Positions 1 through 64,000 of a stretch of 64,000 nucleotides of DNA are shown one piece after another. Position numbers and translations under genes: made by a program. The notes under the pieces are model-generated. The model was not told the origin of the DNA. It ran no database searches and saw only the letters and a list, made by a program, of their open reading frames with translations. How positions within the stretch are numbered: the first letter of the stretch is position 1; each line of letters starts with the position of its first letter. Source of the stretch: Patescibacteria group bacterium (GTDB lineage: Bacteria > Patescibacteriota > Minisyncoccia > UBA6257 > HR35); assembly GCA_030549845.1 (NCBI GenBank), contig JAUQQN010000001.1, positions 234,838 through 298,837 of the forward strand, in the 5' to 3' direction.

Positions 1-1112
1 TTACTAAGAGATGAATCTATTGAGAATGTATCTAAATTAGCTTTTGCATTTTTTATAAATTTTTCTCTTATTTCTTTATTTTTTAAAATAATTAAAATCT
101 TTTCCGACATAATTTGTGAATTGCCAACTGGCACTAAAAATCCATTATATCCATCTTTAATTATTTCTCTCGGTCCAAAATCACAATCAGTAGCGATAAC
201 TGGTAAATCACAAGCAATTGCTTCTATTAAAACAATCGGCATACCTTCATGAAAACTACTTAAAACAAAAACGTCTGAATTTTTCATATATTTATACGGA
301 TTATTTTTATGACCTAATAAAAAGACATTTGATTCCAAACATAATTCTTTGATTTCTGCCTCTATCTTTAACCTATCAGGACCTTCACCTACAATTACTA
401 AATAAGCATCAAGATTTTTAATCACAAGAGAAAATGCTTTTAGTAAGGTTATGATATCTTTTTGGTGTAAATCTAATCTATTTACAGCTAAAATTATTGG
501 CTTTAATTTATTTTTAAAAATTTCTTCATCAATTTCTTCATTACTTAAAAATTTAATTTTTTCTATATCTATGAAGTTATAGACAAAAGTTGCTTTTTCA
601 TTTTTTAAATTAAATAAGTTTTTTATATCTTGTGAAACACCTTCGCTAGCAGTAACTATTTTATCTACATTTTTAAAAGATATTTTGGTTAGAAATTTCA
701 CAATAAAATTTTGCTTATTAAATAAATATCTTGTATTACCTTGCTCAATAAAAATTATTTTACTTTTTGGCGAAAATATTTTACTTATATAGTAAAAATT
801 AGCATTTGAATGAGGACCGCCTCCAAAACAAATTATTAAATCTGGATTTATTTGAAAAATTCTTATTCCGAATAAAATAAAAAGTTTAAAGTAAAAAATT
901 AAGTTTCTTGGAAAAAAATAAGGAAAAATTTTAATGCTTTCTTCCAAACCTTTTTTAAAATCCTTAATAGATTCTTTTTTTATTTTTGTATCAATAGTTA
1001 AAAGATAAATATCATATTCTTTACTTAAAAAGTTCATTAAAGCTAAAACTATTTTCTTTCTACCACCCAAATCTCCCAACCAATTATCGCCTATAAAAAG
1101 AATCTTTTTCAT
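1..1112 (-). CDS. Glycosyltransferase family 4 (GT-B fold, RfaB-like); 3' end runs off the window
   Basis: My translation from the ATG at 1110-1112 (minus strand) stays open to position 1: MKKILFIGDNWLGDLGGRK...LLGHKNNPYKYMKNSDVFVLSSFHEGMPIVLIEAIACDLPVIATDCDFGPREIIKDGYNGFLVP. The EX7E motif is typical of retaining GT4 enzymes. It is missing from the ORF track because no stop codon falls inside the window. Confidence 0.75.
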   Translation of the reverse strand, partial: MKKILFIGDNWLGDLGGRKKIVLALMNFLSKEYDIYLLTIDTKIKKESIKDFKKGLEESIKIFPYFFPRNLIFYFKLFILFGIRIFQINPDLIICFGGGPHSNANFYYISKIFSPKSKIIFIEQGNTRYLFNKQNFIVKFLTKISFKNVDKIVTASEGVSQDIKNLFNLKNEKATFVYNFIDIEKIKFLSNEEIDEEIFKNKLKPIILAVNRLDLHQKDIITLLKAFSLVIKNLDAYLVIVGEGPDRLKIEAEIKELCLESNVFLLGHKNNPYKYMKNSDVFVLSSFHEGMPIVLIEAIACDLPVIATDCDFGPREIIKDGYNGFLVPVGNSQIMSEKILIILKNKEIREKFIKNAKANLDTFSIDSSLS

Positions 1113-1123
1113 TTCATAAAAAT

Positions 1124-2062
1124 TTAAAAAGAGATGTCGAACATTCGTTTTTTAAGTTTAAGTAAAAAGCTGTAAATGTTTTTCCCTAAAAAGGAAAGTA
1201 AAAAATTTCTGTATATGAAAAAATCCATCGGATAAACTTTAATGGCTTTTAAAAAATAAATCCTTGCTTTTGAAGAATCGCCACAGACCATATATAGAGT
1301 ACCAATAGTCTTCAATCTATGAGAATAACTTTGAGGGTATTTTTTAAAAAAATTTTCATGTTTTTTGATCAAGTATAAATTTTCAGAAACTTGATTTTCG
1401 TAAGGAAACTGACTAATAGATATATTTCCACCATGAATATAGTACTTTAATAAAATTGATGGCACAAAATCTACATTATAATATTGAAGTATTCGAATCC
1501 ATAAATCTTGATCTGCCATCCTTCTTAAATTTTTATCTATAAGTCCTATTTTATTAAAAATTTCTCTCCTAATTAAAAGAGCACTTAAAGTAGTAGGAAG
1601 TCTTCCTTTTAAAACATTTTCAATTAAATTTTCTTTTAGAGCAGAAAATTTAAATTCTTTTTTAAAATTTGTATTTTCTTTAATTATTAAAATATCACAA
1701 CCTACCATCCCAAGATTTGTACTATTTGATTTGTTAAATATATTTATTTGTTCTTCTAATTTTAGTGGCAACCATTCGTCATCAGAATCTAAAAAAGCTA
1801 TAAATTCACCTCTTACGACAGATAAACCCTTGTTTAGTGCTGAGGGCCAACCTTGATTTTCTTGGTAGACATAGACTATTCTAGAATCTTTTTGTTGAAA
1901 ATCTTCAACAATTTCCTTGGTATTATCAGTAGAACCATCATCTACAATAATTAGTTCAAAATCTTTATAAGTTTGATTAAGAACAGAATTTATTGCCCGT
2001 GGAAGAAGATCTGCTCTATTATAAGTTGTAATAATTACTGAAACAGTTGGGATTTTATTCAT
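1124..2062 (-). CDS. Glycosyltransferase family 2
   Basis: The ORF-track protein has the classic GT2 N-terminus PTVSVIITTYNRADLLPRAINSVLNQTYKDFELIIVDDGSTDNT. The likely start is the internal MNKIPTVSV at 2062; the ORF is open back to 2122. Confidence 0.8.
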   Translation of the reverse strand: MNKIPTVSVIITTYNRADLLPRAINSVLNQTYKDFELIIVDDGSTDNTKEIVEDFQQKDSRIVYVYQENQGWPSALNKGLSVVRGEFIAFLDSDDEWLPLKLEEQINIFNKSNSTNLGMVGCDILIIKENTNFKKEFKFSALKENLIENVLKGRLPTTLSALLIRREIFNKIGLIDKNLRRMADQDLWIRILQYYNVDFVPSILLKYYIHGGNISISQFPYENQVSENLYLIKKHENFFKKYPQSYSHRLKTIGTLYMVCGDSSKARIYFLKAIKVYPMDFFIYRNFLLSFLGKNIYSFLLKLKKRMFDISF

Positions 2063-2096
2063 GTTGTTTAAATTCGCTAAATATATTTTATACCAT

Positions 2097-3122
2097 TTAA
2101 AATAACTCTGACCAAGTTGCAATTGCTTTTTTTAATTTTTTGAAATAATTTATCTTTATGTTTAATTTTTCAGCAATTTCTCGATAACAAGTTTTAAAAT
2201 CGCTTTTAGTCAATTTTATCTCATTTATATATTTCCACAAATATTCATTAATTTTTATCCCTTTTCTCTCTTTTTCTAAATTTTTATAAGGATCACTTGC
2301 TCGATCATGCCAAATAACCGGATAGCCTGAAGTAATTCTATAACCCAGATGATCACAAATTTTTTTTACGAAAATTCCTGCCCAAATATCATCAAATCTA
2401 TCAACCCCCCAAGATTTTTCATTTTTATCTTTGCCCATTAACATAAAATACATTGCTGGGGTTAATTCTCGTTTCCAAGCTAGATTCATACCACACATTG
2501 GAAAATATTTTCCTACAGGAATAATTTGTTGAATAAAATAATTTTCAATTTTGGGGAATTTTTTAAATTTTAATTGAGTAATAGCATCGAAATCTGGAAT
2601 ATTGGCCCATAAACCATGATTTAAAATAATTTTATTTGAATCAATAATATCTTCCACCTGTTTATAAGGTAATCCTCTTGGCCTAATATTACCTTTTAAT
2701 CTGATAGTTGAAACCCATTTTATTTCCTGATATGAATTCTTAAACAATGCATCATAATGAGATTTAATAAAATTATTCTTATTAAAGTTTTTAATATAAT
2801 TCTCTAATGGGTAACAATCATCGTCTAGAGCTATTATCATATCACTTTTCATCTGATATGCTTTCCAAAAACCATAACTTTTAATTGCTGAAGTTCTTCT
2901 TGGAATAATCCAACTATCTTTCCCTAAATCTTTTTCTATATCCTCCCAACTGTAATGAAAGATTGGAAATTTTAAATTCTTATTTATTTCAAAAGATTTT
3001 ATAGGATTATCTTCAATAATAATTAAATTAATTTTATATTTATCAAAAACTTCTTCCCATTCACCAATAAATCTTCTTATAGAATTTTCTCTTATTGTTG
3101 GTACAACCACTGAAATTTTCAT
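2097..3122 (-). CDS. RGP/GT75-family protein, homolog of reversibly glycosylated polypeptide / UDP-arabinopyranose mutase
   Basis: Blocks collinear with plant RGP1: VVVPTIRE (cf. DIVIPTIRN), ALDDDCYP (cf. IDDDCFV), [16 protein letters not shown] (cf. HGLWLNIPDYDAPTQL), [25 protein letters not shown] (cf. [26 protein letters not shown]), [19 protein letters not shown] (cf. RYDDMWAGWCIKVICDHLG), [20 protein letters not shown] (cf. [20 protein letters not shown]). Confidence 0.75.
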   Translation of the reverse strand: [341 protein letters not shown]

Positions 3123-3143
3123 CTTTAAAATTATTATTTAAGC

Positions 3144-3626
3144 TTATAAAAATAATAAACCTATACCATAATTAAACTTATCAAAAATTATCTCGTTAAT
3201 TCTGTAGCGATTTTTAAGTACTGACCAAAATTTAGGCACTTCAATATCTTTCCTTAAAGGGTCTTTATTTATAATATCATGAAAAGCAATAATTCCTCCT
3301 TTTCTAACTAAAGGACTATACATTTCGAAATCTTTTTTAACTCCTTCATAAGTATGATCACCATCAATAAAAAGAAAATCTAATTGATTACCGCTTAAAA
3401 TATTTTTAACTTCTTCTAGGGTTTCTTGGTTATGAGAGTCTTTTCTTAAAAGAAGAAGATTTATTCTATTAATAGGCCGCTTCGTAGCTTTAATCAAAAA
3501 AATTTTCAAACCATAATTTTTAAGAACAAAAATTGATTTTTTAATTAATCTTAACATCTTGAGGTTTACGTAAATATTCTTAAACCAATAACTCCAATTT
3601 TTTCTTTCATTATTAAATTTTATCAT
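3144..3626 (-). CDS. Class I SAM-dependent methyltransferase-like protein (TylF/MycF, Methyltransf_24-like), possibly degenerate at the N-terminus
   Basis: C-terminal LDFLFIDGDHTYEGVKKDFEMYSPLVRKGGIIAFHDI matches the metal-binding FIDGDH...GG(I/V)IxFHD signature of macrocin/cephalosporin-type O-methyltransferases. No clear glycine-rich SAM loop. Confidence 0.5.
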   Translation of the reverse strand: MIKFNNERKNWSYWFKNIYVNLKMLRLIKKSIFVLKNYGLKIFLIKATKRPINRINLLLLRKDSHNQETLEEVKNILSGNQLDFLFIDGDHTYEGVKKDFEMYSPLVRKGGIIAFHDIINKDPLRKDIEVPKFWSVLKNRYRINEIIFDKFNYGIGLLFL

Positions 3627-3755
3627 AGAAAAATATTGGAGTTTAGCCTTTAAAATAAATAAAAATCTATTCCTATTTTAAGGATTTCCCATCTATCCAT
3701 TGAACAATACTATTGTAATATTCTTAATAATATTGGAGTACTAACGCAAAAATAT

Positions 3756-3781
3756 TTTCTATATTTCTATAGAAAAATAGA
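3756..3781. promoter_or_regulatory. Copy A of a conserved 26-bp imperfect palindrome TTCTAWATTTCTATAGAAAAWTAGAA (perfect core TTTCTATAGAAA at 3763-3774)
   Basis: The same element occurs three times in the window (also at 6723-6748 and 7119-7144). All three sit in intergenic DNA upstream of minus-strand gene starts. Confidence 0.6.
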
Positions 3782-4022
3782 ATTAGGTATATCATTTTTT
3801 TATTTTTTCAATTCCTTAAGAAAAACAAAGGGTTAACTTATAGCCGAAAATTAATTAAGAATTTAAGTCTGAATTCAGGAGAATATTTCTTTAAATATTT
3901 TTTTATTTTTGTTATCAATCTTATTTTTAATTAAAGACAAAACTACCATATATACTTTAATATAAGAATGGTTAATTTAAAAATCTAATTCTCTTTTGTT
4001 AATTTATTAAAAAGCTAAAAAT

Positions 4023-4967
4023 TTATTCTAAGTTTTCTTTGAACCATTCAACTGTAATTTTTAAGCCTTCATCTAAAGATACTTTTGGTATCCAACCTAA
4101 TTCTTTTTTGGCCTTAGAATAATCTAAGCAACTTCTTCTTTGTTCTCCAGGTTTTCTAGGTCCATGAATTTTTTTACAATTTGAACCAGTTAATTGTTTT
4201 AACTTTAGAAAAATTGTATTAATTGTTGTTTCTTTACCAGTCCCAATATTATAAACTCCGATCTTATTCTTCTTTATTGCTAAAATAAAAGCATTAACAA
4301 CATCATCAACATAAACAAAATCTCTAGTTTGTTTTCCATTACCATTAATTATTGGTTGGTCACCTCGAAGCATTTTATCACAAAAAATAGCAATAACGCC
4401 AGCTTCCCCTTTTGAGTTTTGTCTTGGCCCATAAACATTAGCTAACCTTAAAGCAATGTAAGGGATTTTAAAAACTTGAAAATAATAATTTAAATATTTT
4501 TCTACAGTCAATTTCTCAATTCCATAAGGGGAAAGAGGAAATTCAGGATAGCTTTCTGGAGTAGGAATAATTTTAACATCTCCATAAATAGCTCCACCAG
4601 TTGAAGCAAAAACAATTTTTGTGATTTTATTGTAATTTTTATAATGATATAATTTAGCGAAACTTTCAATAATATTTAATGAACCTAAAATATTTATTTC
4701 AGCGCTTTTAATAGGATTTTCAACTGATTTTCTAACATCAATTTGGGCTGCAAGATGATAAATTATGTCTGGTTTTTCTTTCTTAAATATTTCAAAAATT
4801 TTAGATGAGCAAATATCAATTTTATAAAATCTTGCTTTTTTATTTAAATTTTCTTTTTTACCTGACGAAAGGTTATCTATAATAATTACTTTGTGCTTTT
4901 CCTTAATTAGTCTATCAACTAAATGCGAACCTATAAATCCTGCTCCACCTGTGACTAAAATTCTCAT
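4023..4967 (-). CDS. NAD-dependent epimerase/dehydratase (UDP-sugar 4-epimerase-like, GalE family)
   Basis: MRILVTGGAGFIGSHLVDRL Rossmann motif at the N-terminus, and YxxxK in ...YGIEKLTVEKYLNYY. Typical extended SDR. Confidence 0.85.
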   Translation of the reverse strand: MRILVTGGAGFIGSHLVDRLIKEKHKVIIIDNLSSGKKENLNKKARFYKIDICSSKIFEIFKKEKPDIIYHLAAQIDVRKSVENPIKSAEINILGSLNIIESFAKLYHYKNYNKITKIVFASTGGAIYGDVKIIPTPESYPEFPLSPYGIEKLTVEKYLNYYFQVFKIPYIALRLANVYGPRQNSKGEAGVIAIFCDKMLRGDQPIINGNGKQTRDFVYVDDVVNAFILAIKKNKIGVYNIGTGKETTINTIFLKLKQLTGSNCKKIHGPRKPGEQRRSCLDYSKAKKELGWIPKVSLDEGLKITVEWFKENLE

Positions 4968-5956
4968 TTTTGTAAAAGTTTAATCCACTTATTTTTAAAT
5001 TTTAATGCTTTTTTAAAAGAAAGTTCAATACCTGTTTTTAAATCTATTTTTGGCTCATAGCCTAAAATATTTTTAATTTTTGATAAATCTGGTTTTCGAA
5101 ATTCAATATCAGTAAATATATCTCCTCTTTCTTTTGTTGGCAAGTAAATGACATCAATATCTTCATGTAAAATTTTTAATTTTTTAGCAATTTTAATCAT
5201 TAAATCTTTTAGCTCATTAATAGAATAGATTTCTTTGTCATTACCAATATTAAAAGTTTCTTTGCATTTATTTTTTATTAAATACTTTACCCCTAAAATA
5301 AATCCTTTAACTGTATCATCAATATAACAAAAAGCTCGTTTTTGATTCCCGTGTCCAAAAATTGTGATAGGTTTTTTAAAAATAATTGAATATAAAAAAC
5401 TTGCAAAAACACGCGATGGTTTTTTTAAATCTACACCGAACCCATATGTATTAAATATTCTAAAAATAATAAAGGGTAAATTTGAAAGTCGTATAACATT
5501 TTCTTCTAAACATTTAACATGGGCATAATTCCACCTATTAGAAAATTCAAATACAAAAAAATCATCTTCTTTAAAACTTTTCTTCTTAAATATCCCTAAC
5601 AAACCGTAAACATCAGAGCTTGATGAAAAAATTATAGGTTTATTATATTTCTGAGCAATCTTGGTTAAAATTAAGGTATTTTTCAAATTCTGAATAACTT
5701 TTTTAAAATTTTTTATTGTTATATCAACTCCAACTATGCTTGCAAGATGAATAATTAAATCTACATTTTTGACTATATTTTCTAAAATATCCTTATTTAT
5801 TTCTGAACGATATATTTTAATATTTGAATTCTTTTCCAATAATAAACCAGTTCCAGAAGAAAAATCATCTAGAATAAAAACAAAATTATTTTGAGATAAT
5901 GCATTTGATAGATAACTTCCTATAAATCCTGCCCCTCCGGTTATAAGAATTTTCAT
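4964..5956 (-). CDS. NAD-dependent epimerase/dehydratase family protein
   Basis: MKILITGGAGFIGSYLSNAL Rossmann motif. The likely start is the internal MKIL at 5956; the ORF is open back to 5998. It overlaps the upstream epimerase stop by 4 nt (operon). Confidence 0.75.
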   Translation of the reverse strand: MKILITGGAGFIGSYLSNALSQNNFVFILDDFSSGTGLLLEKNSNIKIYRSEINKDILENIVKNVDLIIHLASIVGVDITIKNFKKVIQNLKNTLILTKIAQKYNKPIIFSSSSDVYGLLGIFKKKSFKEDDFFVFEFSNRWNYAHVKCLEENVIRLSNLPFIIFRIFNTYGFGVDLKKPSRVFASFLYSIIFKKPITIFGHGNQKRAFCYIDDTVKGFILGVKYLIKNKCKETFNIGNDKEIYSINELKDLMIKIAKKLKILHEDIDVIYLPTKERGDIFTDIEFRKPDLSKIKNILGYEPKIDLKTGIELSFKKALKFKNKWIKLLQK

Positions 5957-5986
5957 ATTGATAAATTTTAACTTAAAATTTTTAAA

Positions 5987-6124
5987 ATGAGTTTGCAAAA
6001 TAGAGATTATTATAAAGAAAAATTAAAAGATATAGAAAGAGAGGAATCAAAAAGGAGCATTTTTGTTATTGGAGTAGTCCTTTTAATAATTTTAGCCTTA
6101 CTTTTAAGTTTGATAATATTTTAG
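5987..6124 (+). CDS. Possible small membrane protein (45 aa), unannotated
   Basis: My translation: MSLQNRDYYKEKLKDIEREESKRSIFVIGVVLLIILALLLSLIIF, with a C-terminal TM helix. It is below the ORF-track size cut-off and there is no homology evidence. Confidence 0.25.
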   Translation: MSLQNRDYYKEKLKDIEREESKRSIFVIGVVLLIILALLLSLIIF

Positions 6125-6131
6125 ATAAAAA

Positions 6132-6653
6132 TCAAATATTTCTATTAATTTCTATTGAATGTTCATTTAGTAATTGAATAATTCGTTTTATTAAGGAATC
6201 TTCATTTGGGAAATCTAAGTATTGAATTTCATCTTTATAAAATGTGCTTAATGCTAATATATGGTAAACAAGACATTGAGAATAAATATTAGGGAATTTT
6301 TCCCTTAAGTTATTAAATTCTTTACTAAATTTCTCAGTTAATTCAGGGCTTTTTTCTAAAATTCCATAAATTTTTGTTTTAAAATTCATTAATTCTTCAA
6401 CAAACCTTTCGTATAACTCATCTTCTTTAAGCTTTTGAATTTTCTTTTTTTCATTTCCTATTATTTGTTCATTATCTTTTAAATTAAACTCTAAAATAAC
6501 TAACAAAAGATTTCTTATATCTTCTTCGCTAATAAGGTTTTCCTTGATCAATCTCTTTACAACACTTTTTATTCCTTCCTTATTTGATGAGTTTATTAGT
6601 TTTTTGTTTTCTGGATGTTTTTTCATTGCCTTAATTATAGCAAAATATAACAA
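6132..6653 (-). CDS. Hypothetical protein
   Basis: 173-aa ORF from the track with no recognisable motif. Palindrome copy B lies about 80 bp upstream. Confidence 0.45.
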   Translation of the reverse strand: MLYFAIIKAMKKHPENKKLINSSNKEGIKSVVKRLIKENLISEEDIRNLLLVILEFNLKDNEQIIGNEKKKIQKLKEDELYERFVEELMNFKTKIYGILEKSPELTEKFSKEFNNLREKFPNIYSQCLVYHILALSTFYKDEIQYLDFPNEDSLIKRIIQLLNEHSIEINRNI

Positions 6654-6722
6654 AAATTACCATAGTGTATTAATAAAATTTTGTTAAGTTTTAAAATTAA
6701 CTCTTCTTTGTACTATTTTATT

Positions 6723-6748
6723 TTCTAAATTTCTATAGAAAAATAGAA
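6723..6748. promoter_or_regulatory. Copy B of the 26-bp palindrome (core TTTCTATAGAAA at 6730-6741)
   Basis: Sequence TTCTAAATTTCTATAGAAAAATAGAA. It sits between the ArsR gene stop (6787) and the start of the 6132..6653 gene. Confidence 0.6.
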
Positions 6749-6786
6749 ATTAAATTTTGGACAGTAAATGTTTGACATTTTTTATT

Positions 6787-7074
6787 TTATTGGTTCTTAA
6801 AAAGTCCTTTATAAAATTCTTCAACTTGGGATAAAACTCTTAAACCTAGCTTTGTTATTTTATAATTAACAATTAAGCCCTCTCTTTTTCTAGAGATCAA
6901 TTGGGCCTTAACTAATCTTTCTAAATGAGGAATTACTGTTTTATAATTTTTCTCCAAAAAATCAGCTATACTTCCTGTATCTCTTTCACCTGAATTTTTA
7001 AGATAAATTAAAATTTTTAATCTAGTTTTATTCCCTAATGCTTTAAATAATGATTCCAATCTTTGCAAGTCCAT
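6787..7074 (-). CDS. ArsR/SmtB-family winged-helix transcriptional regulator
   Basis: LFKALGNKTRLKILIYLKNSGERDTGSIADFLEKNYKTVIPHLERLVKAQLI is a typical ArsR HTH; 95 aa. Confidence 0.75.
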   Translation of the reverse strand: MDLQRLESLFKALGNKTRLKILIYLKNSGERDTGSIADFLEKNYKTVIPHLERLVKAQLISRKREGLIVNYKITKLGLRVLSQVEEFYKGLFKNQ

Positions 7075-7118
7075 ATTGCATTAAAATTTTATTTTATTAT
7101 AACAAATCATTTTTATTT

Positions 7119-7144
7119 TTCTATATTTCTATAGAAAATTAGAA
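7119..7144. promoter_or_regulatory. Copy C of the 26-bp palindrome (core at 7126-7137), about 55 bp upstream of the ArsR-family gene start
   Basis: Sequence TTCTATATTTCTATAGAAAATTAGAA. This is a candidate operator for the adjacent ArsR-family regulator (autoregulation). Confidence 0.55.
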
Positions 7145-7188
7145 AATTAATTTTAAAAATAGTTTAGTAAATTAAATGTATTTAATGA

Positions 7189-8517
7189 TTAAATTGAGGA
7201 ATAAATTTCTTTTAGGGCTTTGATTCCCTTAAAGAACATTTTTTCATCAAAGTTTTCATTAGGTGCATGGACATTGTCGTCAGGTAAAGTAAAACCAGTT
7301 AAAATTATTGGTTTTTTATATATTCTTTGTAAAACCTCAGCAGCTGGTATAGATCCACCAGCACGATTAAAAACAACCTTATTTCTAAAAACTCTCTCTA
7401 GAGCATTTTTTGTTTTAACAATAAATTCATTATTCAATGGAGTATAAAATGGAGCTGCTGAACCTAAAAGTTTTAATTCCCATTTTACTCCTTTTGGTAT
7501 ATTTTTTTTAATAAAATTCTTTACTAGTTTGATTATTTTCTCTGGTTTTTGATATTCAATTAATCTAAAAGAAAATTTGACGGCTGCTTCTTTAGGAATA
7601 ATTGTTTTTACTCCTTCCTGAGTGTAGCCAGATATTATTCCGTTTATATCCATTGAAGGATAAATTTTTGGTGAAAGTGAAGGTTCTTTTTTATCCAATG
7701 GATGGATTAAGTAAAGCTTAGTTTCTTTTAAGATTTCTTTTTCTTTAATACTTGCCAATCTTAGTAGCTCTTTTTCTTTTTTATCAATTTTTCTAACATC
7801 TTCATAAAATCTAGGGATTAATATCTTTCCTGTTTTTAAATCTTTCATTTTTGAAAATAAATCTGCTAAAAATTGAACTGGATTTAAAGCTAAATTTCCA
7901 TAGCTCCCTGAATGTAAATCATATTCTCCAACCTTTATTTTTAATTCAAAATAAACAATACCTCTTAAAGCATAATAAATTGTTGGTACATTCTTTTTAA
8001 TCATCCCAACATCCGTTAAATAAAAAACATCAACCTTTGATAAAACATTTTTTGCTTTTTTAACATATTCTTCAAAATGAGAACTTGCTGATTCTTCTTC
8101 ACCTTCAACCAGAAAAACAATATTATTTTTTAATTTATTTTCTTTAATCAATTCTTCAATTGCAAAAATATTTTGAACAATATGTCCTTTATTATCAGCA
8201 ATTCCTCGACCATAAATTTTTCCATCTTTCAAAGTTAATTTAAATGGTGGTGTTTTCCATTCATTAATTGGTTCTTCTGGTTGAACATCATAATGGCCAT
8301 ATATCCCGATTGTTTTTTTACCACCAATAAATCTATGAGCTAAAACCAAGGGTGGAGAGCTTTTTTCTTGAATTAATTTAACTTTAAAACCAAGAGATGA
8401 AAATTTATTTTTCAAAAATTCTGCAGCTTTTAAAATATCATTAAACCTTTCTTTTTGTGTTGAAACAGAGGGGATTGAAATAAAATCAGTTAAAAAGTTT
8501 AAAATTTCATTTTTCAT
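7189..8517 (-). CDS. M20-family metallopeptidase (dipeptidase / ArgE/DapE/CPG2-like)
   Basis: GIYGHYDVQPEEP ... RGIADNKG ... VEGEEES metal-binding blocks of peptidase family M20. Confidence 0.8.
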   Translation of the reverse strand: MKNEILNFLTDFISIPSVSTQKERFNDILKAAEFLKNKFSSLGFKVKLIQEKSSPPLVLAHRFIGGKKTIGIYGHYDVQPEEPINEWKTPPFKLTLKDGKIYGRGIADNKGHIVQNIFAIEELIKENKLKNNIVFLVEGEEESASSHFEEYVKKAKNVLSKVDVFYLTDVGMIKKNVPTIYYALRGIVYFELKIKVGEYDLHSGSYGNLALNPVQFLADLFSKMKDLKTGKILIPRFYEDVRKIDKKEKELLRLASIKEKEILKETKLYLIHPLDKKEPSLSPKIYPSMDINGIISGYTQEGVKTIIPKEAAVKFSFRLIEYQKPEKIIKLVKNFIKKNIPKGVKWELKLLGSAAPFYTPLNNEFIVKTKNALERVFRNKVVFNRAGGSIPAAEVLQRIYKKPIILTGFTLPDDNVHAPNENFDEKMFFKGIKALKEIYSSI

Positions 8518-8535
8518 AGAAAAATTATACTATTT

Positions 8536-9621
8536 TTACTTAGCAATTTGTACAACAAATTCTTTTAAGACTAAATAAAACTTATTTAAATCTTCTTTAT
8601 CTATCCATTCTTTATCTGAATGATGACCTCCACCTTTAGGTCTAATTAGAATAACAGGTATATTTTTTTCTTTAAAAAATCTAGCATCACTTGAACCATG
8701 CGAAAAGGCATAGCCTGTTTCGATTTTGAATTTCTCTTTCGCTATTTTTGAAAATAATTTTAAATAATAATTATTTCTTTCAACTTCATAAGGAGACCCT
8801 TCTACTAAATTTTCTATTTTTATTTTTCTAAATTTTTTTAACAAATTTTTAATTCTCTTAAGGATTTTATTTCTCTGCTTAAGATCAATATACCTTATAT
8901 CAATAAAAGCTTCTGCATAATTTGAAACTTGATTTGTTGCTTCTCCTCCTATAATTTTTCCTATGTTTAATGTATTATGCCAATGGATTTTGTTTTTGCA
9001 TGGTTCTTTAGGAAAAATTTTTGCAAGATTATTCAAAAATCTTAAAAGGTTTTCAATTGCTCCTTCTCCTTCCCAAGGTCTTGAACCATGTGCTGATTTG
9101 CCGTAGCTTTTAACTTTTAAATGCCAAACACCCTTGGCTTTGATTTCGAAATTCCAATTTTGACCTCCATCTGGCAGAAAACAGATTTTACAAGAATAAC
9201 CTTTATCTAAGATGGCTTTAGTTCCTTTAAACCCACCAATTTCTTCATCAGTTGTTATCATTATTCCTAAATCATATTTTTTTAAATCTTGATTTAGTTC
9301 TTTTAGAAGCTGTAAATAACAAGCAATAGCAAATTTCATATCATATACTCCTCTCCCCAAAATTTTCTTTTTTTCAATTTTTAATTTAAAAAGTTCTTCT
9401 GGTCCTGGTACTACATCAAGATGGGCAGATAATAATAATTTCGGCTTTTTTGTTTTGTGAGCAGTAATAAATAAAGATGGGTAATTATCAAAATTAAATT
9501 CTTTTATAAATACAGGTAATTTGTTAATTTCTTCTTTTATCCAATTAATTGCTTTCTTATTCTCTTCTTTGTTTTGGGGAATTGTTTTAAAAGAAATTAA
9601 TTTTTGTAAAATTTCTAACAT
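8536..9621 (-). CDS. M20-family metallopeptidase (ArgE/DapE-like)
   Basis: SAHLDVVPG ... GRGVYDMKFAIA ... ITTDEEIGG. Likely start at the internal MLEILQKL (9621); the ORF is open back to 9729. Confidence 0.75.
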   Translation of the reverse strand: MLEILQKLISFKTIPQNKEENKKAINWIKEEINKLPVFIKEFNFDNYPSLFITAHKTKKPKLLLSAHLDVVPGPEELFKLKIEKKKILGRGVYDMKFAIACYLQLLKELNQDLKKYDLGIMITTDEEIGGFKGTKAILDKGYSCKICFLPDGGQNWNFEIKAKGVWHLKVKSYGKSAHGSRPWEGEGAIENLLRFLNNLAKIFPKEPCKNKIHWHNTLNIGKIIGGEATNQVSNYAEAFIDIRYIDLKQRNKILKRIKNLLKKFRKIKIENLVEGSPYEVERNNYYLKLFSKIAKEKFKIETGYAFSHGSSDARFFKEKNIPVILIRPKGGGHHSDKEWIDKEDLNKFYLVLKEFVVQIAK

Positions 9622-9708
9622 GATTAAGTTATGTTTTTTCTCTATTATAGACCCTTCACGACAAAAGTTGGATTCTTTGTCTTTATAAAAAATTTTAACC
9701 AAAAATAA

Positions 9709-9734
9709 GGGGCGTGGAGTTCTTAACACGCCCC
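9709..9734 (-). terminator. Rho-independent terminator hairpin GGGGCGTG-(10 nt loop)-CACGCCCC, followed on the minus strand by TTATTTTT
   Basis: 8-bp GC stem seen directly. It lies just downstream of the GCS2-like gene and marks the lower boundary of the GC-rich island. Confidence 0.6.
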
Positions 9735-9748
9735 CGACTTTCTTGGAT

Positions 9749-10597
9749 TTAGTGGGTCTTCCTCTTCTCTACAAAAACACGCATCACCTCCTTTATTATT
9801 TCTTGTATCCCGTATAGAGAGGTGGAGTCAAATACCCGAATTTCGATTGTTCCTAGACTCCACCTCGGCCGGCACCACCACCATACACATCCTTCACTCA
9901 CTAAATCACCAGGCTGGGAGGGACTCTTTAGATCCACCTCCCAGCCGTTTTCTTTTTTTCTGATAAGGCGTGGGATAGAGCGGAAATGATTCACTACATC
10001 CTCCCATGTCTGAAACCGAGACCATTGTCCTGGCTGGGCTGGTGCCCTCCTAGGATCACACCAGCCCCACCAACATCTCGCTCTGTTCTTGCTGGCATAC
10101 TCCGTAAAGTTAATGTTGAAATGATTTAACAACGTCAGCCCTTCCCACGACTGTAATAAACCGGGGAAAGAAATATGGACGTGAACAGAAGAAACTAGGG
10201 CCATCCGCAGAACTCCCCACCACCTCCTACCCACCTCTTTCTCAAGGGCCCTCCAAAGAATCCTATAGCGATCCTTTGGGGCCCAGAATTTCCGAATTTC
10301 ATGCAGCTTCAAATTAATTAAGTTGGCATCAACTGGTACGAAGTGGATATCCACCTCGCCCAGCCTTTTTCTGGTCTCTTTTAAGACCAGAAAGTACTTC
10401 TCACTAAGTTCCTCCCAACTGGAGGAAGGATATATAGCCCACTCAATCTGGTGCCTGCCGGCATCAGTTTTGATGATGCCGGCTCCAGCAACCTCTAGAC
10501 CCTCGCCTACAGCTTCCCATACGTCCACGGGCTCGCCATTTTTATAGACGAACCCCTCCACTTCAATCCCTACAGTTAACTCTTTCGGCCACTTCAT
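9749..10597 (-). CDS. Glutamate-cysteine ligase family 2 (GCS2/YbdK-like) carboxylate-amine ligase, short form, in a GC-rich island
   Basis: Three collinear blocks match E. coli YbdK: LTVGIEVEGFVY (cf. FTLGIELEMQVV), SSVHVHISF (cf. GQHVHVG), GTIEIRVFDST (cf. GTVEVRVMD), with similar spacing. The region is about 50% GC against a roughly 28% genome. It has a strong SD, GGAGGTGA, 8 nt before the ATG. Confidence 0.6.
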   Translation of the reverse strand: MKWPKELTVGIEVEGFVYKNGEPVDVWEAVGEGLEVAGAGIIKTDAGRHQIEWAIYPSSSWEELSEKYFLVLKETRKRLGEVDIHFVPVDANLINLKLHEIRKFWAPKDRYRILWRALEKEVGRRWWGVLRMALVSSVHVHISFPGLLQSWEGLTLLNHFNINFTEYASKNRARCWWGWCDPRRAPAQPGQWSRFQTWEDVVNHFRSIPRLIRKKENGWEVDLKSPSQPGDLVSEGCVWWWCRPRWSLGTIEIRVFDSTSLYGIQEIIKEVMRVFVEKRKTH

Positions 10598-10826
10598 TTT
10601 AACTCACCTCCGTTTAGGGTTCTTTTTAAAATTAAAAGGGCCGGGTTGGCCCCGGCTGAAGTGATATAAAATTTTTATTTTTAAACTAAATCACCTCAGC
10701 CGGAGCACCTCGGCCCAAAATAACAAACAAAACAACTGAATTTCTTTTTGTAAGCATTGTTTGTAAATAATACTATAATCAACAAATTTATTTTTGTCAA
10801 GGGTTTATGAAATATTTTTAACAAAT

Positions 10827-11450
10827 TTAAATAAGTGTAAGTGATTTTAAATAATTTTCTTCTATTTTATCCCAATTTACAACATTCCACCAAGCTTGAA
10901 TATATTCATTTCTTCGATTTTGATATTTCAAATAATATGCATGTTCCCAGACATCTAAACCCATAATCGGCAAATCTCCATTCATTAAAGGATTATCTTG
11001 ATTTGAAAGTGAATAAACTTTTAATTTTTTATCTGGAGTTAAAACAAACCAGGCCCAACCTGAACCAAAATGTTTTAAGGCTGTTTCGGAAAATAAATTT
11101 TTAAAATTTTCAAATGAACCAAATGCTTCATTAATTGCTTTCAAAATTTCTCCTTGTGGCTGACTCCCTCCTGGTTTCATAATCTCCCAAAAAAGAGTGT
11201 GATTGGCGTGACCGCCGCCATTATTTCTTACGGTTGTTCTTATTTCTTCTGGCAACTGATTTAAATTCTTTAAAATTTCTTCTAATTCTAAATTATGAAA
11301 TTCTGGGTATTTTTCTAAGGCTGAATTTAGATTATTAACATAACCTTGATGATGCTTAGTGTGATGAATTTCCATTGTCATTTTATCAATATAAGGCTCC
11401 AAGGCATCATAGGGATATGTAAGTGGCGGTAACTCATACGGATATTTCAT
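10827..11450 (-). CDS. sodA: Fe/Mn superoxide dismutase
   Basis: [14 protein letters not shown] and [15 protein letters not shown] signature blocks. Confidence 0.9.
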
Positions 11451-11471
11451 TTTTAAAAAAATAAATTAATT

Positions 11472-11980
11472 TTAATCGAATTTTTCAGAGTAGTATTTTA
11501 ACTCATCAAACATACTTAACAAAAATTCTCTATAAGTTTCCTTTTCTTTCTCAAAATTCTGAACATTAGAAAAATAAACAGCATTTCTTAAGGGAATCAT
11601 CGAAAGTTCAATACATACTAATCTTAATTGTTCAACCATTCTTGCGCCACCTAATTGACCAATAGAAACTCCACAAATACCAACTGGTTTATGAGCATAT
11701 TCTTCATAAAAATTATCAAGCAAAAGTTTTAATTCCCCTGGAAAAGAATGATTATATTCTGGAGAAACTATAATGAAACCATTTGCTCTTTTAAAAATAT
11801 CTGAAAGTTTTTTTCTTTTTACTTCATCCATTTCACCAGTAAAAGGAGAATCTAACCAATCTCGGGGTTTAATTAACTCAACTTCAAAACCATAATTTTT
11901 GCTTCTTCAAAAACAAATTCAGCAATTTTTTCTGAATTAGCTCCTCTTCTTCCTGTGCCAAGTATGATTGGAATGTACAT
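11472..11980 (-). pseudogene. NAD(P)H-dependent FMN reductase (flavodoxin-like), interrupted by a -1 frameshift in an A5 run
   Basis: N-terminal MYIPIILGTGRRGANSEKIAEFVFEEAK from the ATG at 11980 hits a stop. In the -1 frame it continues NYGFEVELIKPRDWLDSPFTGEMDEV into the ORF-track 11472..11831 protein. The break is at the homopolymer at 11896-11900; one extra A restores ...EEAKNYGFEV... Confidence 0.6.
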
Positions 11981-12219
11981 AAAAATATTATAAATGAAAT
12001 TTTTTTGAGTTGAGGAACTAAAAATTAATTCTTACCATAAAATTCTATTTCTAAAAATACATTCTAGATTCTAAGGTCAATGATTCCCAAGTAGAGGAAA
12101 TTGTAAAAGTAAAATTTTAGACTTAAGTTTTATTTTTCTTGAATTCTTAAGAAAATAAGAAAAGTAAATAAGAATTAGGGATTTTATTTGTCTTTCAATT
12201 TTAGGCCTAGAATAAAAAT

Positions 12220-12305
12220 TGGCGGAGGGGGTGGGATTCGAACCCACACGGGCTTTAAACCCAATGGCTTTCGAGGCCATCCCATTTCCATTCTGGCACC
12301 CCTCC
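12220..12305 (-). tRNA. tRNA-Ser (anticodon CGA), type II with long variable arm, CCA encoded
   Basis: Hand-folded. Acceptor GGAGGGG/CCCCTCC, anticodon arm ATGGC-CTCGAAA-GCCAT, variable arm about 16 nt, T arm GTGGG-TTCGAAT-CCCAC, discriminator G. Confidence 0.8.
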
Positions 12306-12321
12306 TTATTTAATAATTTTA

Positions 12322-12627
12322 TCACTTAGAAAGGAATTTGTAAATCTCATAAAATAAACTAGCTAAAAAACTTTTTATTTTTATCCAAATTTCAATTATA
12401 TTTATCCCAAAAATGTTTTCGATTGTTTGTGGTATTTGAGAAAGGTCTATACCTAACGTATCTTTTAAAAATAAATTAAATTTTATCCAACCAAGTTTTA
12501 ATGTATTTAAAAAAATATCTATATTAAAGTAAGGTTTTAACCAATTCCAAAAATTTTGTGGTAGAGCTGCAAATATCAATAAAACTATGATGACTAAAGC
12601 AATTAATCTAACTAATCTGAATATCAT
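12322..12627 (-). CDS. Hypothetical small membrane protein
   Basis: 101-aa ORF with a hydrophobic N-terminus, immediately downstream of gltX. No homology evidence. Confidence 0.35.
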   Translation of the reverse strand: MIFRLVRLIALVIIVLLIFAALPQNFWNWLKPYFNIDIFLNTLKLGWIKFNLFLKDTLGIDLSQIPQTIENIFGINIIEIWIKIKSFLASLFYEIYKFLSK

Positions 12628-14044
12628 TTAATTTATCTATTGCTTTATTTATTAATTCTAGGCTTTTTTCTTTCCCATAAATTAACATAATATCTATCGG
12701 AGGAGGAGATGCTTCTAAGCCTGTTAAGGCTACTCTTAATGGCCAATATGTTAAACCCTTGTCTTCGCTTAAGGTATCTAAAACCTGCTTGATAAATTCA
12801 TAATTAAATTTATCCTCAGGAATATTCTTTATATTTTCTCTAACATTTATTAAAGAACTTTTTATTTGATCAAAAGTATAATCTTTCCATATTAATAGCT
12901 CTTTTGGATAATCAAATTTTTCATATAAAAACTTCATGGTTTCGAAAATTTCTTTTATAGTATTTGCTCTTTCTTTCCCAAGTTCTATTATTTTATAAGT
13001 AATTTCTTTTGGGTATTTATTTAAGTAATCTCTTAAATATTTTAGATACTCATCAGCTAAAATGATTTTTTCAATTTCTTGTGAGGTTTTTTTCCTCAAA
13101 TAAAATTTATTTAACCAAATTAATTTTTTTGAATTAAATACTGCCGATCTTTTTTCAACGTCTTCCAAGTTAAATTCTTTGATAACCTCTTCTATACTTA
13201 TAATTTCTTTCTCTCTTTTAGGATGCCAACCTAATAATACCAAAAAATTTAAGATTGCTTCTGGTAAAAAACCTTCAGCTCTATATTCTTTTATACTCTT
13301 AGCCCCGTGTCTTTTCGAAAGCTTACCTCCTGCTTCACCTAAAATCAGTGGAATATGAGCATAAATAGGTGGTTTCCAATTCATGGCTTTATAAATTAAT
13401 ATTTGTTTAGGGGTATTTGGTATATGTTCAGCGCCTCTTATTACATGGGTGATTCCTTGATAATAATCATCTACAGGGGTAGCTAAATGAAATAATGGTT
13501 CATTTTCTGATTTTGCAATTACAAAATCGCCTATTAATCTTAAATCATATTTAATTTCACCTCGCAATAAATCTTTAAATGTTAAAACTTGTTCTGGCAC
13601 CTTTAGTCTTATTACATAAGGCACATTTCTTGAAAGTTTCTCATTTATTTCTTCTTTTGTTAGCTTGGAGCATGTTCCATCGTATCTTGGTGGTTCGCCT
13701 TTTGTGATTTGCTCAAGTCTTTTGTTCTCTAGTTCTTCTTTTGAACAAAAACACCTATACGCCTTTCCTTTATTTAATAATTCTTCAATAACTCTTTTAT
13801 AAATTTCTATTCTCTCTGACTGAAATATAGGACCTTCGTCATAATTTATACCTAACCATTGTAGGCTTTCGATTATATCATCAACAAATTCTTTTTTTGA
13901 CCTCTCTCTGTCTGTATCTTCTATTCTTAAAATGAAAACTCCTTTTTGGTTTTTAGCAAAAAGAAAATTAAACAGAGCAGTTCTTGCAGATCCCAAATGT
14001 AGATATCCTGTAGGAGAAGGAGCAAATCTTGTTCTTACAACCAT
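12608..14044 (-). CDS. gltX: Glutamyl-tRNA synthetase
   Basis: RFAPSPTGYLHLGSARTALFN (HIGH region) and KLSKRHG (KMSKS) class I motifs. Confidence 0.9.
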   Translation of the reverse strand: MVVRTRFAPSPTGYLHLGSARTALFNFLFAKNQKGVFILRIEDTDRERSKKEFVDDIIESLQWLGINYDEGPIFQSERIEIYKRVIEELLNKGKAYRCFCSKEELENKRLEQITKGEPPRYDGTCSKLTKEEINEKLSRNVPYVIRLKVPEQVLTFKDLLRGEIKYDLRLIGDFVIAKSENEPLFHLATPVDDYYQGITHVIRGAEHIPNTPKQILIYKAMNWKPPIYAHIPLILGEAGGKLSKRHGAKSIKEYRAEGFLPEAILNFLVLLGWHPKREKEIISIEEVIKEFNLEDVEKRSAVFNSKKLIWLNKFYLRKKTSQEIEKIILADEYLKYLRDYLNKYPKEITYKIIELGKERANTIKEIFETMKFLYEKFDYPKELLIWKDYTFDQIKSSLINVRENIKNIPEDKFNYEFIKQVLDTLSEDKGLTYWPLRVALTGLEASPPPIDIMLIYGKEKSLELINKAIDKLNDIQIS

Positions 14045-14052
14045 TAATTAAA

Positions 14053-15303
14053 TTATAAATAAACTTCTTTATAACTTGGTAAGCTTATCAAAACTTTAGT
14101 TCCTTTGCCTTCTTCTGAAGTAATAGAAATTGTACCTTTATGGATATTTATTAGGTTTTTAGCTAAATATAAACCTATACCTGTACCAGTAGGTTTTATT
14201 TCTTTTGCAGACAAAGAGCGATAAAATTTTTCAAACATTTTAAGTAAATCTTTTTCTGAAATCCCAATTCCTGTATCCTCTATTGAAATTTTAACCTCGG
14301 ATTTCTCTTTATCTTTTTCTACTTTTATGTTAATCTCCCCTCCGATTTTATTGTAATCAACTGCATTTTCTATTATAGGGTATAGAGCAAAGAATAAGAT
14401 TTTTTTATCAAAGGGAAATCTTTTTACTTCTTCTTCTATCTCAATATTAACTTTTAATTTTTTTTCATTTATTTCAAAATTTAAAAGCGATAAACAGGAA
14501 AGTATTAATTCTTCAATATCATTTTCTTCTATTGATAATTCTATTTTCTTTTCTTCAACTCTACTTGTTAGTAAAATAGATTCAACTAAAGCTATGGATT
14601 TTGAAATAAGATTTAAAAAATTCTTTATTGACTCTTTTTCTTCTTCTGGTATATTTTCAGACTTTGCTAATGACTCTAAAAACCACCTAATTTGATTCAA
14701 TGGTGTTCTTAAATGATGGCTAATTAAACTAACAAATTCATTTTTATTTTTTATTTCTTTAAATAAGATAGACTTATCGATAATTATTTTTGAATTATAT
14801 TCTTCTTTATCAAAGCGCAATTTTGTTGTAATTAGGTCAAATACTATCTCATCTTTGTAATTTACTTCTACAATGTCTTTATTGTCTTCCCTAGCTTGAA
14901 TTTTAGTTGCGATTAATGATGGAAAAAATACCAAAGAAAGTTTGGTGTAAATAGGATTTTTGGTAACCCAGGTATCTAATTGAAGACTTAAAAGGGCGTC
15001 TTTTTTTAGTCCTGTAAATTCTTCAAAAGCTTTATTTACATAAATTATTTTCATCTCGTTATCATATAAGCATATAGGGGTGTTTATAGCTTCGAGAATA
15101 TTTACAAATTTTTCAAAAGACTTTTCTCTTTTTATAAATAGAAATCTAGAAAAATACAAAATACCGATTATTCCCAAAAATATTAAAACAATATTAGCAA
15201 AAATAACTATTTTTACGTGATTAAACTCCTGCAAAAATAATCCTATTAAATTGAAAACAAGATAAATACCAAAAATAGCAATTAAAAATTGTCTTAAACT
15301 CAT
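14053..15303 (-). CDS. Sensor histidine kinase (membrane, PAS-like + HisKA + HATPase)
   Basis: N-terminal TM helices, H-box SHHLRTPLNQI, and C-terminal G-boxes DTGIGI/GTGIGL. No response regulator is adjacent. Confidence 0.8.
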   Translation of the reverse strand: MSLRQFLIAIFGIYLVFNLIGLFLQEFNHVKIVIFANIVLIFLGIIGILYFSRFLFIKREKSFEKFVNILEAINTPICLYDNEMKIIYVNKAFEEFTGLKKDALLSLQLDTWVTKNPIYTKLSLVFFPSLIATKIQAREDNKDIVEVNYKDEIVFDLITTKLRFDKEEYNSKIIIDKSILFKEIKNKNEFVSLISHHLRTPLNQIRWFLESLAKSENIPEEEKESIKNFLNLISKSIALVESILLTSRVEEKKIELSIEENDIEELILSCLSLLNFEINEKKLKVNIEIEEEVKRFPFDKKILFFALYPIIENAVDYNKIGGEINIKVEKDKEKSEVKISIEDTGIGISEKDLLKMFEKFYRSLSAKEIKPTGTGIGLYLAKNLINIHKGTISITSEEGKGTKVLISLPSYKEVYL

Positions 15304-17810
15304 TGCTTTAAATCAGCTAAGTTTTTGCCTAATGAATACTTTACTTTTAAAGGTACAGCTAATTGGACAGGTTTTTCCATTAATTCAATTAATTTATCTA
15401 ACACTTTTTCAATTATATCATCTTTTATTTCAAAAATTATTTCATCATGAATTTGCAAAACCATTTTTATTTCTTCTTTCAGATTATTTTTTTCAATATA
15501 ATCAAAAATATTTGCCATTGCTAATTTTATAATCTCAGAAGCTGTACCTTGAATAGGAGTGTTTATTGCTATTCTAAATGCTTTGTTTTGTTCTGAGTAA
15601 GATCTTGAATATATCTCGGGAATAAATCTTTTTCTTCCTAAGATAGTTTCTGTATAACCATATGCTTTTGCTTTTTCTATAAAATCGTCGACCATCTTTT
15701 TTACTCCTGGAAAATTTTTAAAATATTTTTCAATCAAATTCTTGCATTCACTTAGGGGTAATTGTATCCTTTCTTGAAGACCTTTTGGTGTAATGCCATA
15801 TAATATTCCAAAATTTATGATTTTAGCTAACCTTCTAGTTTTTTCATTTTCTTCTTTAAAAAGAAGCTTAGCAGTAATGCTATGGACATCTAAATTTTGA
15901 TTAAAAATAGCAACGAGATTTTCGTCATTAGAAAAATGCGCAGCTATTCTTAATTCTATTTGAGAGTAATCTAGGGCAAGAAATGAAAAACCAGGTGAGG
16001 ATACAAAACAATATCTTAGTTTTTTAGCAAGCTCTCCTTCTATAGGTATGTTTTGCAAATTTGGCTCTTCAGAAGAAATTCTTCCTGTAGCAGATCCAGT
16101 TATTTCAAAATTTGTGTTTATTTTATTATTTTTATCTATGTATTTTTCTAGTCCAGAAATAAATGTTGTCAAGATTTTGTTATATTCTCTATAAGTCAGA
16201 ATTTTTTCAATAATAGGATGAGTTCCTATAAGTTTTAAAAGCTCGCTTTCTTGTGTAGATATTTCTCCTTTTGGTGTTTTCTTTAAACCCTTTGGACTTA
16301 TTTTTAATTTATCAAAAAGAATATACCTTAATTCAATAGGTGAATTTATATTAAATGGAGTTTTTGCTAATTCAAAAATTTCTTTTTTTATTTTATCTAA
16401 TTCATTTTTTAAATATAATTTAAACTCATTAAGTCTTGCTAGGTCTACTGAGATTCCATTTAGTTCCATAATAGCTAAAATTATGCTTATTTTTTGATCC
16501 AACAATAAAACTTTAATTAAATTTAATTCATCAATTTTTTTCAAAAGGTCTTCATAAATATTTTCATAATTTTCTAAAACAAAATTTTTTATATCTTTTT
16601 CATCAAAAAGAGTTTTAGGAGAATAAAAATTTGCTAGTTTTTCTAAGGTAATCTTATTCAAGTTTGAAGTTAACCATAGGGCTATTTTGATATCAAAAAA
16701 TTTCTCATAAGGTAAAACTTCTTTCAAAATTAAATAGCTCTTTTTAAAAAATTGTTTCAAATCAAATATTACTAATTTTTCTGCTTCTAATATTTTTCTT
16801 AAGTTTTCTTCATTATAATCCAGTTCATAAAATTTATCGGAAATTTTAGTATAAAAATTTTTCTCAAAAGGAAGTAGAAATATAATGTTATTTATTTCAG
16901 AAATTTTTGTCTGGTAATTTATTGGTCTTTGGGGAAAAAGTGTTAGAGGAGGTTGTTTATTTGTTTTTTTAATTAACCTTTCAATTATTGATTTAAAACC
17001 GAGCTCTTGCAAAAAAGGTAGTAACTTTTCTATGTCAGGAAATCTGTACTCTTTTAAGTTTACATTTATGTCTAGATTTCTTATAATCTTTGCTAATTCT
17101 TTGTTGAGGAGTAATTTTTCTTTGTTCTCTAAAATTAGTTTTCTAAAAGCAGGATCTACAGCTCCTTTTTCAGCTTTTTCAATGATTTCTTCTATTGAAC
17201 CATATTTTTGGATTAAATGTGCCGCTGTTTTTTCTCCTATTCCTTTTATACCGATTATATTGTCAGAAGGATCACCAACTAAAGCTTTAAGATCGGGTAA
17301 AAGTTCAGGTTTTATACCAAACCTTTCTATTACCTTTTTTTCATCATAAATATCAACTTCTCTAATTCCTTTTTTAAGGAAATAAATTATTGTATTTTTA
17401 TCAACTAATTGAAGAGTGTCTAAATCTCCTGAAACAATTATGTTTTGGTTTTCATTATCAACTAAACTTCCTATAACATCATCTGCTTCATAGTTTGTTT
17501 TTTCAACAATAGGAATATCGAAGCAATTTAAAAGTTTTTTAATTAAGGGAATTTGTATTTTTAAATCATCTGGTGTTTTTGGTCTTGTAGCTTTATATTC
17601 TTTTGCTTTCAAATGCCTAAATGTAGGGACAGGGCTATCAAAGCAAGCTATTATATAATTAGGTTTTTCTTCATCAATAAGCCTTAAAATAATATTTGCC
17701 ATACCATAAACTGCATTTACGGGAATATTTTTAGGAGATTTCAAATAAGGCAAAGCGTGGTAAACTCTATGAATCAGAGAATTTGTATCTAAAAGAATTT
17801 TCTTTTTCAT
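15300..17810 (-). CDS. polA: DNA polymerase I (5'-3' exonuclease + polymerase; Taq-like length, 836 aa)
   Basis: 5' nuclease N-terminus (DTNSLIHRVYHAL..., GDPSDNIIGIKGIGEKTA) and family A palm motifs (QIELRIAAHFS..., INFGILYG, VLQIHDEIIFE). Confidence 0.9.
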   Translation of the reverse strand: MKKKILLDTNSLIHRVYHALPYLKSPKNIPVNAVYGMANIILRLIDEEKPNYIIACFDSPVPTFRHLKAKEYKATRPKTPDDLKIQIPLIKKLLNCFDIPIVEKTNYEADDVIGSLVDNENQNIIVSGDLDTLQLVDKNTIIYFLKKGIREVDIYDEKKVIERFGIKPELLPDLKALVGDPSDNIIGIKGIGEKTAAHLIQKYGSIEEIIEKAEKGAVDPAFRKLILENKEKLLLNKELAKIIRNLDINVNLKEYRFPDIEKLLPFLQELGFKSIIERLIKKTNKQPPLTLFPQRPINYQTKISEINNIIFLLPFEKNFYTKISDKFYELDYNEENLRKILEAEKLVIFDLKQFFKKSYLILKEVLPYEKFFDIKIALWLTSNLNKITLEKLANFYSPKTLFDEKDIKNFVLENYENIYEDLLKKIDELNLIKVLLLDQKISIILAIMELNGISVDLARLNEFKLYLKNELDKIKKEIFELAKTPFNINSPIELRYILFDKLKISPKGLKKTPKGEISTQESELLKLIGTHPIIEKILTYREYNKILTTFISGLEKYIDKNNKINTNFEITGSATGRISSEEPNLQNIPIEGELAKKLRYCFVSSPGFSFLALDYSQIELRIAAHFSNDENLVAIFNQNLDVHSITAKLLFKEENEKTRRLAKIINFGILYGITPKGLQERIQLPLSECKNLIEKYFKNFPGVKKMVDDFIEKAKAYGYTETILGRKRFIPEIYSRSYSEQNKAFRIAINTPIQGTASEIIKLAMANIFDYIEKNNLKEEIKMVLQIHDEIIFEIKDDIIEKVLDKLIELMEKPVQLAVPLKVKYSLGKNLADLKQ

Positions 17811-18253
17811 TTTTCTTCAATGTTTACTTCCCTAAATTTTCCTATCTTTTTGATTGAAATTTTTATGTATTTAATTTTGTTTTTTAAAAGATAGCTCTCT
17901 AATTTTTCTCCCCACTCTATTAAAAAAATATTAAATTTTCTTTTTAACTGTTTTTTTAAGTTTAACCTTAAAATATCTTTTGCTGAAATTCTGTAAAGAT
18001 CAATATGGTTTAAAAAATAATTTGCTTTATTTAATTTAAGTGGATAAATTTGCCATAAAATGAATGATGGGCTTTTTAGGCTTTCTTTTATTCCTAAATT
18101 TTTAGCAATTTCTTTTATAAAAGTAGTCTTACCAGCCCCTAAGTGTCCACAGAATATTACAATTAATCTTTTTTTCTTTTTTAAGTCTTTTTTTATTTTA
18201 TTTGCAAGAGTTTTTAAAAATTTTTTAGACTCCTTTAATGATTTAAAGATCAT
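17807..18253 (-). CDS. tsaE: tRNA threonylcarbamoyladenosine biosynthesis ATPase TsaE
   Basis: P-loop GHLGAGKTTFIKEIAKNLGI. Small ATPase of YjeE size. The ATG is at 18253; the track used an upstream TTG. Confidence 0.75.
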   Translation of the reverse strand: MIFKSLKESKKFLKTLANKIKKDLKKKKRLIVIFCGHLGAGKTTFIKEIAKNLGIKESLKSPSFILWQIYPLKLNKANYFLNHIDLYRISAKDILRLNLKKQLKRKFNIFLIEWGEKLESYLLKNKIKYIKISIKKIGKFREVNIEEK

Positions 18254-18275
18254 CAAAAAATTTTACCAAATTTAA

Positions 18276-18307
18276 GATGCCCTCCTTAAGGAGGGCATCT
18301 TTTTATT
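18276..18307 (-). terminator. Perfect 24-nt palindrome GATGCCCTCCTTAAGGAGGGCATC (10-bp stem, TTAA loop) followed by TTTTTATT on the plus strand; likely bidirectional terminator
   Basis: Seen directly. It sits between the tsaE start and the stop of the acidic ORF/yebC unit. Confidence 0.65.
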
Positions 18308-18503
18308 CGACTTCTTCTCCTGCTTCTTCTAAATCTTCAAACTCTTCTTCGAACTCTTCTTCTTCTGGTTCTTCTTCAAACTCATATTCTTCTGTTTCAA
18401 ATTCTTCTTCATCCCACTCTTCTTCATCCCATTCCTCTTCAGCACCTAATTCTTCCTCTTCTAACTCTTCTTCATCCTGAAGCATTACTAATTTCCTTAT
18501 CAT
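18303..18503 (-). CDS. Possible small poly-glutamate-rich acidic protein (66 aa) within a TTC/GAA-type low-complexity repeat
   Basis: Both strands are open across this repeat (poly-E on minus, poly-S on plus). The minus frame is co-oriented with the flanking genes and ends just before the terminator. Coding status is uncertain. Confidence 0.3.
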   Translation of the reverse strand: MIRKLVMLQDEEELEEEELGAEEEWDEEEWDEEEFETEEYEFEEEPEEEEFEEEFEDLEEAGEEVE

Positions 18504-18527
18504 TAGATTCCAATTTTTAATGCGACC

Positions 18528-19241
18528 TCATTTGATATTACTGTAAACCTCATGAATATCTTGGTGCTCTAATAATTCTTCAATTAAATCATTAATTTTA
18601 TTTAAAACTTCTTTGTTATTTTCAATATTAACATAAGTTTTAGGAATTAATTGAATTTCTGTGGATAAAACGTTAATATTTTTATTTTCCAAAATTTCCT
18701 TTAATTTATAAAGGTTATTAATAGATGTGTACAAAATTATTTTATCGTCTTTTTCGTCAAAATCTTCTAAGTAATCTTGCAATTCGACTAAAATTTCATC
18801 TGACAACAAATTTTTATCTATTTCAATAACTCCCTTTTCTTCAAACATCCATAAAACCGAACCAGGTTCTGCTAACTTACTTTCGTATTTATTCAAAATA
18901 TGTTTTATTTCGCTTATTGTCCGATTCTTATTATCGGTTAAACCTTTTGCAATTAGTCCAACTCCAAATGGCGTATAAATTTCTAGCAAAATTTCTTCTA
19001 ATTTAACATCTTCTAATTGACCCTGAGCTTTTTTGATATTTCTTTCAATTGTTTCTTGGGACACACCAAAGTCTTTAGCTCTTTCAATTGCATTTCTAAG
19101 TTTTGGATTATTTTGAGGATCAGGATTTTCCTTTGCAGCAATTAATATAGCATTAATCAATTTTGCAATTAACTGGCTTCTCTTTTTATCAACTATGGCT
19201 TTTTTATGTTTTACTTGAGCCCAATGAGAATGACCAGCCAT
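18528..19241 (-). CDS. yebC: YebC/PmpR-family transcriptional regulator
   Basis: MAGHSHWAQVKHKKAIVDKKRSQLIAKL... is the canonical YebC N-terminus. The start is at the internal M (19241); the ORF is open into the rRNA 3' flank. Confidence 0.85.
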   Translation of the reverse strand: MAGHSHWAQVKHKKAIVDKKRSQLIAKLINAILIAAKENPDPQNNPKLRNAIERAKDFGVSQETIERNIKKAQGQLEDVKLEEILLEIYTPFGVGLIAKGLTDNKNRTISEIKHILNKYESKLAEPGSVLWMFEEKGVIEIDKNLLSDEILVELQDYLEDFDEKDDKIILYTSINNLYKLKEILENKNINVLSTEIQLIPKTYVNIENNKEVLNKINDLIEELLEHQDIHEVYSNIK

Positions 19242-19296
19242 TTTACTAAAGTAGTTATGATAATTAAAAAAGTACAGTTTTCTGCACCTCAGCAAG

Positions 19297-22221
<2,925 letters not shown>

Positions 22222-22421
22222 TTGCTGAGGTACAGAAAACTGTACTTTTCATCAATTACTTTCTTTGTAAATTTAATATAAGGGTGCTATATCCACTTTT
22301 ATTTCTCTAGCTTCTTTGGCTATATTTAGAATAAAAATAAAAGAAAAAATTCAATAACCCTCAAATCTTATCTTTCTTACTAAAATTAATTATATATTAA
22401 ATGTTGATAAATTTCAAGCAA

Positions 22422-23120
22422 TTATTCAAAAAATCTCTCTTTTATTTTATGTAAAGCTTCTTTAGCAAATTCCTGGCCACCTAATCCAAAAGCTAAACCA
22501 AAAGAAATTGCGAATGCCAAAACTACTCCAGCTATTATTAAGCCTATGATTTCCCTGGCTATGTTAAGTTGATACAATGCACTTGCTATACCAAAAATTA
22601 GAACCACATAGAAAATAAATTCAGAAGCTGTTTTAGCTCCCCTTAGCTCTAATCCTTTAAACCAAACATAAGAAACTTTTCTTAAAAAGTCACCTAAAAA
22701 GAATGCAATTATTACAATTACACCACTTACTATTGCATTTGGTAAATAGTTAACTATTTTCACTAAAAAGTCACTTATTTGTCTCCAACCTAAAATGTCA
22801 AAAGCTGGCATCCAAAAAAGTGCCCAGACAACCCAAAATGTTAAAGTACCTAAAAATTCTTCAGTCTTCAATGCAACATTTGTTTTTTCTAACCACTTTT
22901 CAAACCCAATATTTCTTAAAAGATCATTGATTTTTAATCTCTCAACTAACCATCTTATAGCAAACTCAAAGACCTTTGCAACTAAAAACCCTATTATTAC
23001 TATTACTAAGGCTACAACAAATAAAGCTAGGAAATTAAAAATCTTTGCTACATAATTTGCGGTATAAAAACCTAAGAGCTCTAATGGAGTTTGGAATGCA
23101 TAAGGTCCACTTGATGGCAT
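22422..23120 (-). CDS. Hypothetical polytopic membrane protein
   Basis: 232 aa with several predicted TM helices. No secure family assignment. Confidence 0.45.
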   Translation of the reverse strand: MPSSGPYAFQTPLELLGFYTANYVAKIFNFLALFVVALVIVIIGFLVAKVFEFAIRWLVERLKINDLLRNIGFEKWLEKTNVALKTEEFLGTLTFWVVWALFWMPAFDILGWRQISDFLVKIVNYLPNAIVSGVIVIIAFFLGDFLRKVSYVWFKGLELRGAKTASEFIFYVVLIFGIASALYQLNIAREIIGLIIAGVVLAFAISFGLAFGLGGQEFAKEALHKIKERFFE

Positions 23121-23376
23121 ATTTTATTTATTTAACTTTAATCCGATTAGCCATTTCGGCAATCGGATTTTGATTTTTAAGGTTAATTGTTAATTATTAA
23201 TTATTAAAAATTTTAACATACAACTTAAAAAATATTTTTGATATTGTGGATAAGTTATATTTGCTACTTGACTTTGAGGGTTAAAGGGATTATAATTATA
23301 GATTAAATGAGTAAAATTTGTTTGGGAAATAAAAATTATAAAAAATTGTTTATTACAGCAGCCCCGGTTAAGGCTA

Positions 23377-23454
23377 GAGGGGGCCTATTTGGGGTTTAGT
23401 TTAATTATCAAAAATCTAAAACTCCAAATAGGCCCCTAAATAAGGGGCCTTTTT
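23377..23454 (+). promoter_or_regulatory. GC-rich structured leader with mutually exclusive hairpins ending in an intrinsic terminator; candidate attenuator, riboswitch-like element or small RNA
   Basis: GGGGGCCTATTTGGGG (23379-23394) is complementary to CTCCAAATAGGCCCC (23422-23436). The latter overlaps the terminator GGCCCCT-AAATA-AGGGGCC-TTTTT (23431-23454). It lies 24 nt upstream of the ORF at 23478, and is a GC-rich island in AT-rich intergenic DNA. Confidence 0.45.
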
Positions 23455-23477
23455 AAATTAAGTTAAGCGAAATTAAA

Positions 23478-24041
23478 ATGCAAATTTTAGAAAGACTGGA
23501 AAAACTTAATATAGAGAAAATAGATCAAGAAAGGTTAAAAAATTTCTTTTCTAATTTAACCTCTGAAGAGATAGAGGTAATTTTAGATTTAGTTAAAAAT
23601 TTAGATTTTTACAAAATACGAATAGAAAATTTAGATATAGATGATGAAGAATTAAAGAAAAACCTGATTGTAAACTTGGCATTTAGAAATGAAGCAAAAT
23701 CAATCTCAAAAGAATTAATCGAAGTTGAGAGAAATCTTTTAAAAACAATTAATACGTTGCCTTCGGAAATAAAAAGAAAAATTTCTATAGCTTATATTTT
23801 AAAAGGATTGCACATTTTGAATTTAAACAAAAATCAAGAAATATTCAAGTACAAAAAGATAATTTTGAAGTATTTCCATGATCTTGGTGGATTTAAAACA
23901 GGACTTTGGGGAATAAAAATTGATTACGATTTATTTGAAAATATAATAGAAAATATCAATGAAGATCTGATCAGAAAATTAGAAGCAAAAAATAGGGTAT
24001 TAAACAAAGAAGAATTTATAATGCTTAGAAATCTATTTTAA
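23478..24041 (+). CDS. Hypothetical protein
   Basis: 187-aa ORF with no recognisable motif, preceded by the structured leader above. Confidence 0.45.
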   Translation: MQILERLEKLNIEKIDQERLKNFFSNLTSEEIEVILDLVKNLDFYKIRIENLDIDDEELKKNLIVNLAFRNEAKSISKELIEVERNLLKTINTLPSEIKRKISIAYILKGLHILNLNKNQEIFKYKKIILKYFHDLGGFKTGLWGIKIDYDLFENIIENINEDLIRKLEAKNRVLNKEEFIMLRNLF

Positions 24042-25277
24042 AAATAAAACCAAAACTCCTCCTAAAAGTAATGACAAAACTAACCCTATAAAAAGAATCT
24101 TAGCATTTATATTTATCAAGCTGCTTTTTAAAGAAGTCGTTGGGAAATTTATGACTTCTTCTTTGCTTTTGTTTGTATTTTGAAGGACTTGCCTATTATA
24201 AAATAAGAAATCTTCCTTTTCTTTATTATCTTCCAATAAGAAAATATTAGGCTTTCCTGGAGTAGGAATGGTCCAATCCCATCTACCATTTTCATCTCTT
24301 GCAAAACTGCGGTTTTCTTTTGCTTTTCCTTCATATTTTATATAAAAAATTTCTTTCCCATTTTCATCCAATAAAGAAATCTCTTCTCCTTTATTTCTTA
24401 TGCTAAAATTAAATTCTTTTTTTGAAAGCACTTTGTATTCCTTAGGAGCTATTACTCCAGATAATTTTATTTTTTTACTTCCAACTTTTAAAGTAACTTT
24501 TTCTAGATTAATAAAATCATCGCTTGGATTAAAAATTTCTATAAATTCTTCTTCGTCTTTTCCTTCGAGATCTGGTAAAAATTCATTTATTATTAAGTAA
24601 ATTGGTTTTTCTTTTATTTCTTGATTTCCTTTATTTACATCTTCGTTTAAAACTTCTTTTTTATTTAATTCAACTTCTTTTATTTCATTCTCTTTTAAGT
24701 ATTGCGGGTTATTTTCAGTTTGTTTTTTATCTTCTTTGGTTCTCGACTCATTTAAATTAAGTCCTTGAACTTCAGGCTCTGGATAAATTCCAGGAGTTCC
24801 TTTTTCTATCCTCCCTTCTTTTATATTTCCATTTTCATTTATTAAAGAAAAACCATTACCATTTCCACCCATTGAAGAGTTATAGTAAAATTCTGCTAGT
24901 ACATTTTTATTTTCATCCAAAATTTTTATTGTACCTTCTTTGTTATTTAAAGATATAGCTGTCTCAAATATTTTTATGCTTGGATCCAAATTGTATTCTG
25001 ATTTAAAAATATTTTTGTCTTTAACAAATAAAAAAATTTCTCCTTTTCTTATAATGGTATTTTCTCCTTTTAAGATTCTGTAATTTTTACCATCAAATAT
25101 TCTCCATCCTCTTTTCCCTGTTTTAATTTCTATATCTGAATCTAAGTTTATAACCTCTATCCATTCTTTATTCTTATCACTTCCTTTTGGATTGTACATA
25201 ACTTCTGTAATAGAGATTTTAGCTAAAGATACTAAGGGAAAAATAAAAACACAATAAATAATAAATAATCTCTTCAT
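24033..25277 (-). CDS. Secreted protein with two lamin-tail (LTD) domains and a C-terminal membrane anchor
   Basis: Signal peptide, then ISITEVMYNPKGSDKNKEWIEVINLDSDIEIKTGKRGWRI and a second LIINEFLPDLEGKDEEEFIEIFNPSDDFINLEKVTL. These match the LTD consensus (I)NE(V)xYxP.G.D..EWIEL.N...D..GW. C-terminal TM LFIGLVLSLLLGGVLVLFLK. Confidence 0.6.
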   Translation of the reverse strand: MKRLFIIYCVFIFPLVSLAKISITEVMYNPKGSDKNKEWIEVINLDSDIEIKTGKRGWRIFDGKNYRILKGENTIIRKGEIFLFVKDKNIFKSEYNLDPSIKIFETAISLNNKEGTIKILDENKNVLAEFYYNSSMGGNGNGFSLINENGNIKEGRIEKGTPGIYPEPEVQGLNLNESRTKEDKKQTENNPQYLKENEIKEVELNKKEVLNEDVNKGNQEIKEKPIYLIINEFLPDLEGKDEEEFIEIFNPSDDFINLEKVTLKVGSKKIKLSGVIAPKEYKVLSKKEFNFSIRNKGEEISLLDENGKEIFYIKYEGKAKENRSFARDENGRWDWTIPTPGKPNIFLLEDNKEKEDFLFYNRQVLQNTNKSKEEVINFPTTSLKSSLININAKILFIGLVLSLLLGGVLVLFLK

Positions 25278-25316
25278 TGTTTTTTAAATTATAAACAACT
25301 TTATTAAATAAATACC

Positions 25317-25673
25317 TTATTTGGAGTATATAGGTTTGAGTTTCTTTTTGATCTTTTTATCTGAAATCTCTCTAATAAAGTATAATTTTGCTCTTCTTGT
25401 TTTAGTTTTTCCTAATATTTCAATTTTTTTAATCACAGGAGAGTGGTACAGATAAGTCTTTTCCAAATATTGACCAGCTGCTTTACCTCTTACTGTAAAG
25501 GTTTTATTCAATCTATTTCTATTTTTAACAGAAATTATAATACCTTCAAATGGAGAAACTATTTCCTTATCTCCTTCTTTAAAAATTTGCCAAACTTTTA
25601 CAATCATTCCTGGTTCAATTTCTGGTAAATCTTTTCTTTTGAATTTTTCTTCTATTTTTTTTATAACATCCAT
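25317..25673 (-). CDS. rplS: 50S ribosomal protein L19
   Basis: MDVIKKIEEKF...GMIVKVWQIFKEGDKEIVSPFEGIIISVKNRNRLNKTFTVRGKAAGQ is a bL19 fold sequence. The ORF-track N-terminal extension is read-through across two tRNA genes and is not real. Confidence 0.85.
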   Translation of the reverse strand: MDVIKKIEEKFKRKDLPEIEPGMIVKVWQIFKEGDKEIVSPFEGIIISVKNRNRLNKTFTVRGKAAGQYLEKTYLYHSPVIKKIEILGKTKTRRAKLYFIREISDKKIKKKLKPIYSK

Positions 25674-25675
25674 TG

Positions 25676-25748
25676 TGCCCCGGGAGGGATTCGAACCCCC
25701 GACCTCCTGCTTAAAAGGCAGTTGCTCTACCAGCTGAGCTACCGGGGC
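25676..25748 (-). tRNA. tRNA-Lys (anticodon UUU)
   Basis: Hand-folded. GCCCCGG acceptor, anticodon loop CTTTTAA, T arm GGGGG-TTCGAAT-CCCTC. Confidence 0.75.
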
Positions 25749-25750
25749 GT

Positions 25751-25822
25751 TGGACCGGGTGGGAATCGAACCCACAACCTCCGGTGTGCAAAACCGGTGT
25801 TCTGCCATTGAACTACCGGCCC
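25751..25822 (-). tRNA. tRNA-Ala (anticodon UGC) with G3:U70
   Basis: Hand-folded. Acceptor GGGCCGG/CCGGTCC gives the G3:U70 Ala identity pair. Anticodon loop TTTGCAC. Confidence 0.8.
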
Positions 25823-25846
25823 ATTTATTAATATTTCATTATCAAT

Positions 25847-27130
25847 TTAGATTATATCAAAATTTACATACTTAGTTAAGACCTCAGGAATTTTTATATG
25901 GCCATCTTTTGTTTGAAAATTTTCCATGATTGCTATTAATGTTCTTCCTATGGCAAAAGCAGTGCCATTCAAAATATGCACGTATTCAATTTTATTTTTT
26001 CTTTTAACCCTAATATTTAATCTTCGTGCTTGAAAATCTGTAGTATTTGAACAAGAATGTGTTTCTCTGTATCTATTTTCACTTGGAATCCAAGCTTCAA
26101 TATCAAACTTTTCTGCAGCAGGAGGGCCTAAGTCGCCTGTACAAATATGAATAACTCTATAAGGTATCTTAAGTTTTTTCATTAAATACTCTTCTACACT
26201 TAGTAAAAATTTATGTTCTTCTACTGATTTTTCAGGTAAAGTAAAGGATACCATCTCTAGTTTATCAAACTGATGTACTCTTAAAATTCCTCTTACATCT
26301 TTTCCATAACTACCAGCTTCTCTTCTAAAACATGTAGAAAACCCTATAAATCTAATAGGCAGCTCTTTTTCTTCTAAAATTTCATCCTTAAAATATGGTA
26401 CAATAGAATGCTCTGCTGTTCCTACTAAGACCAAATTGTCTTCTGGAATTTTAAAAACTTCAATATCTCCATCATCTATATATCCTAAGCCCCACATTAT
26501 TTCTGGTTTAATCATTACAGGAGGGACTATAGGAATAAATGTTTTTAGCTCTATATTTAACTTATTTTCTTCTATTATGTTTTTAATGGTTTCCGGGTTT
26601 GTTAATTCATCAAAAACGAATTTTACAATAGCAAATTCCAAAATTGCTAGCTTATTTTTAAGATAACCAAATCTTGACCCTGATATTTTACTAGCTCTTT
26701 TTACATCTATAAGATCTAACTCTTCAGCTAAAGTCAAATAATCTTTCAATGAAAAATCAAATTTTGGTTTTTCGCCCTCTTCTTTTATAACAACATTATC
26801 TTCTTCGCTTTCTCCTATTGGCACCCAATCAAAAGGAGGATTTGGTATTTTCCTAGAAATTTCAAAAATTTCTTTTTCTAATTTTTCTATCTCTTCATCT
26901 AAAAACTTAATTTCTTTTTTCAGCTCTCTTAATTTAATTTTTTCTTTATCAGTCAAATTTTTAGTTGATTTAATTTTTAATTGATGTTTTAAATCGTCTC
27001 TTTTTCTTATCAACTTATTTTGCTTTTTTTTCTTTTCTATCAACTCGTCAATATTAACTTCAATATTTTTCTTTTTACAGGCTTCTTTAAAATATTTGGG
27101 GTTTTTTAAAAGCTCTTTTAAATCTATCAT
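25847..27130 (-). CDS. serS: Seryl-tRNA synthetase
   Basis: N-terminal coiled coil and class II catalytic core (FRREAGSYGKDVRGILRVHQFDKLEMVSF, GRTLIAIMENFQ). The start is at MIDLKELL (27130); the ORF is open back to 27166. Confidence 0.9.
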   Translation of the reverse strand: MIDLKELLKNPKYFKEACKKKNIEVNIDELIEKKKKQNKLIRKRDDLKHQLKIKSTKNLTDKEKIKLRELKKEIKFLDEEIEKLEKEIFEISRKIPNPPFDWVPIGESEEDNVVIKEEGEKPKFDFSLKDYLTLAEELDLIDVKRASKISGSRFGYLKNKLAILEFAIVKFVFDELTNPETIKNIIEENKLNIELKTFIPIVPPVMIKPEIMWGLGYIDDGDIEVFKIPEDNLVLVGTAEHSIVPYFKDEILEEKELPIRFIGFSTCFRREAGSYGKDVRGILRVHQFDKLEMVSFTLPEKSVEEHKFLLSVEEYLMKKLKIPYRVIHICTGDLGPPAAEKFDIEAWIPSENRYRETHSCSNTTDFQARRLNIRVKRKNKIEYVHILNGTAFAIGRTLIAIMENFQTKDGHIKIPEVLTKYVNFDII

Positions 27131-27145
27131 TTTTATAATTATAAG

Positions 27146-27814
27146 ATGCAAAAGACAAAACTTCAAAAATTTTCTTTTAAAAATATACTTCTTATAACAT
27201 TCTTATTGATCTTAATTTCTTTCTTTACTTTCTTAATATTCAGTCTTGATTTTGAAATAATAGAAAATAGCAAAATAATTGCCAAAGAGAATTTAATTTT
27301 ATTTCTTCTAACTAAAAATATAGTAGCCAAAAATTTATTTGAACAAGAAGCTGACTTAATTAAGATAAATTATAAATTTGATTTTAGAAATTTCAAAATC
27401 TATGTAGAAAAAATCAAAGAAGAGCCTGTTGCTTTAATATGTTATAAAGATGATTGTTATTTTTTAGGAAAGCATTCTTACATATATAAAAAAAGAAATA
27501 GTTCCTATAAAAATCTTCTTCCAATAAAAAGTTACTATCCTATATATGAAAACTCTTATTTAAAACCGGAGTTAACTAATGCTTTGGTTTTTTTATTTGA
27601 ATATTCAAACTTAAAATTACTGATTTTAAAAGAAATTAAAATACTTTCAAATTTTGATTTACTTGTCAAAACTAAAGATTTTTCTTTCCTCTTAGATCCT
27701 CATAAAAATGTAAAAAATCAATTAAATAAACTTTCTTTCTTTATAGAAAACTACAAAGACACAAATTATTCCTTAATAGATTTAAGAATAAACCACAAAA
27801 TTTTCTTTAAGTAA
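27146..27814 (+). CDS. Hypothetical membrane-anchored protein (possibly FtsQ/DivIB-like)
   Basis: Single N-terminal TM helix followed by a soluble domain. The assignment is weak. Confidence 0.35.
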   Translation: MQKTKLQKFSFKNILLITFLLILISFFTFLIFSLDFEIIENSKIIAKENLILFLLTKNIVAKNLFEQEADLIKINYKFDFRNFKIYVEKIKEEPVALICYKDDCYFLGKHSYIYKKRNSSYKNLLPIKSYYPIYENSYLKPELTNALVFLFEYSNLKLLILKEIKILSNFDLLVKTKDFSFLLDPHKNVKNQLNKLSFFIENYKDTNYSLIDLRINHKIFFK

Positions 27815-27825
27815 TATACTTGTTT

Positions 27826-27993
27826 TTATTTAGGAAGGCAATTTTTGTGATATACAGGCCTTTTAAGATTTCCATTTTCATCTCTATATGGTTCAAAGGG
27901 TAATTCTTCTATTTCCCCTCCACATTTTGCACATAACCATTTTTCTCCGGATTTAGGCCTATACATCCGCCGTCCTCCTTTTTTTGGCCTCAT
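27826..27993 (-). CDS. Small zinc-ribbon-like protein (55 aa), unannotated
   Basis: My translation: MRPKKGGRRMYRPKSGEKWLCAKCGGEIEELPFEPYRDENGNLKRPVYHKNCLPK. Motifs CxxC...HxxC. SD-like GGGAG lies 4 nt before the ATG at 27993. Confidence 0.4.
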   Translation of the reverse strand: MRPKKGGRRMYRPKSGEKWLCAKCGGEIEELPFEPYRDENGNLKRPVYHKNCLPK

Positions 27994-28086
27994 AAACTCC
28001 CAAATTTTTTAATAACCGACGAAAACCAATTATACCACTAATTTTTAAAAATCCAAATCCTAAAATATGCAAAGGAGGGTTAGAAG

Positions 28087-28905
28087 TTAAATTAATTTTT
28101 CTCTTAAAAAAACTATAATTTTATCTACTAGATCAGGGAAGATCTCAAACAAATCTGTACCGTGCGCATCTGAATCTAAGGTTATCAAAGTAGAAGAGGG
28201 GGTTACATTTTTAAATAAATCTAAAGAGCTTGCGCTTTGGAGATCTTTAATACCAGTAATAACCAAAATTTTGGAATCCATCTCTTTTTTTAAAAAATCT
28301 TCTATTTTAATACCTCTATAGTTCAGCCCAGGTGAAATTAAAACTACTGCTTTTATTTCTGAATTTAAAGAAAGAAATTGAAGTGCTATATTAGCTCCTA
28401 TGCTTGCTCCTATTAAAAATTGATTTTCGATGGGGAATCCTCTTTTTTTTAAATATTCACTAGCTGCTTTTACATCATAGATATATTCTTGGTGTTCTTT
28501 ATCTGTAAAATTCTTATAATTTAAAACTCCCTTTACGGAATTTATACTTTCTCCATGGCCTCTGAAATCTATAGCTAAAACAGAGTAACCTGCATCCTGT
28601 AATCTTTTTGCCAATTCACTATAGCTTTCTTTTATTGCTGGCATCATATGAAGTAAAATTCCAGCATATTTACTTTCTTTTGCTTGATAAAAATGACCTA
28701 TTATTTTTACTCCGTCTTCTGTTTGAAATTCTACTTTCTCGAAATTATTTACTTTTTTTAAAGCCTCCTCTTTAGTTGTTTTCTCTTCTTTAATTTTTGC
28801 TTCTTTTAGTGAGGTTGATAAATATTTATTAAAAAAAATCAATATCACACCTAAAATCACTACTACAGAAATTATTAAAAGAACCAAAATATTTATTCTA
28901 ACCAT
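28087..28905 (-). CDS. Alpha/beta hydrolase with N-terminal membrane anchor
   Basis: HGES oxyanion region and GASIGANIAL (GxSxG nucleophile elbow); N-terminal TM helix. Confidence 0.75.
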   Translation of the reverse strand: MVRINILVLLIISVVVILGVILIFFNKYLSTSLKEAKIKEEKTTKEEALKKVNNFEKVEFQTEDGVKIIGHFYQAKESKYAGILLHMMPAIKESYSELAKRLQDAGYSVLAIDFRGHGESINSVKGVLNYKNFTDKEHQEYIYDVKAASEYLKKRGFPIENQFLIGASIGANIALQFLSLNSEIKAVVLISPGLNYRGIKIEDFLKKEMDSKILVITGIKDLQSASSLDLFKNVTPSSTLITLDSDAHGTDLFEIFPDLVDKIIVFLREKLI

Positions 28906-28912
28906 AAATTTG

Positions 28913-28987
28913 CGGGGGCGACGGGATTTGAACCCGCGACCTCAGCCTTGACAGGGCTGCGCGCTAACCAGGCTGCGCCACGCCCCC
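28913..28987 (-). tRNA. tRNA-Asp (anticodon GUC)
   Basis: Hand-folded. Acceptor GGGGGCG, anticodon loop CTGTCAA, T arm GCGGG-TTCAAAT-CCCGT, discriminator G. Confidence 0.8.
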
Positions 28988-29143
28988 ATTTTGTTTTTCA
29001 AGTTTTTTGTATTACTTATTAATTATAAACGAAATTTCATTGTATCTTTTAATAACATCAAATTTTGATATAATATTTATTAAGAAATAATTCAAACTAA
29101 ATTAGCAATTTGATGAAGCTTAACAAAAATATAAACTACATAC

Positions 29144-29214
29144 CGCGGGGTGGTGGAGTAGTACCACGCGGGTCTCATAAGCCCGAGGCGCCGGTGCAAT
29201 TCCGGCCCCCGCAA
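29144..29214 (+). tRNA. Initiator tRNA-fMet (anticodon CAU)
   Basis: Hand-folded. Acceptor CGCGGGG/CCCCGCA gives the bacterial-initiator C1xA72 mismatch, and three consecutive G:C pairs in the anticodon stem. It is very similar to E. coli tRNA-fMet at the acceptor and anticodon arm, with an unusual T loop TGCAATT. A TGaTATAAT extended -10 lies about 70 nt upstream. Confidence 0.75.
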
Positions 29215-30906
29215 CACACAAAATCATTTACTTTTATAGAAGTTTTATCTTCAATTTTCATTTTAGGAATTTTAATTAGTGTTTTAATAATTGTTTTAAA
29301 GCCATCGACTATATTTGCTTATTTAAGAGATAAAAAAAGATTACATGATTTAAATTTGTTGGAATTTTCCATTAAATCAGCTTATTTGGAAAACCCTGAA
29401 TTATTTTTATCTCTTGCTACTAATACTATTTATATTTCCTTACCCGACGAATCACCATTCTGCAGTAAATGGCTATCTAAATTACCGCCTTTACCTTCTG
29501 GGTGGTATTATAAATGTTCAAATGATCCTACAAATATAACCTCTGGTTGGTTGCCTTTAAATTTGAGTAAAATAGGGCTTTTTAGCTTAAAAAAGCTACC
29601 GATAGACCCAATTAATAATGAAAATTTTTATTATAGTTTTGTAATTTCTAATAATGGCTTTGAGATTACATCGAGGCTTGAGAAGGAAATAGGATCGGAT
29701 TCCATAGCTGGAAATGATGATGGAGATAATTTATATTTTTATGAAGTGGGGACAGACAAAAAAGCCATGCCCCAAATGGCCCAAAGGGATCCTTATTTAG
29801 TACTTTATTGGAGTTTTGATGAAGGTAGCGGTTTTTATGCATACGACTATTCAGGAAATCAACAAACAGGGGTCCTTCGCAATTTTAGAGAAGTAATTTC
29901 TGATATGGAATCATTAAGTAATTGGTATGAACCAAATTATTATATTACTTTAGATTCTATAAATAAAATAAGTGGAAATTTTTCATTAAAATTAGATTTA
30001 GAAAATAACCAACCCCTGCCAAATACTACTTATACAATTTCTTATATTCCGCCTTCTCCTATCGATTTTTCTAATGCATACGATGTAGCTTATTACCTAA
30101 ATTACAACACTTCTACCAATTATATATCTTCTGCTCGGTTAATTATTTATGATCAAAACAATAATTATAGATATTGGAATATAGGAGTTAATAGGTATTG
30201 GCGTTTGTACTCATATTCTTTGTCTTATTATTCAGGACAAACCCCAATTCCTCCAAATCTTTCTTCTATTGCAAAAATAGAATTTCAATTCAAAACAGGA
30301 AGTAGTGTTGGTCCTTTTTATATTAATTTAGATTTATTAGCTTTTACCAAAGATACAAGTCCTAGATGGGTTGATGGTCGCGTTGGAAAAGCTATTGAAT
30401 TTGACGGGATTGATGACTACGTTTATTTTTACACAACTTCATCTATATTTATGCAATTCAACAATTCTAACACATCAATGACTAGCTGTTTTTGGTTAAA
30501 AAGGTATAGAACATTAATATGGGAAATACCCCTAAGAAGAGACCCTAATGAATTTTGGTGGGTTTCTATTTCTAGTAGTAATAACTGGATATATTTTTAT
30601 ACGGCTGGTAGTACTGCAATTAGAACTGATCTTCCTAATGTATTAGATAGAATAAATATATGGTACCATTTATGTGTTGTTTATGATGTAAACCAATCTG
30701 ATGGTTATAGATCTAAAATTTATTTAAATGGCCAATTAGTAGCAAGAGGTAATCCAGTACGTGCTTCTGGGGGTACTTATTCTAGTTTTTCTATAGGCGC
30801 AAGGACTGATGGAGCGCTTGCGTTTAAAGGAGTTATAGATGAAGTAAAAATTTACAATAAAGCGTTAACTTCCGATGAAATTTTGCACCTATATCAAAGT
30901 TATTAA
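29194..30906 (+). CDS. Type IV pilin-like protein (class III signal, FTFIE) with a C-terminal LamG/concanavalin-A-like lectin domain
   Basis: KS-FTFIEVLSSIFILGILISVLIIVL prepilin-like N-terminus. C-terminal GKAIEFDGIDDYVYF...WYHLCVVYD...KIYLNGQLVARG...FSIGARTDGALAFKGVIDEVKIYNKALTSDEILHLYQ is a Laminin_G_3 pattern. The start is uncertain: the only in-frame ATG/TTG lie upstream of, or inside, tRNA-fMet, and a GTG at 29194 lies in the tRNA 3' end. Confidence 0.6.
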   Translation: MQFRPPQHTKSFTFIEVLSSIFILGILISVLIIVLKPSTIFAYLRDKKRLHDLNLLEFSIKSAYLENPELFLSLATNTIYISLPDESPFCSKWLSKLPPLPSGWYYKCSNDPTNITSGWLPLNLSKIGLFSLKKLPIDPINNENFYYSFVISNNGFEITSRLEKEIGSDSIAGNDDGDNLYFYEVGTDKKAMPQMAQRDPYLVLYWSFDEGSGFYAYDYSGNQQTGVLRNFREVISDMESLSNWYEPNYYITLDSINKISGNFSLKLDLENNQPLPNTTYTISYIPPSPIDFSNAYDVAYYLNYNTSTNYISSARLIIYDQNNNYRYWNIGVNRYWRLYSYSLSYYSGQTPIPPNLSSIAKIEFQFKTGSSVGPFYINLDLLAFTKDTSPRWVDGRVGKAIEFDGIDDYVYFYTTSSIFMQFNNSNTSMTSCFWLKRYRTLIWEIPLRRDPNEFWWVSISSSNNWIYFYTAGSTAIRTDLPNVLDRINIWYHLCVVYDVNQSDGYRSKIYLNGQLVARGNPVRASGGTYSSFSIGARTDGALAFKGVIDEVKIYNKALTSDEILHLYQSY

Positions 30907-31727
30907 TCTTGAAACTTTGCTAATTTTAGGAAGTTTTTAAAAATCATAGCAGTTAAAATTGGGCCTGTTCCATTTGGAGTAGGTGTGATTAAGAAAGCTT
31001 TATTTTTGAGTTTATCAAAATCTATATCTCCATAAATTTTTCCACTTTCGATTTTATATCCAAAATCTATAAGAATAGCATTTTTTTTACATTCATTTAC
31101 AAAATTAGGAATACCTTCCCCGCTTACAATAATGTCTGAGATTTTAAAAAACTTTTCCTTGTTTTTAGTGGTTTTTCTTACAATAATAACAGTCGATCCT
31201 TCTGTTGCAAAATAGTGAACTAAGGGCTTCCCGATTAGTTTAGAATATCCTACAACAGAAACAATTTTGTTTTTAAAATCTAAAGAAAATTTTGCTTTTA
31301 AAAAATCAACGGTTTCTACAGCCGGTGGTCTTATGATGTATGAATCTGTAAAAAATTTACCTAAGTTTTTAGAAGATAGGCAGTCTACATCTTTTTCAGG
31401 TGGTATTGAATTTAAAAAATATTGGGTTTTAAATTTGCTTGGCAAAGGAAGTTGTACTATAGCTCCATGAACTAAATCTGATTTTACTATTTGATTGATA
31501 TATTTTCTCAAATTTTTCCTACTTATACTTTCATCAACTTCGTAAATTCTAAAATCTATTTCTAGTTCTTTAGCAAATTTTTCTTTTATTTTTAAAAATT
31601 TAACTTTTTCTTCTGATTTACCGATTAAGAATCCTACCAATCTCAATTTTCCTAATTTATCTCTTTCTTTTCTTAAATCTTCTATGATTTCTTTTGCTAG
31701 TTCTTTTCCATTGATTATTATAGCCAT
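30903..31727 (-). CDS. folD: Bifunctional methylenetetrahydrofolate dehydrogenase/cyclohydrolase
   Basis: MAIIINGKELAKEI...GAIVQLPLP...VVGYSKLIGKPLVHYF FolD signature blocks. Confidence 0.85.
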   Translation of the reverse strand: MAIIINGKELAKEIIEDLRKERDKLGKLRLVGFLIGKSEEKVKFLKIKEKFAKELEIDFRIYEVDESISRKNLRKYINQIVKSDLVHGAIVQLPLPSKFKTQYFLNSIPPEKDVDCLSSKNLGKFFTDSYIIRPPAVETVDFLKAKFSLDFKNKIVSVVGYSKLIGKPLVHYFATEGSTVIIVRKTTKNKEKFFKISDIIVSGEGIPNFVNECKKNAILIDFGYKIESGKIYGDIDFDKLKNKAFLITPTPNGTGPILTAMIFKNFLKLAKFQD

Positions 31728-32944
31728 TTTTTATAGGGCAATGGAAACTTACATAAAAACCTAATTACCTCTTCTTTAATCTTTTTTGGATCTTTTTGGT
31801 CGATTAATAATTCTTTTATAAACTTAGCTATTTTTAACATTTCTTTTTCTTTCATTCCTCTTGATGTAACTGCAGGCGTACCTAATCTTAAACCAGTTGG
31901 GTTAAAGGGAGAAGTATCTCCTGGTAATGTGTTTCTATTAGCTAAAATATTTGCAGACTCTAAAATTTCTTCTGCTATTTTACCATTTAGCCCTAAAGGC
32001 TTAAGATCTATCACCATTAAATGATTGTCTGTTCCATTTGTCCATAAAGTAAATCCTAAATTCATTAATTCTTTAGATAATACTTTAGCATTTTTTAAGA
32101 TTTGTTGTTGATATTTTATAAACTTACTTGTCAATGCTTCTTCAAACATTACACCTATTCCAGCAATTATATTATTGTGTGGTCCTCCTTGTAATCCTGG
32201 AAATACTGATTTGTTTATCTTTTCTTCTAAATGTTTTCTCATAAAAATAAGCGCTCCCCTAGGACCTCTTAATGTTTTATGAGTTGTAGTTGTGACTACA
32301 TCTGAATAAGAAAATGGTGTTGGATGAAGGTTTGCTAAAATTAAACCAGCTATGTGAGAAATATCTGCTAAATGATAAGCCCCTACTTTCTTTGCAATTT
32401 GACCAAATTTTTTAAAATCTATCTTTCTTGGATAAGATGTTAAGCCTGAAACAATCAATTTGGGTTTAAATTTTTTTGCCAATTTGTAAATTTCATCATA
32501 ATCTAAAAGACCTGTCTTAGGATTAACAGAATATTGTCTAACTTTGAATAACTTTCCACTATAATTAACAAAATGTCCATGAGTTAAGTGACCGCCACTT
32601 GTTAAACTAAATCCTAAAAGTTTATCACCAGGACTCATTAATGCTAAATAAACAGCTAGGTTTGCAGGTGAACCTGAATAAGGTTGAATATTCACAGACC
32701 AGTTTTTTTGATTTAACCTAAAGGCCTTTAATGCCAAATTTTGAACATACATTTCTATTTTGTCGTAGATCTCATTTCCAGGGTAATACCTTTTACCAGG
32801 ATAACCTTCTGAGTACTTATTAGTTAAAGGGCTACCAATCGCATCTAGAACTTTTTGAGATACATAATTTTCAGAAGGAATGAGATTTATAGAATTTTGT
32901 TGCCTTACTACTTCTTTTTTTATTAATTTATCGATTTTTTTCAT
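31718..32944 (-). CDS. glyA: Serine hydroxymethyltransferase
   Basis: NLIPSENYVSQKVLDAIGS and TTTTHKTLRGPRGALI (PLP-lysine block). Confidence 0.9.
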   Translation of the reverse strand: MKKIDKLIKKEVVRQQNSINLIPSENYVSQKVLDAIGSPLTNKYSEGYPGKRYYPGNEIYDKIEMYVQNLALKAFRLNQKNWSVNIQPYSGSPANLAVYLALMSPGDKLLGFSLTSGGHLTHGHFVNYSGKLFKVRQYSVNPKTGLLDYDEIYKLAKKFKPKLIVSGLTSYPRKIDFKKFGQIAKKVGAYHLADISHIAGLILANLHPTPFSYSDVVTTTTHKTLRGPRGALIFMRKHLEEKINKSVFPGLQGGPHNNIIAGIGVMFEEALTSKFIKYQQQILKNAKVLSKELMNLGFTLWTNGTDNHLMVIDLKPLGLNGKIAEEILESANILANRNTLPGDTSPFNPTGLRLGTPAVTSRGMKEKEMLKIAKFIKELLIDQKDPKKIKEEVIRFLCKFPLPYKKWL

Positions 32945-33004
32945 ATCTTATCCACAATTTATCCACTAAAACAGATAAAATAGGTTATAATTAATTATAT
33001 CAAA

Positions 33005-33448
33005 ATGACGTCGAAAAAAGTTTTATTTGCTTGTTTTACAATATTTTTGATATTTACTAGTTTTGTCCTGTCACCAACTAAAGCAGACATTGAACCTTTG
33101 TATTTTGATGAAACTGTATTCGAAAATTTAAAATTTAAATTAAGCAATTCAACAAAGAAAATTTTTATTGTTACAGTTACAGGCTATTCTTCGAGTTATG
33201 ACGAAACTGACGAAACGCCATATATAACTGCAAGCGGTGATTTTGTAAATGATGGGATAGCAGCATCTAATTTTTTGCCTTTTGGAACAAAAATTAAAAT
33301 ACCATCATTATTTGGAGATAAAGTTTTTATTGTAAAAGATAGGATGAATAAAAGATATTATTTTAGAATAGATATTTGGTTCCCAACAAAAGAAGAGGCT
33401 TTGAATTTTGGTATTCATTATAACGTACCTATAGAAATAGTTGATTAA
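33005..33448 (+). CDS. Secreted 3D-domain protein (MltA/YocH-like peptidoglycan-binding / lytic domain)
   Basis: Signal peptide, then TGYSSSYDETDETPYITASGDFVNDGIAASNFLPFGTKIKIP...IDIWFPTKEEALNFGIHYNVPIEIV, matching the 3D-domain consensus TAY..TASG...G.VAVD..IPLGTKV.I...IDIF..T..EA..FG. Confidence 0.65.
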   Translation: MTSKKVLFACFTIFLIFTSFVLSPTKADIEPLYFDETVFENLKFKLSNSTKKIFIVTVTGYSSSYDETDETPYITASGDFVNDGIAASNFLPFGTKIKIPSLFGDKVFIVKDRMNKRYYFRIDIWFPTKEEALNFGIHYNVPIEIVD

Positions 33449-35127
33449 GTTAAAGTACCTGCAACTCTTTCTACTTCTTCTATTGTTGTTATTTGTTTTA
33501 ATGCTTTTATAAGTCCTGCTTGTTTTAGGTTTATAAACCCATCTTTAATAGCTTGTTCTAGAATTGCGAATTCAGATGGTTTTTCATATATAATTTTTGC
33601 CATATTTTCTGTAATCTTCAAAAGCTCAAATATAGCAACCCTTCCTTTGTAACCTAAATAAAGACATTTTTCACAACCTTTAGCTTTAACTAATTTTATA
33701 TTCTCTAAATCTAGATTTTCTAAAACCTCTTTAGGGACAGTTTTTATAGTGTTTACTATAATATCTTTTAATTTATCATCTGGTTCAAATTCCTCCTTAC
33801 AATAATTACATGCCCTTCTTAATAATCTTTGAGCTATTACTAACCTTAACGCAGGTGGTATTAAGGTTTTTTCCACCCCTAAATCGATAAGTCTTGGAAT
33901 TGCTCCTAATGAATCATTTGTATGTAAAGTTGATAAAACTAAATGACCTGTTAACGAAGCATGAATTGCGATTTCTGCTGTTTCTTTATCCCTTATTTCT
34001 CCTACGAGAATTACGTCTGGGTCTTGCCTTAAAATTGATCTTAACCCATTTGCAAATGTATAATTTTCAGCTTCATTAACTTGGGTTTGCGTAATTCCTT
34101 CTAATTTATATTCTATTGGATCTTCTATTGTGATGATCTTTATTTCTGGTCTTTTAATTTTATTTAATATTGCATATAAAGTAGTGGTTTTTCCTGACCC
34201 AGTTGGCCCGGTATTTAAAATTAAACCATTTGGTTGCCTTATATAATATTCAATTATTTTTTTATCATAATCTTCCAAACCCAAGCTTTCCAAGGGCAAC
34301 ATTATTTTTTCTATATCTAAAATTCTCATAACAATGGTTTCATCATAACTACTTGGAATAGTGCTTACTCTGATTTCTATGTTTTTTTTACCTAAATAAA
34401 TGGAGAATCTTCCATCTTGTGGTTTTTCTGTAATATTTAAATAAAGCCCAGCAAATAATTTGATTCTATTTTTTAAGAGGCCATATATTGATTTATTAAA
34501 ATTTGCAATTTCATACAAAATTCCGTCAATTCTTAATTTAACAACTATATTTTTCTCTGTTGGTTCTAAATGAATATCAGAAGCATCAAATTTAATAGCT
34601 CCACCAACTAAATAATCTAAAATATCAAGTGGGTTTTCTTTTTCGAGTTCTCTTAAAATTTTCTTTAAATCTTCTTTAACCTGAAGAGAATTTAAAATAT
34701 TATTTAATTTTTCTTGATCAATTTCTAGAATTTCTGTATATTTAACTTTTTTGGTTTTAATATACTTATACTCTTGCCAGGCTTTTTCTAGGCTTCTTTT
34801 AGAAACCACTCCTATTTCAACTATAAAATCTTGTTTCTTAAGTTCGTCTAAGAATTTTTTCAGCTCTTTATCTAATGGATTGAGCGCTCCGATTATTAAT
34901 TTTTTCCCATATTTTTCAATGCCTACTATATTTAACTTTTTTGCTATATCTTCTGGAATTATTTTTAATGCATCTGGATCAACTGGATGAAATTTTAGGT
35001 TAAAATATTTTAATTGAAGCATGGAAGCTAATCTTTGTGCTAAGCTTTCTTCTTCCTCTTCTTGTAATTTATTTAAAAATTCTTGTAATTCATCACTCAT
35101 TTCAAAAATAATTATAATTCTTAACAA
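33445..35127 (-). CDS. pilB: Type IV pilus / type II secretion assembly ATPase (PilB/GspE family)
   Basis: Walker A GPTGSGKTTTLYAIL, Asp box, His box (LVLSTLHTND), and a C-terminal tetracysteine CNYC...CEKC. Confidence 0.85.
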   Translation of the reverse strand: MLRIIIIFEMSDELQEFLNKLQEEEEESLAQRLASMLQLKYFNLKFHPVDPDALKIIPEDIAKKLNIVGIEKYGKKLIIGALNPLDKELKKFLDELKKQDFIVEIGVVSKRSLEKAWQEYKYIKTKKVKYTEILEIDQEKLNNILNSLQVKEDLKKILRELEKENPLDILDYLVGGAIKFDASDIHLEPTEKNIVVKLRIDGILYEIANFNKSIYGLLKNRIKLFAGLYLNITEKPQDGRFSIYLGKKNIEIRVSTIPSSYDETIVMRILDIEKIMLPLESLGLEDYDKKIIEYYIRQPNGLILNTGPTGSGKTTTLYAILNKIKRPEIKIITIEDPIEYKLEGITQTQVNEAENYTFANGLRSILRQDPDVILVGEIRDKETAEIAIHASLTGHLVLSTLHTNDSLGAIPRLIDLGVEKTLIPPALRLVIAQRLLRRACNYCKEEFEPDDKLKDIIVNTIKTVPKEVLENLDLENIKLVKAKGCEKCLYLGYKGRVAIFELLKITENMAKIIYEKPSEFAILEQAIKDGFINLKQAGLIKALKQITTIEEVERVAGTLT

Positions 35128-37214
35128 TGAAAATAGGCAAATATAAGTTTATAATCTTAATTGAGCTTTTTTTGTGGTTTCTTTTTATAATTCTCTTACT
35201 CTCTTTAAGTGCTTTTTTACTTTTTGCTGCTTTTACAATCAAAAATTTACCCAATCCTGAGATATTAGCAAAAACCACAACAAGTGGTAGCCTTCAAATA
35301 TACGATAGAACAGGTACTATATTACTTTATGAAGTAGGTTTAAGAAAATATTGGGCAAATTATGAAGACTTTGGAAAAAATATAATTTATGCAACATTGG
35401 CCGCTGAAGATGATTCTTTTTTTGAACATAAAGGAATAAGTATAAAAGGAATTTTGAGATCAATTTGGCTTAATTTAAAGACGAGAAGTTTAACTTATGG
35501 TGGATCAACTATTACTCAACAACTTGCTAGAAATTTATTTTTGACTCAAGAAAAAACTTTATTAAGAAAAATTCAAGAGATTGTTTTAGCAATAGAATTA
35601 GAAAGAAGGTTTTCTAAAGAAGATATTTTGACATATTATTTAAATTCAATATATTATGGAGCAGGGAATATAGGCATAAAAGCTGCTGCTGATTTTTATT
35701 TTAATAAAAATATAAAAGACTTAACATTAGCAGAAGCAGCTACCTTAGCAGCAATTCCAAAGTCACCAAAATATTATGAACCAACAAATGAAAATAATCT
35801 AAAAAGATTAAAAGAAAGAAGGGATTTAATTTTAAAAAGATTATTAGATTTGAAATGGATAAGCGATGATGAGTATACTCAAGCTGTAAACAGTGAATTA
35901 AAAATCACCAAAAAGAAATATACAAAAATTGCTGCCCCTCATTTTGTTATTGAAGTTAAAAAAATATTAGAAAATATGTTTCCTAATAAAAATCTAGAAA
36001 ATTCTGGTTTTAAGGTAATTACAACTTTGAATTATAACTATCAAAAAATTGCTGAAGAAGTTGTTAAAGAAGGAGCATTAAAAAATGAGGAAAAAAGTGG
36101 TGCTAGAAATGCTGCTCTTTTAATGATGGACACAAAAACTGGGGAAATATTAGCTATGGTAGGATCTAGAGATTTTTTTGATGAGTCTATTCAAGGACAA
36201 GTTAATATGACTACTGCACCTCGGCAACCTGGATCTGCATTCAAGCCAATATCATATGTTACATTATTTCAGTTAGGTTATCCGATAGAGACAATAGTTT
36301 TTGATGTGCCTACAAATTTTGGTACTCCAGAAAATCCTTATTTCCCTAAAAATTTTGATGAAAGATTTAGGGGACCTGTAGATTTAAAAACAGCATTAGC
36401 ACAATCTATTAATGTACCTGCTGTTAAAGTATTTTACTTAGCTGGGCCAGAAAGAGTAATAGAAAATGCAAAAAAGTTTGGGATTACAACCTTAAAAGAC
36501 CCTCAGTATTATGGGCTTTCTTTAGCTTTAGGTAGCGCTGAAGTAAAAATGATAGATTTAGTAAAAGCTTATAGTGTATTTGCAAATGATGGAGAACTTG
36601 TAAGTCAAAGTTTAATTTTGAAAATTTATGACCATAACAATAATTTAATTTATGAATATAAACCTGAAAGAAAAAGAGTAATAGATAGTCAGCCAGTTAG
36701 AATGTTAAATTTTATATTAAAAGATTACGAAGCTAGGAGAGGTTTACTTGTTGCTTCTTTACCATTGACCAAAATCGATGATTATGAAATTGCTATAAAA
36801 ACAGGAACTAGTGAATATTATAGAGATGCTTGGACAATTGGCTATACTCCTAATTTTGTTGTAGCAGTGTGGGCAGGGAACACTGATGGAAAACCTACAA
36901 AAAAAGGAGCAAGTATTGTGGCTACCCTTCCTATATGGCATAATTTTGTAAAACAAATTATCAAAGATTATCCAAAAACAAAATTTTTAGAACCATTACC
37001 AGTAAGAGTAAATAAACCTATGTTAAATGGTAAGTGGTATGATGAAATTTACGGGGTTCATGAAATTTTACATTATGTGGATAGAAACAATCCTTTAGGT
37101 CCTATTCCTTCTAACCCCTATAAAGATCCTCAATATATAAAGTGGGAATCTGCTCTCCAAATTTGGCTTAATCAACAAGGATTTTTACTGAATACCCTTC
37201 AAAAAAAACTTTAA
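35127..37214 (+). CDS. Class A penicillin-binding protein (glycosyltransferase GT51 + transpeptidase), PBP1A-type
   Basis: N-terminal TM, then EDDSFFEHKGI and GGSTITQQLARNLFL (GT51 motifs), SAFKP (SxxK) and KTG (KTGTS) transpeptidase motifs. Confidence 0.85.
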   Translation: MKIGKYKFIILIELFLWFLFIILLLSLSAFLLFAAFTIKNLPNPEILAKTTTSGSLQIYDRTGTILLYEVGLRKYWANYEDFGKNIIYATLAAEDDSFFEHKGISIKGILRSIWLNLKTRSLTYGGSTITQQLARNLFLTQEKTLLRKIQEIVLAIELERRFSKEDILTYYLNSIYYGAGNIGIKAAADFYFNKNIKDLTLAEAATLAAIPKSPKYYEPTNENNLKRLKERRDLILKRLLDLKWISDDEYTQAVNSELKITKKKYTKIAAPHFVIEVKKILENMFPNKNLENSGFKVITTLNYNYQKIAEEVVKEGALKNEEKSGARNAALLMMDTKTGEILAMVGSRDFFDESIQGQVNMTTAPRQPGSAFKPISYVTLFQLGYPIETIVFDVPTNFGTPENPYFPKNFDERFRGPVDLKTALAQSINVPAVKVFYLAGPERVIENAKKFGITTLKDPQYYGLSLALGSAEVKMIDLVKAYSVFANDGELVSQSLILKIYDHNNNLIYEYKPERKRVIDSQPVRMLNFILKDYEARRGLLVASLPLTKIDDYEIAIKTGTSEYYRDAWTIGYTPNFVVAVWAGNTDGKPTKKGASIVATLPIWHNFVKQIIKDYPKTKFLEPLPVRVNKPMLNGKWYDEIYGVHEILHYVDRNNPLGPIPSNPYKDPQYIKWESALQIWLNQQGFLLNTLQKKL

Positions 37215-37389
37215 CCATACTTTCAAGTTTTTTTATCTCTTCAAAATTTGGTCTTTTGTCTATCCTTAAGTAGATATTTTTGTTTTTATGATCAACCTTG
37301 ATATAAATCTTGTAGTGAGGTGGTATTTCTTTTTTTAAATTTTCTACCAATTCTAAAAGTTTTGATTTTCTAATTTCAATACGCTCCAT
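37168..37389 (-). CDS. Hypothetical small protein translationally coupled to dnaN
   Basis: 73-aa ORF whose ATG overlaps the dnaN stop. No motif recognised. Confidence 0.4.
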   Translation of the reverse strand: MERIEIRKSKLLELVENLKKEIPPHYKIYIKVDHKNKNIYLRIDKRPNFEEIKKLESMVKVFFEGYSVKILVD

Positions 37390-38516
37390 TAAATTGGCAT
37401 TAATATATAAATAAAATCTTCTTCTAGGGGTGATTTCAAAAGAATAGGTTTTATTCCATATTCTGATGGTAAATTAATACCAACAAAAACTTTCTCACTA
37501 TCTATATTTTTAATACCTTCATACAAAAAATCAATATTAAAAGACATTTCTACTTTTTCTTCGTTATCTAATTTTTCCAAATCTATTCCTATAGTATTTT
37601 TTGTTTCACCAAGTAAATCATTTTTTGAATAAAATTCTATTGTTTTTTCCTTGGTATTAATAGTTACCTTTAGTTCTTTTGATTGATCTGTGTATACTTT
37701 ATTCAATTTCAAAGCCTTTAAACTTTCATCTCTGTTTATATAGAAGATAATATTGAAATCTTTGGGGATAACTTGTTGATAATCTGGATAATCTATAGTT
37801 AATAATTTTGTTAATAAAACCTGATCATCTAAATCAAAGGTAATTTGAGCTTTCTCTATATAAATTCTTAATTTTAATGGTTTCTTCTTTATTTTTAAAT
37901 ACTCAGTAATTATTCTTTCTGGAATCAAGATTTTTTCTTCTTGGATATTAGTAATAACTAAATCTTTTTTAAATTTAACCTCAGATAATCTTATAGTATC
38001 AGTAGTTACAAGCTTGACATAATTATTATCAATCACCATATAAACCCCAGCAAATTCTGGTTTTATTATATTTGCAGTTTTTATATTCCCATAAATTTTT
38101 TCTAAATAACCTTCAAAAAGTCTATTTTCTATTTCTAAATAAATATCCTCATTGTAATCAGGTATTAATGGATACTCTTCTTCTGAAACACCTGGTAGAT
38201 TTGAAATACTTGATTTACTTTTAATCAATAAATTATTTTCTGTGCTTTCTAAAGTTATATCTTCTTCAAAAAAATTTTGAAGAACTTCATAAAATTGTTT
38301 TGCTGGTATTAAAACCACTCCTTCTTCAATTATTTTTTTAGGTAAAACAGAGGCTTTATATGAAATTTCTAAATCAGTTGCAAATATATTTAATTTTTCT
38401 CCTTTTGCTTCTAATTTAAAAAAATTCAAAACACTTAAATCAGTCTTTTTTGGACAAATTCTATTAACTACTGTTATTTTATCTAGTAATGATGTTTTTG
38501 ATATATTTACTTTCAT
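37389..38516 (-). CDS. dnaN: DNA polymerase III beta subunit (sliding clamp)
   Basis: MKVNISKTSLLDKITVVNRIC... Three-domain length and position directly downstream of dnaA. Confidence 0.85.
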   Translation of the reverse strand: MKVNISKTSLLDKITVVNRICPKKTDLSVLNFFKLEAKGEKLNIFATDLEISYKASVLPKKIIEEGVVLIPAKQFYEVLQNFFEEDITLESTENNLLIKSKSSISNLPGVSEEEYPLIPDYNEDIYLEIENRLFEGYLEKIYGNIKTANIIKPEFAGVYMVIDNNYVKLVTTDTIRLSEVKFKKDLVITNIQEEKILIPERIITEYLKIKKKPLKLRIYIEKAQITFDLDDQVLLTKLLTIDYPDYQQVIPKDFNIIFYINRDESLKALKLNKVYTDQSKELKVTINTKEKTIEFYSKNDLLGETKNTIGIDLEKLDNEEKVEMSFNIDFLYEGIKNIDSEKVFVGINLPSEYGIKPILLKSPLEEDFIYILMPI

Positions 38517-38537
38517 AATAATAATAAAGTTTAAAAT

Positions 38538-38601
38538 TGTGGATTTAATTACAAATTAATTAAAAATTATACAATTTTTCATAAAAACTTTTTGTGGATG
38601 A
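38538..38601. promoter_or_regulatory. Two DnaA-box-like 9-mers (TGTGGATTT at 38538-38546; TGTGGATGA at 38593-38601) in the AT-rich dnaA-dnaN spacer; candidate oriC/DnaA-regulated region
   Basis: Consensus TGTGGATAA (reverse of TTATCCACA). Both are in the same orientation inside a 97-bp AT-rich spacer. Confidence 0.45.
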
Positions 38602-38613
38602 AATGTTAATTAA

Positions 38614-39963
38614 TTATTCATTTAAAATCCTGTTCTTTAAAACTTCTATTTCTTGAAATAAATCGAAGCTTTCTTGAATTTCTTTTTCAATTTTTTCGCA
38701 AGAATATAAAACTGTTGTATGGTCTCTTTTGTTTAATAATTCACCTATTGAATTATAAGATAATTTCCCTATTTCTCTTAATAAATACATTGCAACTTGT
38801 CTTGGTTTAATGAGTTCCTTTTTCCTTATTTTTTTAGTTAAATCTTCTTCTTTTATATTGTAAAATTCAGCTACTATTTTGAGAATTTTTTTAGGTGAAA
38901 TAGTTTTTATATTATGCCTTTGATATTCTTTAATAAGAGTTTCAATTTTTTCTGGTGTAGCATCCTTTAAAGACCTTAATTTAAAAGCGGTATAATTTAA
39001 AGCTCCTTCTAGCTCTCTTATATTTTTTGTAATTTTTTGAGCAATTATTTCTAAAATATAATCCGGTAAATAATAAGCCCTTTCTTGGTTTTTAAGTCTT
39101 AAAATAGCAAATCTTGTTTCAAAATCAGGAGGTGTAATATCTATTACTAAACCACCTTCAAATCTAGATTGTAGTCTTTCTTCAATATCAGGTATCATTT
39201 TAGGAGGTCTATCTGATGAAAAAACTATTTGTTTTCTTGCATTATATAACTCATTAAATGTATGAAAAAGCTCTTCTTGTGATTTGGTTTTACCTGAAAG
39301 AAAATGGACATCATCTAAAATTAGAACATCAACTTCTCTAAACTTCTGCCTAAATTCTTCTATATTTTGGTTTTTTAATGTATTTATAAGCTCATTAGTA
39401 AATTGTTCTGTTGTAGCATACCTCACTTTTTTAGTTGTGCTGTATTTTTTGACAATTTCATTCCCAATTGCTTGTAAAAGATGTGTTTTACCTAAACCAA
39501 CTCCACCCCAAATAAAAAGAGGATTAAATTTTTCACCCAAATTATTTACTACACCTTGCGCAGCTGCAAACGCTAACTCATTATTACTTCCTACTACAAA
39601 ATTTTCAAAAGTATATTTTGGATTAAGGTTAGTAGAAGGGCTTACCTCAAAAATTGTTATTTTTTGACTAAAAAGATATTTTCTAATTCTTGTCTTTTTA
39701 ACTTCATTGCTGCTTATTATGTATTCTATTGATTTAAGTTCTTTAAAAACTTCTTTAGCTGTTTTTAATAAAATTACATGGAATTTATTTTCTAACCAAT
39801 TTTTCACTAGTTTATTAGGAACTTCTAGTTGTAATATTCCGTTTAAAATCTGAAGAGGTACAACATTACTAAACCAAGTTTTAATTGTTGGTTTTGATAC
39901 TCTTTCTTCTAAAATTGTTATAATTTTTTGCCAACCAGTATTTAAATCAAGTTTATCTTCCAT
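38614..39963 (-). CDS. dnaA: Chromosomal replication initiator protein DnaA
   Basis: AAA+ Walker A GGVGLGKTHLLQAIGNE, Walker B VLILDDVHFL, and a C-terminal DNA-binding helix region. Confidence 0.9.
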   Translation of the reverse strand: MEDKLDLNTGWQKIITILEERVSKPTIKTWFSNVVPLQILNGILQLEVPNKLVKNWLENKFHVILLKTAKEVFKELKSIEYIISSNEVKKTRIRKYLFSQKITIFEVSPSTNLNPKYTFENFVVGSNNELAFAAAQGVVNNLGEKFNPLFIWGGVGLGKTHLLQAIGNEIVKKYSTTKKVRYATTEQFTNELINTLKNQNIEEFRQKFREVDVLILDDVHFLSGKTKSQEELFHTFNELYNARKQIVFSSDRPPKMIPDIEERLQSRFEGGLVIDITPPDFETRFAILRLKNQERAYYLPDYILEIIAQKITKNIRELEGALNYTAFKLRSLKDATPEKIETLIKEYQRHNIKTISPKKILKIVAEFYNIKEEDLTKKIRKKELIKPRQVAMYLLREIGKLSYNSIGELLNKRDHTTVLYSCEKIEKEIQESFDLFQEIEVLKNRILNE

Positions 39964-39998
39964 ATTTTAAAAATTATATTATAATAAATTTACTGGGA

Positions 39999-40115
39999 AT
40001 GAATACGGTTAAAAAGAAAAAAAAGAAAACAGGATTTTTAGCAAGGTCAAGTTATAAAGCAGGGAGAAAAATTTTGCAGAGAAGAAGGAGAAAAGGTAGG
40101 AAAAGATTAGCTTAA
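39999..40115 (+). CDS. rpmH: 50S ribosomal protein L34
   Basis: My translation: MNTVKKKKKKTGFLARSSYKAGRKILQRRRRKGRKRLA (cf. E. coli ...[30 protein letters not shown]). It is divergent from dnaA and below the ORF-track size cut-off. Confidence 0.85.
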   Translation: MNTVKKKKKKTGFLARSSYKAGRKILQRRRRKGRKRLA

Positions 40116-40453
40116 TGCTTCCGAAAAAATATAAATTAAAGAAAATAGACTTTGAAAATATTTTTAAAGTGGCGAAAAAATTTAATAATGAATATTTTGT
40201 GGTTTTAAAAGTAAATAAATTAGAAAAAAAATTTGGAGTATTTCCAAGTTTAAAAGAATTTAAAAAGGCGGTAGAGAGAAATAAAATCAAAAGGAGGATA
40301 TTTGAAATTATAAGATTAAATTTTGATAAAATACCTTTAGGGTGGTTTTTAATTTTTCCAAAAAAGAATTGTTTAAAATTAAACTTTGAAGAATTAAAGA
40401 AAAAATTGTTAGAAATAATTATTAACATAAAATCCACAAATTATTCACAATGA
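40115..40453 (+). CDS. rnpA: Ribonuclease P protein component
   Basis: KAVERNKIKRRIFEII RnpA motif. It overlaps the rpmH stop (TAATG). Confidence 0.85.
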   Translation: MLPKKYKLKKIDFENIFKVAKKFNNEYFVVLKVNKLEKKFGVFPSLKEFKKAVERNKIKRRIFEIIRLNFDKIPLGWFLIFPKKNCLKLNFEELKKKLLEIIINIKSTNYSQ

Positions 40454-41076
40454 AAGAAATTTTTTACGGAATTTTCGTTCATCCGCTTGTAGTTATTCTT
40501 TTAACTATTTATTTGTTTTTGAATGATTTTGGAATCACGATAATTTTAATGAGTCTTTTGTTAAAAATATTTTTAAGTCCACTTTCTTTTTTACAATATT
40601 TGGAAGAGAAGAAACTAAAAAAAATACGGGAAAGAGTTAATAAGGAAACTATAAATATAAAAGATTTTATAAAAAAAGTTGAAATTATGAATAAAATTTA
40701 CGAAGAAGAAAAATTCAGTCCATTTAAAAATATTTTGATTAACTTTTCTTTAATTCCATTTTACTTAGGAGCAATTCTAGCAATTTATGAATTAGTTAAA
40801 ACAATCCCAAACGCTTTATTTTTGAATTATGTAAATTTACTAAAACCGAATATTTATCTGGCTTTTATCACAACATTTTTTAATTTTTATTATGCTTATA
40901 ACCAACCAGGAGAAAATAGGAAAATTATGTTTTTTATTTTTGGAGTGCTTTCAGTAATACTTTTTACTTTACCATCCTTTTTAATTTTATATATATTAAC
41001 TTCGATTATTTTGAGTTTTTTAGAGAGAAAGATTTTCGATTGGTACTACGTAAAGTTTATTATCAAATCTGTTTAA
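40450..41076 (+). CDS. yidC: Membrane protein insertase YidC/Oxa1 family (short form)
   Basis: FGITIILMSLLLKIFLSPLSFLQY...MNKIYEEEKFSPFKNILINFSLIPFYLGAILAIY matches the YidC/SpoIIIJ core. Position after rnpA. Confidence 0.7.
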   Translation: MKEIFYGIFVHPLVVILLTIYLFLNDFGITIILMSLLLKIFLSPLSFLQYLEEKKLKKIRERVNKETINIKDFIKKVEIMNKIYEEEKFSPFKNILINFSLIPFYLGAILAIYELVKTIPNALFLNYVNLLKPNIYLAFITTFFNFYYAYNQPGENRKIMFFIFGVLSVILFTLPSFLILYILTSIILSFLERKIFDWYYVKFIIKSV

Positions 41077-42099
41077 AAATATTACACCTAAAGGAGTTAT
41101 AACAGGTTGTAAAATATCAAATTTTCCATCTAAATCAAAATACTTAAGTTCGTTTTTAATTGGATCAAAAATTACTAATCTATCATTAAAGTTTTCTTTG
41201 TAATAATACCACCTTGTTAAATCAGTGATAGACTGATTTAAGGGAACGCCACAAACAAGCTTTGTTTTAAATGTACATTTTTCTTTTAATGTTCCAAAAT
41301 TGAATTCTTTAAGTTTAATCCCTTTTGAGTTAATTAAATAACTTTTCCATTCTTTTTCTAATAAAGAAACAAAAATCAAGTCTTTTTTGTTAGATAATGC
41401 ACTTAAATTAATGCCATTTTCTAATAAAATTGTTTTTTCTCCTCTTTTGTTAATAAGAATTAATGGTGAAGAATATGTATATTTTAAGTTTTCATAAACT
41501 AAGATACCATTCTCAATTACATCAAACTCAGGGTTTAAAATATAAATATCTACAAAAGGTTCTAGAGATTTTTTAAAGGTTGCTAAATAAGAAAATTCAT
41601 TTGTTAATACATAGATATATAAATCATCTCCATACCAAAATGTTTTTTTAGTGCTTCTTGGAAGTTTTTCTATTCTATCTTTTGTGGTATCTAATAAATA
41701 ATAATCTTCATCTTTTTTAAAAATAATTTTCGTTTTTGAATTAGAAAAAGAGATATTTTTAATACCCTCTTTTTTATAAAATTCTTTATAAGTTTTATCT
41801 TCTATATTTATTTCTTTAATAGTTTTTGACTCTGGATCATAAGCATATATATAAGGATAATCTATTTCAGGATATAATAAAATTTTTTCATAAAGAATAT
41901 TAGGTTTTTTTACTTCTTTTTGTTCAATTCCTCCAACCGAAGGAGAAGGCTCTTCGATACTTTCTTCTATAGTTTTTTCTTCTGTTATTTTAATTTCCTC
42001 AGGTTGTTTTGGTTTCAATTCTTTATAAAAGTAAAAAATAAAGCTTATGAATAAGATCAAAACTAAAACGAAGAAAATTTTTTTAACTGTACCTATCAT
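41020..42099 (-). CDS. Hypothetical N-terminally anchored extracytoplasmic protein (first gene of the T4SS-like block in coordinate order)
   Basis: N-terminal TM helix, then a beta-rich 330-aa domain. No motif recognised. Confidence 0.45.
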   Translation of the reverse strand: MIGTVKKIFFVLVLILFISFIFYFYKELKPKQPEEIKITEEKTIEESIEEPSPSVGGIEQKEVKKPNILYEKILLYPEIDYPYIYAYDPESKTIKEINIEDKTYKEFYKKEGIKNISFSNSKTKIIFKKDEDYYLLDTTKDRIEKLPRSTKKTFWYGDDLYIYVLTNEFSYLATFKKSLEPFVDIYILNPEFDVIENGILVYENLKYTYSSPLILINKRGEKTILLENGINLSALSNKKDLIFVSLLEKEWKSYLINSKGIKLKEFNFGTLKEKCTFKTKLVCGVPLNQSITDLTRWYYYKENFNDRLVIFDPIKNELKYFDLDGKFDILQPVITPLGVIFLNRFDNKLYVVPIENLSL

Positions 42100-42728
42100 T
42101 TTTTTCTTTTTATAAAATAAATTATAAGAACAAAAACCAAAATAGCCCCAATTGTTGCTAAAGTTATCAAAAAAATATTAGAGAAAATTTTAGAAGGCAA
42201 GGGAATTTCTTTTTCAGTAGTTTTTGTTACCACTTTAAATTGTGTGGTTATAGGAACTAACTCCTTTATTGGTTGAGAAAATGGATAATTTGGGTTTTTT
42301 GCTGTTTTACAATCTAAGGGACATAAATTTTCTTCTCCTGGTTCACATATATTATTTTCATTACAAATTGTTAACCCTGATAAATCTAAATTTTCTTTTT
42401 GGTTATTTTTTGCATTGATTAGTTCTATTTTACTTAAATTTAAATAATTAGGAATTGTAATAAAATCAAAATAAGGTTCATTACTGGGAGAAAAATAAAT
42501 TATATCAATAATCTGATTTTTAGTGTTATAAATTAAAAGCAAATAATCTTTGCCATTTCTATTTACAGTTTCATTACTGTTATTTGAATATTCTGCTCCT
42601 TTAAAATAATTGAATTTTATTTCATTATTTTCTTTAATAAAATAGATAGTTAAAAATTTAGGAAATTCTGTTTCTCCCGTTTCGCTTTCTTCAAGTTCTT
42701 CAGGTAAAATTGTTAATATTTTTTTCAT
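42096..42728 (-). CDS. Hypothetical protein with C-terminal membrane anchor
   Basis: C-terminus IPLPSKIFSNIFLITLATIGAILVFVLIIYFIKRKK (TM followed by a basic tail). Cys-rich stretch CNENNICEPGEENLCPLDC. Confidence 0.45.
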   Translation of the reverse strand: MKKILTILPEELEESETGETEFPKFLTIYFIKENNEIKFNYFKGAEYSNNSNETVNRNGKDYLLLIYNTKNQIIDIIYFSPSNEPYFDFITIPNYLNLSKIELINAKNNQKENLDLSGLTICNENNICEPGEENLCPLDCKTAKNPNYPFSQPIKELVPITTQFKVVTKTTEKEIPLPSKIFSNIFLITLATIGAILVFVLIIYFIKRKK

Positions 42729-42742
42729 AGATTTATTTTAAA

Positions 42743-43837
42743 TTACTTAAGGTTAACTTTACCAATTTTACAGACTGTTATATAAGAAGGTTTTATTGAT
42801 GTGGCATTATTTAAATCTCCTTTACCGAAACCAGCAAATAGATCCAACCAAGCATCAGCTCCATTTTTTAACCCACCACCTGTATCAGTAACTATCAAAA
42901 TTTTACTGAAATTAGGATTACAAGAAATTTGAGTCCCATCTTTTTTATTGCACGCTAAAACCTTTAGGATATCAAAAGCATTAAAAACCATATCATTTCT
43001 ATTATGAGCTACAGTTATAAGAGGAATTAATGGGCCATAACTTCCATAAATTTTCCCAGTAAATGACTTTCCAACACTATCTGCTGTAGTTATAGCTTTG
43101 TTTTCATCTAAAACATCTTTGTTCTTAATTGATTCTTTTTGGGATGACATTGCTGCAGGACAATTATGAGGAGGATTTCCTGTGACTTTAATCCAAGTCC
43201 ATTTCCAACCATATCTACATTTATCTAATTCTTCCCCTGATTTTTTAGATTCATTTAAAATTTGTATCCCATCCAAGGCATTTAATACTTTCTTTGTTCC
43301 AGCAGATCCAAATAACCCTGTTCCTTGCAGGGTGACATCAGAAGAAAACTTATGCCAATTATATGTATCTTCATAAAAAGGAATATAATAAGTTGTTAAT
43401 CTAACCAAATAATTTTTAGATTTACATTCTCTTTGTTGTAATTGATTTATTTCTTCTTGCGGAATTCCTGTAACAGATATGGTGTAATCTAAATAATTTA
43501 TAGTAGTAGTGGTAACAGCAACATTTATTGATGGAAGTTGAATGTTAATTATTTTAAACATTATTAATCTTGCATTAAATATTTCTGGGTTTATCCAATA
43601 AAGCAAAACACCAGAAGAAAAAATAACAATTAAGCCTATAATAGAATTTCTCATCTGTCTTTTGCCTTCCATTTTTATATCAGGCACAACACTTAATAAG
43701 TTCTTAAAAGCTCCTATAAAAAACATAATAAAAGCAATAACAACAGCTAAAGCTACTATTAAGTTATAAATAGCTTGAATACATCCTTGTATAGTAACAC
43801 AACTTGAAGCAATAAACTGTTGTATATCTGGTATCAT
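42743..43837 (-). CDS. Membrane-anchored protein with a C-terminal 3D-like (MltA-fold) domain; putative peptidoglycan hydrolase of the T4SS-like cluster
   Basis: Long hydrophobic N-terminal segment (QAIYNLIVALAVVIAFIMFFIGAF). C-terminus VRLTTYYIPFYEDTY...ILIVTDTGGGLKNGADAWLDLFAGFGK resembles the 3D-domain blocks TAY...DTGGAIKG..IDLF. Confidence 0.5.
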   Translation of the reverse strand: MIPDIQQFIASSCVTIQGCIQAIYNLIVALAVVIAFIMFFIGAFKNLLSVVPDIKMEGKRQMRNSIIGLIVIFSSGVLLYWINPEIFNARLIMFKIINIQLPSINVAVTTTTINYLDYTISVTGIPQEEINQLQQRECKSKNYLVRLTTYYIPFYEDTYNWHKFSSDVTLQGTGLFGSAGTKKVLNALDGIQILNESKKSGEELDKCRYGWKWTWIKVTGNPPHNCPAAMSSQKESIKNKDVLDENKAITTADSVGKSFTGKIYGSYGPLIPLITVAHNRNDMVFNAFDILKVLACNKKDGTQISCNPNFSKILIVTDTGGGLKNGADAWLDLFAGFGKGDLNNATSIKPSYITVCKIGKVNLK

Positions 43838-44544
43838 TTTTCTATTTTTATTTGGTCTGAGCTAAATTCAATTGGATTATCTATATTTGTAACAATAACC
43901 TTTACTTCGCTTCCATTTTCGAGCCCTTCGGGATCAAATAAAAGGCTGTAATAAAATTTATTAAAAACATTCCAAGCAATTGATAAGTTATCTGAAGAAA
44001 AATTAAATGTCAAAGGAAAAAGTTTTTCATTTTTTTCGATTCTTCCAAAAGGCAAAACTACATTAAGTTCTTCTAAGTACCTTACAATAGAAACAGCAGG
44101 CAAATTTTTTTGTTTAAAAACAAAACTATATTTCTTGTCAAAACTTAAATCATTTGAATAAATTCTTACTTTTCCTGAAAGAAGTTTATTTTTTGATTCG
44201 AAGTGCAAAAGTGGTTTATGGGTCTCATACGTTGCTTGGCTTCCTTCAAAAAATAATACCCATTCATAATTTAATAAATCAGGCTTATATTTAGAAAAAT
44301 CTGCTTCAATTCCTATTAAATACTTATCTCCATTTTTCTGAAACGAAAAATAAGCAAAATCTTTTTGAGAAAAAACAAGGCTATAAGAAAAAAGCGAGAA
44401 AATAAAAATTATGAGTAAAATTTTAATAAATTGTGAATTAATTTTCATAAAATTATTATAAAATATCAAATGGTTTCTCCAATTACTTCTTCTTGTTGCT
44501 TTTTTACTTCTTTCTTTAATGACCTTAATCTTTTCACTCTCCAA
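43834..44544 (-). CDS. Hypothetical N-terminally anchored protein
   Basis: 236-aa ORF with an N-terminal TM helix. No motif. Confidence 0.4.
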   Translation of the reverse strand: MESEKIKVIKERSKKATRRSNWRNHLIFYNNFMKINSQFIKILLIIFIFSLFSYSLVFSQKDFAYFSFQKNGDKYLIGIEADFSKYKPDLLNYEWVLFFEGSQATYETHKPLLHFESKNKLLSGKVRIYSNDLSFDKKYSFVFKQKNLPAVSIVRYLEELNVVLPFGRIEKNEKLFPLTFNFSSDNLSIAWNVFNKFYYSLLFDPEGLENGSEVKVIVTNIDNPIEFSSDQIKIEK

Positions 44545-45005
44545 AGCCTTCCTCTAGAAACTAGCATTGTTAATGTTTTTATTGGAGCAATTTCTATTAA
44601 GCTTCCTATTATTGGAATAAAACCAAAGAATTCTATCGCAACTAAGAAAACATAAACACCTCCTTCAATTTGAGAAAGGTATCCATTTTTAGTATAATAA
44701 AATATCAAATATAAAAACAGTAAGGCTCCAGGTATCTCAAAAATCAAAGGAATGATTCCTAAAATACTTAAAGCTCCTGCACTTGCTAACCCTATTATAC
44801 TAAATATAAATTCAAAAATATCTGCTGTTATTAATAAAATAAAGCTTAGATACCAAATCCAGCTTATATAATGAGGTTCTTCCTCTTCTTCAGTTGTCTC
44901 TTCAAATTTTTTTAATCTTCCTGATTTTTGTAAATAATCTTCTTTTTTCTCTTCGGTGTAATCTAATTTTTTAATTTCAGAATTTGTTTCAAACACTGCC
45001 TTCAT
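44466..45005 (-). CDS. Small polytopic membrane protein immediately upstream of the VirB4-like ATPase
   Basis: Acidic N-terminus, then three to four TM helices (ISWIWYLSFILLITADIFEFIFSIIGLASAGALSILGIIPLIF...). Confidence 0.45.
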   Translation of the reverse strand: MKAVFETNSEIKKLDYTEEKKEDYLQKSGRLKKFEETTEEEEEPHYISWIWYLSFILLITADIFEFIFSIIGLASAGALSILGIIPLIFEIPGALLFLYLIFYYTKNGYLSQIEGGVYVFLVAIEFFGFIPIIGSLIEIAPIKTLTMLVSRGRLWRVKRLRSLKKEVKKQQEEVIGETI

Positions 45006-46798
45006 TGATTTTTCAAAGCTTCTTTTATTGCCATTAATTGCTCTAGGGAAGCTTTAATTATTTGATCTTCAGCATAAGATGCTAAAACATACAAAGGAAT
45101 TCTTTTAAGACCAGCAATTAAAATTCCTCTTCCTCTTTCAGCTTGTATTAAAAATCTTTTTTCGCCTTCAGATAAGGCAAATACTTGGCCTACTGTATCA
45201 ATTGTTGTTGGTGATTGTTTCATTAAAAATGTAAGTGCAGAGTTTGTAATTATAGGCTTACCATAAGGAGAGCTCAAAAAATCATCTATATCTTGAGTTA
45301 TTGTGGTTATTCCTAAAAGATATTTCCTACCTCTTTTTATTGCATTAAGCAAAAAATTAGCACCTGATTCATTTTTCATTATCCACCATGCTTCATCTAT
45401 TATTAAAATTCTTTTCTTTCTTTCTCTTCTTATTTTATTCATTAAATCATTCAAAACAATATACATACCAATAGGTCTTAACTCTTCTACTAAATCTTTA
45501 AACCCAAAAACAACTATTCTCTTTTTAAGATCAACATTTGTTGGTTGATTAATAAAACCACTAAAACTACCCTGAGTAAATGGATATAATTTTTCAGCTA
45601 TAGACTTACCTCCTTCTATACTTAAAAGAACTTTTTCTAAGTCATTTAATGTAGGGAAAACTTCTATTTTTCCAAAATCTGTATCAGGTAAAATATTAAA
45701 GGAAGCATACGTTTGGCTTATTGCTCTATCTAATATAGTAAGTTCTTCTGCGTTAAATTTCTCACCTGCTATAACTTCTAAAAGTCCAATTATATCACTA
45801 ACTTTTTCTTTGTATACATCTTCAGGATTTTCTCCCTCAAGTAAAGGAGGTAAATCAAGAGGGTTAATTTTGTGCTCTGATCTTAAAGAAATTGGTATAA
45901 AAGATCCTCCATAAACTTCAGCTATTGATTGATATTCATTTTCTGGGTCTAACACAATGACATCTTGCCCCATCATTAGATTTCTCATAATTTCAATTTT
46001 TGCAGTATAACTTTTACCTGATCCTGATCTTGCTAAAATTACCATATGAGCATTCTCAAAAGCAAATCTATCGAGAAGAACCAGGGAGTTGTCTTGCAAA
46101 TTAATACCCATCAAAATTCCTTTTTCCATAGACAATTCTGATGAGATAAATGGGAAAAATGAACTTGCGGCAGATGAGTTCATTACATATTCTATTTGAA
46201 GTCTATTAGAATTAAGAGGTAGTGTTGAAAAGAAAGCATCTTCTTGTTCAAATATAATTGGTTTTGCAACAATTAAATTACTTTCTAAAATTTTTATAAT
46301 TCTTTTTTCTTTTAATAATAATTCATCTTTATCTTCAGAAAATATAGTAAGATATAAAGCAACATTAAATATCTTTTCTCTTCCTTGTACTATAGCATCC
46401 CTTAATTCCTCTATATCATTGTAGGCTGTTTCAAGTTGTGGGTCTCTAGGCAAGCCTTTTTCTTCAATTTCTATTAATTGACTTTCTACTCTTAAAAGCT
46501 GTTTTTGTAATTGCTTAAGAATAACTCCAGGATCTCTAGGAACAAAATAAATCGAAAGATTAAAAGGCTCTTCTAATGCTAAAAGATTTTCTAACCAACC
46601 AGCAAACAAAAATCTTGGATAAGTAATTATAGCTATAACCTTTCCATAAACTTCTCCTATTTGAAAATCAGATACCCCAAATAAAGCTCCTGGAGGGGCT
46701 ATTATATTTTTTATTTTCTCAAAACCTTTTGCCTCCTCGATTTTAACGATAGGAATCCCTTTATTTGTTTGTTGGAAAAATGGTAATTTGAATGCCAT
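45002..46798 (-). CDS. VirB4/TrbE/CagE-family type IV secretion ATPase (short, 598 aa)
   Basis: Walker A VILARSGSGKSYTAKIE, Walker B RILIIDEAWWIMK, C-terminal ITTITQDIDDF, and an N-terminal VirB4-like domain. Confidence 0.8.
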   Translation of the reverse strand: MAFKLPFFQQTNKGIPIVKIEEAKGFEKIKNIIAPPGALFGVSDFQIGEVYGKVIAIITYPRFLFAGWLENLLALEEPFNLSIYFVPRDPGVILKQLQKQLLRVESQLIEIEEKGLPRDPQLETAYNDIEELRDAIVQGREKIFNVALYLTIFSEDKDELLLKEKRIIKILESNLIVAKPIIFEQEDAFFSTLPLNSNRLQIEYVMNSSAASSFFPFISSELSMEKGILMGINLQDNSLVLLDRFAFENAHMVILARSGSGKSYTAKIEIMRNLMMGQDVIVLDPENEYQSIAEVYGGSFIPISLRSEHKINPLDLPPLLEGENPEDVYKEKVSDIIGLLEVIAGEKFNAEELTILDRAISQTYASFNILPDTDFGKIEVFPTLNDLEKVLLSIEGGKSIAEKLYPFTQGSFSGFINQPTNVDLKKRIVVFGFKDLVEELRPIGMYIVLNDLMNKIRRERKKRILIIDEAWWIMKNESGANFLLNAIKRGRKYLLGITTITQDIDDFLSSPYGKPIITNSALTFLMKQSPTTIDTVGQVFALSEGEKRFLIQAERGRGILIAGLKRIPLYVLASYAEDQIIKASLEQLMAIKEALKNQ

Positions 46799-47427
46799 TA
46801 TTCCTCTAATGACTCTATTAATTCTTCAAACAATTTTATTGGAGCAAGCCCCCATCTTAAGCTAGGATTGTACATCTCATACAAAAGCTGCAAAAGTTCA
46901 TAATTATTTAATCTTATTGGTTGAAGTCCAATAGCAGAAAGTTTTTCTGTTATATAAATAACCCTAGTCTCTAATTGCTCTAATTTTGTATAAAATTCCT
47001 CTTCTTTAATTTTTGTTTTTTTACCAAATTTTTTTATTTCAATTACTTCTCCCTCATATGGTACAACAATATAAAATATTTTTTTCATTATTTTGTGGGT
47101 TTCTACATAGCTTTGTATAAATTTAATGTATTCTTCTAGTTGTAATTTAATCAATGGTTCATCTTCTACTTCAAGTCTTTCTTTTAAGTAATTTAAATAA
47201 CCCTCTATATACGCATACCTTGAAACAACTAATATTTGTAAATTAAAATCTAGCCCATCTAGAAATTCTTTAAAAGCACCAACTACTGCTTCCTTTTCTT
47301 GTTCTGAAAGTAATGTAAAATTAATTCCCGGAACAGCTAAAATAGCTCTTAAACTTCCATCTTCTAATATAAGAGTGTCATTTTTTATATCTTTTACTTG
47401 TATTAAAGATGCAGTTGTTTTTACCAT
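46798..47427 (-). CDS. Hypothetical cytoplasmic protein within the T4SS-like cluster
   Basis: 209 aa, no TM, no motif. Confidence 0.4.
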   Translation of the reverse strand: MVKTTASLIQVKDIKNDTLILEDGSLRAILAVPGINFTLLSEQEKEAVVGAFKEFLDGLDFNLQILVVSRYAYIEGYLNYLKERLEVEDEPLIKLQLEEYIKFIQSYVETHKIMKKIFYIVVPYEGEVIEIKKFGKKTKIKEEEFYTKLEQLETRVIYITEKLSAIGLQPIRLNNYELLQLLYEMYNPSLRWGLAPIKLFEELIESLEE

Positions 47428-47948
47428 CTTCTTTTAGGAAATTTTGGAATAGGGAAATTAATATAAGGATTAAAAGGATTATAACCTCTTTCTATAGCTT
47501 TTTTTACATATACAGCTAAAGATTTATTTACTTCTTTTTCTTCTTTTGGTTTTTCATAACTTACAAGAGGGAGCTCTTTTTGTGTTTCAGTTTCTGTTAT
47601 TTCTTCTAATTCAATATATTTTTCTAAGAGAGGAGATTTTATATATTGAGTAGTAATTTTAACTTCTTCTTTCCATATATATTTTTTAGGAGATAATAGA
47701 ATCATGATAAGTTTTGGAAGAAAGGCATAAATATATTTATTATTTATTTTCAACCAACCTATAATAAAAGCTGCTAAAACAATAATTCCAGAAAGAAATA
47801 CTGCAATAAAGCCACCAAATAATTTAAATGTAGCAAAGGATAACAAAAATGCCCCAAAACTTATAAAAAGCTGAGGAAATGTAAAAGAAATCATTCCTAA
47901 ACGTAATTTATCTTCTATTGTTATATATTGTGGTACACTAAATCTCAT
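47421..47948 (-). CDS. PrgI-family (VirB3-like) small membrane protein
   Basis: MRFSVPQYITIEDKLRLGMISFTFPQLFISFGAFLLSF matches the PrgI N-terminal pattern (VP..I...EDKL..GLT.RQ) followed by two TM helices. Upstream of the VirB4-like gene, as in Gram-positive conjugative T4SS. Confidence 0.55.
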   Translation of the reverse strand: MRFSVPQYITIEDKLRLGMISFTFPQLFISFGAFLLSFATFKLFGGFIAVFLSGIIVLAAFIIGWLKINNKYIYAFLPKLIMILLSPKKYIWKEEVKITTQYIKSPLLEKYIELEEITETETQKELPLVSYEKPKEEKEVNKSLAVYVKKAIERGYNPFNPYINFPIPKFPKRRW

Positions 47949-47956
47949 TAAAATAA

Positions 47957-48595
47957 TTATAAATTAGAAAGATCTAAAACTTCTCCCTCTTTTTTTTCTT
48001 CTTTTGGTTTTTTGATTACCACAATTTTAGAAGATATATCCTCAGTTGGCTTAGGAGGCTCCCAAGAAATCGTTTGTTTTATATCAATTGTAGATTTAGG
48101 AACTTCTGTCTTTATTTGTTGGAGTTTAGATAAATCTATGGGAGTAGTTGGCTTAGGAACCTCGATTGCTTCTTTTGTTTTTACTACTTTTTGTAAATTT
48201 AGAATTTTTTGTGGTGGAACTTCTTTGGCTTTCTGTATTAGATCAATCACTTCTTTTGGCACTTCTTTTTTGATTTTTTGAGTCTTTTCTTTCTCTTCTT
48301 TCCATAATGGTTCTACAAGTGGCAGGAATCTTGCTTTTATATGATATTCTAATTGTTTAGCTTTTTCTGTATCATAATTTAATCTATTTCTAATAATTTC
48401 CGTTAAGCTTTCTTTTTCTAAATCAAATCTTTTTATTGCTAAATCTTGCAATAAATAAATAAATTCAACCTCATATTCATCACTAATTTCAAATTTCTTT
48501 TTATATTCTTCAAAAAAAGAATAAAAATCATCAGAATATAAAAATTCTTTTACTCTATCTGGTGCTTCTGTATATGCATCTATAAATGATTTCAT
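47957..48595 (-). CDS. Hypothetical protein
   Basis: 212 aa with a K/E-rich C-terminal half. No motif. Confidence 0.4.
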   Translation of the reverse strand: MKSFIDAYTEAPDRVKEFLYSDDFYSFFEEYKKKFEISDEYEVEFIYLLQDLAIKRFDLEKESLTEIIRNRLNYDTEKAKQLEYHIKARFLPLVEPLWKEEKEKTQKIKKEVPKEVIDLIQKAKEVPPQKILNLQKVVKTKEAIEVPKPTTPIDLSKLQQIKTEVPKSTIDIKQTISWEPPKPTEDISSKIVVIKKPKEEKKEGEVLDLSNL

Positions 48596-48619
48596 TTTTA
48601 AATATTATAAAAATAAATT

Positions 48620-51118
48620 TTATGTAGAACTTGCACCACCACCCCCTCCAGTAGATTGGGCTGATTCAGATTTTTCTTTTTCTCTCGCCTCTTCTAGTGC
48701 CCGAATTCTTTCCTCAATTTCTTCTCTTTCTCTTCTAGCTTCTGCCCTATAAGGTCTTTCAAAAATCCCAGCAATCTTTTCAAGCAGAGGAGTTAATTCT
48801 TCGGGATTTGAAAGTTGGACACCTTGTTTTTGTATTAATTGTTGTAATTGTACGATTTCTTGTTGTAGGTCATGTATTTCTTCAAGTCTTTGCTGTAATT
48901 CGGTTTTTCTTTGGTTCAAGTTAATTTTTTCATCTTCACTTGCTCCTTGTATTTCCCCATCTATGGCTTGTATTTCTTGGTTTAATGAATTAATTTCTCT
49001 ACCTAGTTCTACTTCAATACCTTTTAATATCTGCTGTAGGTCTATTTTCCCAATAAGTTTTTGAGGATCTTTTGCCCAATCTTTTACTGTCTTATGTGAT
49101 ATTTCTCCTTGAGAATAAGAACCCATTAGTTGTCTTCTAATCTCTTCTTCTAATTTTGGTTGAAGCGTATCTGGTATTTTTTGGCCTCCAATCACTAACC
49201 TCTGAGCTATTTGTGGTCCTAGCTCTCTTATACTTCTTGCAGCTGGAGAAGCTCTAATAATTCCTTGAAGTCGTTGTGGACCTATATTTCTTTCGACATC
49301 TTGATAAATACCTAAATCATGTAAATACTTTAAATTCTTTGGATTCCAGAATATATCATTTAAATCTCTACCAGAAGTAAACATAAAATAATTGGATAAT
49401 AATGTTTTAACTTCAGCCTCATCTGCTCCAGCTTTTCTAAGTAAAGTTCCTATTGTTTCTAATCCAACCTCGCGATGACTAATAATTTCTGGAAGGGTTG
49501 ATAATACCTCAGCTCGTTTTTCTCTTCCTTCAGTAATTTTTGTTAAAATACATCTTAATTTCTTACCACATAATGCTTTACGAGTACTTAAATCTAATTT
49601 ATCCCAATCCAAAATACTAGCAATTTTAAATAGTTCATCTGCACTTAGTTTTGAATTCATTACTTTAGCTAATTCTTCTTTGAATGGTCCTCTATATCTT
49701 TCAAATATTCCAGCAATCTCTTCAGGGCTTTTACCTTCCATGTGGTCACTGAAAATAGCTTCAGCTTCTTTTTTAACTTTTTCCTTTGTTGGTTTTTCTA
49801 ATTTTTCACCTACTCCTTTGGTCCATAACCCTAAACTTCTAATGAATCCAACCCTACTTTTTTCTAAAGCTTTTCCTATAGTAGAAATTCCTCCTCCTAT
49901 TTTTGATATAGCTGGTCTTACTGTCCACATTCCTACTCCTGCTGCAGCAGCACCAGCCAATCTCCAACCTTTCAATGCCAATCCATAAGTATAATTTGCA
50001 AAAACACCTCCTAAACTTAAAGAAACTTTCATTACAATATAGAAATAAAGAACAAGGAAAACAAATTTAGTAGAGACAGCAAAGAAAATACTTAAAGTAG
50101 TTTTTTCACTTTCTTCTAGTCCTGCTATAGGTTCTGCTTCTAATGAAGGTTTCATTAAATTTTGTAATTTCTCTTCATTAAATGCACCAGTTATGCCTTC
50201 TGTTTTTGTTGTTGCAACTAAAGCTACTCCTATTAAAATTAAGACAATTAAAATCAAAACATTGACTGTCCAATTTAGAAACCATTGCCACCAAGTATTC
50301 CAATATTTTTCATATCCAGGTGTTGCATATGCTATAGCAGCTAAAGGAAGTAAGCCTGCTAAAAATCCAATAATAAAGTATCTTCCAATAAATATTCCCA
50401 CAAAAGACCACAAAGTAAGAGAAAATATAAGAGAAAGAACTATACCTACTAAATTAGCTACTATATTTAATGCTCTTCTTAAAGCTGCTGCTTGATCTGG
50501 AGTTAGATCAGTTTGATATTTAGTAGCATTTTCAATCATTCCTTTTAATTGTTCTGTTATAAAACCTGGAGGTACAGCATTAAATATTGCATAAATCAAT
50601 GTACCTAATTTTGAAGAGTTATAATTTTCAGTCATTAAATTTGCAGAAAGCAAAATACTTCTTTGTATAAAATTGATTGTTCCAAAAAATACTTTTGCTA
50701 AAAGAAACGAAAAGTTTATTAAAAATGCTATAAGTATTACACCGAATAAAATCCTTCTCGCCTGGTCTTCTTTATTTAAGATCCAATTAATTCCTGAATA
50801 TAATGCTAAAAATACTAAAATTACATAAGATAGATTTTTGAAGAATTCCCATAAAAATGATGCAAGCCCTCCTTCTTCAAATGGATTTAAAACGCTGAAT
50901 ATGTCTATAATAATTCTTGCTAGTCTTGCGAAGATATTAAAAAGAAAAATCACTCCGGTTAAAACAATATAAGATACATAATCTATTATTCCAAAAACAA
51001 GCGCAGGAATTTTAGCCCAGAAATAATATCCTAATAAGCCTAATCCCAAAGCTCCAAGTAAACTTAGCCCTATAACTACCCAAACCACTGCTTTATTTTT
51101 TAATTTTTGATTTTTCAT
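48620..51118 (-). CDS. Large polytopic membrane protein (VirB6/TrbL-like candidate) with long coiled-coil C-terminal domain
   Basis: 832 aa. At least six predicted TM helices in the N-terminal 400 aa, then a hydrophilic coiled-coil region ending in STGGGGGASST. Confidence 0.5.
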   Translation of the reverse strand: MKNQKLKNKAVVWVVIGLSLLGALGLGLLGYYFWAKIPALVFGIIDYVSYIVLTGVIFLFNIFARLARIIIDIFSVLNPFEEGGLASFLWEFFKNLSYVILVFLALYSGINWILNKEDQARRILFGVILIAFLINFSFLLAKVFFGTINFIQRSILLSANLMTENYNSSKLGTLIYAIFNAVPPGFITEQLKGMIENATKYQTDLTPDQAAALRRALNIVANLVGIVLSLIFSLTLWSFVGIFIGRYFIIGFLAGLLPLAAIAYATPGYEKYWNTWWQWFLNWTVNVLILIVLILIGVALVATTKTEGITGAFNEEKLQNLMKPSLEAEPIAGLEESEKTTLSIFFAVSTKFVFLVLYFYIVMKVSLSLGGVFANYTYGLALKGWRLAGAAAAGVGMWTVRPAISKIGGGISTIGKALEKSRVGFIRSLGLWTKGVGEKLEKPTKEKVKKEAEAIFSDHMEGKSPEEIAGIFERYRGPFKEELAKVMNSKLSADELFKIASILDWDKLDLSTRKALCGKKLRCILTKITEGREKRAEVLSTLPEIISHREVGLETIGTLLRKAGADEAEVKTLLSNYFMFTSGRDLNDIFWNPKNLKYLHDLGIYQDVERNIGPQRLQGIIRASPAARSIRELGPQIAQRLVIGGQKIPDTLQPKLEEEIRRQLMGSYSQGEISHKTVKDWAKDPQKLIGKIDLQQILKGIEVELGREINSLNQEIQAIDGEIQGASEDEKINLNQRKTELQQRLEEIHDLQQEIVQLQQLIQKQGVQLSNPEELTPLLEKIAGIFERPYRAEARREREEIEERIRALEEAREKEKSESAQSTGGGGGASST

Positions 51119-54100
51119 TTAATATAAATTTTTTTTGGCTTAAATATATTAATTATCTCAAAAATGTTTGCTAAAAATCCTACTCCTATATTGAAAATTC
51201 TTTTTATTAAAGAGACCCTTTGAGTTTTTTCAGGTAAAGATTGTGATGTAGATTCTTCAGCAGGTAATTCCTCTTCCTGTTGTTGAATTAATTTATTATT
51301 TATTTCCTCTTCAATTTTATCAATTAAAGAATTATATTCTTCGCATAGATTATTAATTTCTTCAATTTTTTCATTTATTCGATCCAAGTTTTGTTCAATA
51401 TTAGTTTGTATGCTTTGAATTTCTTCTGGCTTAAATTGACTTAGATAATCTTCCCAAATTTTATCTGTTTCTTTTTGCATTTCTTGTATTAATTGATCTT
51501 TTTGTTGCTGTAAATTATTTAATTCTTGTAATTTAGTCCAAAAATCTTGATTTTGTTGTGTAGAGTTTCTATATAATTCTATTACTTCTTTAAAGGCCTT
51601 GCTTGTTTTTAAAATAAGCTCTAAAGACTCATCCATTCTTAAATATATAGCTTCTCCTTTTTCAGCACTCCATTTATTTGGTACCTTAGAAATGGCAAAT
51701 TCCCACTCTAAAATATTAGTTCTTTTTGCATATTCCATGGTATTTGAAGCATAATTCTCCAAAGCATTGAAGTAATCATAAAGTTTATTTAAGTCATTTT
51801 GGATTGCTTCAGGAGTTGTAGAGGGTGGATTTGTTATTAAATTTGTTAAGAAATTATAAGATGCCATAACTAGGTTTTCTTGTTGAATACCACTTTTTGA
51901 TGCTGGTGAATTGTATAAAGAATAAAATATATGTATAAGATCATGAACAATAAAGTATATTTTATACTCAGGTTGTTGATAACCATATTTCCAATCTGTG
52001 CCATCATGAAAGTCTGTATCTAGCTGGCTATAATGGAATCTTCTTCTGAAAAATTCATAATCTTTATCCTTCATACAATTTGTAATGTGGGTAGGATAAA
52101 AATCATTAAAGAATGATAATTTTTCTCTTTTTCCTAAAGAAGGAGCACAATCTGTGTATTTTGTGCCTTCACCTACTCGATATATCTTTGTACCAGTGGC
52201 TACTGCAATGTAATCTCTTGGGAAATAATTATCATCTAAATCCAAAGGCGGTCGTTCTAGATCAATATACCTTTCAAAAAATATTGCTATTTTATTTGAA
52301 TATAAATTACTAGCTCCGTATAAGCTTTGAGATATTTTTGAATTTATTTCTCTAATAAGATTATCAATTTGAGATTTAATTGAATTTATTTGTTCATCCA
52401 ATTTATTTATTTTTTCGGTATAACTAGCAGTTATAGAATCAATTTGATTTAAAATATTTTGGTTTATTAATTTTTCTAATGTAGTTGTGTTTGAAGATAT
52501 TGAATTGGAAATCTCATTTAGTTCATTTTCTAAATTTTTGAAGTTATAAACTATTTCATTTAATCTTTCTATACTTTCTGTAGTTTGCTCTTCTTTTAAT
52601 TTTTGAATTATATTATCAATTTCATTTTTTGACCTTTCGGAAGTAGAAGTATAATCTTGAATATTATTCATAAGTTGATTTATAGCCTTCACTATATTAA
52701 TTACTCTTGAATTTAAACCAATAAGATTTCCTTTTTCTATTTCAGTAATTTTTCTTAATTGTGATTCCATAGCAGATTTACATACTTGTTGCGATCCTGG
52801 AATTGATACAACCTGAAATTCATTGCATACTACATTTACTCTTTCAGGTCGATAGGCATTTTTAATATCAGCCATATAAGAAGAGTTACTTGAAGACCTA
52901 GCCTCCAAGCTTGCAAAACCTTTATCAATTATCTTAAACAATTTACTAGAAAGCCAACTTCTTATAAAAGCTACTAAAACATTTGTTGCTCGCTCTTGTG
53001 ATTTAAATATTTCTAAGGGGGATGTTAATATTTGCTCTTTTAACTTTTCATAATCTGCTGGGGATGATAGGGTTGGCCCAGGTATTAAACAATTAGGATC
53101 TTCACCAGGAATATCTTTTTGAGCCTCTATCTTTTGTTTAATTTCTTGTAATTTTTTATCCAACTTATCAATTTGAGTTTTATCTCCTTTTAGCATAGCA
53201 TCTTCTAATTGTCTTGAAACTTCTTCATATTCTACATCTGCCCAAGTTTTTAAACATTGAGTTTTTGGTTTAAAGGTTAAACCACCGGGTTGTTGAATTT
53301 GAGTTTGAAATTGTTCATGTTCTTTATTTAAAGCTTCAATCAATGCTGCTGCATATCTATCTTGTATAAGCAAACAATTTGAAATTTTAGCAGCGTCTAA
53401 AATAGGTTTATTATAGTCAAAAAATATAGTTTGAATAGCACTAAATTCGGAATCAGGATAAATTTGTGCTAGTAATTTTTTGAAATTAAGTTTATTTTTT
53501 ATAGTTCCAAAAATATTAGCTAGCATTTTAAAACTAGGCTTTTCTATCTTAGCTACATAAGTTTCTGGTTTTTTTAAGCTATAAAGATTTTCTTCTTGTA
53601 AAGAAGCAGGTTGAATAAGTTCTAAATTTTTATATACTTGCTGCTCCTCGTATTTCTCGCATATTCTTTTAGAGGCAATATTAAATTCTTGATATTTATA
53701 GAAAGCATTCAAAAACCCCATTAATTTAATTGAATTTTCTGCATTTCTTGCAACCTCATAACTCAAATCTTTTGTTGAATATAAAAGATTAATTAAACAA
53801 CCTTTTAATTCTTCTGGGATACAGGGCTGCTCTTTATATTTATTAAATATTCTATTAAATACTCTTTGATGTTCTAAAAAAATCTTAAAATTTCTATAAG
53901 CTTCTATATCTTTTATATAATTTTTCAAAATTCTTCCATATATGAATTCATTAAGTTTATTAATTAATTGAAATTTAAAATATTGAAGGGCATCCTGTAA
54001 AGCAAGATGAATAGAAGTTTTAATACTTGCTAAAACATTTTTAGTTGCTTCTTTTATAGAACTTGCTATAGCTTTATTTGTTTCTGGAGCTCCTACTGGA

Positions 54101-54423
54101 ACTTTTCCAATTAGTGAACCTAAAATAGATTCTACTGCTTCAATTATTAAACTGGATAAGAAATCTCTAATCAAGCTTTCAAAAAACCCAGGGCCTTTTG
54201 GAAGATTCCCGGCAAAAGCGTCTAATTCTGTTATATAATCAGTTGTTGATGTTGAAAATTCTTCGGTTTCTTCAATTTCAATAGGTTTTAAATTGCATTG
54301 TAATTTATAAGAAGATAAATCAATTTTTTCAGGGAAATCATCTGATTGAGAAAATATAAATCTTACTGGCAAGGCATTGAATAAAATAACAAAGATTATA
54401 AAAATTGATAAAAATTTTTTCAT
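51115..54423 (-). CDS. Giant secreted coiled-coil protein (1102 aa) with C-terminal membrane anchor
   Basis: Signal peptide MKKFLSIFIIFVILFNALPVRFIFSQ, long helical/coiled-coil stretches, and a C-terminal hydrophobic segment IFNIGVGFLANIFEIINIF. Confidence 0.5.
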   Translation of the reverse strand: MKKFLSIFIIFVILFNALPVRFIFSQSDDFPEKIDLSSYKLQCNLKPIEIEETEEFSTSTTDYITELDAFAGNLPKGPGFFESLIRDFLSSLIIEAVESILGSLIGKVPVGAPETNKAIASSIKEATKNVLASIKTSIHLALQDALQYFKFQLINKLNEFIYGRILKNYIKDIEAYRNFKIFLEHQRVFNRIFNKYKEQPCIPEELKGCLINLLYSTKDLSYEVARNAENSIKLMGFLNAFYKYQEFNIASKRICEKYEEQQVYKNLELIQPASLQEENLYSLKKPETYVAKIEKPSFKMLANIFGTIKNKLNFKKLLAQIYPDSEFSAIQTIFFDYNKPILDAAKISNCLLIQDRYAAALIEALNKEHEQFQTQIQQPGGLTFKPKTQCLKTWADVEYEEVSRQLEDAMLKGDKTQIDKLDKKLQEIKQKIEAQKDIPGEDPNCLIPGPTLSSPADYEKLKEQILTSPLEIFKSQERATNVLVAFIRSWLSSKLFKIIDKGFASLEARSSSNSSYMADIKNAYRPERVNVVCNEFQVVSIPGSQQVCKSAMESQLRKITEIEKGNLIGLNSRVINIVKAINQLMNNIQDYTSTSERSKNEIDNIIQKLKEEQTTESIERLNEIVYNFKNLENELNEISNSISSNTTTLEKLINQNILNQIDSITASYTEKINKLDEQINSIKSQIDNLIREINSKISQSLYGASNLYSNKIAIFFERYIDLERPPLDLDDNYFPRDYIAVATGTKIYRVGEGTKYTDCAPSLGKREKLSFFNDFYPTHITNCMKDKDYEFFRRRFHYSQLDTDFHDGTDWKYGYQQPEYKIYFIVHDLIHIFYSLYNSPASKSGIQQENLVMASYNFLTNLITNPPSTTPEAIQNDLNKLYDYFNALENYASNTMEYAKRTNILEWEFAISKVPNKWSAEKGEAIYLRMDESLELILKTSKAFKEVIELYRNSTQQNQDFWTKLQELNNLQQQKDQLIQEMQKETDKIWEDYLSQFKPEEIQSIQTNIEQNLDRINEKIEEINNLCEEYNSLIDKIEEEINNKLIQQQEEELPAEESTSQSLPEKTQRVSLIKRIFNIGVGFLANIFEIINIFKPKKIYIK

Positions 54424-55079
54424 AATTTTTCTAAAATTTTTTCTTGTAAATTTGCTAAATCGTTAAGAATTAATAATAACGAAGTTCCTTTTTCTGAATC
54501 TTCTGTATTAGAAAGTTCAACCAGAGCCTCTCCTAACATCCCTAGTATTATTACTTCTAATTTGTGAAATTCATAATAACTTTTAGGTACCTCTATTTTA
54601 GAAATATTATTTGCCACACTTAAAATATATTGTCCATTGGCCCTTAAATTGTTTTTATCATTAAAATCTAAATTAACATATTTTAAATTTTCTATTTCTT
54701 TTTTAAGTTCCTCAGCATATACTCTTTCATCCTTTAGGTTGTTTATTTTTATATTTTTTACATAATTGTCTATTTTTTTAATTAATTTTGCCTCAAGTTC
54801 AATTCTTTTTCCTCCTGTACTTATCATCTCTGCTTTTAAATAATCCAAGGCTGCTTTTTCTAAATATAAATCCTTACCTTCTAATACTTGTAATAAATCT
54901 TTAAACTCAGGATATTTGTTAAGTTCAGATTTGTAAAAATTAACGTCCTTTTTATAATTTGTTTTCTTGCTTTGGGTTTTAGAACCTGATATTAAAGAAA
55001 TAAACCCTAAAATAAAAATTATGAATAGAAAGAATAAGATGATAAGCAATAATAATTTTTTGTTTTTTAAAATTTTCAT
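54420..55079 (-). CDS. Hypothetical N-terminally anchored protein
   Basis: 219 aa, N-terminal TM. First gene (highest coordinate) of the minus-strand block. Confidence 0.4.
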   Translation of the reverse strand: MKILKNKKLLLLIILFFLFIIFILGFISLISGSKTQSKKTNYKKDVNFYKSELNKYPEFKDLLQVLEGKDLYLEKAALDYLKAEMISTGGKRIELEAKLIKKIDNYVKNIKINNLKDERVYAEELKKEIENLKYVNLDFNDKNNLRANGQYILSVANNISKIEVPKSYYEFHKLEVIILGMLGEALVELSNTEDSEKGTSLLLILNDLANLQEKILEKL

Positions 55080-55084
55080 AGTTG

Positions 55085-55156
55085 AGCCAGTAGCGGGATT
55101 CGAACCCGCAACCTACCGCTTACGAAGCGGTCGCTCTACCATTGAGCTATACTGGC
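55085..55156 (-). tRNA. tRNA-Thr (anticodon CGU)
   Basis: Hand-folded. Acceptor GCCAGTA/TACTGGC, anticodon arm ACCGC-TTCGTAA-GCGGT, T arm GCGGG-TTCGAAT-CCCGC. Confidence 0.8.
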
Positions 55157-55179
55157 TTATTAAATAAATTTTAAAACAA

Positions 55180-55464
55180 CTATTCTTCAAAATTTTCAGG
55201 CAAAATAATAACACTTTCTCCTGGTTCAGCTAGATTAAGCTTTTCTTTTAATTCTTTTTTAAAATTTTCTGGATCACTTAAATATTCTAATCTGCTTTTA
55301 AGTTTATTATTTTCGTTTAACTTTCTTTCTAAATAATTTTTGTAAATATAAATTTCATCTTTTAAGGGTTTATTAAATCTCATTTCTTTTACTATTAAAA
55401 AACCTAAATAAATTATTATTAGAATTTCTAAAATAAGCAGAAATTTATAAAGATTTTTAAACAT
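55180..55464 (-). CDS. Septum-formation initiator family protein (FtsB/DivIC-like)
   Basis: N-terminal TM, then a coiled coil (KNYLERKLNENNKLKSRLEYLSDPENFKKELKEKLNLAEPGESVIIL). Typical FtsB size. Confidence 0.5.
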   Translation of the reverse strand: MFKNLYKFLLILEILIIIYLGFLIVKEMRFNKPLKDEIYIYKNYLERKLNENNKLKSRLEYLSDPENFKKELKEKLNLAEPGESVIILPENFEE

Positions 55465-55792
55465 TTTCGTATACTTTTATTTTCACCTTTTTACCCAAAG
55501 ATACTGTAATTAATAAGATTTTAAACTCATCTATTTTATTTTTATTTACTAAATAGTTAATCAGATTATGAAATTTTTTAGTTTTTTTGTTGGTATAATG
55601 CCAAGAAGGGTCGTAATTTTTATTTGTTTTTAAAGTTTTAACTTCTATAAAATAATAAATATTATTCTTTTTAGCTATGATATCAATTTCTCCATACCTT
55701 TTAAACCACAAATTTTTTTCTAAAACCTCATACCCTTTTCTTTTTAAGAATTCAGCTGCAATTTTTTCTCCTAAATAACCCACTTTGTTCAT
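55457..55792 (-). CDS. YraN-family (UPF0102) endonuclease
   Basis: GEKIAAEFLKRKGYEVLEKNLWFKRYGEIDIIAKKNNIYYFIEVKT matches the YraN PD-(D/E)xK pattern. Confidence 0.7.
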   Translation of the reverse strand: MNKVGYLGEKIAAEFLKRKGYEVLEKNLWFKRYGEIDIIAKKNNIYYFIEVKTLKTNKNYDPSWHYTNKKTKKFHNLINYLVNKNKIDEFKILLITVSLGKKVKIKVYENV

Positions 55793-56283
55793 CTAAAAAA
55801 TCTTCTATACATTAATTCCCATTTAGGAACAGCCTCTTCATATTCATCAAGGAATTCTCTTAAAGTTTTTCTTAATTCTTCCATATCAATAAGAAATTCT
55901 TCAATAGGTATGATAGCGCCTATGGTAAAAATATGCTTAGGTACAAAATACAAATAGTATTTATCTTCTATTTTAAAAATTTCAAACCCGATAATTTCAT
56001 CCCAAGTATATTTTTTATTATTTATAGAAATCCCTTCTTGATTCAATACTATTTTTAATTCTTTTGTTTCATAAAATATAGGGTGAAAAAAAAAGAAAAG
56101 GGCTATGAAAGAAATTACTAAAAAAAGAAAATCTTTTGCGATTATAGAATATAAAATCGATGCACCTACTACAACCCCCCAAAATAAATGCCATAAAATA
56201 TCGCCATAAGGATGTTCGTCATGAGAAGTAGTAACCCATGAAAATGAAAAAGAGGGTATTCTATCTTCTTTTGCCATTATCAA
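55789..56283 (-). CDS. Hypothetical membrane protein
   Basis: 164 aa with two predicted TM helices. Confidence 0.4.
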   Translation of the reverse strand: MIMAKEDRIPSFSFSWVTTSHDEHPYGDILWHLFWGVVVGASILYSIIAKDFLFLVISFIALFFFFHPIFYETKELKIVLNQEGISINNKKYTWDEIIGFEIFKIEDKYYLYFVPKHIFTIGAIIPIEEFLIDMEELRKTLREFLDEYEEAVPKWELMYRRFFR

Positions 56284-56312
56284 TTAATTTTTTATAATAA
56301 TTAAATTATAAA

Positions 56313-58718
56313 ATGAGTTACCCGTTTAAAAAAATAGAAAAAAAGTGGCAAAAGATTTGGAAAAAAAATAAATACAAAAACTGGAAAGCTAAGGATTTTA
56401 AGGGTAAAAAAATTTATATTTTAGATATGTTTCCTTACCCTTCAGGTGAGGGATTGCATGTCGGCCATGTAGAAGGGTATACTGCAACAGACATTTTAGC
56501 AAGATATTATCGTATGAAAGGATATAATGTTCTCCATCCTATGGGGTGGGATGCTTTTGGTTTACCTGCTGAGAATTATGCATTAAAGATGAAAAAAAAT
56601 CCAATGACATTTGTTCCTAAAAATATCAAAAGATATAAAAATCAAATGGAAATGATAGGGTTAAGCTATGATTGGGATAGAGAAATAAATACAACTGATC
56701 CAAATTATTATAAATGGACCCAATGGATGTTCTTGAAAATGTATGAAAAAGGTTTAGTTTATCAAAAAACTGCGCCTATTAATTTTTGCCCTTCATGCAA
56801 AACAGGATTGGCAAATGAAGAAGTTATTGGAGGTAGGTGTGAAAGGTGCGGAAGTATTACAGAAGTGAAATACCTTAATCAATGGCATATTAAAATAACA
56901 GCTTATGCAGATAGGTTATTAGAAGATTTGGATGAACTTGATTGGCCTGAAAATGTCAAAGAAATGCAAAGAAATTGGATAGGAAAAAGTGAGGGTTATG
57001 AAGTAACATTCAAAATTGCAGGAGAAGAAAAAGAAATTATTATTTTTACCACAAGATTGGATACAATTTTCGGTGCAACATTTGTAGTATTAGCTCCTGA
57101 ACATCCTTTAAGTGCAAAAATTCCTGAAGAAGAATACGTTTCTAATGTGGAAAGCTATATAGAAAATTCACTTAAAAGGCCCGAAAGAGAAAGGAAAATA
57201 GAAGAAGAAATGTCAGGAGTTTTTACTGGTAGGTATGCTATCCATCCTATAACTGGCGAAAGAATACCTATATGGGTAAGCGACTATGTTCTTTATTATT
57301 ATGGCACTGGAGCTATAATGGGAGTTCCTGCACATGACTCAAGAGATTATAGGTTTGCTAAAAAATTTGGATTAAAAATAATATCTGTGGTTTCACCAAA
57401 TAAAAACGAAGAACCCCAAAATCTTCCATTTGAAGATTACGGATATTTAATAAACTCATTTGATTATAATGGTTTAGATTCAAAAACGGCGATAGAAGAA
57501 ATAGGTAAATATTTAGAAGAAAAAGGATTAGCTAAAAAAGCTGTTTATTATAAATTAAGAGATTGGGTATTTTCAAGGCAAAGATATTGGGGAGAACCAA
57601 TTCCTTTAATAAAGTGTCCAAAATGCGGCATAGTTCCTGTCCCAGAAAAAGATTTGCCCCTTAAGTTACCTAAGGTCAAAAGCTATGAACCAACAGGTAC
57701 GGGAGAGTCCCCATTAAAGAATATTACAAAATGGGTGAAAACCAAATGTCCAAAATGTAAAAGTGATGCTGAAAGAGAAACTCATACAATGCCACAATGG
57801 GCCGGATCCTGTTGGTATTATCTAAGATATATAGATCCTAAGAATAATAAAAAATTTGCTGGTTTTCAAAAATTAAAATATTGGTTGCCAGTGGATATAT
57901 ATGTAGGCGGAGTAGAGCATGCTGTTTTGCATTTACTTTATGCTAGATTCTGGCATAAATTCTTATACGATTTAAACCTTGTTCCTACCAAAGAACCGTT
58001 TATGAAACTAGTAAATCAAGGAATTATTTTAGGGCCAGATCATGAGAAAATGTCAAAATCAAGAGGTAATGTTATAAATCCAGACGAAGTTATCGAAAAA
58101 TATGGAGCAGATACTTTGAGGATGTATGAAATGTTTATGGGTCCATTAGAAGCTGTTAAGCCTTGGGATACAAAAGGAATCATAGGAATTTTTAGATTTT
58201 TAAATAAAGTTTGGGAATATAATAAAAAGGTTAGAAAAAGTAAGAAGAAAAAAGAAGACACTAAAATAAATATAGAACTTAACAAAACAATTAAAAAAGT
58301 TACTGAAGATATAGAAGCCATGAAATTTAATACAGCGATAAGTTCTATGATGGAATTTTTAAACTATGTGTGGGACAAAGAAGTAACCAAAACTACTTGG
58401 CTTAATTTTATAAAAATTTTATTTCCTTTTGCACCACACATAACTCAAGAAATTTGGTCTCAATACAAAAAAGGATTTTTAGATAAAGAAGCTTGGCCCA
58501 AATATGATGAAAAATTACTAAAGGAAAAAGAAAAACTAATAATAATTCAAATAAATGGCAAAAAAAGAGATGAAATGAGCGTTGATGTAAGTGCTTCATT
58601 AGAGGAAATTCAAAAAGAAGCGCTAGAAAGAACAAAAGTTAAGAAATTTTTAGAGAATAAAAAAGTCCATAAAATAATATTTGTCCAAGATAAAATTTTA
58701 AATATAGTTACAGATTAA
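56313..58718 (+). CDS. leuS: Leucyl-tRNA synthetase
   Basis: PYPSGEGLHVGHVEGYTATDILARYYRMKGYNVLHPMGWDAFGLP (HIGH region) and KMSKSRGN. Confidence 0.9.
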   Translation: MSYPFKKIEKKWQKIWKKNKYKNWKAKDFKGKKIYILDMFPYPSGEGLHVGHVEGYTATDILARYYRMKGYNVLHPMGWDAFGLPAENYALKMKKNPMTFVPKNIKRYKNQMEMIGLSYDWDREINTTDPNYYKWTQWMFLKMYEKGLVYQKTAPINFCPSCKTGLANEEVIGGRCERCGSITEVKYLNQWHIKITAYADRLLEDLDELDWPENVKEMQRNWIGKSEGYEVTFKIAGEEKEIIIFTTRLDTIFGATFVVLAPEHPLSAKIPEEEYVSNVESYIENSLKRPERERKIEEEMSGVFTGRYAIHPITGERIPIWVSDYVLYYYGTGAIMGVPAHDSRDYRFAKKFGLKIISVVSPNKNEEPQNLPFEDYGYLINSFDYNGLDSKTAIEEIGKYLEEKGLAKKAVYYKLRDWVFSRQRYWGEPIPLIKCPKCGIVPVPEKDLPLKLPKVKSYEPTGTGESPLKNITKWVKTKCPKCKSDAERETHTMPQWAGSCWYYLRYIDPKNNKKFAGFQKLKYWLPVDIYVGGVEHAVLHLLYARFWHKFLYDLNLVPTKEPFMKLVNQGIILGPDHEKMSKSRGNVINPDEVIEKYGADTLRMYEMFMGPLEAVKPWDTKGIIGIFRFLNKVWEYNKKVRKSKKKKEDTKINIELNKTIKKVTEDIEAMKFNTAISSMMEFLNYVWDKEVTKTTWLNFIKILFPFAPHITQEIWSQYKKGFLDKEAWPKYDEKLLKEKEKLIIIQINGKKRDEMSVDVSASLEEIQKEALERTKVKKFLENKKVHKIIFVQDKILNIVTD

Positions 58719-59077
58719 AATCCAGAAGCACTACCATAGCCAGTAATAGTACCCACAGTTGGTATAGGTATAGGATGGGGAAATGCAGGTTTTAAGCATA
58801 CGCCTCCTGGGATCCACCAACCAAGCATTTTAGTTCCAGGAACAGGGGGATAAATAAACATCATATACCTATTAGAACCTGCAGGTACAAAATATGGCCC
58901 AGGTGGTATAGAAATAGAACCAACTGGTGGTTGTACTTTTATCATAACTCCTCCATTTAAGCAAGGAAAAGGAGAGATCCAAACTACTCTAGGGGTACCA
59001 AAAGGAAGTCCTACTGCATAAGTTTTTGTGCTTATTAATAAAAATAACAATAAGAGAAGAAACAAAAGTTTTTTCAT
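58715..59077 (-). CDS. Hypothetical secreted Pro/Gly-rich small protein
   Basis: Signal peptide, then a P/G-rich 100-aa region. No motif. Confidence 0.4.
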   Translation of the reverse strand: MKKLLFLLLLLFLLISTKTYAVGLPFGTPRVVWISPFPCLNGGVMIKVQPPVGSISIPPGPYFVPAGSNRYMMFIYPPVPGTKMLGWWIPGGVCLKPAFPHPIPIPTVGTITGYGSASGF

Positions 59078-59149
59078 TGCGGCTGGGAGGATTCGAACCT
59101 CCGACCTGGTGTTTATAAGACACCCGCTCTACCACTGAGCTACAGCCGC
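59078..59149 (-). tRNA. tRNA-Ile with anticodon UAU (AUA decoder)
   Basis: Hand-folded. Acceptor GCGGCTG/CAGCCGC, anticodon arm GGTGT-CTTATAA-ACACC, T arm GGAGG-TTCGAAT-CCTCC, discriminator A. Confidence 0.7.
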
Positions 59150-59169
59150 TTATTATATAATTTTACTAC

Positions 59170-59538
59170 TTATTCTAGAGGAATTTTCTTAACTCCTTCT
59201 GATCTAATCTTAGGAATTCTTATCATTAATATTCCATCTTTTAAGGAAGCTTTAATATTTTCTGTATCAACATCTCTTGGAAGAATTATTGTCTTTGAAA
59301 AAGGACCCCAATAACATTCTCTATAAAGATAATCTGTAATTCTTGGATTTTCAGGAGGCAACCTTTTACCTCTTATTATTAACATATCACCGTGAACCAA
59401 AATCTCTATATCATTCATAGTAACCCCAGAAATAGGTGATACTATAACTAGTTCATCATCTTTTAAATAAACATCTACAGCTAATTGTCCTTCTTCTTCG
59501 CTTAAGTTTAATGGATGCTCATGTTCCCACTCTGTCAT
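59170..59538 (-). CDS. Hsp20/alpha-crystallin family small heat-shock protein
   Basis: Alpha-crystallin domain blocks: DVYLKDDELVIVSPISGV...DIEILVHGDMLIIRGKR...FSKTIILPRDVDTENIKASLKDGILMIRIPK. Confidence 0.8.
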   Translation of the reverse strand: MTEWEHEHPLNLSEEEGQLAVDVYLKDDELVIVSPISGVTMNDIEILVHGDMLIIRGKRLPPENPRITDYLYRECYWGPFSKTIILPRDVDTENIKASLKDGILMIRIPKIRSEGVKKIPLE

Positions 59539-60244
59539 CTTTTATCTTTAATATTTTAAATTGAATTAAAACTAAAAGAAAAACAGCCCATAAAATTGGA
59601 AAAATATAAATTCTTATATCATCTTTAATTATAAAAATATTATAAATAAAATGCAAAAGGGTTGAAGAAATAAATGCTACAATAAAAGGTAAAATCCTTC
59701 TAATTTTGATTGAAATACCATACCCAAAGCCAATTATTAATGAAGCTAATAAATGTAAAAAATTTGCCCCCAAAAATCTCAAAATAGAGATAATTATTAC
59801 TAAAAATATAGAAACAACAAACTGATAGTTTAATTCAAGAAAACTCTTACATAAATAAGCAAATGTTTCTAAAAAACTAAAACCTATAGCAGAAAATCCC
59901 ATATATATCATAGCATCTACAGGTTCGTCAAAATATTTTGTTGGAAATATAAAAAGAAAAATTAAAAAAAACTTTAAAAATTCTTCTATAAATGCGCTTA
60001 AGAAAAAATATAAATAACTATCAGAACTACCTAATGCAAGATAAGTCCAATACTCGCCATAATAACTTATAATAGTCGCTAAAAATCCCAAGAGAATCGA
60101 AAAAATTATTAAATATCTAGGTTCAGGATGAGGGTCCTCATTTAATATAAATTCTAAATAAATCCAAATAGGTACTAATGTTGTAAAGAAAAGAATAAAT
60201 ATATTTGGATATCTAAGACAAGTAATTAAATCTGTTGTGGCCAC
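59519..60244 (-). CDS. PrsW-family intramembrane metalloprotease-like protein
   Basis: Polytopic membrane protein with EEFLK (ExxK), FSFLETFAY and LLHFIYN (HxxxN) motifs in the PrsW order. Confidence 0.55.
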   Translation of the reverse strand: MATTDLITCLRYPNIFILFFTTLVPIWIYLEFILNEDPHPEPRYLIIFSILLGFLATIISYYGEYWTYLALGSSDSYLYFFLSAFIEEFLKFFLIFLFIFPTKYFDEPVDAMIYMGFSAIGFSFLETFAYLCKSFLELNYQFVVSIFLVIIISILRFLGANFLHLLASLIIGFGYGISIKIRRILPFIVAFISSTLLHFIYNIFIIKDDIRIYIFPILWAVFLLVLIQFKILKIKDDRVGT

Positions 60245-62307
60245 GTTTGAAGCATTAATAAATCCTTATTTCCTATCTCTTGCCATAAATATTCTGTAAG
60301 AAAAGGCATAAAAGGATGAAGCATTTTTAATGAATTAATAATAATCATTCTTAAGACTTCTCTATTATTTTTAGTTTGCCCCTTACAAGATTCGATATAA
60401 ACATCGCAAAATTGATTCCAGAAAAATTTATAAAATCTTTTAAGAGCATCAGAAAACCTCAAATTCTCAATGTTTTTAGTCACGTATTTTAACGTAGAAT
60501 TAAAAGCTTTTATGATCTTTCTATCTTCTGCTGAGAACCCATTCTTTTTTTCCATCTCAGGATACCTTATTAAATAAAATCTAACAGCATTATAAACTTT
60601 ATTTGCAAATTTCATTCCATTTTCTACATTTACTTCGTCAAATTTTAGATCTTGCAAAAAAGTTGTTTGCCATGTAAGACCAAATCTTAAAGCATCAGCT
60701 CCGTATTTTTCAATTAAATCCAAAGGATCTATACCTGTTCCTAAACTTTTTGACATCCTTTTTCCCTCCTTTGTCAAAACTGTAGGATGTACATAAACTA
60801 ATTTGAATGGGGGTTTTTTCATAAAAAATATTCCTGAAAATATCATTCTACCGATCCATAAATTAATAATATCTCTTGCGGTAAAAACTACATTCGCAGG
60901 ATACCATTCTTTTTCTTTTTGTGTATATAAAATAGCAAAAGGCCATAAGGCAGAAGAAAACCATGTATCAAAAACCTCTTCTGTTCTATACCAATTGCTC
61001 TTTTTACATATCTTGCATTTTTTGTTTGGTTTTTTTCTAGAAACCTCATAACTATCTTCACAATTTTTGCAATACCAAACAGGTAAAGTTTGTCCCCACC
61101 ATATTTTTCTTGATATACACCAATCCCTTATATTTTTTAGCCAATCAAAATAAATTTTTTTAAATCTTTGAGGGAATATATAAACTTCTCTTGATTTAAC
61201 CGCATCCTTTGCAATCTTAGCAAGAATATCCATTTTTAAAAACCATTCTTTAGATGGAATTACTTGAAGTTCTGTATGACATCTATAGCAATAAGGAACA
61301 TTATGAAGTATTTTTTCTTCTTTGACAAGATAACCCTTTTCTTTAAGAATTTTTAAAATTTTTTCTCTTGCAGAAAGATAATCCAAACCTTCAAAGCCTT
61401 TTATATTTACAATTTTTGCGTTTTCATCTATAACTTTTACTATTTCTAAACCATGTCTTTTCCCTATTTCATAATCTATTATGCTATGAGCTGGGGTAAC
61501 TTTTACAACGCCAGTGCCAAATTTAGGATCTACTCTTTGATCTGTAATTACCAATAGCTCTCTATTAATAATTGGTAAAATAGCTATATGACCCCAATAT
61601 TTTTGATACCTTTCATCTGAAGGATTTACTGCTAAAGCTACATCACCTAACATAGTCTCAGGTCTAGTTGTAGCTACAGTTAAAAATTCATCTAAGTCTT
61701 TTAGGGGGTATTTTATGTAGTAAAGAGACCCTTCTTTGGTTTCATATTCAATTTCTAAGTCTGATAAACTTGTTTGACATCTTGGGCAATAATTTATAGC
61801 CCTATAATCTCTATAAATCCACCCTTTTTTGTAATACTCTATAAAAGCCTTTTCAACCCAATCAACATATTTTTTATCCATCGTAAATCTTGTTCTTGTC
61901 CAGTCAGGAGATATGCCTAATTTCTTAAATTGCTGCAAAATAATCCCACCATATTTTTCTTTCCATTCCCAAACTCTTTTTAAAAATTTTTCTCTACCTA
62001 AATCAAACCTTGTTAAGCCTTCTTTTTTTAATTCTTTTTCAACTACATTTTGCGTAGCTATTCCAGCGTGATCTAAGCCAGGTATCCAAATTATTTTAAA
62101 ACCGCGCATTCTTTTATATCTTAATAAAATATCAAGTAAGATATTTTGAAGAGAATGGCCCATATGTAAAGACCCGGTTACATTAGGAGGAGCCATTAAA
62201 GCAATGAATTTTTCACCTCCTTTTTGTTTTTCAACCTTAAGATAAGGCAACCATTTTTTATAAATTTTTTCTTCTATTTCTTGAGGGTTATATCTTGATC
62301 CAAGCAT
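60226..62307 (-). CDS. valS: Valyl-tRNA synthetase (short form lacking the C-terminal coiled coil)
   Basis: PPNVTGSLHMGHSLQN (HIGH), editing-domain block TTRPETMLGDVALAVNPSDERY, and RMSKSLGTGIDP (KMSKS). Confidence 0.85.
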   Translation of the reverse strand: MLGSRYNPQEIEEKIYKKWLPYLKVEKQKGGEKFIALMAPPNVTGSLHMGHSLQNILLDILLRYKRMRGFKIIWIPGLDHAGIATQNVVEKELKKEGLTRFDLGREKFLKRVWEWKEKYGGIILQQFKKLGISPDWTRTRFTMDKKYVDWVEKAFIEYYKKGWIYRDYRAINYCPRCQTSLSDLEIEYETKEGSLYYIKYPLKDLDEFLTVATTRPETMLGDVALAVNPSDERYQKYWGHIAILPIINRELLVITDQRVDPKFGTGVVKVTPAHSIIDYEIGKRHGLEIVKVIDENAKIVNIKGFEGLDYLSAREKILKILKEKGYLVKEEKILHNVPYCYRCHTELQVIPSKEWFLKMDILAKIAKDAVKSREVYIFPQRFKKIYFDWLKNIRDWCISRKIWWGQTLPVWYCKNCEDSYEVSRKKPNKKCKICKKSNWYRTEEVFDTWFSSALWPFAILYTQKEKEWYPANVVFTARDIINLWIGRMIFSGIFFMKKPPFKLVYVHPTVLTKEGKRMSKSLGTGIDPLDLIEKYGADALRFGLTWQTTFLQDLKFDEVNVENGMKFANKVYNAVRFYLIRYPEMEKKNGFSAEDRKIIKAFNSTLKYVTKNIENLRFSDALKRFYKFFWNQFCDVYIESCKGQTKNNREVLRMIIINSLKMLHPFMPFLTEYLWQEIGNKDLLMLQTWPQQI

Positions 62308-62337
62308 GGTTTGTTATTTAAATTATTAAAAAGAAAT

Positions 62338-62409
62338 TGGGCGGGAGAGGACTCGAACCTCTGACCTTCTCGTTGTAAGCGAGACGCTCTGCCACTGAGC
62401 TACCCGCCC
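62338..62409 (-). tRNA. tRNA-Val (anticodon UAC)
   Basis: Hand-folded. Acceptor GGGCGGG/CCCGCCC, anticodon arm TCTCG-CTTACAA-CGAGA, T arm AGAGG-TTCGAGT-CCTCT. Confidence 0.8.
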
Positions 62410-62424
62410 TATTTAATTTTATAA

Positions 62425-62985
62425 TTATAAACCGAGTTTATCTCTTATTTTTTTCATTGCATTAAGGCAAATTTCAGCAAGTTCTTCAACTTTTATCCCT
62501 AATAACTCTTCACATTTTTTGATAATTTCTCTATTAACTCCTCGCGCAAAGGAAGGTTCTTTAAATTTGCTCATTATTCTTTCAACAGTTACTTCATCTA
62601 AAGATTTATTAGGCATAACCAGTGCTACAGCTACAATAAAACCAGTCATTTCTTCACAAGAATATAATGCTTTTTCTAAAAGAGTCTTAGGTTCAAATCC
62701 ATGAATATGATTATGGATTTTTACAGCGTTTACAATTTCTTCTGGGAAACCTTCTTTTTGCAAAATTTCTGCACCAAGAAGAGAATGTTTTTCTGGGGTT
62801 TCTTTTGTCAATTCCCAATCTATATCATGAACTAAACCTGCAATTTTCCAAAGCTCTTCATTCTCGCCAAACTTTTTTGCGAGTTCTCCCATCAATGCTT
62901 CAACTGCAAAAAGATGTTTTTTCAGGTTTTCATTCTTTATGTATTTTTCCAAAAGTTTAAGTGCTTTATTTCTTAATTCTTCCAT
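62425..62985 (-). CDS. HD-domain phosphohydrolase
   Basis: H...HD motif (LVHDIDWE, HSLLGAEIL, KIHNH); 186 aa. Confidence 0.7.
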   Translation of the reverse strand: MEELRNKALKLLEKYIKNENLKKHLFAVEALMGELAKKFGENEELWKIAGLVHDIDWELTKETPEKHSLLGAEILQKEGFPEEIVNAVKIHNHIHGFEPKTLLEKALYSCEEMTGFIVAVALVMPNKSLDEVTVERIMSKFKEPSFARGVNREIIKKCEELLGIKVEELAEICLNAMKKIRDKLGL

Positions 62986-63025
62986 TTCTGAATTTATTCA
63001 ATTAAAATGAAATTATAAAAAATTT

Positions 63026-63844
63026 TTGTTTTTTATTAAAATAATTCTAATAATAATGAAAAATATAATTTCAAAACTTTTATTGGTTTCTTTATTGTTT
63101 TTGGTATGTAACCATTTTGCCTTTGCCCAAAATTTTTATCTTGAAAATTTAAAATTTAAAACTGCTTATAAAATTTCTATTCTAATTCCTAATCCTGTTC
63201 AAAAAATTTCTTTATTAAATAGCTTAGCAACAACTTCTTTGCAAACCTATAAAAAATTGAAAAATACAAGACAGAAAAATATTTTTTTAAATAACTATTT
63301 AGAAGTCTTAAAAGAATTAGATAAAACTTGGGATAATTTTTCATTTAATTATTCAGAATATCCAAAACTATATGAAAATTCCATTAAGTTATATGTAAGT
63401 CATCTAAAGGAAAATAATGAAACAATAAAAAATTTGAAAATTCAAGAATATCTAATAAAAATAATAATAAAGGTAGCATCTAAACTTGACAGCAAAGAAA
63501 GCTTAAATTTATTAAACAATATTATCACTAAATATAAAGGAACGGATCTAAATATTTTACAGAACTATTTAAAAGAAACAAAAAATTTAAATAACAAATA
63601 TTATGTTGAATTGATAAAAATTTTAAATGAACTTAAAACTTTAATAGATGAATTTGAAAAAGGAGAAAGAATTATAGTTAGTAATTATGACAAGATGGAA
63701 GAAAAGCTGTTAGAAATGCAAAAAGAAGCAAATTTAGCTATGGAAAATATTAAAAAAATGAAATTAAAGGAATTTGAAGAAAATATTTTAAAATTAAAAG
63801 AAGCTGTAGATTTTATTAAGAAAAATTCCAAAAAAATAAAATGA
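63026..63844 (+). CDS. Hypothetical secreted protein
   Basis: A signal peptide (KLLLVSLLFLVCNHFAFAQ) follows an internal M at 63056. K/N/E-rich helical remainder. No motif. Confidence 0.45.
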   Translation: MFFIKIILIIMKNIISKLLLVSLLFLVCNHFAFAQNFYLENLKFKTAYKISILIPNPVQKISLLNSLATTSLQTYKKLKNTRQKNIFLNNYLEVLKELDKTWDNFSFNYSEYPKLYENSIKLYVSHLKENNETIKNLKIQEYLIKIIIKVASKLDSKESLNLLNNIITKYKGTDLNILQNYLKETKNLNNKYYVELIKILNELKTLIDEFEKGERIIVSNYDKMEEKLLEMQKEANLAMENIKKMKLKEFEENILKLKEAVDFIKKNSKKIK

Positions 63845-64000
63845 AAAAAGTATTATTTATAATAGCAAAACAAGGATTTAGAGATGAGGAATATTTTATA
63901 CCTAAATCTATACTAGAAGAAAAATTTGAAGTTAAAACAGCAAGTAATTCTAAGGAGAAAAGTATAGCCTTAGGATTTTTAGGAGGAGAAGCCGAGGTTG
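63841..64000 (+). CDS. DJ-1/PfpI-family protein, 3' end beyond the window
   Basis: MKKVLFIIAKQGFRDEEYFIPKSILEEKFEVKTASNSKEKSIALGFLGGEAEV is a DJ-1/PfpI-type N-terminus. Its ATG overlaps the upstream stop (ATGA). Confidence 0.6.
   Translation, partial: MKKVLFIIAKQGFRDEEYFIPKSILEEKFEVKTASNSKEKSIALGFLGGEAEV

Follow-up and report, generated by a model that had tools for sequence, protein, structure and literature searches.

Type IV pilins that carry a PF13385 domain are widespread, PF13385 being among the most frequent of the extra modules, and the survey reporting this also lists modular pilins of the CPR (PMC8179133). The closest described counterparts of the protein considered here are Streptococcus sanguinis PilC and other proteins of the IPR012902+PF13385 architecture (Raynaud et al., 2021; PMC8179133; PMC9934059), in which a class III signal and an alpha1 helix are followed by a small pilin head and a grafted ConA/LamG lectin module. 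The same arrangement is found in the product of an ORF in the window, by which we mean the whole 64 kb stretch of DNA that was analysed, and as for PilC the predicted role is that of a tip-exposed adhesin. Unlike the PilC-type pilins, the window protein has a LamG domain that is split by a CBM-like beta-sandwich and a Ser rather than a Gly at position -1 of the cleavage site, and its gene lacks a start codon that it could call its own and adjoins the gene for tRNA-fMet. Modular pilin-lectin adhesins are known already; what is unusual here is the logic of expression, as a start-less gene is fused to the 3' end of an initiator tRNA gene and yet is under purifying selection.

Within the Patescibacteria, prepilin-type LamG proteins of about 400 aa (P0005–P0092) have pilin modules that are 35–46% identical to that of the window protein, and they share with it the motifs YISLPD, LPxLPxGW, LPIDPIN, YWSFDEGSG and IDEVRIYNRAL as well as the context of the cleavage site (Lys or Arg, then Ser, then FTLIE). 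They differ in having ordinary Met-initiated leaders of 4–43 aa and in lacking the inserted middle domain, and P0047, unlike the window gene, has no tRNA upstream. As to the tRNA, mitochondrial transcripts are punctuated by tRNAs, and bacterial tRNA-mRNA co-transcripts also exist, for example that of the E. coli thrU-tufB operon. The orthologues of a sister clade resemble the mitochondrial arrangement in that the ORF is bracketed by tRNA-fMet, 8–12 nt away, and by tRNA-Ala(CGC), which begins 1 nt past the stop codon, such that excision of the tRNAs would free a near-leaderless mRNA. The window clade departs from it, however, because the trailer left behind the tRNA contains no AUG, and punctuation alone cannot account for expression.

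A further comparison is with the leaderless, Shine-Dalgarno-independent initiation of Actinobacteria, Deinococcus and archaea (PMC3160421, PMC4633059). As in those systems, the window genome has no enrichment of Shine-Dalgarno sites (none in 53 of 60 ORFs, which equals background) and has TATAAT near its start codons: a perfect match lies 7–11 nt before the start in 9 of 60 ORFs, compared to 1.2% of background positions (p = 4e-8), so that the promoters of the window look to be of the leaderless type. In contrast to those systems, the candidate start of the gene, ATG 29113, is preceded at leaderless distance only by a weak -10-like hexamer, TAAATT. In the literature searched, we found nothing specific on leaderless or Shine-Dalgarno-less translation in CPR/Patescibacteria. 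Signal-peptide ORFs elsewhere in the window follow tRNA-Ile at 0 nt and tRNA-Thr at 5 nt, and the lack of Shine-Dalgarno sites, the leaderless-type promoters and the presence of ORFs 0–12 nt after tRNAs together suggest that this lineage sets its mRNA ends by tRNA processing, much as mitochondria do.

Table 1. Features of the locus, in coordinates of the window
Feature	Position	Strand	Evidence and remarks
tRNA-Asp, divergent	28912-28987	-	ARAGORN and Rfam; bounds the shared promoter region
Putative extended -10-like promoter element, TGATATAAT	29066-29074	+	Upstream of tRNA-fMet; read from the sequence
Clade-specific AT-rich 5' leader of the tRNA precursor	29075-29143	+	Exceeds its sister-clade counterpart by ~55 nt; contains TTG 29110 and ATG 29113
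Pilin-LamG ORF	29110-30906	+	598 aa from TTG; in-frame upstream stop at 29098-29100
Proposed leader-peptide region, MKLNKNINYIPRGGGVVPRGSHKPEAPVQFRPPQHTKS	29113-29226	+	38 codons; spans the whole tRNA gene; would be translated
Initiator tRNA-fMet, anticodon CAT	29144-29214	+	ARAGORN; Rfam, 58.3 bits
Alternative in-frame GTG	29194-29196	+	tRNA positions 53-55; start in the NCBI annotation of L006; leader MQFRPPQHTKS
Ancestral-leader remnant CAC ACA AAA TCA (H-T-K-S)	29215-29226	+	Comparison with sister-clade junctions; ends in the family-typical Lys-Ser cleavage context
Type IV pilin module	29227-29796	+	Mature residues 1-190; F1, E5, hydrophobic alpha1 helix (residues 2-55), beta-sheet head
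LamG, first strands	29797-29895	+	Mature residues 191-223; LVLYWSFDEGSG...YDYSGN...GVL; contiguous with the remaining LamG in shorter homologues
Domain nested in LamG (tentative)	29896-30357	+	Mature residues ~224-377; beta-sandwich, weak CBM similarity
LamG/ConA-like main body and stop codon (30904-30906)	30358-30906	+	PF13385, Foldseek
PilB/GspE-type assembly ATPase of type IV filament machinery	33445-35127	-	PF00437 T2SSE, E = 3.7e-118; 2.5 kb downstream

The product is most likely a working modular minor type IV pilin, in which a pilin module is joined to a LamG domain that has a CBM-like domain nested in it. The mature part begins with FTFIEVL and a hydrophobic helix (HTKS followed, after the cleavage site, by FTFIEVLSSIFILGILISVLIIVL), and the sequence fits a class III signal, which calls for a short basic leader with a small last residue (Gly in bacteria), Phe or Met at +1, Glu at +5 and some 20 hydrophobic residues; here +1 is Phe and -1 is Ser. 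The AF2 model consists of a helix over residues 2–55 and then beta strands, with pLDDT mostly 85–95 over residues 1–190. The N_methyl profile (PF07963) scores 17.7 bits against a cut-off of 21.2, which many homologues pass in precomputed annotation; there is also a weak match to the GspG/ComG N-terminus, and about 50 homologues are annotated as prepilin-type proteins. At the level of sequence there is no match to solved pilins, a search of the PDB returning marginal LamG-type matches only. The LamG domain is clear, as PF13385 matches residues 435–591 over profile positions 4–150 of 151 (E = 1e-19; 71.6 bits, the cut-off being 27.6) and the predicted beta-jelly-roll superposes on solved ConA-like domains, with 5hon_A found by Foldseek in the PDB (E = 2e-9, TMt 0.64, rmsd 3.6 over 194 columns) along with trans-sialidase lectin domains and clostridial neurotoxin HcN domains. 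The nested domain is modelled less firmly (pLDDT 64.5 in an AF2 sub-model), and its PDB matches are CBMs of a GH50 agarase and a mannanase, and CBM11 (E ~2e-4, TM ~0.5). A pilin-like N-terminus joined to a C-terminal LamG domain in a candidate adhesin was what an earlier note, made from the sequence alone, had proposed, and Pfam, structure prediction, fold search and the prepilin-annotated homologues bear this out; in particular, the LamG fold on which the proposal hinged was recovered both by HMM and by AF2/Foldseek. The protein is probably located at the pilus tip, where the modelled lectin fold may bind glycans.

The tRNA gene that precedes the pilin module has a CAU anticodon, a C1xA72 mismatch at the end of the acceptor stem and an anticodon stem with three consecutive G:C pairs (GGG/CCC flanking CUCAUAA, by direct reading), which are the features of a bacterial initiator tRNA. 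Its elbow is unusual, with A18 and G55, and no CCA is encoded. The same tRNA sequence is found in L012, and L002 differs from it by one compensatory change of a T-stem pair. ARAGORN and Rfam place its 3' end at 29214/5, and the spacer between the tRNA and the ORF on the same strand is 0 nt in the window as opposed to 8–12 nt in the sister clade. The ORF thus abuts the tRNA gene in the manner of a tRNA-punctuated mRNA, leaving no room for a promoter, a terminator or a ribosome-binding site. Upstream, TGATATAAT is also kept by the sister clade, at a distance of 17 nt from the tRNA, and downstream the gene order around the PilB ATPase is the same in all relatives.

Only the four codons H-T-K-S separate the tRNA from the Phe codon at 29227, and no ATG, GTG or TTG is among them. 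The sole in-frame start codons are TTG 29110, ATG 29113 and GTG 29194, so that the cleavage site is not immediately preceded by a Met-initiated leader, and the nearest starts are inside or upstream of the tRNA. On both points the earlier note had read the sequence correctly, and its list of three starts is complete. The two other frames through the tRNA are closed by stops at 29178 and 29159 and contain no start codons; the pilin frame is the only one spanning the tRNA that is both open and provided with starts. We also looked for an ATG near the junction, and for an upstream ORF that might feed in by frameshift, and found neither.

The identical tRNA/ORF junction occurs in five further independent assemblies (L005, L006, L009, L010 and L011; 99.1–99.98% nucleotide identity), all six having in common the tRNA, CACACAAAATCA and TTT while diverging elsewhere by 0.02–0.9%. 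In the sister lineages, which are ~61% identical and have the same gene order, every locus consists of tRNA-fMet, a spacer of 8–12 nt, an ATG and four leader codons of which the last is Ser (M-x-x-x-S, then Phe), as in the junctions CAATTTTTATTT-ATG (MKNKS), CAATTTTTTT-ATG (MQQKS) and CAATTTCT-ATG (MKNVS). The closest orthologue in species-representative genomes is 62% identical and comes from a MAG labelled Candidatus Saccharibacteria. Neither the ancestral spacer nor its ATG is left at 29215–29226, and on this comparison the start-less junction is derived, the window clade having deleted both. The earlier note had asked where conservation begins among orthologues and held that a conventional ATG and a Gly-Phe leader there would imply a sequencing error; the alignment does reveal a conventional ATG 8–12 nt behind the tRNA, lost in the window clade, but the leaders end in Ser-Phe and the error can be discounted, as discussed below.

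Selection has continued to preserve the ORF since its start was lost. The start-less strains segregate at 32 sites, of which 20 are synonymous and 12 non-synonymous, and contain neither indels nor stops, whereas a mutation-type-preserving simulation of neutrality gives 8.3 ± 2.4 synonymous and 23.7 non-synonymous sites and 1.55 stops; none of 20,000 simulations reached 20 synonymous sites (binomial p = 1.5e-5 for the excess). Codon position 3 holds 20 of the 32 sites (p = 7e-4), and the ratio of synonymous to non-synonymous sites is not significantly different from the one in housekeeping genes nearby (Fisher p = 0.16). Against the intact orthologue, omega is 0.21, inside the range of the neighbours. 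The segment 29075–29226 has no polymorphism among the start-less strains, and the signal of purifying selection stems from sites outside it. Relative-rate tests with six outgroups reveal no acceleration on the window branch, which speaks against long-term decay. In principle, polymorphisms could be imported by recombination from unsampled ATG-bearing strains.

The rival explanation that survives best, although we consider it unlikely, is that this is a very recent pseudogene or silent gene, in which the deletion killed translation and the ORF has stayed intact owing to the short time elapsed or to recombination from functional alleles. The ancestral start is indeed gone, with no canonical start after the tRNA, and Phe+1 has become Cys in L006. 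The orthologue is broken in ~3 of 9 distinct ATG-bearing sister sequences, independently, by a +1 frameshift in an A-run (L003/L004), by two frameshifts and a Glu5 to Lys change (L007) or by truncation (L030), and many members of the cluster are fragments on long contigs; with about a third of the sister-clade populations thus disrupted, the gene is dispensable in some settings. Moreover, the broken L007 copy still has a dN/dS of 0.16 relative to L002, which means that a low ratio can briefly outlast inactivation. What argues against the pseudogene, a reading that the earlier note had not raised, is the persistence of purifying selection after start loss: all 32 polymorphisms postdate the shared deletion, and the ratio of 20:12, with 8.3 synonymous sites expected (p ~1e-5), was accumulated without a stop, an indel or an acceleration of the branch. 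Every start-less assembly, as opposed to the sister sequences, has an intact ORF: all 559 codons are present in the window, L005, L009, L010 and L011, and the 463 mature-protein codons of the partial L006 sequence are free of stops. Of the signs of a pseudogene, then, start loss is present, and neither a disrupted frame nor relaxed selection is seen.

With the orthologue ATG lost in six assemblies and selection persisting, we come to the same conclusion as the earlier note, that the gene either overlaps the tRNA or uses an unusual start. The reading we favour, with a confidence of about one half, is a functional modular minor pilin translated from an in-frame start upstream, through the tRNA sequence. 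The ancestral gene had its ATG 8–12 nt behind tRNA-fMet, as all sister lineages still do, and, as it had no Shine-Dalgarno site, would have been expressed from the tRNA's own transcript. A small deletion in the species-level clade then removed the spacer and ATG and fused the discriminator base to the H-T-K-S codons, whereupon initiation would have moved to ATG 29113 or TTG 29110, both of which are in the AT-rich 5' leader of the pre-tRNA, or, less likely, to GTG 29194 in the T arm. The ribosome would cross the tRNA sequence on transcripts still uncut by RNase P and RNase Z (the gene for the RNase P protein is in the window, at 40115–40453), and prepilin peptidase would remove the leader of 38 or 11 aa after Lys-Ser, such that the odd tRNA-encoded sequence would cost nothing. 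Both leaders are within the family range, as leaders in the family are 4–43 aa long and end in Lys or Arg and Ser before the Phe. The proposed prepilin would give the tryptic peptides NINYIPR, GGGVVPR and GSHKPEAPVQFRPPQHTK.

The start is most likely ATG 29113 or TTG 29110, whose context scores fall at the 23rd–34th percentile of 35 confident starts of the genome, and sequence context favours the ATG, which is probably ~30 nt into a transcript initiated from the conserved TGATATAAT. GTG 29194 is poor by comparison: its context score of -11.6 is lower than those of all 35 true starts, and G+C makes up 72% of the 25 nt upstream of it, where the mean for the genome is 19%. A GAGG 5 nt upstream of this GTG is not support from a Shine-Dalgarno site, since the genome does not use such sites and the sister clade has the motif too, as part of conserved tRNA sequence. 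The chance of an in-frame upstream start is itself ~0.2–0.4 (estimated from base composition) and that of a frame match 1 in 3, so that each is weak support for read-through. All codons of the leader region are used elsewhere in the genome. Against read-through, a very stable tRNA would have to be unwound and nine rare, G+C-rich codons decoded, and translation may compete with the maturation of what is possibly the cell's only initiator tRNA. Folding of the RNA from 29081 to 29290 gave a minimum-free-energy structure of very low ensemble frequency, uninformative on the accessibility of the start sites. An intron-like excision of the tRNA followed by religation was also considered and rejected, as removal of 71 nt would put ATG 29113 out of frame.

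Translation could alternatively begin downstream of the tRNA, at a non-canonical start on the trailer RNA freed by 3' processing, for which AUA 29236 (Ile+4) is one candidate; we regard this as improbable. It would fit with other ORFs here that begin 0–5 nt after a tRNA, which makes it probable that processed trailers are near-leaderless mRNAs, and with the lack of a Shine-Dalgarno signal in the genome; the context of ATA 29236 is at the 37th percentile of true starts, and the Phe to Cys change in L006 would be neutral if Phe+1 were untranslated. AUA is, however, a very poor start codon in bacteria, leaderless initiation requires a 5'-terminal AUG, and AUA 29236 is 21 nt away from the predicted 5' end. 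The product would have the N-terminus Met-Glu-Val-Leu and no cleavable leader, making it a membrane-anchored lectin and not a processed pilin, and starting at +4 it would misplace the Glu5 needed in pilus assembly, whereas the family-typical Lys-Ser/Phe-Thr-Phe-Ile-Glu site is kept in full by the window and by four of the other assemblies (L006 has Cys at +1). That a sequencing or assembly artefact has stripped the window of some bases, among them the true ATG, is suggested by the ATG of the orthologues and by a difference of just 11–15 nt, but can be dismissed almost with certainty, as the same junction is present in six sequences that were assembled independently of one another and derive from five or more runs or records (the window, SRR21619495, SRR21619494, SRR27730044, SRR27730019 and GCA_038998185.1).

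If the gene is translated through the tRNA, it is tempting to go further and propose, more tentatively, that a complete and functional initiator tRNA gene lies inside a translated prepilin leader, the primary transcript being both pre-tRNA and adhesin mRNA. Translation would start at ATG 29113, the tRNA would be traversed before its excision by RNase P and RNase Z, and prepilin peptidase would discard the 24 residues that the tRNA encodes. A bacterial tRNA gene would then overlap a coding sequence over its full length and on the same strand. Such dual use of one stretch of DNA, for an essential tRNA and for part of a protein, would be rare in nature, and the two RNA fates would be mutually exclusive or sequential. 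Adhesin output could then be tied to the making and processing of the tRNA needed for its own initiation, and the cleaved leader peptide would buffer the gene against loss of its start.

The cleavage site deserves comment, as textbook class III signals have Gly or Ala at -1 (PMC4471445, PMC3244431). The Ser that the earlier note had pointed out in place of the canonical Gly is indeed present, but most of this Patescibacteria pilin-LamG family has it as well (Ser in 42 of 50 relatives, Gly in the remaining 8), which makes it the rule there and no oddity of the window gene. The family-wide Lys-Ser/Phe site predicts a prepilin peptidase of wider specificity than the Gly/Ala rule. In the 64 kb window, a six-frame motif scan and Pfam scans of 41 ORFs detected no peptidase A24 or PilC, and no other pilins were found there. 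Phe+1 is invariant in the 50 relatives, the L006 strain alone having Cys. In L006, the variant T29228G, with no compensating indel, creates an ATG 11 nt past the tRNA that is out of frame and opens an ORF of 17 codons.

The protein encoded by the pilin-LamG gene is of a known kind and it is its expression that is unusual: the gene combines the loss of its own start codon with persisting purifying selection, and it has no canonical start within reach unless the gene for the initiator tRNA is read through. The tRNA-Met directly ahead of it bears bacterial initiator marks (a C1xA72 mismatch and a GGG/CCC anticodon stem) and its CCA is not encoded. Between its 3' end and TTT ACT TTT ATA GAA (FTFIE), which opens into a hydrophobic helix, lie only the codons CAC ACA AAA TCA (His-Thr-Lys-Ser), with no start codon among them, just as the earlier note had read the junction; every other feature it described at the locus (the tRNA, the start codons and LamG) was also found. 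The only in-frame start codons, TTG 29110, ATG 29113 and GTG 29194, are inside or upstream of the tRNA, which bears out its claim that the gene overlaps the tRNA or starts unusually, and the remaining two frames across the tRNA contain stops and no start codon. The window has a G+C content of 29% and encodes DnaA, DnaN, a class A PBP, YidC and RnpA, together with a 23S rRNA gene. The initiator tRNA also has an unusual elbow, kept in the sister clade, with A in the usual G18 place (D loop AGUAGUA) and G where U or pseudouridine 55 is usual (T loop UGCAAUU), and this could be a covarying substitute for the G18:Psi55 tertiary pair; the standard TTC is present in the window's other tRNAs.

Features of the pilin-LamG locus, its protein and its surroundings (nucleotide positions within the window unless residues are stated; a slash marks the prepilin cleavage site)
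Feature	Position	Strand	Details
Complete 23S rRNA gene	19286-22229	-	
Pilin-LamG ORF	29110-30906	+	passes through tRNA-fMet gene
Start codon TTG	29110		score 0.0; 34th percentile of true starts
Start codon ATG	29113		score -1.4; 23rd percentile of true starts
tRNA-Met (CAT)	29144-29214	+	ARAGORN, Rfam
Start codon GTG	29194		score -11.6; lower than all true starts; upstream G+C 72% versus mean 19%
Near-cognate codon ATA	29236		score 0.2; 37th percentile of true starts
T4SS_pilin-domain protein	42743-43837	-	in type IV secretion-like cluster
VirB4/TraG-like ATPase	45002-46798	-	in type IV secretion-like cluster
Pilin module	residues 2-55, to ~190		long helix (2-55), then compact beta head; AlphaFold2
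First LamG strands	residues 191-223		conserved YWSFDEGSG...YDYSGN motif
Low-confidence linker and inserted beta-sandwich	residues ~224-377		AlphaFold2
Rest of LamG	residues 378-559		AlphaFold2
Sister-clade spacer CAATTTTTATTT	after tRNA-fMet		12 nt; leader MKNKS/F
Sister-clade spacer CAATTTTTTT	after tRNA-fMet		10 nt; leader MQQKS/F
Sister-clade spacer CAATTTCT	after tRNA-fMet		8 nt; leader MKNVS/F

A search of 5.8 billion proteins returned near-identical copies along with orthologues of ~61% identity, the sister clade, with a gene order common to all loci: SerRS, hypothetical, hydrolase, tRNA-Asp (-), tRNA-fMet (+), pilin-LamG, FolD, SHMT, hypothetical, PilB, PBP. At every sister-clade locus a short AT-rich spacer separates tRNA-fMet from a conventional ATG downstream, and tRNA-Ala(CGC) starts 1 nt past the pilin-LamG stop codon (L002 7714-7784; also L001, L003, L004, L007 and L012), which places the ORF between two tRNAs. 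The window's clade has neither the spacer, the ATG nor tRNA-Ala, and its convergent folD overlaps the pilin-LamG stop by 4 nt (window 30903-30906). Comparison of these junctions indicates that a small deletion in the window's clade removed the ancestral start.

It is unlikely that what remains is a very recent pseudogene or a silent gene, although the same gene is visibly damaged among its relatives. The orthologue is disrupted in about one third of sister-clade sequences (by A6 to A7, a C insertion or G4 to G3), with a +1 frameshift in the A-run (A6 to A7) in L003 (~5766) and L004, and two frameshifts (matching L002 6226 and 6985) plus Glu5 to Lys in L007; the L030 copy is truncated, and many fragmentary cluster members sit on long contigs. 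The dN/dS of the disrupted sister-clade copies against an intact copy is just 0.16-0.35, and the disruptions point to recurrent recent inactivation or phase-variation-like switching. Against a pseudogene, the omega of the window gene versus an intact orthologue is 0.21, within the range of its neighbours (0.09-0.30; the housekeeping proteins FolD, SHMT, PilB and SerRS are 71-79% identical in the same comparison), and relative-rate tests with six outgroups found no acceleration on the window branch (for example, 39 versus 48 unique changes). Because the deletion is shared by the start-less clade, polymorphisms within it must postdate the deletion. The 1,677-nt ORF there holds 32 segregating sites, 20 synonymous and 12 non-synonymous, with no indels and no stops, and 20 of the 32 changes fall in third codon positions (p = 7e-4). 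Simulations preserving mutation types gave a neutral expectation of 8.3 +/- 2.4 synonymous sites and 1.55 new stops, and none of 20,000 runs reached 20 synonymous sites (binomial p = 1.5e-5). This synonymous excess without stops or indels argues that the frame is still being read and has been under purifying selection since the start was lost, with the qualification that some of the polymorphisms might be recombination imports from unsampled ATG-bearing alleles.

Where translation begins has to be considered against the habits of this genome. The genome shows no Shine-Dalgarno signal, the sequence being absent within 20 nt in 53 of 60 ORFs, the same as at random positions, and a perfect TATAAT ends 7-11 nt before the start codon in 9 of 60 ORFs versus 1.2% of random positions (p = 4e-8); leaderless or near-leaderless mRNAs therefore seem common. 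ATG 59077 starts 0 nt past tRNA-Ile, directly joined to the discriminator base (window 59075-59149, -), and opens a signal peptide (MKKLLFLLL...); ATG 55079 starts 5 nt past tRNA-Thr (window 55077-55156, -), with a clear N-terminal signal sequence; and a class I aminoacyl-tRNA synthetase gene (60226-62307) starts 30 nt past tRNA-Val(TAC) (window 62305-62409, -). ORF expression from tRNA trailers thus looks routine here, which fits the sister-clade arrangement and suggests that tRNA processing sets mRNA 5' ends. The window trailer after tRNA-fMet (5'-CACACAAAAUCAUUU...) has no AUG, and a non-canonical start on the processed trailer, downstream of the tRNA, is a minority option that we regard as improbable, even with the score of the near-cognate ATA in a position-weight model derived from 35 confident starts. 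The NCBI record of L006 starts the gene at GTG 29194; this could be so, but the codon is poorly placed, and we doubt it. This leaves ATG 29113 or TTG 29110 as the likeliest start, with translation running on through the tRNA, a choice we make tentatively. Both codons sit in an extra clade-specific segment between tRNA-fMet and a conserved extended -10 element (TGATATAAT, 29066-29074), which is 70 nt from the tRNA in the window and 17 nt in L002, and the codons across the tRNA all occur elsewhere in the genome, nine of them rare. Ribosomes would cross tRNA-fMet while the transcript is nascent or not yet processed, and excision of the tRNA may still follow after their passage. Taken together, a start inside or upstream of tRNA-fMet is an evenly balanced proposition. 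Excision of the tRNA with ligation of its flanks was rejected, as the 71-nt removal would break the frame.

There is next to no chance that the missing ATG is a sequencing or assembly artefact, since the tRNA/ORF junction is exactly identical in all six assemblies of the window's clade (the window, L005, L006, L009, L010 and L011; 99.1-99.98% identity), which derive from no fewer than five sequencing runs or records. The orthologues do have the conventional ATG that the earlier note had considered; their leaders, however, end in Ser-Phe rather than Gly-Phe, and the sequencing error it had envisaged is excluded. L006 (GCA_038998185.1, contig JAVZIH010000057.1) comes from a MAG labelled Candidatus Aenigmatarchaeota archaeon and was probably mis-binned there, as it is 99.98% identical to the bacterial window with its DnaA, PBP, YidC and RnpA genes. 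The sole difference of this 4.4-kb NCBI contig from the window, T to G at 3035 (window 29228), turns Phe+1, invariant in 50 relatives, into Cys and also makes an out-of-frame ATG 11 nt past the tRNA end, approximately in the ancestral place.

The protein is likely a modular minor pilin acting as a glycan-binding tip adhesin. Its C-terminus matches PF13385 (Laminin_G_3; E 1e-19), PF07963 (N_methyl) scores slightly below threshold, and the AlphaFold2 model (mean pLDDT 79.7, pTM 0.70) supports both the pilin-like N-terminus and the LamG domain proposed earlier. Among ConA-like lectin domains, the full-length model matches AbnA domain 4 (5hon_A, E 2e-9, TMt 0.64), those of trans-sialidases and HcN of clostridial neurotoxins. 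The insert, missing in shorter homologues, is tentatively CBM-like: modelled alone (pLDDT 64.5), it weakly resembles the CBMs of GH50 agarase and mannanase, CBM11 and CBM16 (E ~2e-4, TM ~0.5). Few modular-pilin architectures are commoner than a pilin module with PF13385, and Candidate Phyla Radiation bacteria are among those with modular pilins (PMC8179133); the studied S. sanguinis PilC likewise joins a pilin module to a ConA-like lectin module (PMC8179133; PMC9934059). In a conserved gene order, a PilB-type ATPase is encoded 2.5 kb from the pilin-LamG gene, and neither a prepilin peptidase nor other pilins were found in the 64-kb window.

According to reviews, bacterial prepilin leaders end in Gly (PMC4471445) and PilD cleaves after Gly or Ala (PMC3244431), so Ser at -1 is unusual among bacteria generally, yet it is normal in this Patescibacteria family, where the 50 homologues whose cleavage motif could be recognised (leaders of 4 to 43 residues; consensus [KR]-S/FTLIEL) have Ser in 42 and Gly in 8. 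The observation that the residue is Ser and not the canonical Gly therefore stands, but it is not peculiar to this gene, which retains the family's Lys-Ser/Phe context. The prevalence of [KR]-Ser/Phe implies a prepilin peptidase that would accept Ser at -1.

Directly downstream of tRNA-Thr is a type IV secretion-like gene cluster (42743-54423, -), in which several large proteins (832 and 1102 aa) have no Pfam match. At gathering thresholds no 16S or 5S rRNA was detected in the 64-kb window that holds the 23S gene, so the rRNA genes appear unlinked. A 414-aa lamin-tail-domain (PF00932) protein is encoded at 24033-25277 (-), and PF00932 proteins of more than 1,250 aa lie upstream in sister-clade loci L002 and L003; these are further surface-protein candidates.

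Follow-up and report, generated by a model that had tools for sequence, protein, structure and literature searches.

A dnaA-proximal, VirB4-centred T4SS gene block in a Paceibacteria chromosome, probably resident and non-conjugative

The 64-kb stretch of DNA analysed here (the window) comes from a 302.6-kb contig of a Patescibacterium, in keeping with the reduced-genome host supposed by the initial annotation. On its minus strand lies a T4SS block for which 14 genes had been proposed; the ORF list holds 12, all running, as had been noted, in the same direction. The features of the locus, in the direction of the block, are as follows.

55084..55156, minus: tRNA-Thr(CGU), the upstream boundary, 4 nt ahead of the first block gene
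41020-55079, minus: T4SS block of 12 genes (ORF list)
54420..55079, minus: 219-aa protein, first gene of the block (ORF, TM prediction)
51115..54423, minus: 1102-aa secreted or surface protein (signal-like segment, coiled-coil-type matches)
48620..51118, minus: extended VirB6-like protein, 832 aa (polytopic topology; fold match from a weak model)
47957..48595, minus: soluble 212-aa protein (TM prediction, synteny)
47421..47948, minus: PrgI/VirB3-like two-TM protein, 175 aa (Pfam, TM prediction)
46798..47427, minus: TrsD-like protein, 209 aa (NCBIfam, Pfam, synteny)
45002..46798, minus: VirB4 ATPase of the monoderm CD1110/MPF_FATA type, 598 aa (NCBIfam, Pfam, 4AG5)
44466..45005, minus: 179-aa membrane protein (hydrophobicity)
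43834..44448, minus: exported or N-anchored beta-rich protein, ~204 aa from the homologue start, 236 aa as the longest ORF
42743..43837, minus: putative pilin-hydrolase fusion, 364 aa (PF18895, profile-profile link)
42096..42728, minus: 210-aa protein with a C-terminal TM anchor (TM prediction, orthologues)
41020..42099, minus: 359-aa N-anchored protein, last gene of the block (TM prediction, synteny)
37389..41076, mixed strands: downstream context (Pfam)
40450-41076, plus: yidC (Pfam)
40115-40453, plus: rnpA (Pfam)
38614-39963, minus: dnaA (Pfam)
37389-38516, minus: dnaN (Pfam)

All 12 ORFs of the block are intact, and neighbours share 1-7 nt or leave a gap of no more than 24 nt, taking the 236-aa ORF to start at ATG 44448, where its homologues begin. 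From this packing we infer an operon-like, co-transcribed unit of 12 genes. No family match was obtained for seven of the 12 proteins, six of them membrane-anchored or secreted and one soluble, and no VirB8-like component was recognised among the block proteins.

The centre of the block is the VirB4 ATPase, which exceeds the cut-off of the NCBIfam model conju_CD1110 (E 1.7e-109, 367 bits against 325) and matches Pfam P-loop_TraG (E 3.5e-25), CagE_TrbE_VirB (E 1.4e-8) and AAA_10. Its nearest solved structure is the VirB4 C-terminal domain 4AG5 (E 4.8e-35), and the Walker A (GSGKS) and Walker B (IIDEAW) motifs described previously were both located in it. The earlier assignment to VirB4 is thus borne out; the ATPase is not of the FtsK/HerA type, and its neighbours include T4SS components. 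Immediately upstream, the 209-aa protein, whose TrsD-like identity had been missed in the initial component list, matches NCBIfam TrsD almost end to end (E 3.4e-7, model positions 22-200 of 201), the Mbov_0397 VirB4 model at positions 102-278 (E 2.3e-11) and the Pfam TraC_F_IV N-terminal region; a TrsD-like gene adjoins virB4 in 72/80 related loci. By sequence, it is a predicted free-standing, split-off homologue of the VirB4 N-terminal domain.

The 175-aa protein lies two genes upstream of virB4, as reported, and contains the quoted sequence VPQYITIEDKLRLGMISF. Its PrgI identity held for the consensus of 24 orthologues (33.1 bits, cut-off 27; TcpE 27.5 bits for the same consensus), and the single sequence remained under the cut-off (E 1.4e-3, 19.6 bits). 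It has two TM helices and aligns to Mbov_0397, a model of fused VirB3-VirB4, at positions 27-107, so that the PrgI-like, TrsD-like and VirB4 proteins correspond to consecutive segments of that model (27-107, 102-278 and 292-893). These alignments indicate that the ancestral N-terminal parts of the VirB4 motor are predicted to occur here as separate polypeptides, PrgI/VirB3-like, TrsD-like and VirB4, collinear with the fused VirB3-VirB4.

The 832-aa protein is polytopic, as first described, with ~8-9 hydrophobic helices in residues 1-372 forming its N-terminal half and a hydrophilic, partly coiled-coil C-terminal half. Both AF2 models have low confidence (pLDDT 51 and 55), so the VirB6 fold match stands on a weak model; the protein is a putative extended, VirB6-like polytopic protein.

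Downstream of virB4, residues 15-82 of the 364-aa protein form a VirB2-like T4SS_pilin hairpin (PF18895, 34.8 bits, cut-off 26.6), the only pilin-domain ORF in the 64-kb window. The initial annotation had recognised a membrane-anchored protein with a 3D-like domain and had missed the pilin nature of the anchor; the 3D-like domain itself was recovered solely by way of an intermediate sequence. Among 1.84 billion representatives, a profile built on the C-terminal domain found only five clusters. One of these, P0023, has a genuine Pfam 3D domain (E 3.5e-17) and aligns with the profile by hhalign with a probability of 97.2% (E 4.6e-11). The TDTGG and WLDLF motifs are invariant. Of the three Asp positions of the 3D motif, assigned after MltA, the first lacks conservation. 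Through this transitive assignment, the domain is putatively a divergent 3D/MltA-type domain and a candidate VirB1-like cell-wall hydrolase.

The remaining proteins carry less recognisable features. The 219-aa protein has one N-terminal TM anchor (residues 9-27) and a helical ectodomain, gave nothing above noise in Pfam or NCBIfam, and has an orthologue at the equivalent position in L002-L006 and L011. The 1102-aa protein, described as a secreted coiled-coil protein, does have a hydrophobic signal-like N-terminal segment, together with a weakly hydrophobic C-terminus and coiled-coil-like stretches at ~556-701 and 980-1060; searches returned no family match, only weak coiled-coil-type matches (residues 556-701). 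It evolves fast: identity is 26-44% among relatives with a VirB4 that is 73-82% identical. In more distant loci its place is taken by a large protein of 590-1150 aa with a signal peptide. The 212-aa protein has a conserved N-terminal ~110 aa, a K/E/P-rich tail, no TM segment and no family match (Pfam, NCBIfam, family consensus); most related loci have its orthologue or a TM-less protein of similar size between the VirB6-like and PrgI genes. After virB4, the 179-aa protein has an acidic N-terminus and three hydrophobic helices; it belongs to no family, with only a sub-threshold DUF4112 match in Pfam, and 3-TM proteins of about its size follow virB4 in relatives. Considered as a pilin, it proved not pilin-like by hhalign. 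The longest ORF of the ~204-aa gene reaches TTG 44544, and its product has neither a sequence relative in the PDB nor a Pfam match. The 210-aa protein carries a conserved Cys motif, CNENNICEPGEENLCPLDC, and has orthologues in L002, L005, L006 and L007; Pfam, NCBIfam and family-consensus searches gave no family match. The 359-aa protein has a TM segment at residues 8-26 and no sequence relative in the PDB, and is possibly a beta-propeller, its family consensus giving a weak match to DPPIV_N under the cut-off (E 9e-4). Its gene overlaps the convergent yidC by 57 nt at the 3' ends, and an N-anchored protein of 365-410 aa directly precedes yidC in loci whose VirB4 is as little as 46% identical.

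The tRNA-Thr at the upstream edge had escaped the initial annotation. It occupies the equivalent site in L002-L006 and L011, and six related loci whose VirB4 is 61-82% identical show this tRNA-Thr together with the block and its flanks. Comparison of synteny, proposed earlier as a check, found the block and flanks collinear in related Paceibacteria with VirB4 73-82% identical, in the shared order leuS ... tRNA-Thr, block, yidC-rnpA-dnaA-dnaN. The full block with both flanks is collinear in L002, L005 and L006; L003 spans just the upstream flank plus the block genes up to the one with the pilin domain. The core and yidC/rnpA/dnaA/dnaN are retained even at VirB4 identities of 44-48%. Among the 44 related loci with enough flank, 41 have dnaA downstream of virB4 at 1.6-9.7 kb (median 5.2 kb), compared with 5.0 kb in the window. 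No direct repeat of the tRNA-Thr was found at the other end of the block and no att repeat in the 64-kb window, and the base composition and GC content of the block match those of the flanks. Collinearity, dnaA proximity, the lack of att repeats and the matching composition support the initial interpretation of the block as chromosomal and resident, not an integrated conjugative element. Its adjacency to yidC likewise stood; as for the "origin region", dnaA and dnaN are adjacent, and the origin itself found no backing, with no change of sign in GC skew at dnaA and no enrichment of DnaA boxes (20 found, 17.8 expected).

The matches to VirB4, TrsD, PrgI and the pilin agree with the VirB4-centred, Gram-positive (monoderm)-type set proposed at the outset, and we consider it probable (about 0.8), by comparison with known systems, that the block is a resident, vertically inherited Paceibacteria T4SS of the Patescibacteria clade derived from monoderm MPF_FATA, with a non-conjugative epibiont-host role by orthology to one Saccharimonadia species. 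In that species, Candidatus Southlakia epibionticum ML1, epibiotic growth requires an orthologous T4SS cluster (Wang et al. 2023, Cell; PMC10633639). The cluster, SEML1_0004-0019, lies beside dnaA-dnaN-recF, nearly every gene is essential in Tn-seq, and its order is VirB6-like, PrgI, TrsD-like, VirB4, hydrolases and exported Ig-like proteins (PMC10633639). The window block shares its chromosomal position beside dnaA-dnaN, the order from VirB6-like protein to wall hydrolase(s) and small exported proteins, PF18895 pilin domain(s), uncharacterised proteins of ~1000-1100 aa and the lack of a coupling protein or relaxase in the cluster. S. epibionticum differs in having six small, unfused pilins (0014-0019), a second VirB6-like protein, an NTF2-like protein (0012) and hydrolases of lysozyme, CHAP and DD-peptidase types. 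In the window there is a single pilin domain, joined to a hydrolase of 3D type, and a single VirB6-like protein, and no NTF2/VirB8-like protein could be recognised. Essentiality has been demonstrated for S. epibionticum alone.

A survey across Patescibacteria described MPF_FATA-derived, relaxase-less, dnaA-proximal T4SS (Quinonero-Coronel et al. 2025, Microb Genom; PMC12102498), with MPF_FATA-like VirB4, TrsD, PrgI, VirB6 and PF18895 pilins, and dnaA/dnaN/rnpA proximity in Paceibacteria. The window does not differ in kind from these Paceibacteria systems: it has an MPF_FATA-related VirB4 adjoined by TrsD and PrgI, a VirB6, a PF18895 'VirB2-like' domain near virB4, dnaA/dnaN/rnpA nearby and no relaxase. 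The locus is real and intact, and an ordinary member of a system already described in 2023-2025; the initial interpretation repeats the published work of Wang et al. and Quinonero-Coronel et al. In the survey, PF18895 proteins are treated as pilins and no fusion of them to hydrolase domains is mentioned; the pilin-hydrolase fusion is the sole, modestly new detail of the locus. The MAG analysed here carries an archaeal name in its deposit and may thus be missing from the survey's data set.

Among monoderm MPF_FATA systems (pCF10 Prg/Pcf, pGO1/pSK41 Trs, the CTn2 CD1110 family and the Mycoplasma ICE Mbov_0397), the shared components are a CD1110-family VirB4 above cut-off, a PrgI/TcpE-type VirB3, TrsD, a VirB6-type polytopic protein and a wall hydrolase gene downstream of virB4. 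Unlike them, the window block has no VirD4 (PcfC-type), relaxase, oriT, PrgB-type adhesin or recognisable VirB8-like PrgL/TraM; it is fixed on the chromosome, whereas they reside on a plasmid or ICE, and its hydrolase is of 3D type with a pilin-hairpin anchor, whereas PrgK is of lysozyme/CHAP type. Bordetella Ptl, Brucella VirB and Helicobacter ComB are likewise VirB4-powered, have no cognate VirD4 at the locus and serve non-conjugative roles, carrying toxin, effectors and DNA, respectively, but they belong to the diderm MPF_T type, whose outer-membrane core is formed by VirB7/9/10, and growth is independent of them.

In agreement with the initial annotation, no VirD4-type coupling ATPase, relaxase or integrase was found in the window (64 kb of the 302.6-kb contig). 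Its only P-loop ORFs are TsaE, PilB, DnaA and VirB4, and the remaining scanned ORFs fall in non-mobile-element families or in none. The absence of coupling protein and relaxase would also suit a ComB-like or Ced-like DNA-uptake machine, or a DNA-release machine, feeding nucleotides or genes to a genome unable to make nucleotides. ABY1-class T4SS loci co-localise with comF, recG and radA (PMC12102498), and VirB4 has a sub-threshold match to the archaeal DNA-import ATPase CedB (E 1.9e-17, 63 bits), which is, however, far under the cut-off of 700 and is explained by the shared VirB4/HerA-type P-loop. No comEC, comF or recombination genes lie beside the block in the window. In S. epibionticum, the only relative amenable to genetics, competence requires ComEC and type IV pili, and deletion of comEC ends transformation without affecting viability, whereas the T4SS is still essential (PMC12857230). 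The DNA-uptake or competence-like functions raised by the initial annotation are therefore less likely, and we regard this explanation as unlikely.

Still less probable is a working conjugation apparatus that draws its coupling protein, relaxase and oriT from another part of the genome. The nearest families outside Patescibacteria are all conjugative, the search covered a part of the contig, and a coupling protein encoded far from virB4 is common in Patescibacteria, where 5,713 VirD4 homologues occur in 2,918 genomes and only 148 are near virB4 (PMC12102498). The phylum, however, has few relaxases (109 in 103 genomes; PMC12102498), S. epibionticum can do without its distant VirD4 homologue but not without its T4SS, and the locus keeps one fixed chromosomal site across deep divergence. 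A decaying integrated conjugative element, inserted at the tRNA-Thr and stripped of integrase, relaxase and coupling protein, is very improbable given the intact, tightly packed ORFs, the recurrence of tRNA-Thr, block and flanks in six related loci, the lack of an att-like repeat, a composition equal to the flanks and the essentiality of orthologous genes in a relative.

Under the preferred reading of a resident, non-conjugative T4SS, the PrgI-like and TrsD-like proteins would fix a VirB4 hexamer to the membrane where the VirB6-like channel lies, and the pilin hairpin would hold the 3D domain just outside the membrane for local opening of the wall. The fast-evolving secreted and anchored proteins of 219, 1102, ~204, 210 and 359 aa would build the extracellular part and the contact with the host. 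Rather than serving conjugation, the machine may transfer proteins or other macromolecules between epibiont and host, or may keep an essential contact between them, a role that agrees with the orthologous cluster of Southlakia epibionticum, essential for epibiotic growth.

The block had been credited with fourteen genes in the initial annotation; it comprises twelve ORFs, all on the minus strand, of which the 236-aa ORF is more likely ~204 aa long. Adjacent genes overlap by 1–7 nt or are separated by gaps of ≤24 nt, and this tight spacing makes the twelve genes look like an operon. A promoter and terminator scan performed no better on the block than on shuffled sequence in this AT-rich (27% GC) DNA. 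The sequence motifs originally quoted were recovered in the block proteins, which are named here by length.

Principal genes of the block
41020–55079, minus strand: twelve ORFs encoding, in transcription order, proteins of 219, 1102, 832, 212, 175, 209, 598, 179, 236, 364, 210 and 359 aa
45002–47948, minus strand: PrgI-like (175 aa), TrsD-like (209 aa) and VirB4 (598 aa) genes, the last at 45002–46798
42743–43837, minus strand: 364-aa protein with a pilin hairpin and a C-terminal extension
42096–42728, minus strand: 210-aa C-terminally anchored protein

Judged by its profile matches, the 598-aa protein is a VirB4 ATPase, the signature protein of T4SS, of the monoderm type. It matches the NCBIfam model conju_CD1110 (VirB4-like conjugal transfer ATPase, CD1110 family) with 367.2 bits (cut-off 325, E 1.7e-109), exceeds the cut-offs of the Pfam models P-loop_TraG, AAA_10 and CagE_TrbE_VirB, and has the VirB4 C-terminal domain 4AG5 as its nearest solved structure (E 4.8e-35). 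With the Walker A and B motifs also in place, the VirB4/TrbE-type assignment of the initial annotation holds. An FtsK/HerA identity, named there as the refuting case, does not apply, because the DUF87/HerA match (44 bits) is confined to the P-loop region at residues 248–318 and is outscored by the VirB4 models (89–367 bits).

The gene directly upstream of virB4, which had previously gone unnamed, encodes the 209-aa protein, by profile comparison a TrsD-like, free-standing homologue of the VirB4 N-terminal domain. Its match to NCBIfam TrsD (E 3.4e-7, model positions 22–200 of 201) passes the survey criterion (i-E <1e-3, >50% coverage) while lying under the NCBI cut-off (30 vs 200 bits), and a TrsD-like gene stands beside virB4 in 72 of 80 related loci. 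The 175-aa protein alone scores 19.6 bits against Pfam PrgI, under the cut-off of 27; the consensus of 24 syntenic orthologues reaches 33.1 bits (TcpE, 27.5 bits) and two transmembrane helices are predicted, which upholds its description as a PrgI/VirB3-like protein. The three products match consecutive segments (27–107, 102–278 and 292–893) of the Mbov_0397 model, which represents the fused VirB3–VirB4 ATPase of a Mycoplasma ICE. By these consecutive matches along a fused model, the motor is one ancestral VirB3–VirB4 polypeptide split into three genes. Profile alignment (hhalign) of the locus families with single pCF10 Prg/Pcf proteins was uninformative, PrgI against PrgI itself reaching a probability of 8.8%.

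The 832-aa protein contains ~8–9 hydrophobic helices within residues 1–372, followed by a hydrophilic, partly coiled-coil C-terminal half, and gave no direct family match. Homologues occupy the same position in 39 related loci; among these, four match Pfam TrbL/VirB6, one TrbL_4, and four NCBIfam membrane-protein families of monoderm mobile elements. An AF2 model of residues 1–430 had low confidence (pLDDT 54.6) and returned TrwI/VirB6 as top match in two independent comparisons, which lends weak support to a VirB6-like identity, and an alignment-seeded homologue search gathered at least seven proteins into the VirB6-like family. A close homologue bears the database label Nitrososphaerota.

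The 364-aa protein, the only PF18895-like ORF in the 64-kb window, carries the T4SS_pilin domain PF18895, a VirB2-like hairpin, at residues 15–82 (34.8 bits, cut-off 26.6). This hairpin had been missed in the initial annotation. Because it is fused to a C-terminal extension of ~280 aa, pilus formation by this protein appears doubtful. The C-terminal ~245 residues form a very narrow family, represented by five clusters among 1.84 billion representatives in a profile search, and gave no direct Pfam 3D match in scans of either the sequence or the family consensus. A link to 3D was provided by the intermediate database protein P0023, which was found by hmmsearch with the C-terminal profile (E 5e-6 across 1.84 billion proteins), aligns with that profile at 97.2% probability (hhalign) and matches Pfam 3D (PF06725) with E 3.5e-17. 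The 3D-like, VirB1-like role first suggested for this protein is thus supported through P0023, and the domain is best described as a divergent 3D-type putative wall hydrolase. TDTGG and WLDLF are invariant in the family and presumably correspond, by reference to MltA, to the 3D motif's second and third Asp positions; the first Asp position is not kept. A VirB2 hairpin topology would place the 3D domain outside the membrane. An AF2 model of the whole protein built on an eight-sequence alignment (pLDDT 50.9) yielded meaningless Foldseek matches and was discarded.

Long PF18895 proteins recur among the relatives. In 61 of the 80 related loci we found 82 PF18895-like ORFs (median 301 aa, longest 1101 aa), and 52 of these 82 proteins near virB4 extend at least 100 aa beyond the hairpin.

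Examples of long PF18895 proteins near virB4 in related loci from other genomes
L039, 2054–4549
L054, 12377–14860
L053, 538–3843

Across the 80 loci, most C-terminal extensions matched no family; those with Pfam matches carry Peptidase_M23 (n=2), 3D (n=1), LTD (n=1) or a LAS-fold domain (n=1), and wider database relatives bear Peptidase_C39_2 or Peptidase_M15_4. Proteins extended in this way are unlikely to be plain pilus subunits. A 2025 survey counted such proteins as pilins and did not discuss the fusions (PMC12102498). One bolder proposal is that Patescibacteria 'pilins' would be more than pilus subunits, forming a scaffold, dependent on the T4SS, from which wall-degrading and adhesive domains are presented or delivered at the site of contact. 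On this view the essential T4SS would serve to breach the envelope of the host and to feed on it, instead of acting as a conventional effector or DNA translocator; we regard this as unlikely, at perhaps one chance in eight. What may be novel is that the lone PF18895 domain of this lineage is joined to a putative hydrolase, which is a detail of a system already known.

Seven block proteins (219, 1102, 212, 179, ~204, 210 and 359 aa) gave no convincing match in Pfam, NCBIfam or PDB sequence scans. Consensus sequences of the 210-, 179-, 212-, 219-, 236- and 359-aa families returned nothing above cut-off in Pfam, and PDB sequence searches with the 1102-, 359- and ~204-aa families gave chance or coiled-coil matches only. 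All seven except the 212-aa protein carry a signal-like or anchor segment, and all diverge much faster than VirB4; the 1102-aa protein, for example, is 26–44% identical where VirB4 is 73–82% identical. The 179-aa protein was considered as a pilin and is not pilin-like. A VirB8-like (NTF2-fold) bitopic protein was not recognized among the small anchored proteins by Pfam, NCBIfam or PDB sequence matching, and VirB8 was likewise not found in most classes by a published survey (PMC12102498). Directly before its transmembrane anchor the 210-aa protein carries CNENNICEPGEENLCPLDC, a Cys-rich motif that is conserved, and it has no obvious signal peptide.

The closest VirB4 genes (82–89% identity) come from 'Candidatus Pacebacteria/Paceibacter' MAGs, and the window holds the bacterial markers 23S rRNA, DnaA, DnaN, RnpA, YidC and a class A PBP; the source organism belongs to Paceibacteria. 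NCBI lists the identical VirB4 protein as MEM4648335.1, 'MAG: ATP-binding protein [Candidatus Pacearchaeota archaeon]', an archaeal label that looks like a Pacebacteria/Pacearchaeota mix-up.

To one side of the block lie tRNA-Thr(CGU), DivIC, YraN and leuS; yidC, rnpA, dnaA and dnaN lie to the other. Three related loci (L002, L005 and L006) share this arrangement gene for gene, both flanks included, and L003 covers only the upstream flank and the genes as far as the one with the pilin domain. Loci with 44–48% VirB4 identity keep the core (large secreted protein, VirB6-like protein, small soluble protein, PrgI, TrsD and VirB4) and an N-anchored ~380-aa protein followed by yidC, rnpA, dnaA and dnaN. 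The virB4–dnaA distance is 5.0 kb in the window; dnaA lies 1.6–9.7 kb downstream in 41 of the 44 related loci with enough flank to be counted. A tRNA-Thr gene occupies the same place in six related loci.

tRNA-Thr(CGU), co-oriented with the block and lying between it and the DivIC-like gene
Window, 55084–55156
L002, 1661–1733
L003, 1672–1744
L004, 2256–2328
L005, 1101–1174
L006, 1639–1710
L011, 2502–2573

In the window this tRNA gene lies 4 nt ahead of the block's first gene; it is also immediately upstream in L002, L003 and L005, stands ~20 nt away in L006, and may be transcribed together with the block. The initial annotation placed the block beside yidC and the origin region: the yidC adjacency stands, and proximity to the origin is indicated by marker genes only. 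Around the adjacent dnaA and dnaN (37389–41076), GC skew keeps its sign and follows the direction of the genes, and the count of DnaA boxes (20, against 17.8 expected) shows no enrichment. If the origin lay in the dnaA–rnpA spacer, transcription of the T4SS operon would run head-on to replication.

The remaining window genes are mostly housekeeping and not of mobile-element type. A GC peak (0.39–0.56 at 18–22 kb) corresponds to the complete 23S rRNA gene; since neither 16S nor 5S was detected anywhere in the 64 kb, the rRNA genes appear unlinked. The tRNA-Ile has the anticodon UAU ('tat'), uncommon in bacteria, most of which decode AUA through a CAU tRNA modified to lysidine. The start of the Laminin_G_3 ORF overlaps a predicted tRNA-Met, and a 163-aa ORF that overlaps tRNA-Lys and tRNA-Ala is probably not a gene.

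Other features of the window
19286–22229: complete bacterial 23S rRNA gene
24033–25277: cell-surface protein with a Lamin-tail domain
25317–25808: 163-aa ORF
25675–25823: tRNA-Lys and tRNA-Ala
29110–30906: cell-surface protein with a Laminin_G_3/ConA-like lectin domain
29144–29215: predicted tRNA-Met
33445–35127: PilB-type T2SSE ATPase of type IV pili
59078–59149: tRNA-Ile(UAU)

No VirD4, relaxase or integrase was encoded among the window ORFs, as first noted. The P-loop ORFs of the 64 kb are TsaE, PilB, DnaA and VirB4 only, with no VirD4/TcpA coupling ATPase; no relaxase family was detected in any ORF scanned, and Pfam scans found no recombinase or integrase. A machine for DNA uptake or release is quite improbable; in Southlakia epibionticum, ComEC-dependent competence is dispensable, whereas the T4SS is essential (PMC12857230). 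Conjugation with a distant coupling protein and relaxase seems very improbable; relaxases are rare in Patescibacteria. T4CP homologues usually lie far from virB4 in this phylum (PMC12102498). A decayed ICE can be given next to no weight, since block, flanks and tRNA-Thr are kept in place among relatives. Neither a direct repeat of the tRNA-Thr end or att site, beyond AT-rich chance matches, nor a break in base composition between block and flanks was detected. The block is a resident chromosomal locus, as originally proposed, and is vertically inherited.

A close precedent is the T4SS cluster SEML1_0004–0019 of the Saccharimonadia epibiont Southlakia epibionticum, which adjoins dnaA–dnaN–recF and matches the block in its order of VirB6-like protein, PrgI, TrsD-like protein, VirB4, hydrolases and small exported proteins; it also has pilins, lacks a recognizable coupling protein or relaxase, and almost every gene in it is essential for epibiotic growth (Wang et al. 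2023, PMC10633639). Patescibacteria VirB4 proteins form a monophyletic clade related to MPF_FATA, with TrsD, PrgI, VirB6 and PF18895 pilins encoded near virB4, and the Paceibacteria T4SS lies near dnaA/dnaN/rnpA (Quinonero-Coronel et al. 2025, PMC12102498). In a review from 2025 they figure as a recognized branch of the superfamily whose function is still unsolved (PMC12857230). In light of these three sources, the initial interpretation is correct and already published.

In the mechanism we consider most likely, the PrgI-like and TrsD-like proteins would tether the VirB4 hexamer to the membrane at the VirB6-like channel, the hairpin-anchored 3D domain would remodel the wall locally, and the fast-evolving secreted and anchored proteins would form the extracellular part that touches the host. 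The apparatus would serve not conjugation but interaction with the host, through transfer of protein or another macromolecule or through an essential contact.

No T4SS before that of Patescibacteria had been reported as essential to the bacterium that carries it. This locus is no new kind of system; it confirms that the published architecture (split VirB3/TrsD/VirB4, extended VirB6-like protein, no relaxase, dnaA proximity) holds in a low-GC (~27%) Paceibacteria lineage. With twelve genes and one pilin domain, itself joined to a putative hydrolase, the block is a compact version of this architecture and could guide experiments on the role of the 'pilins' and on which accessory proteins are indispensable.
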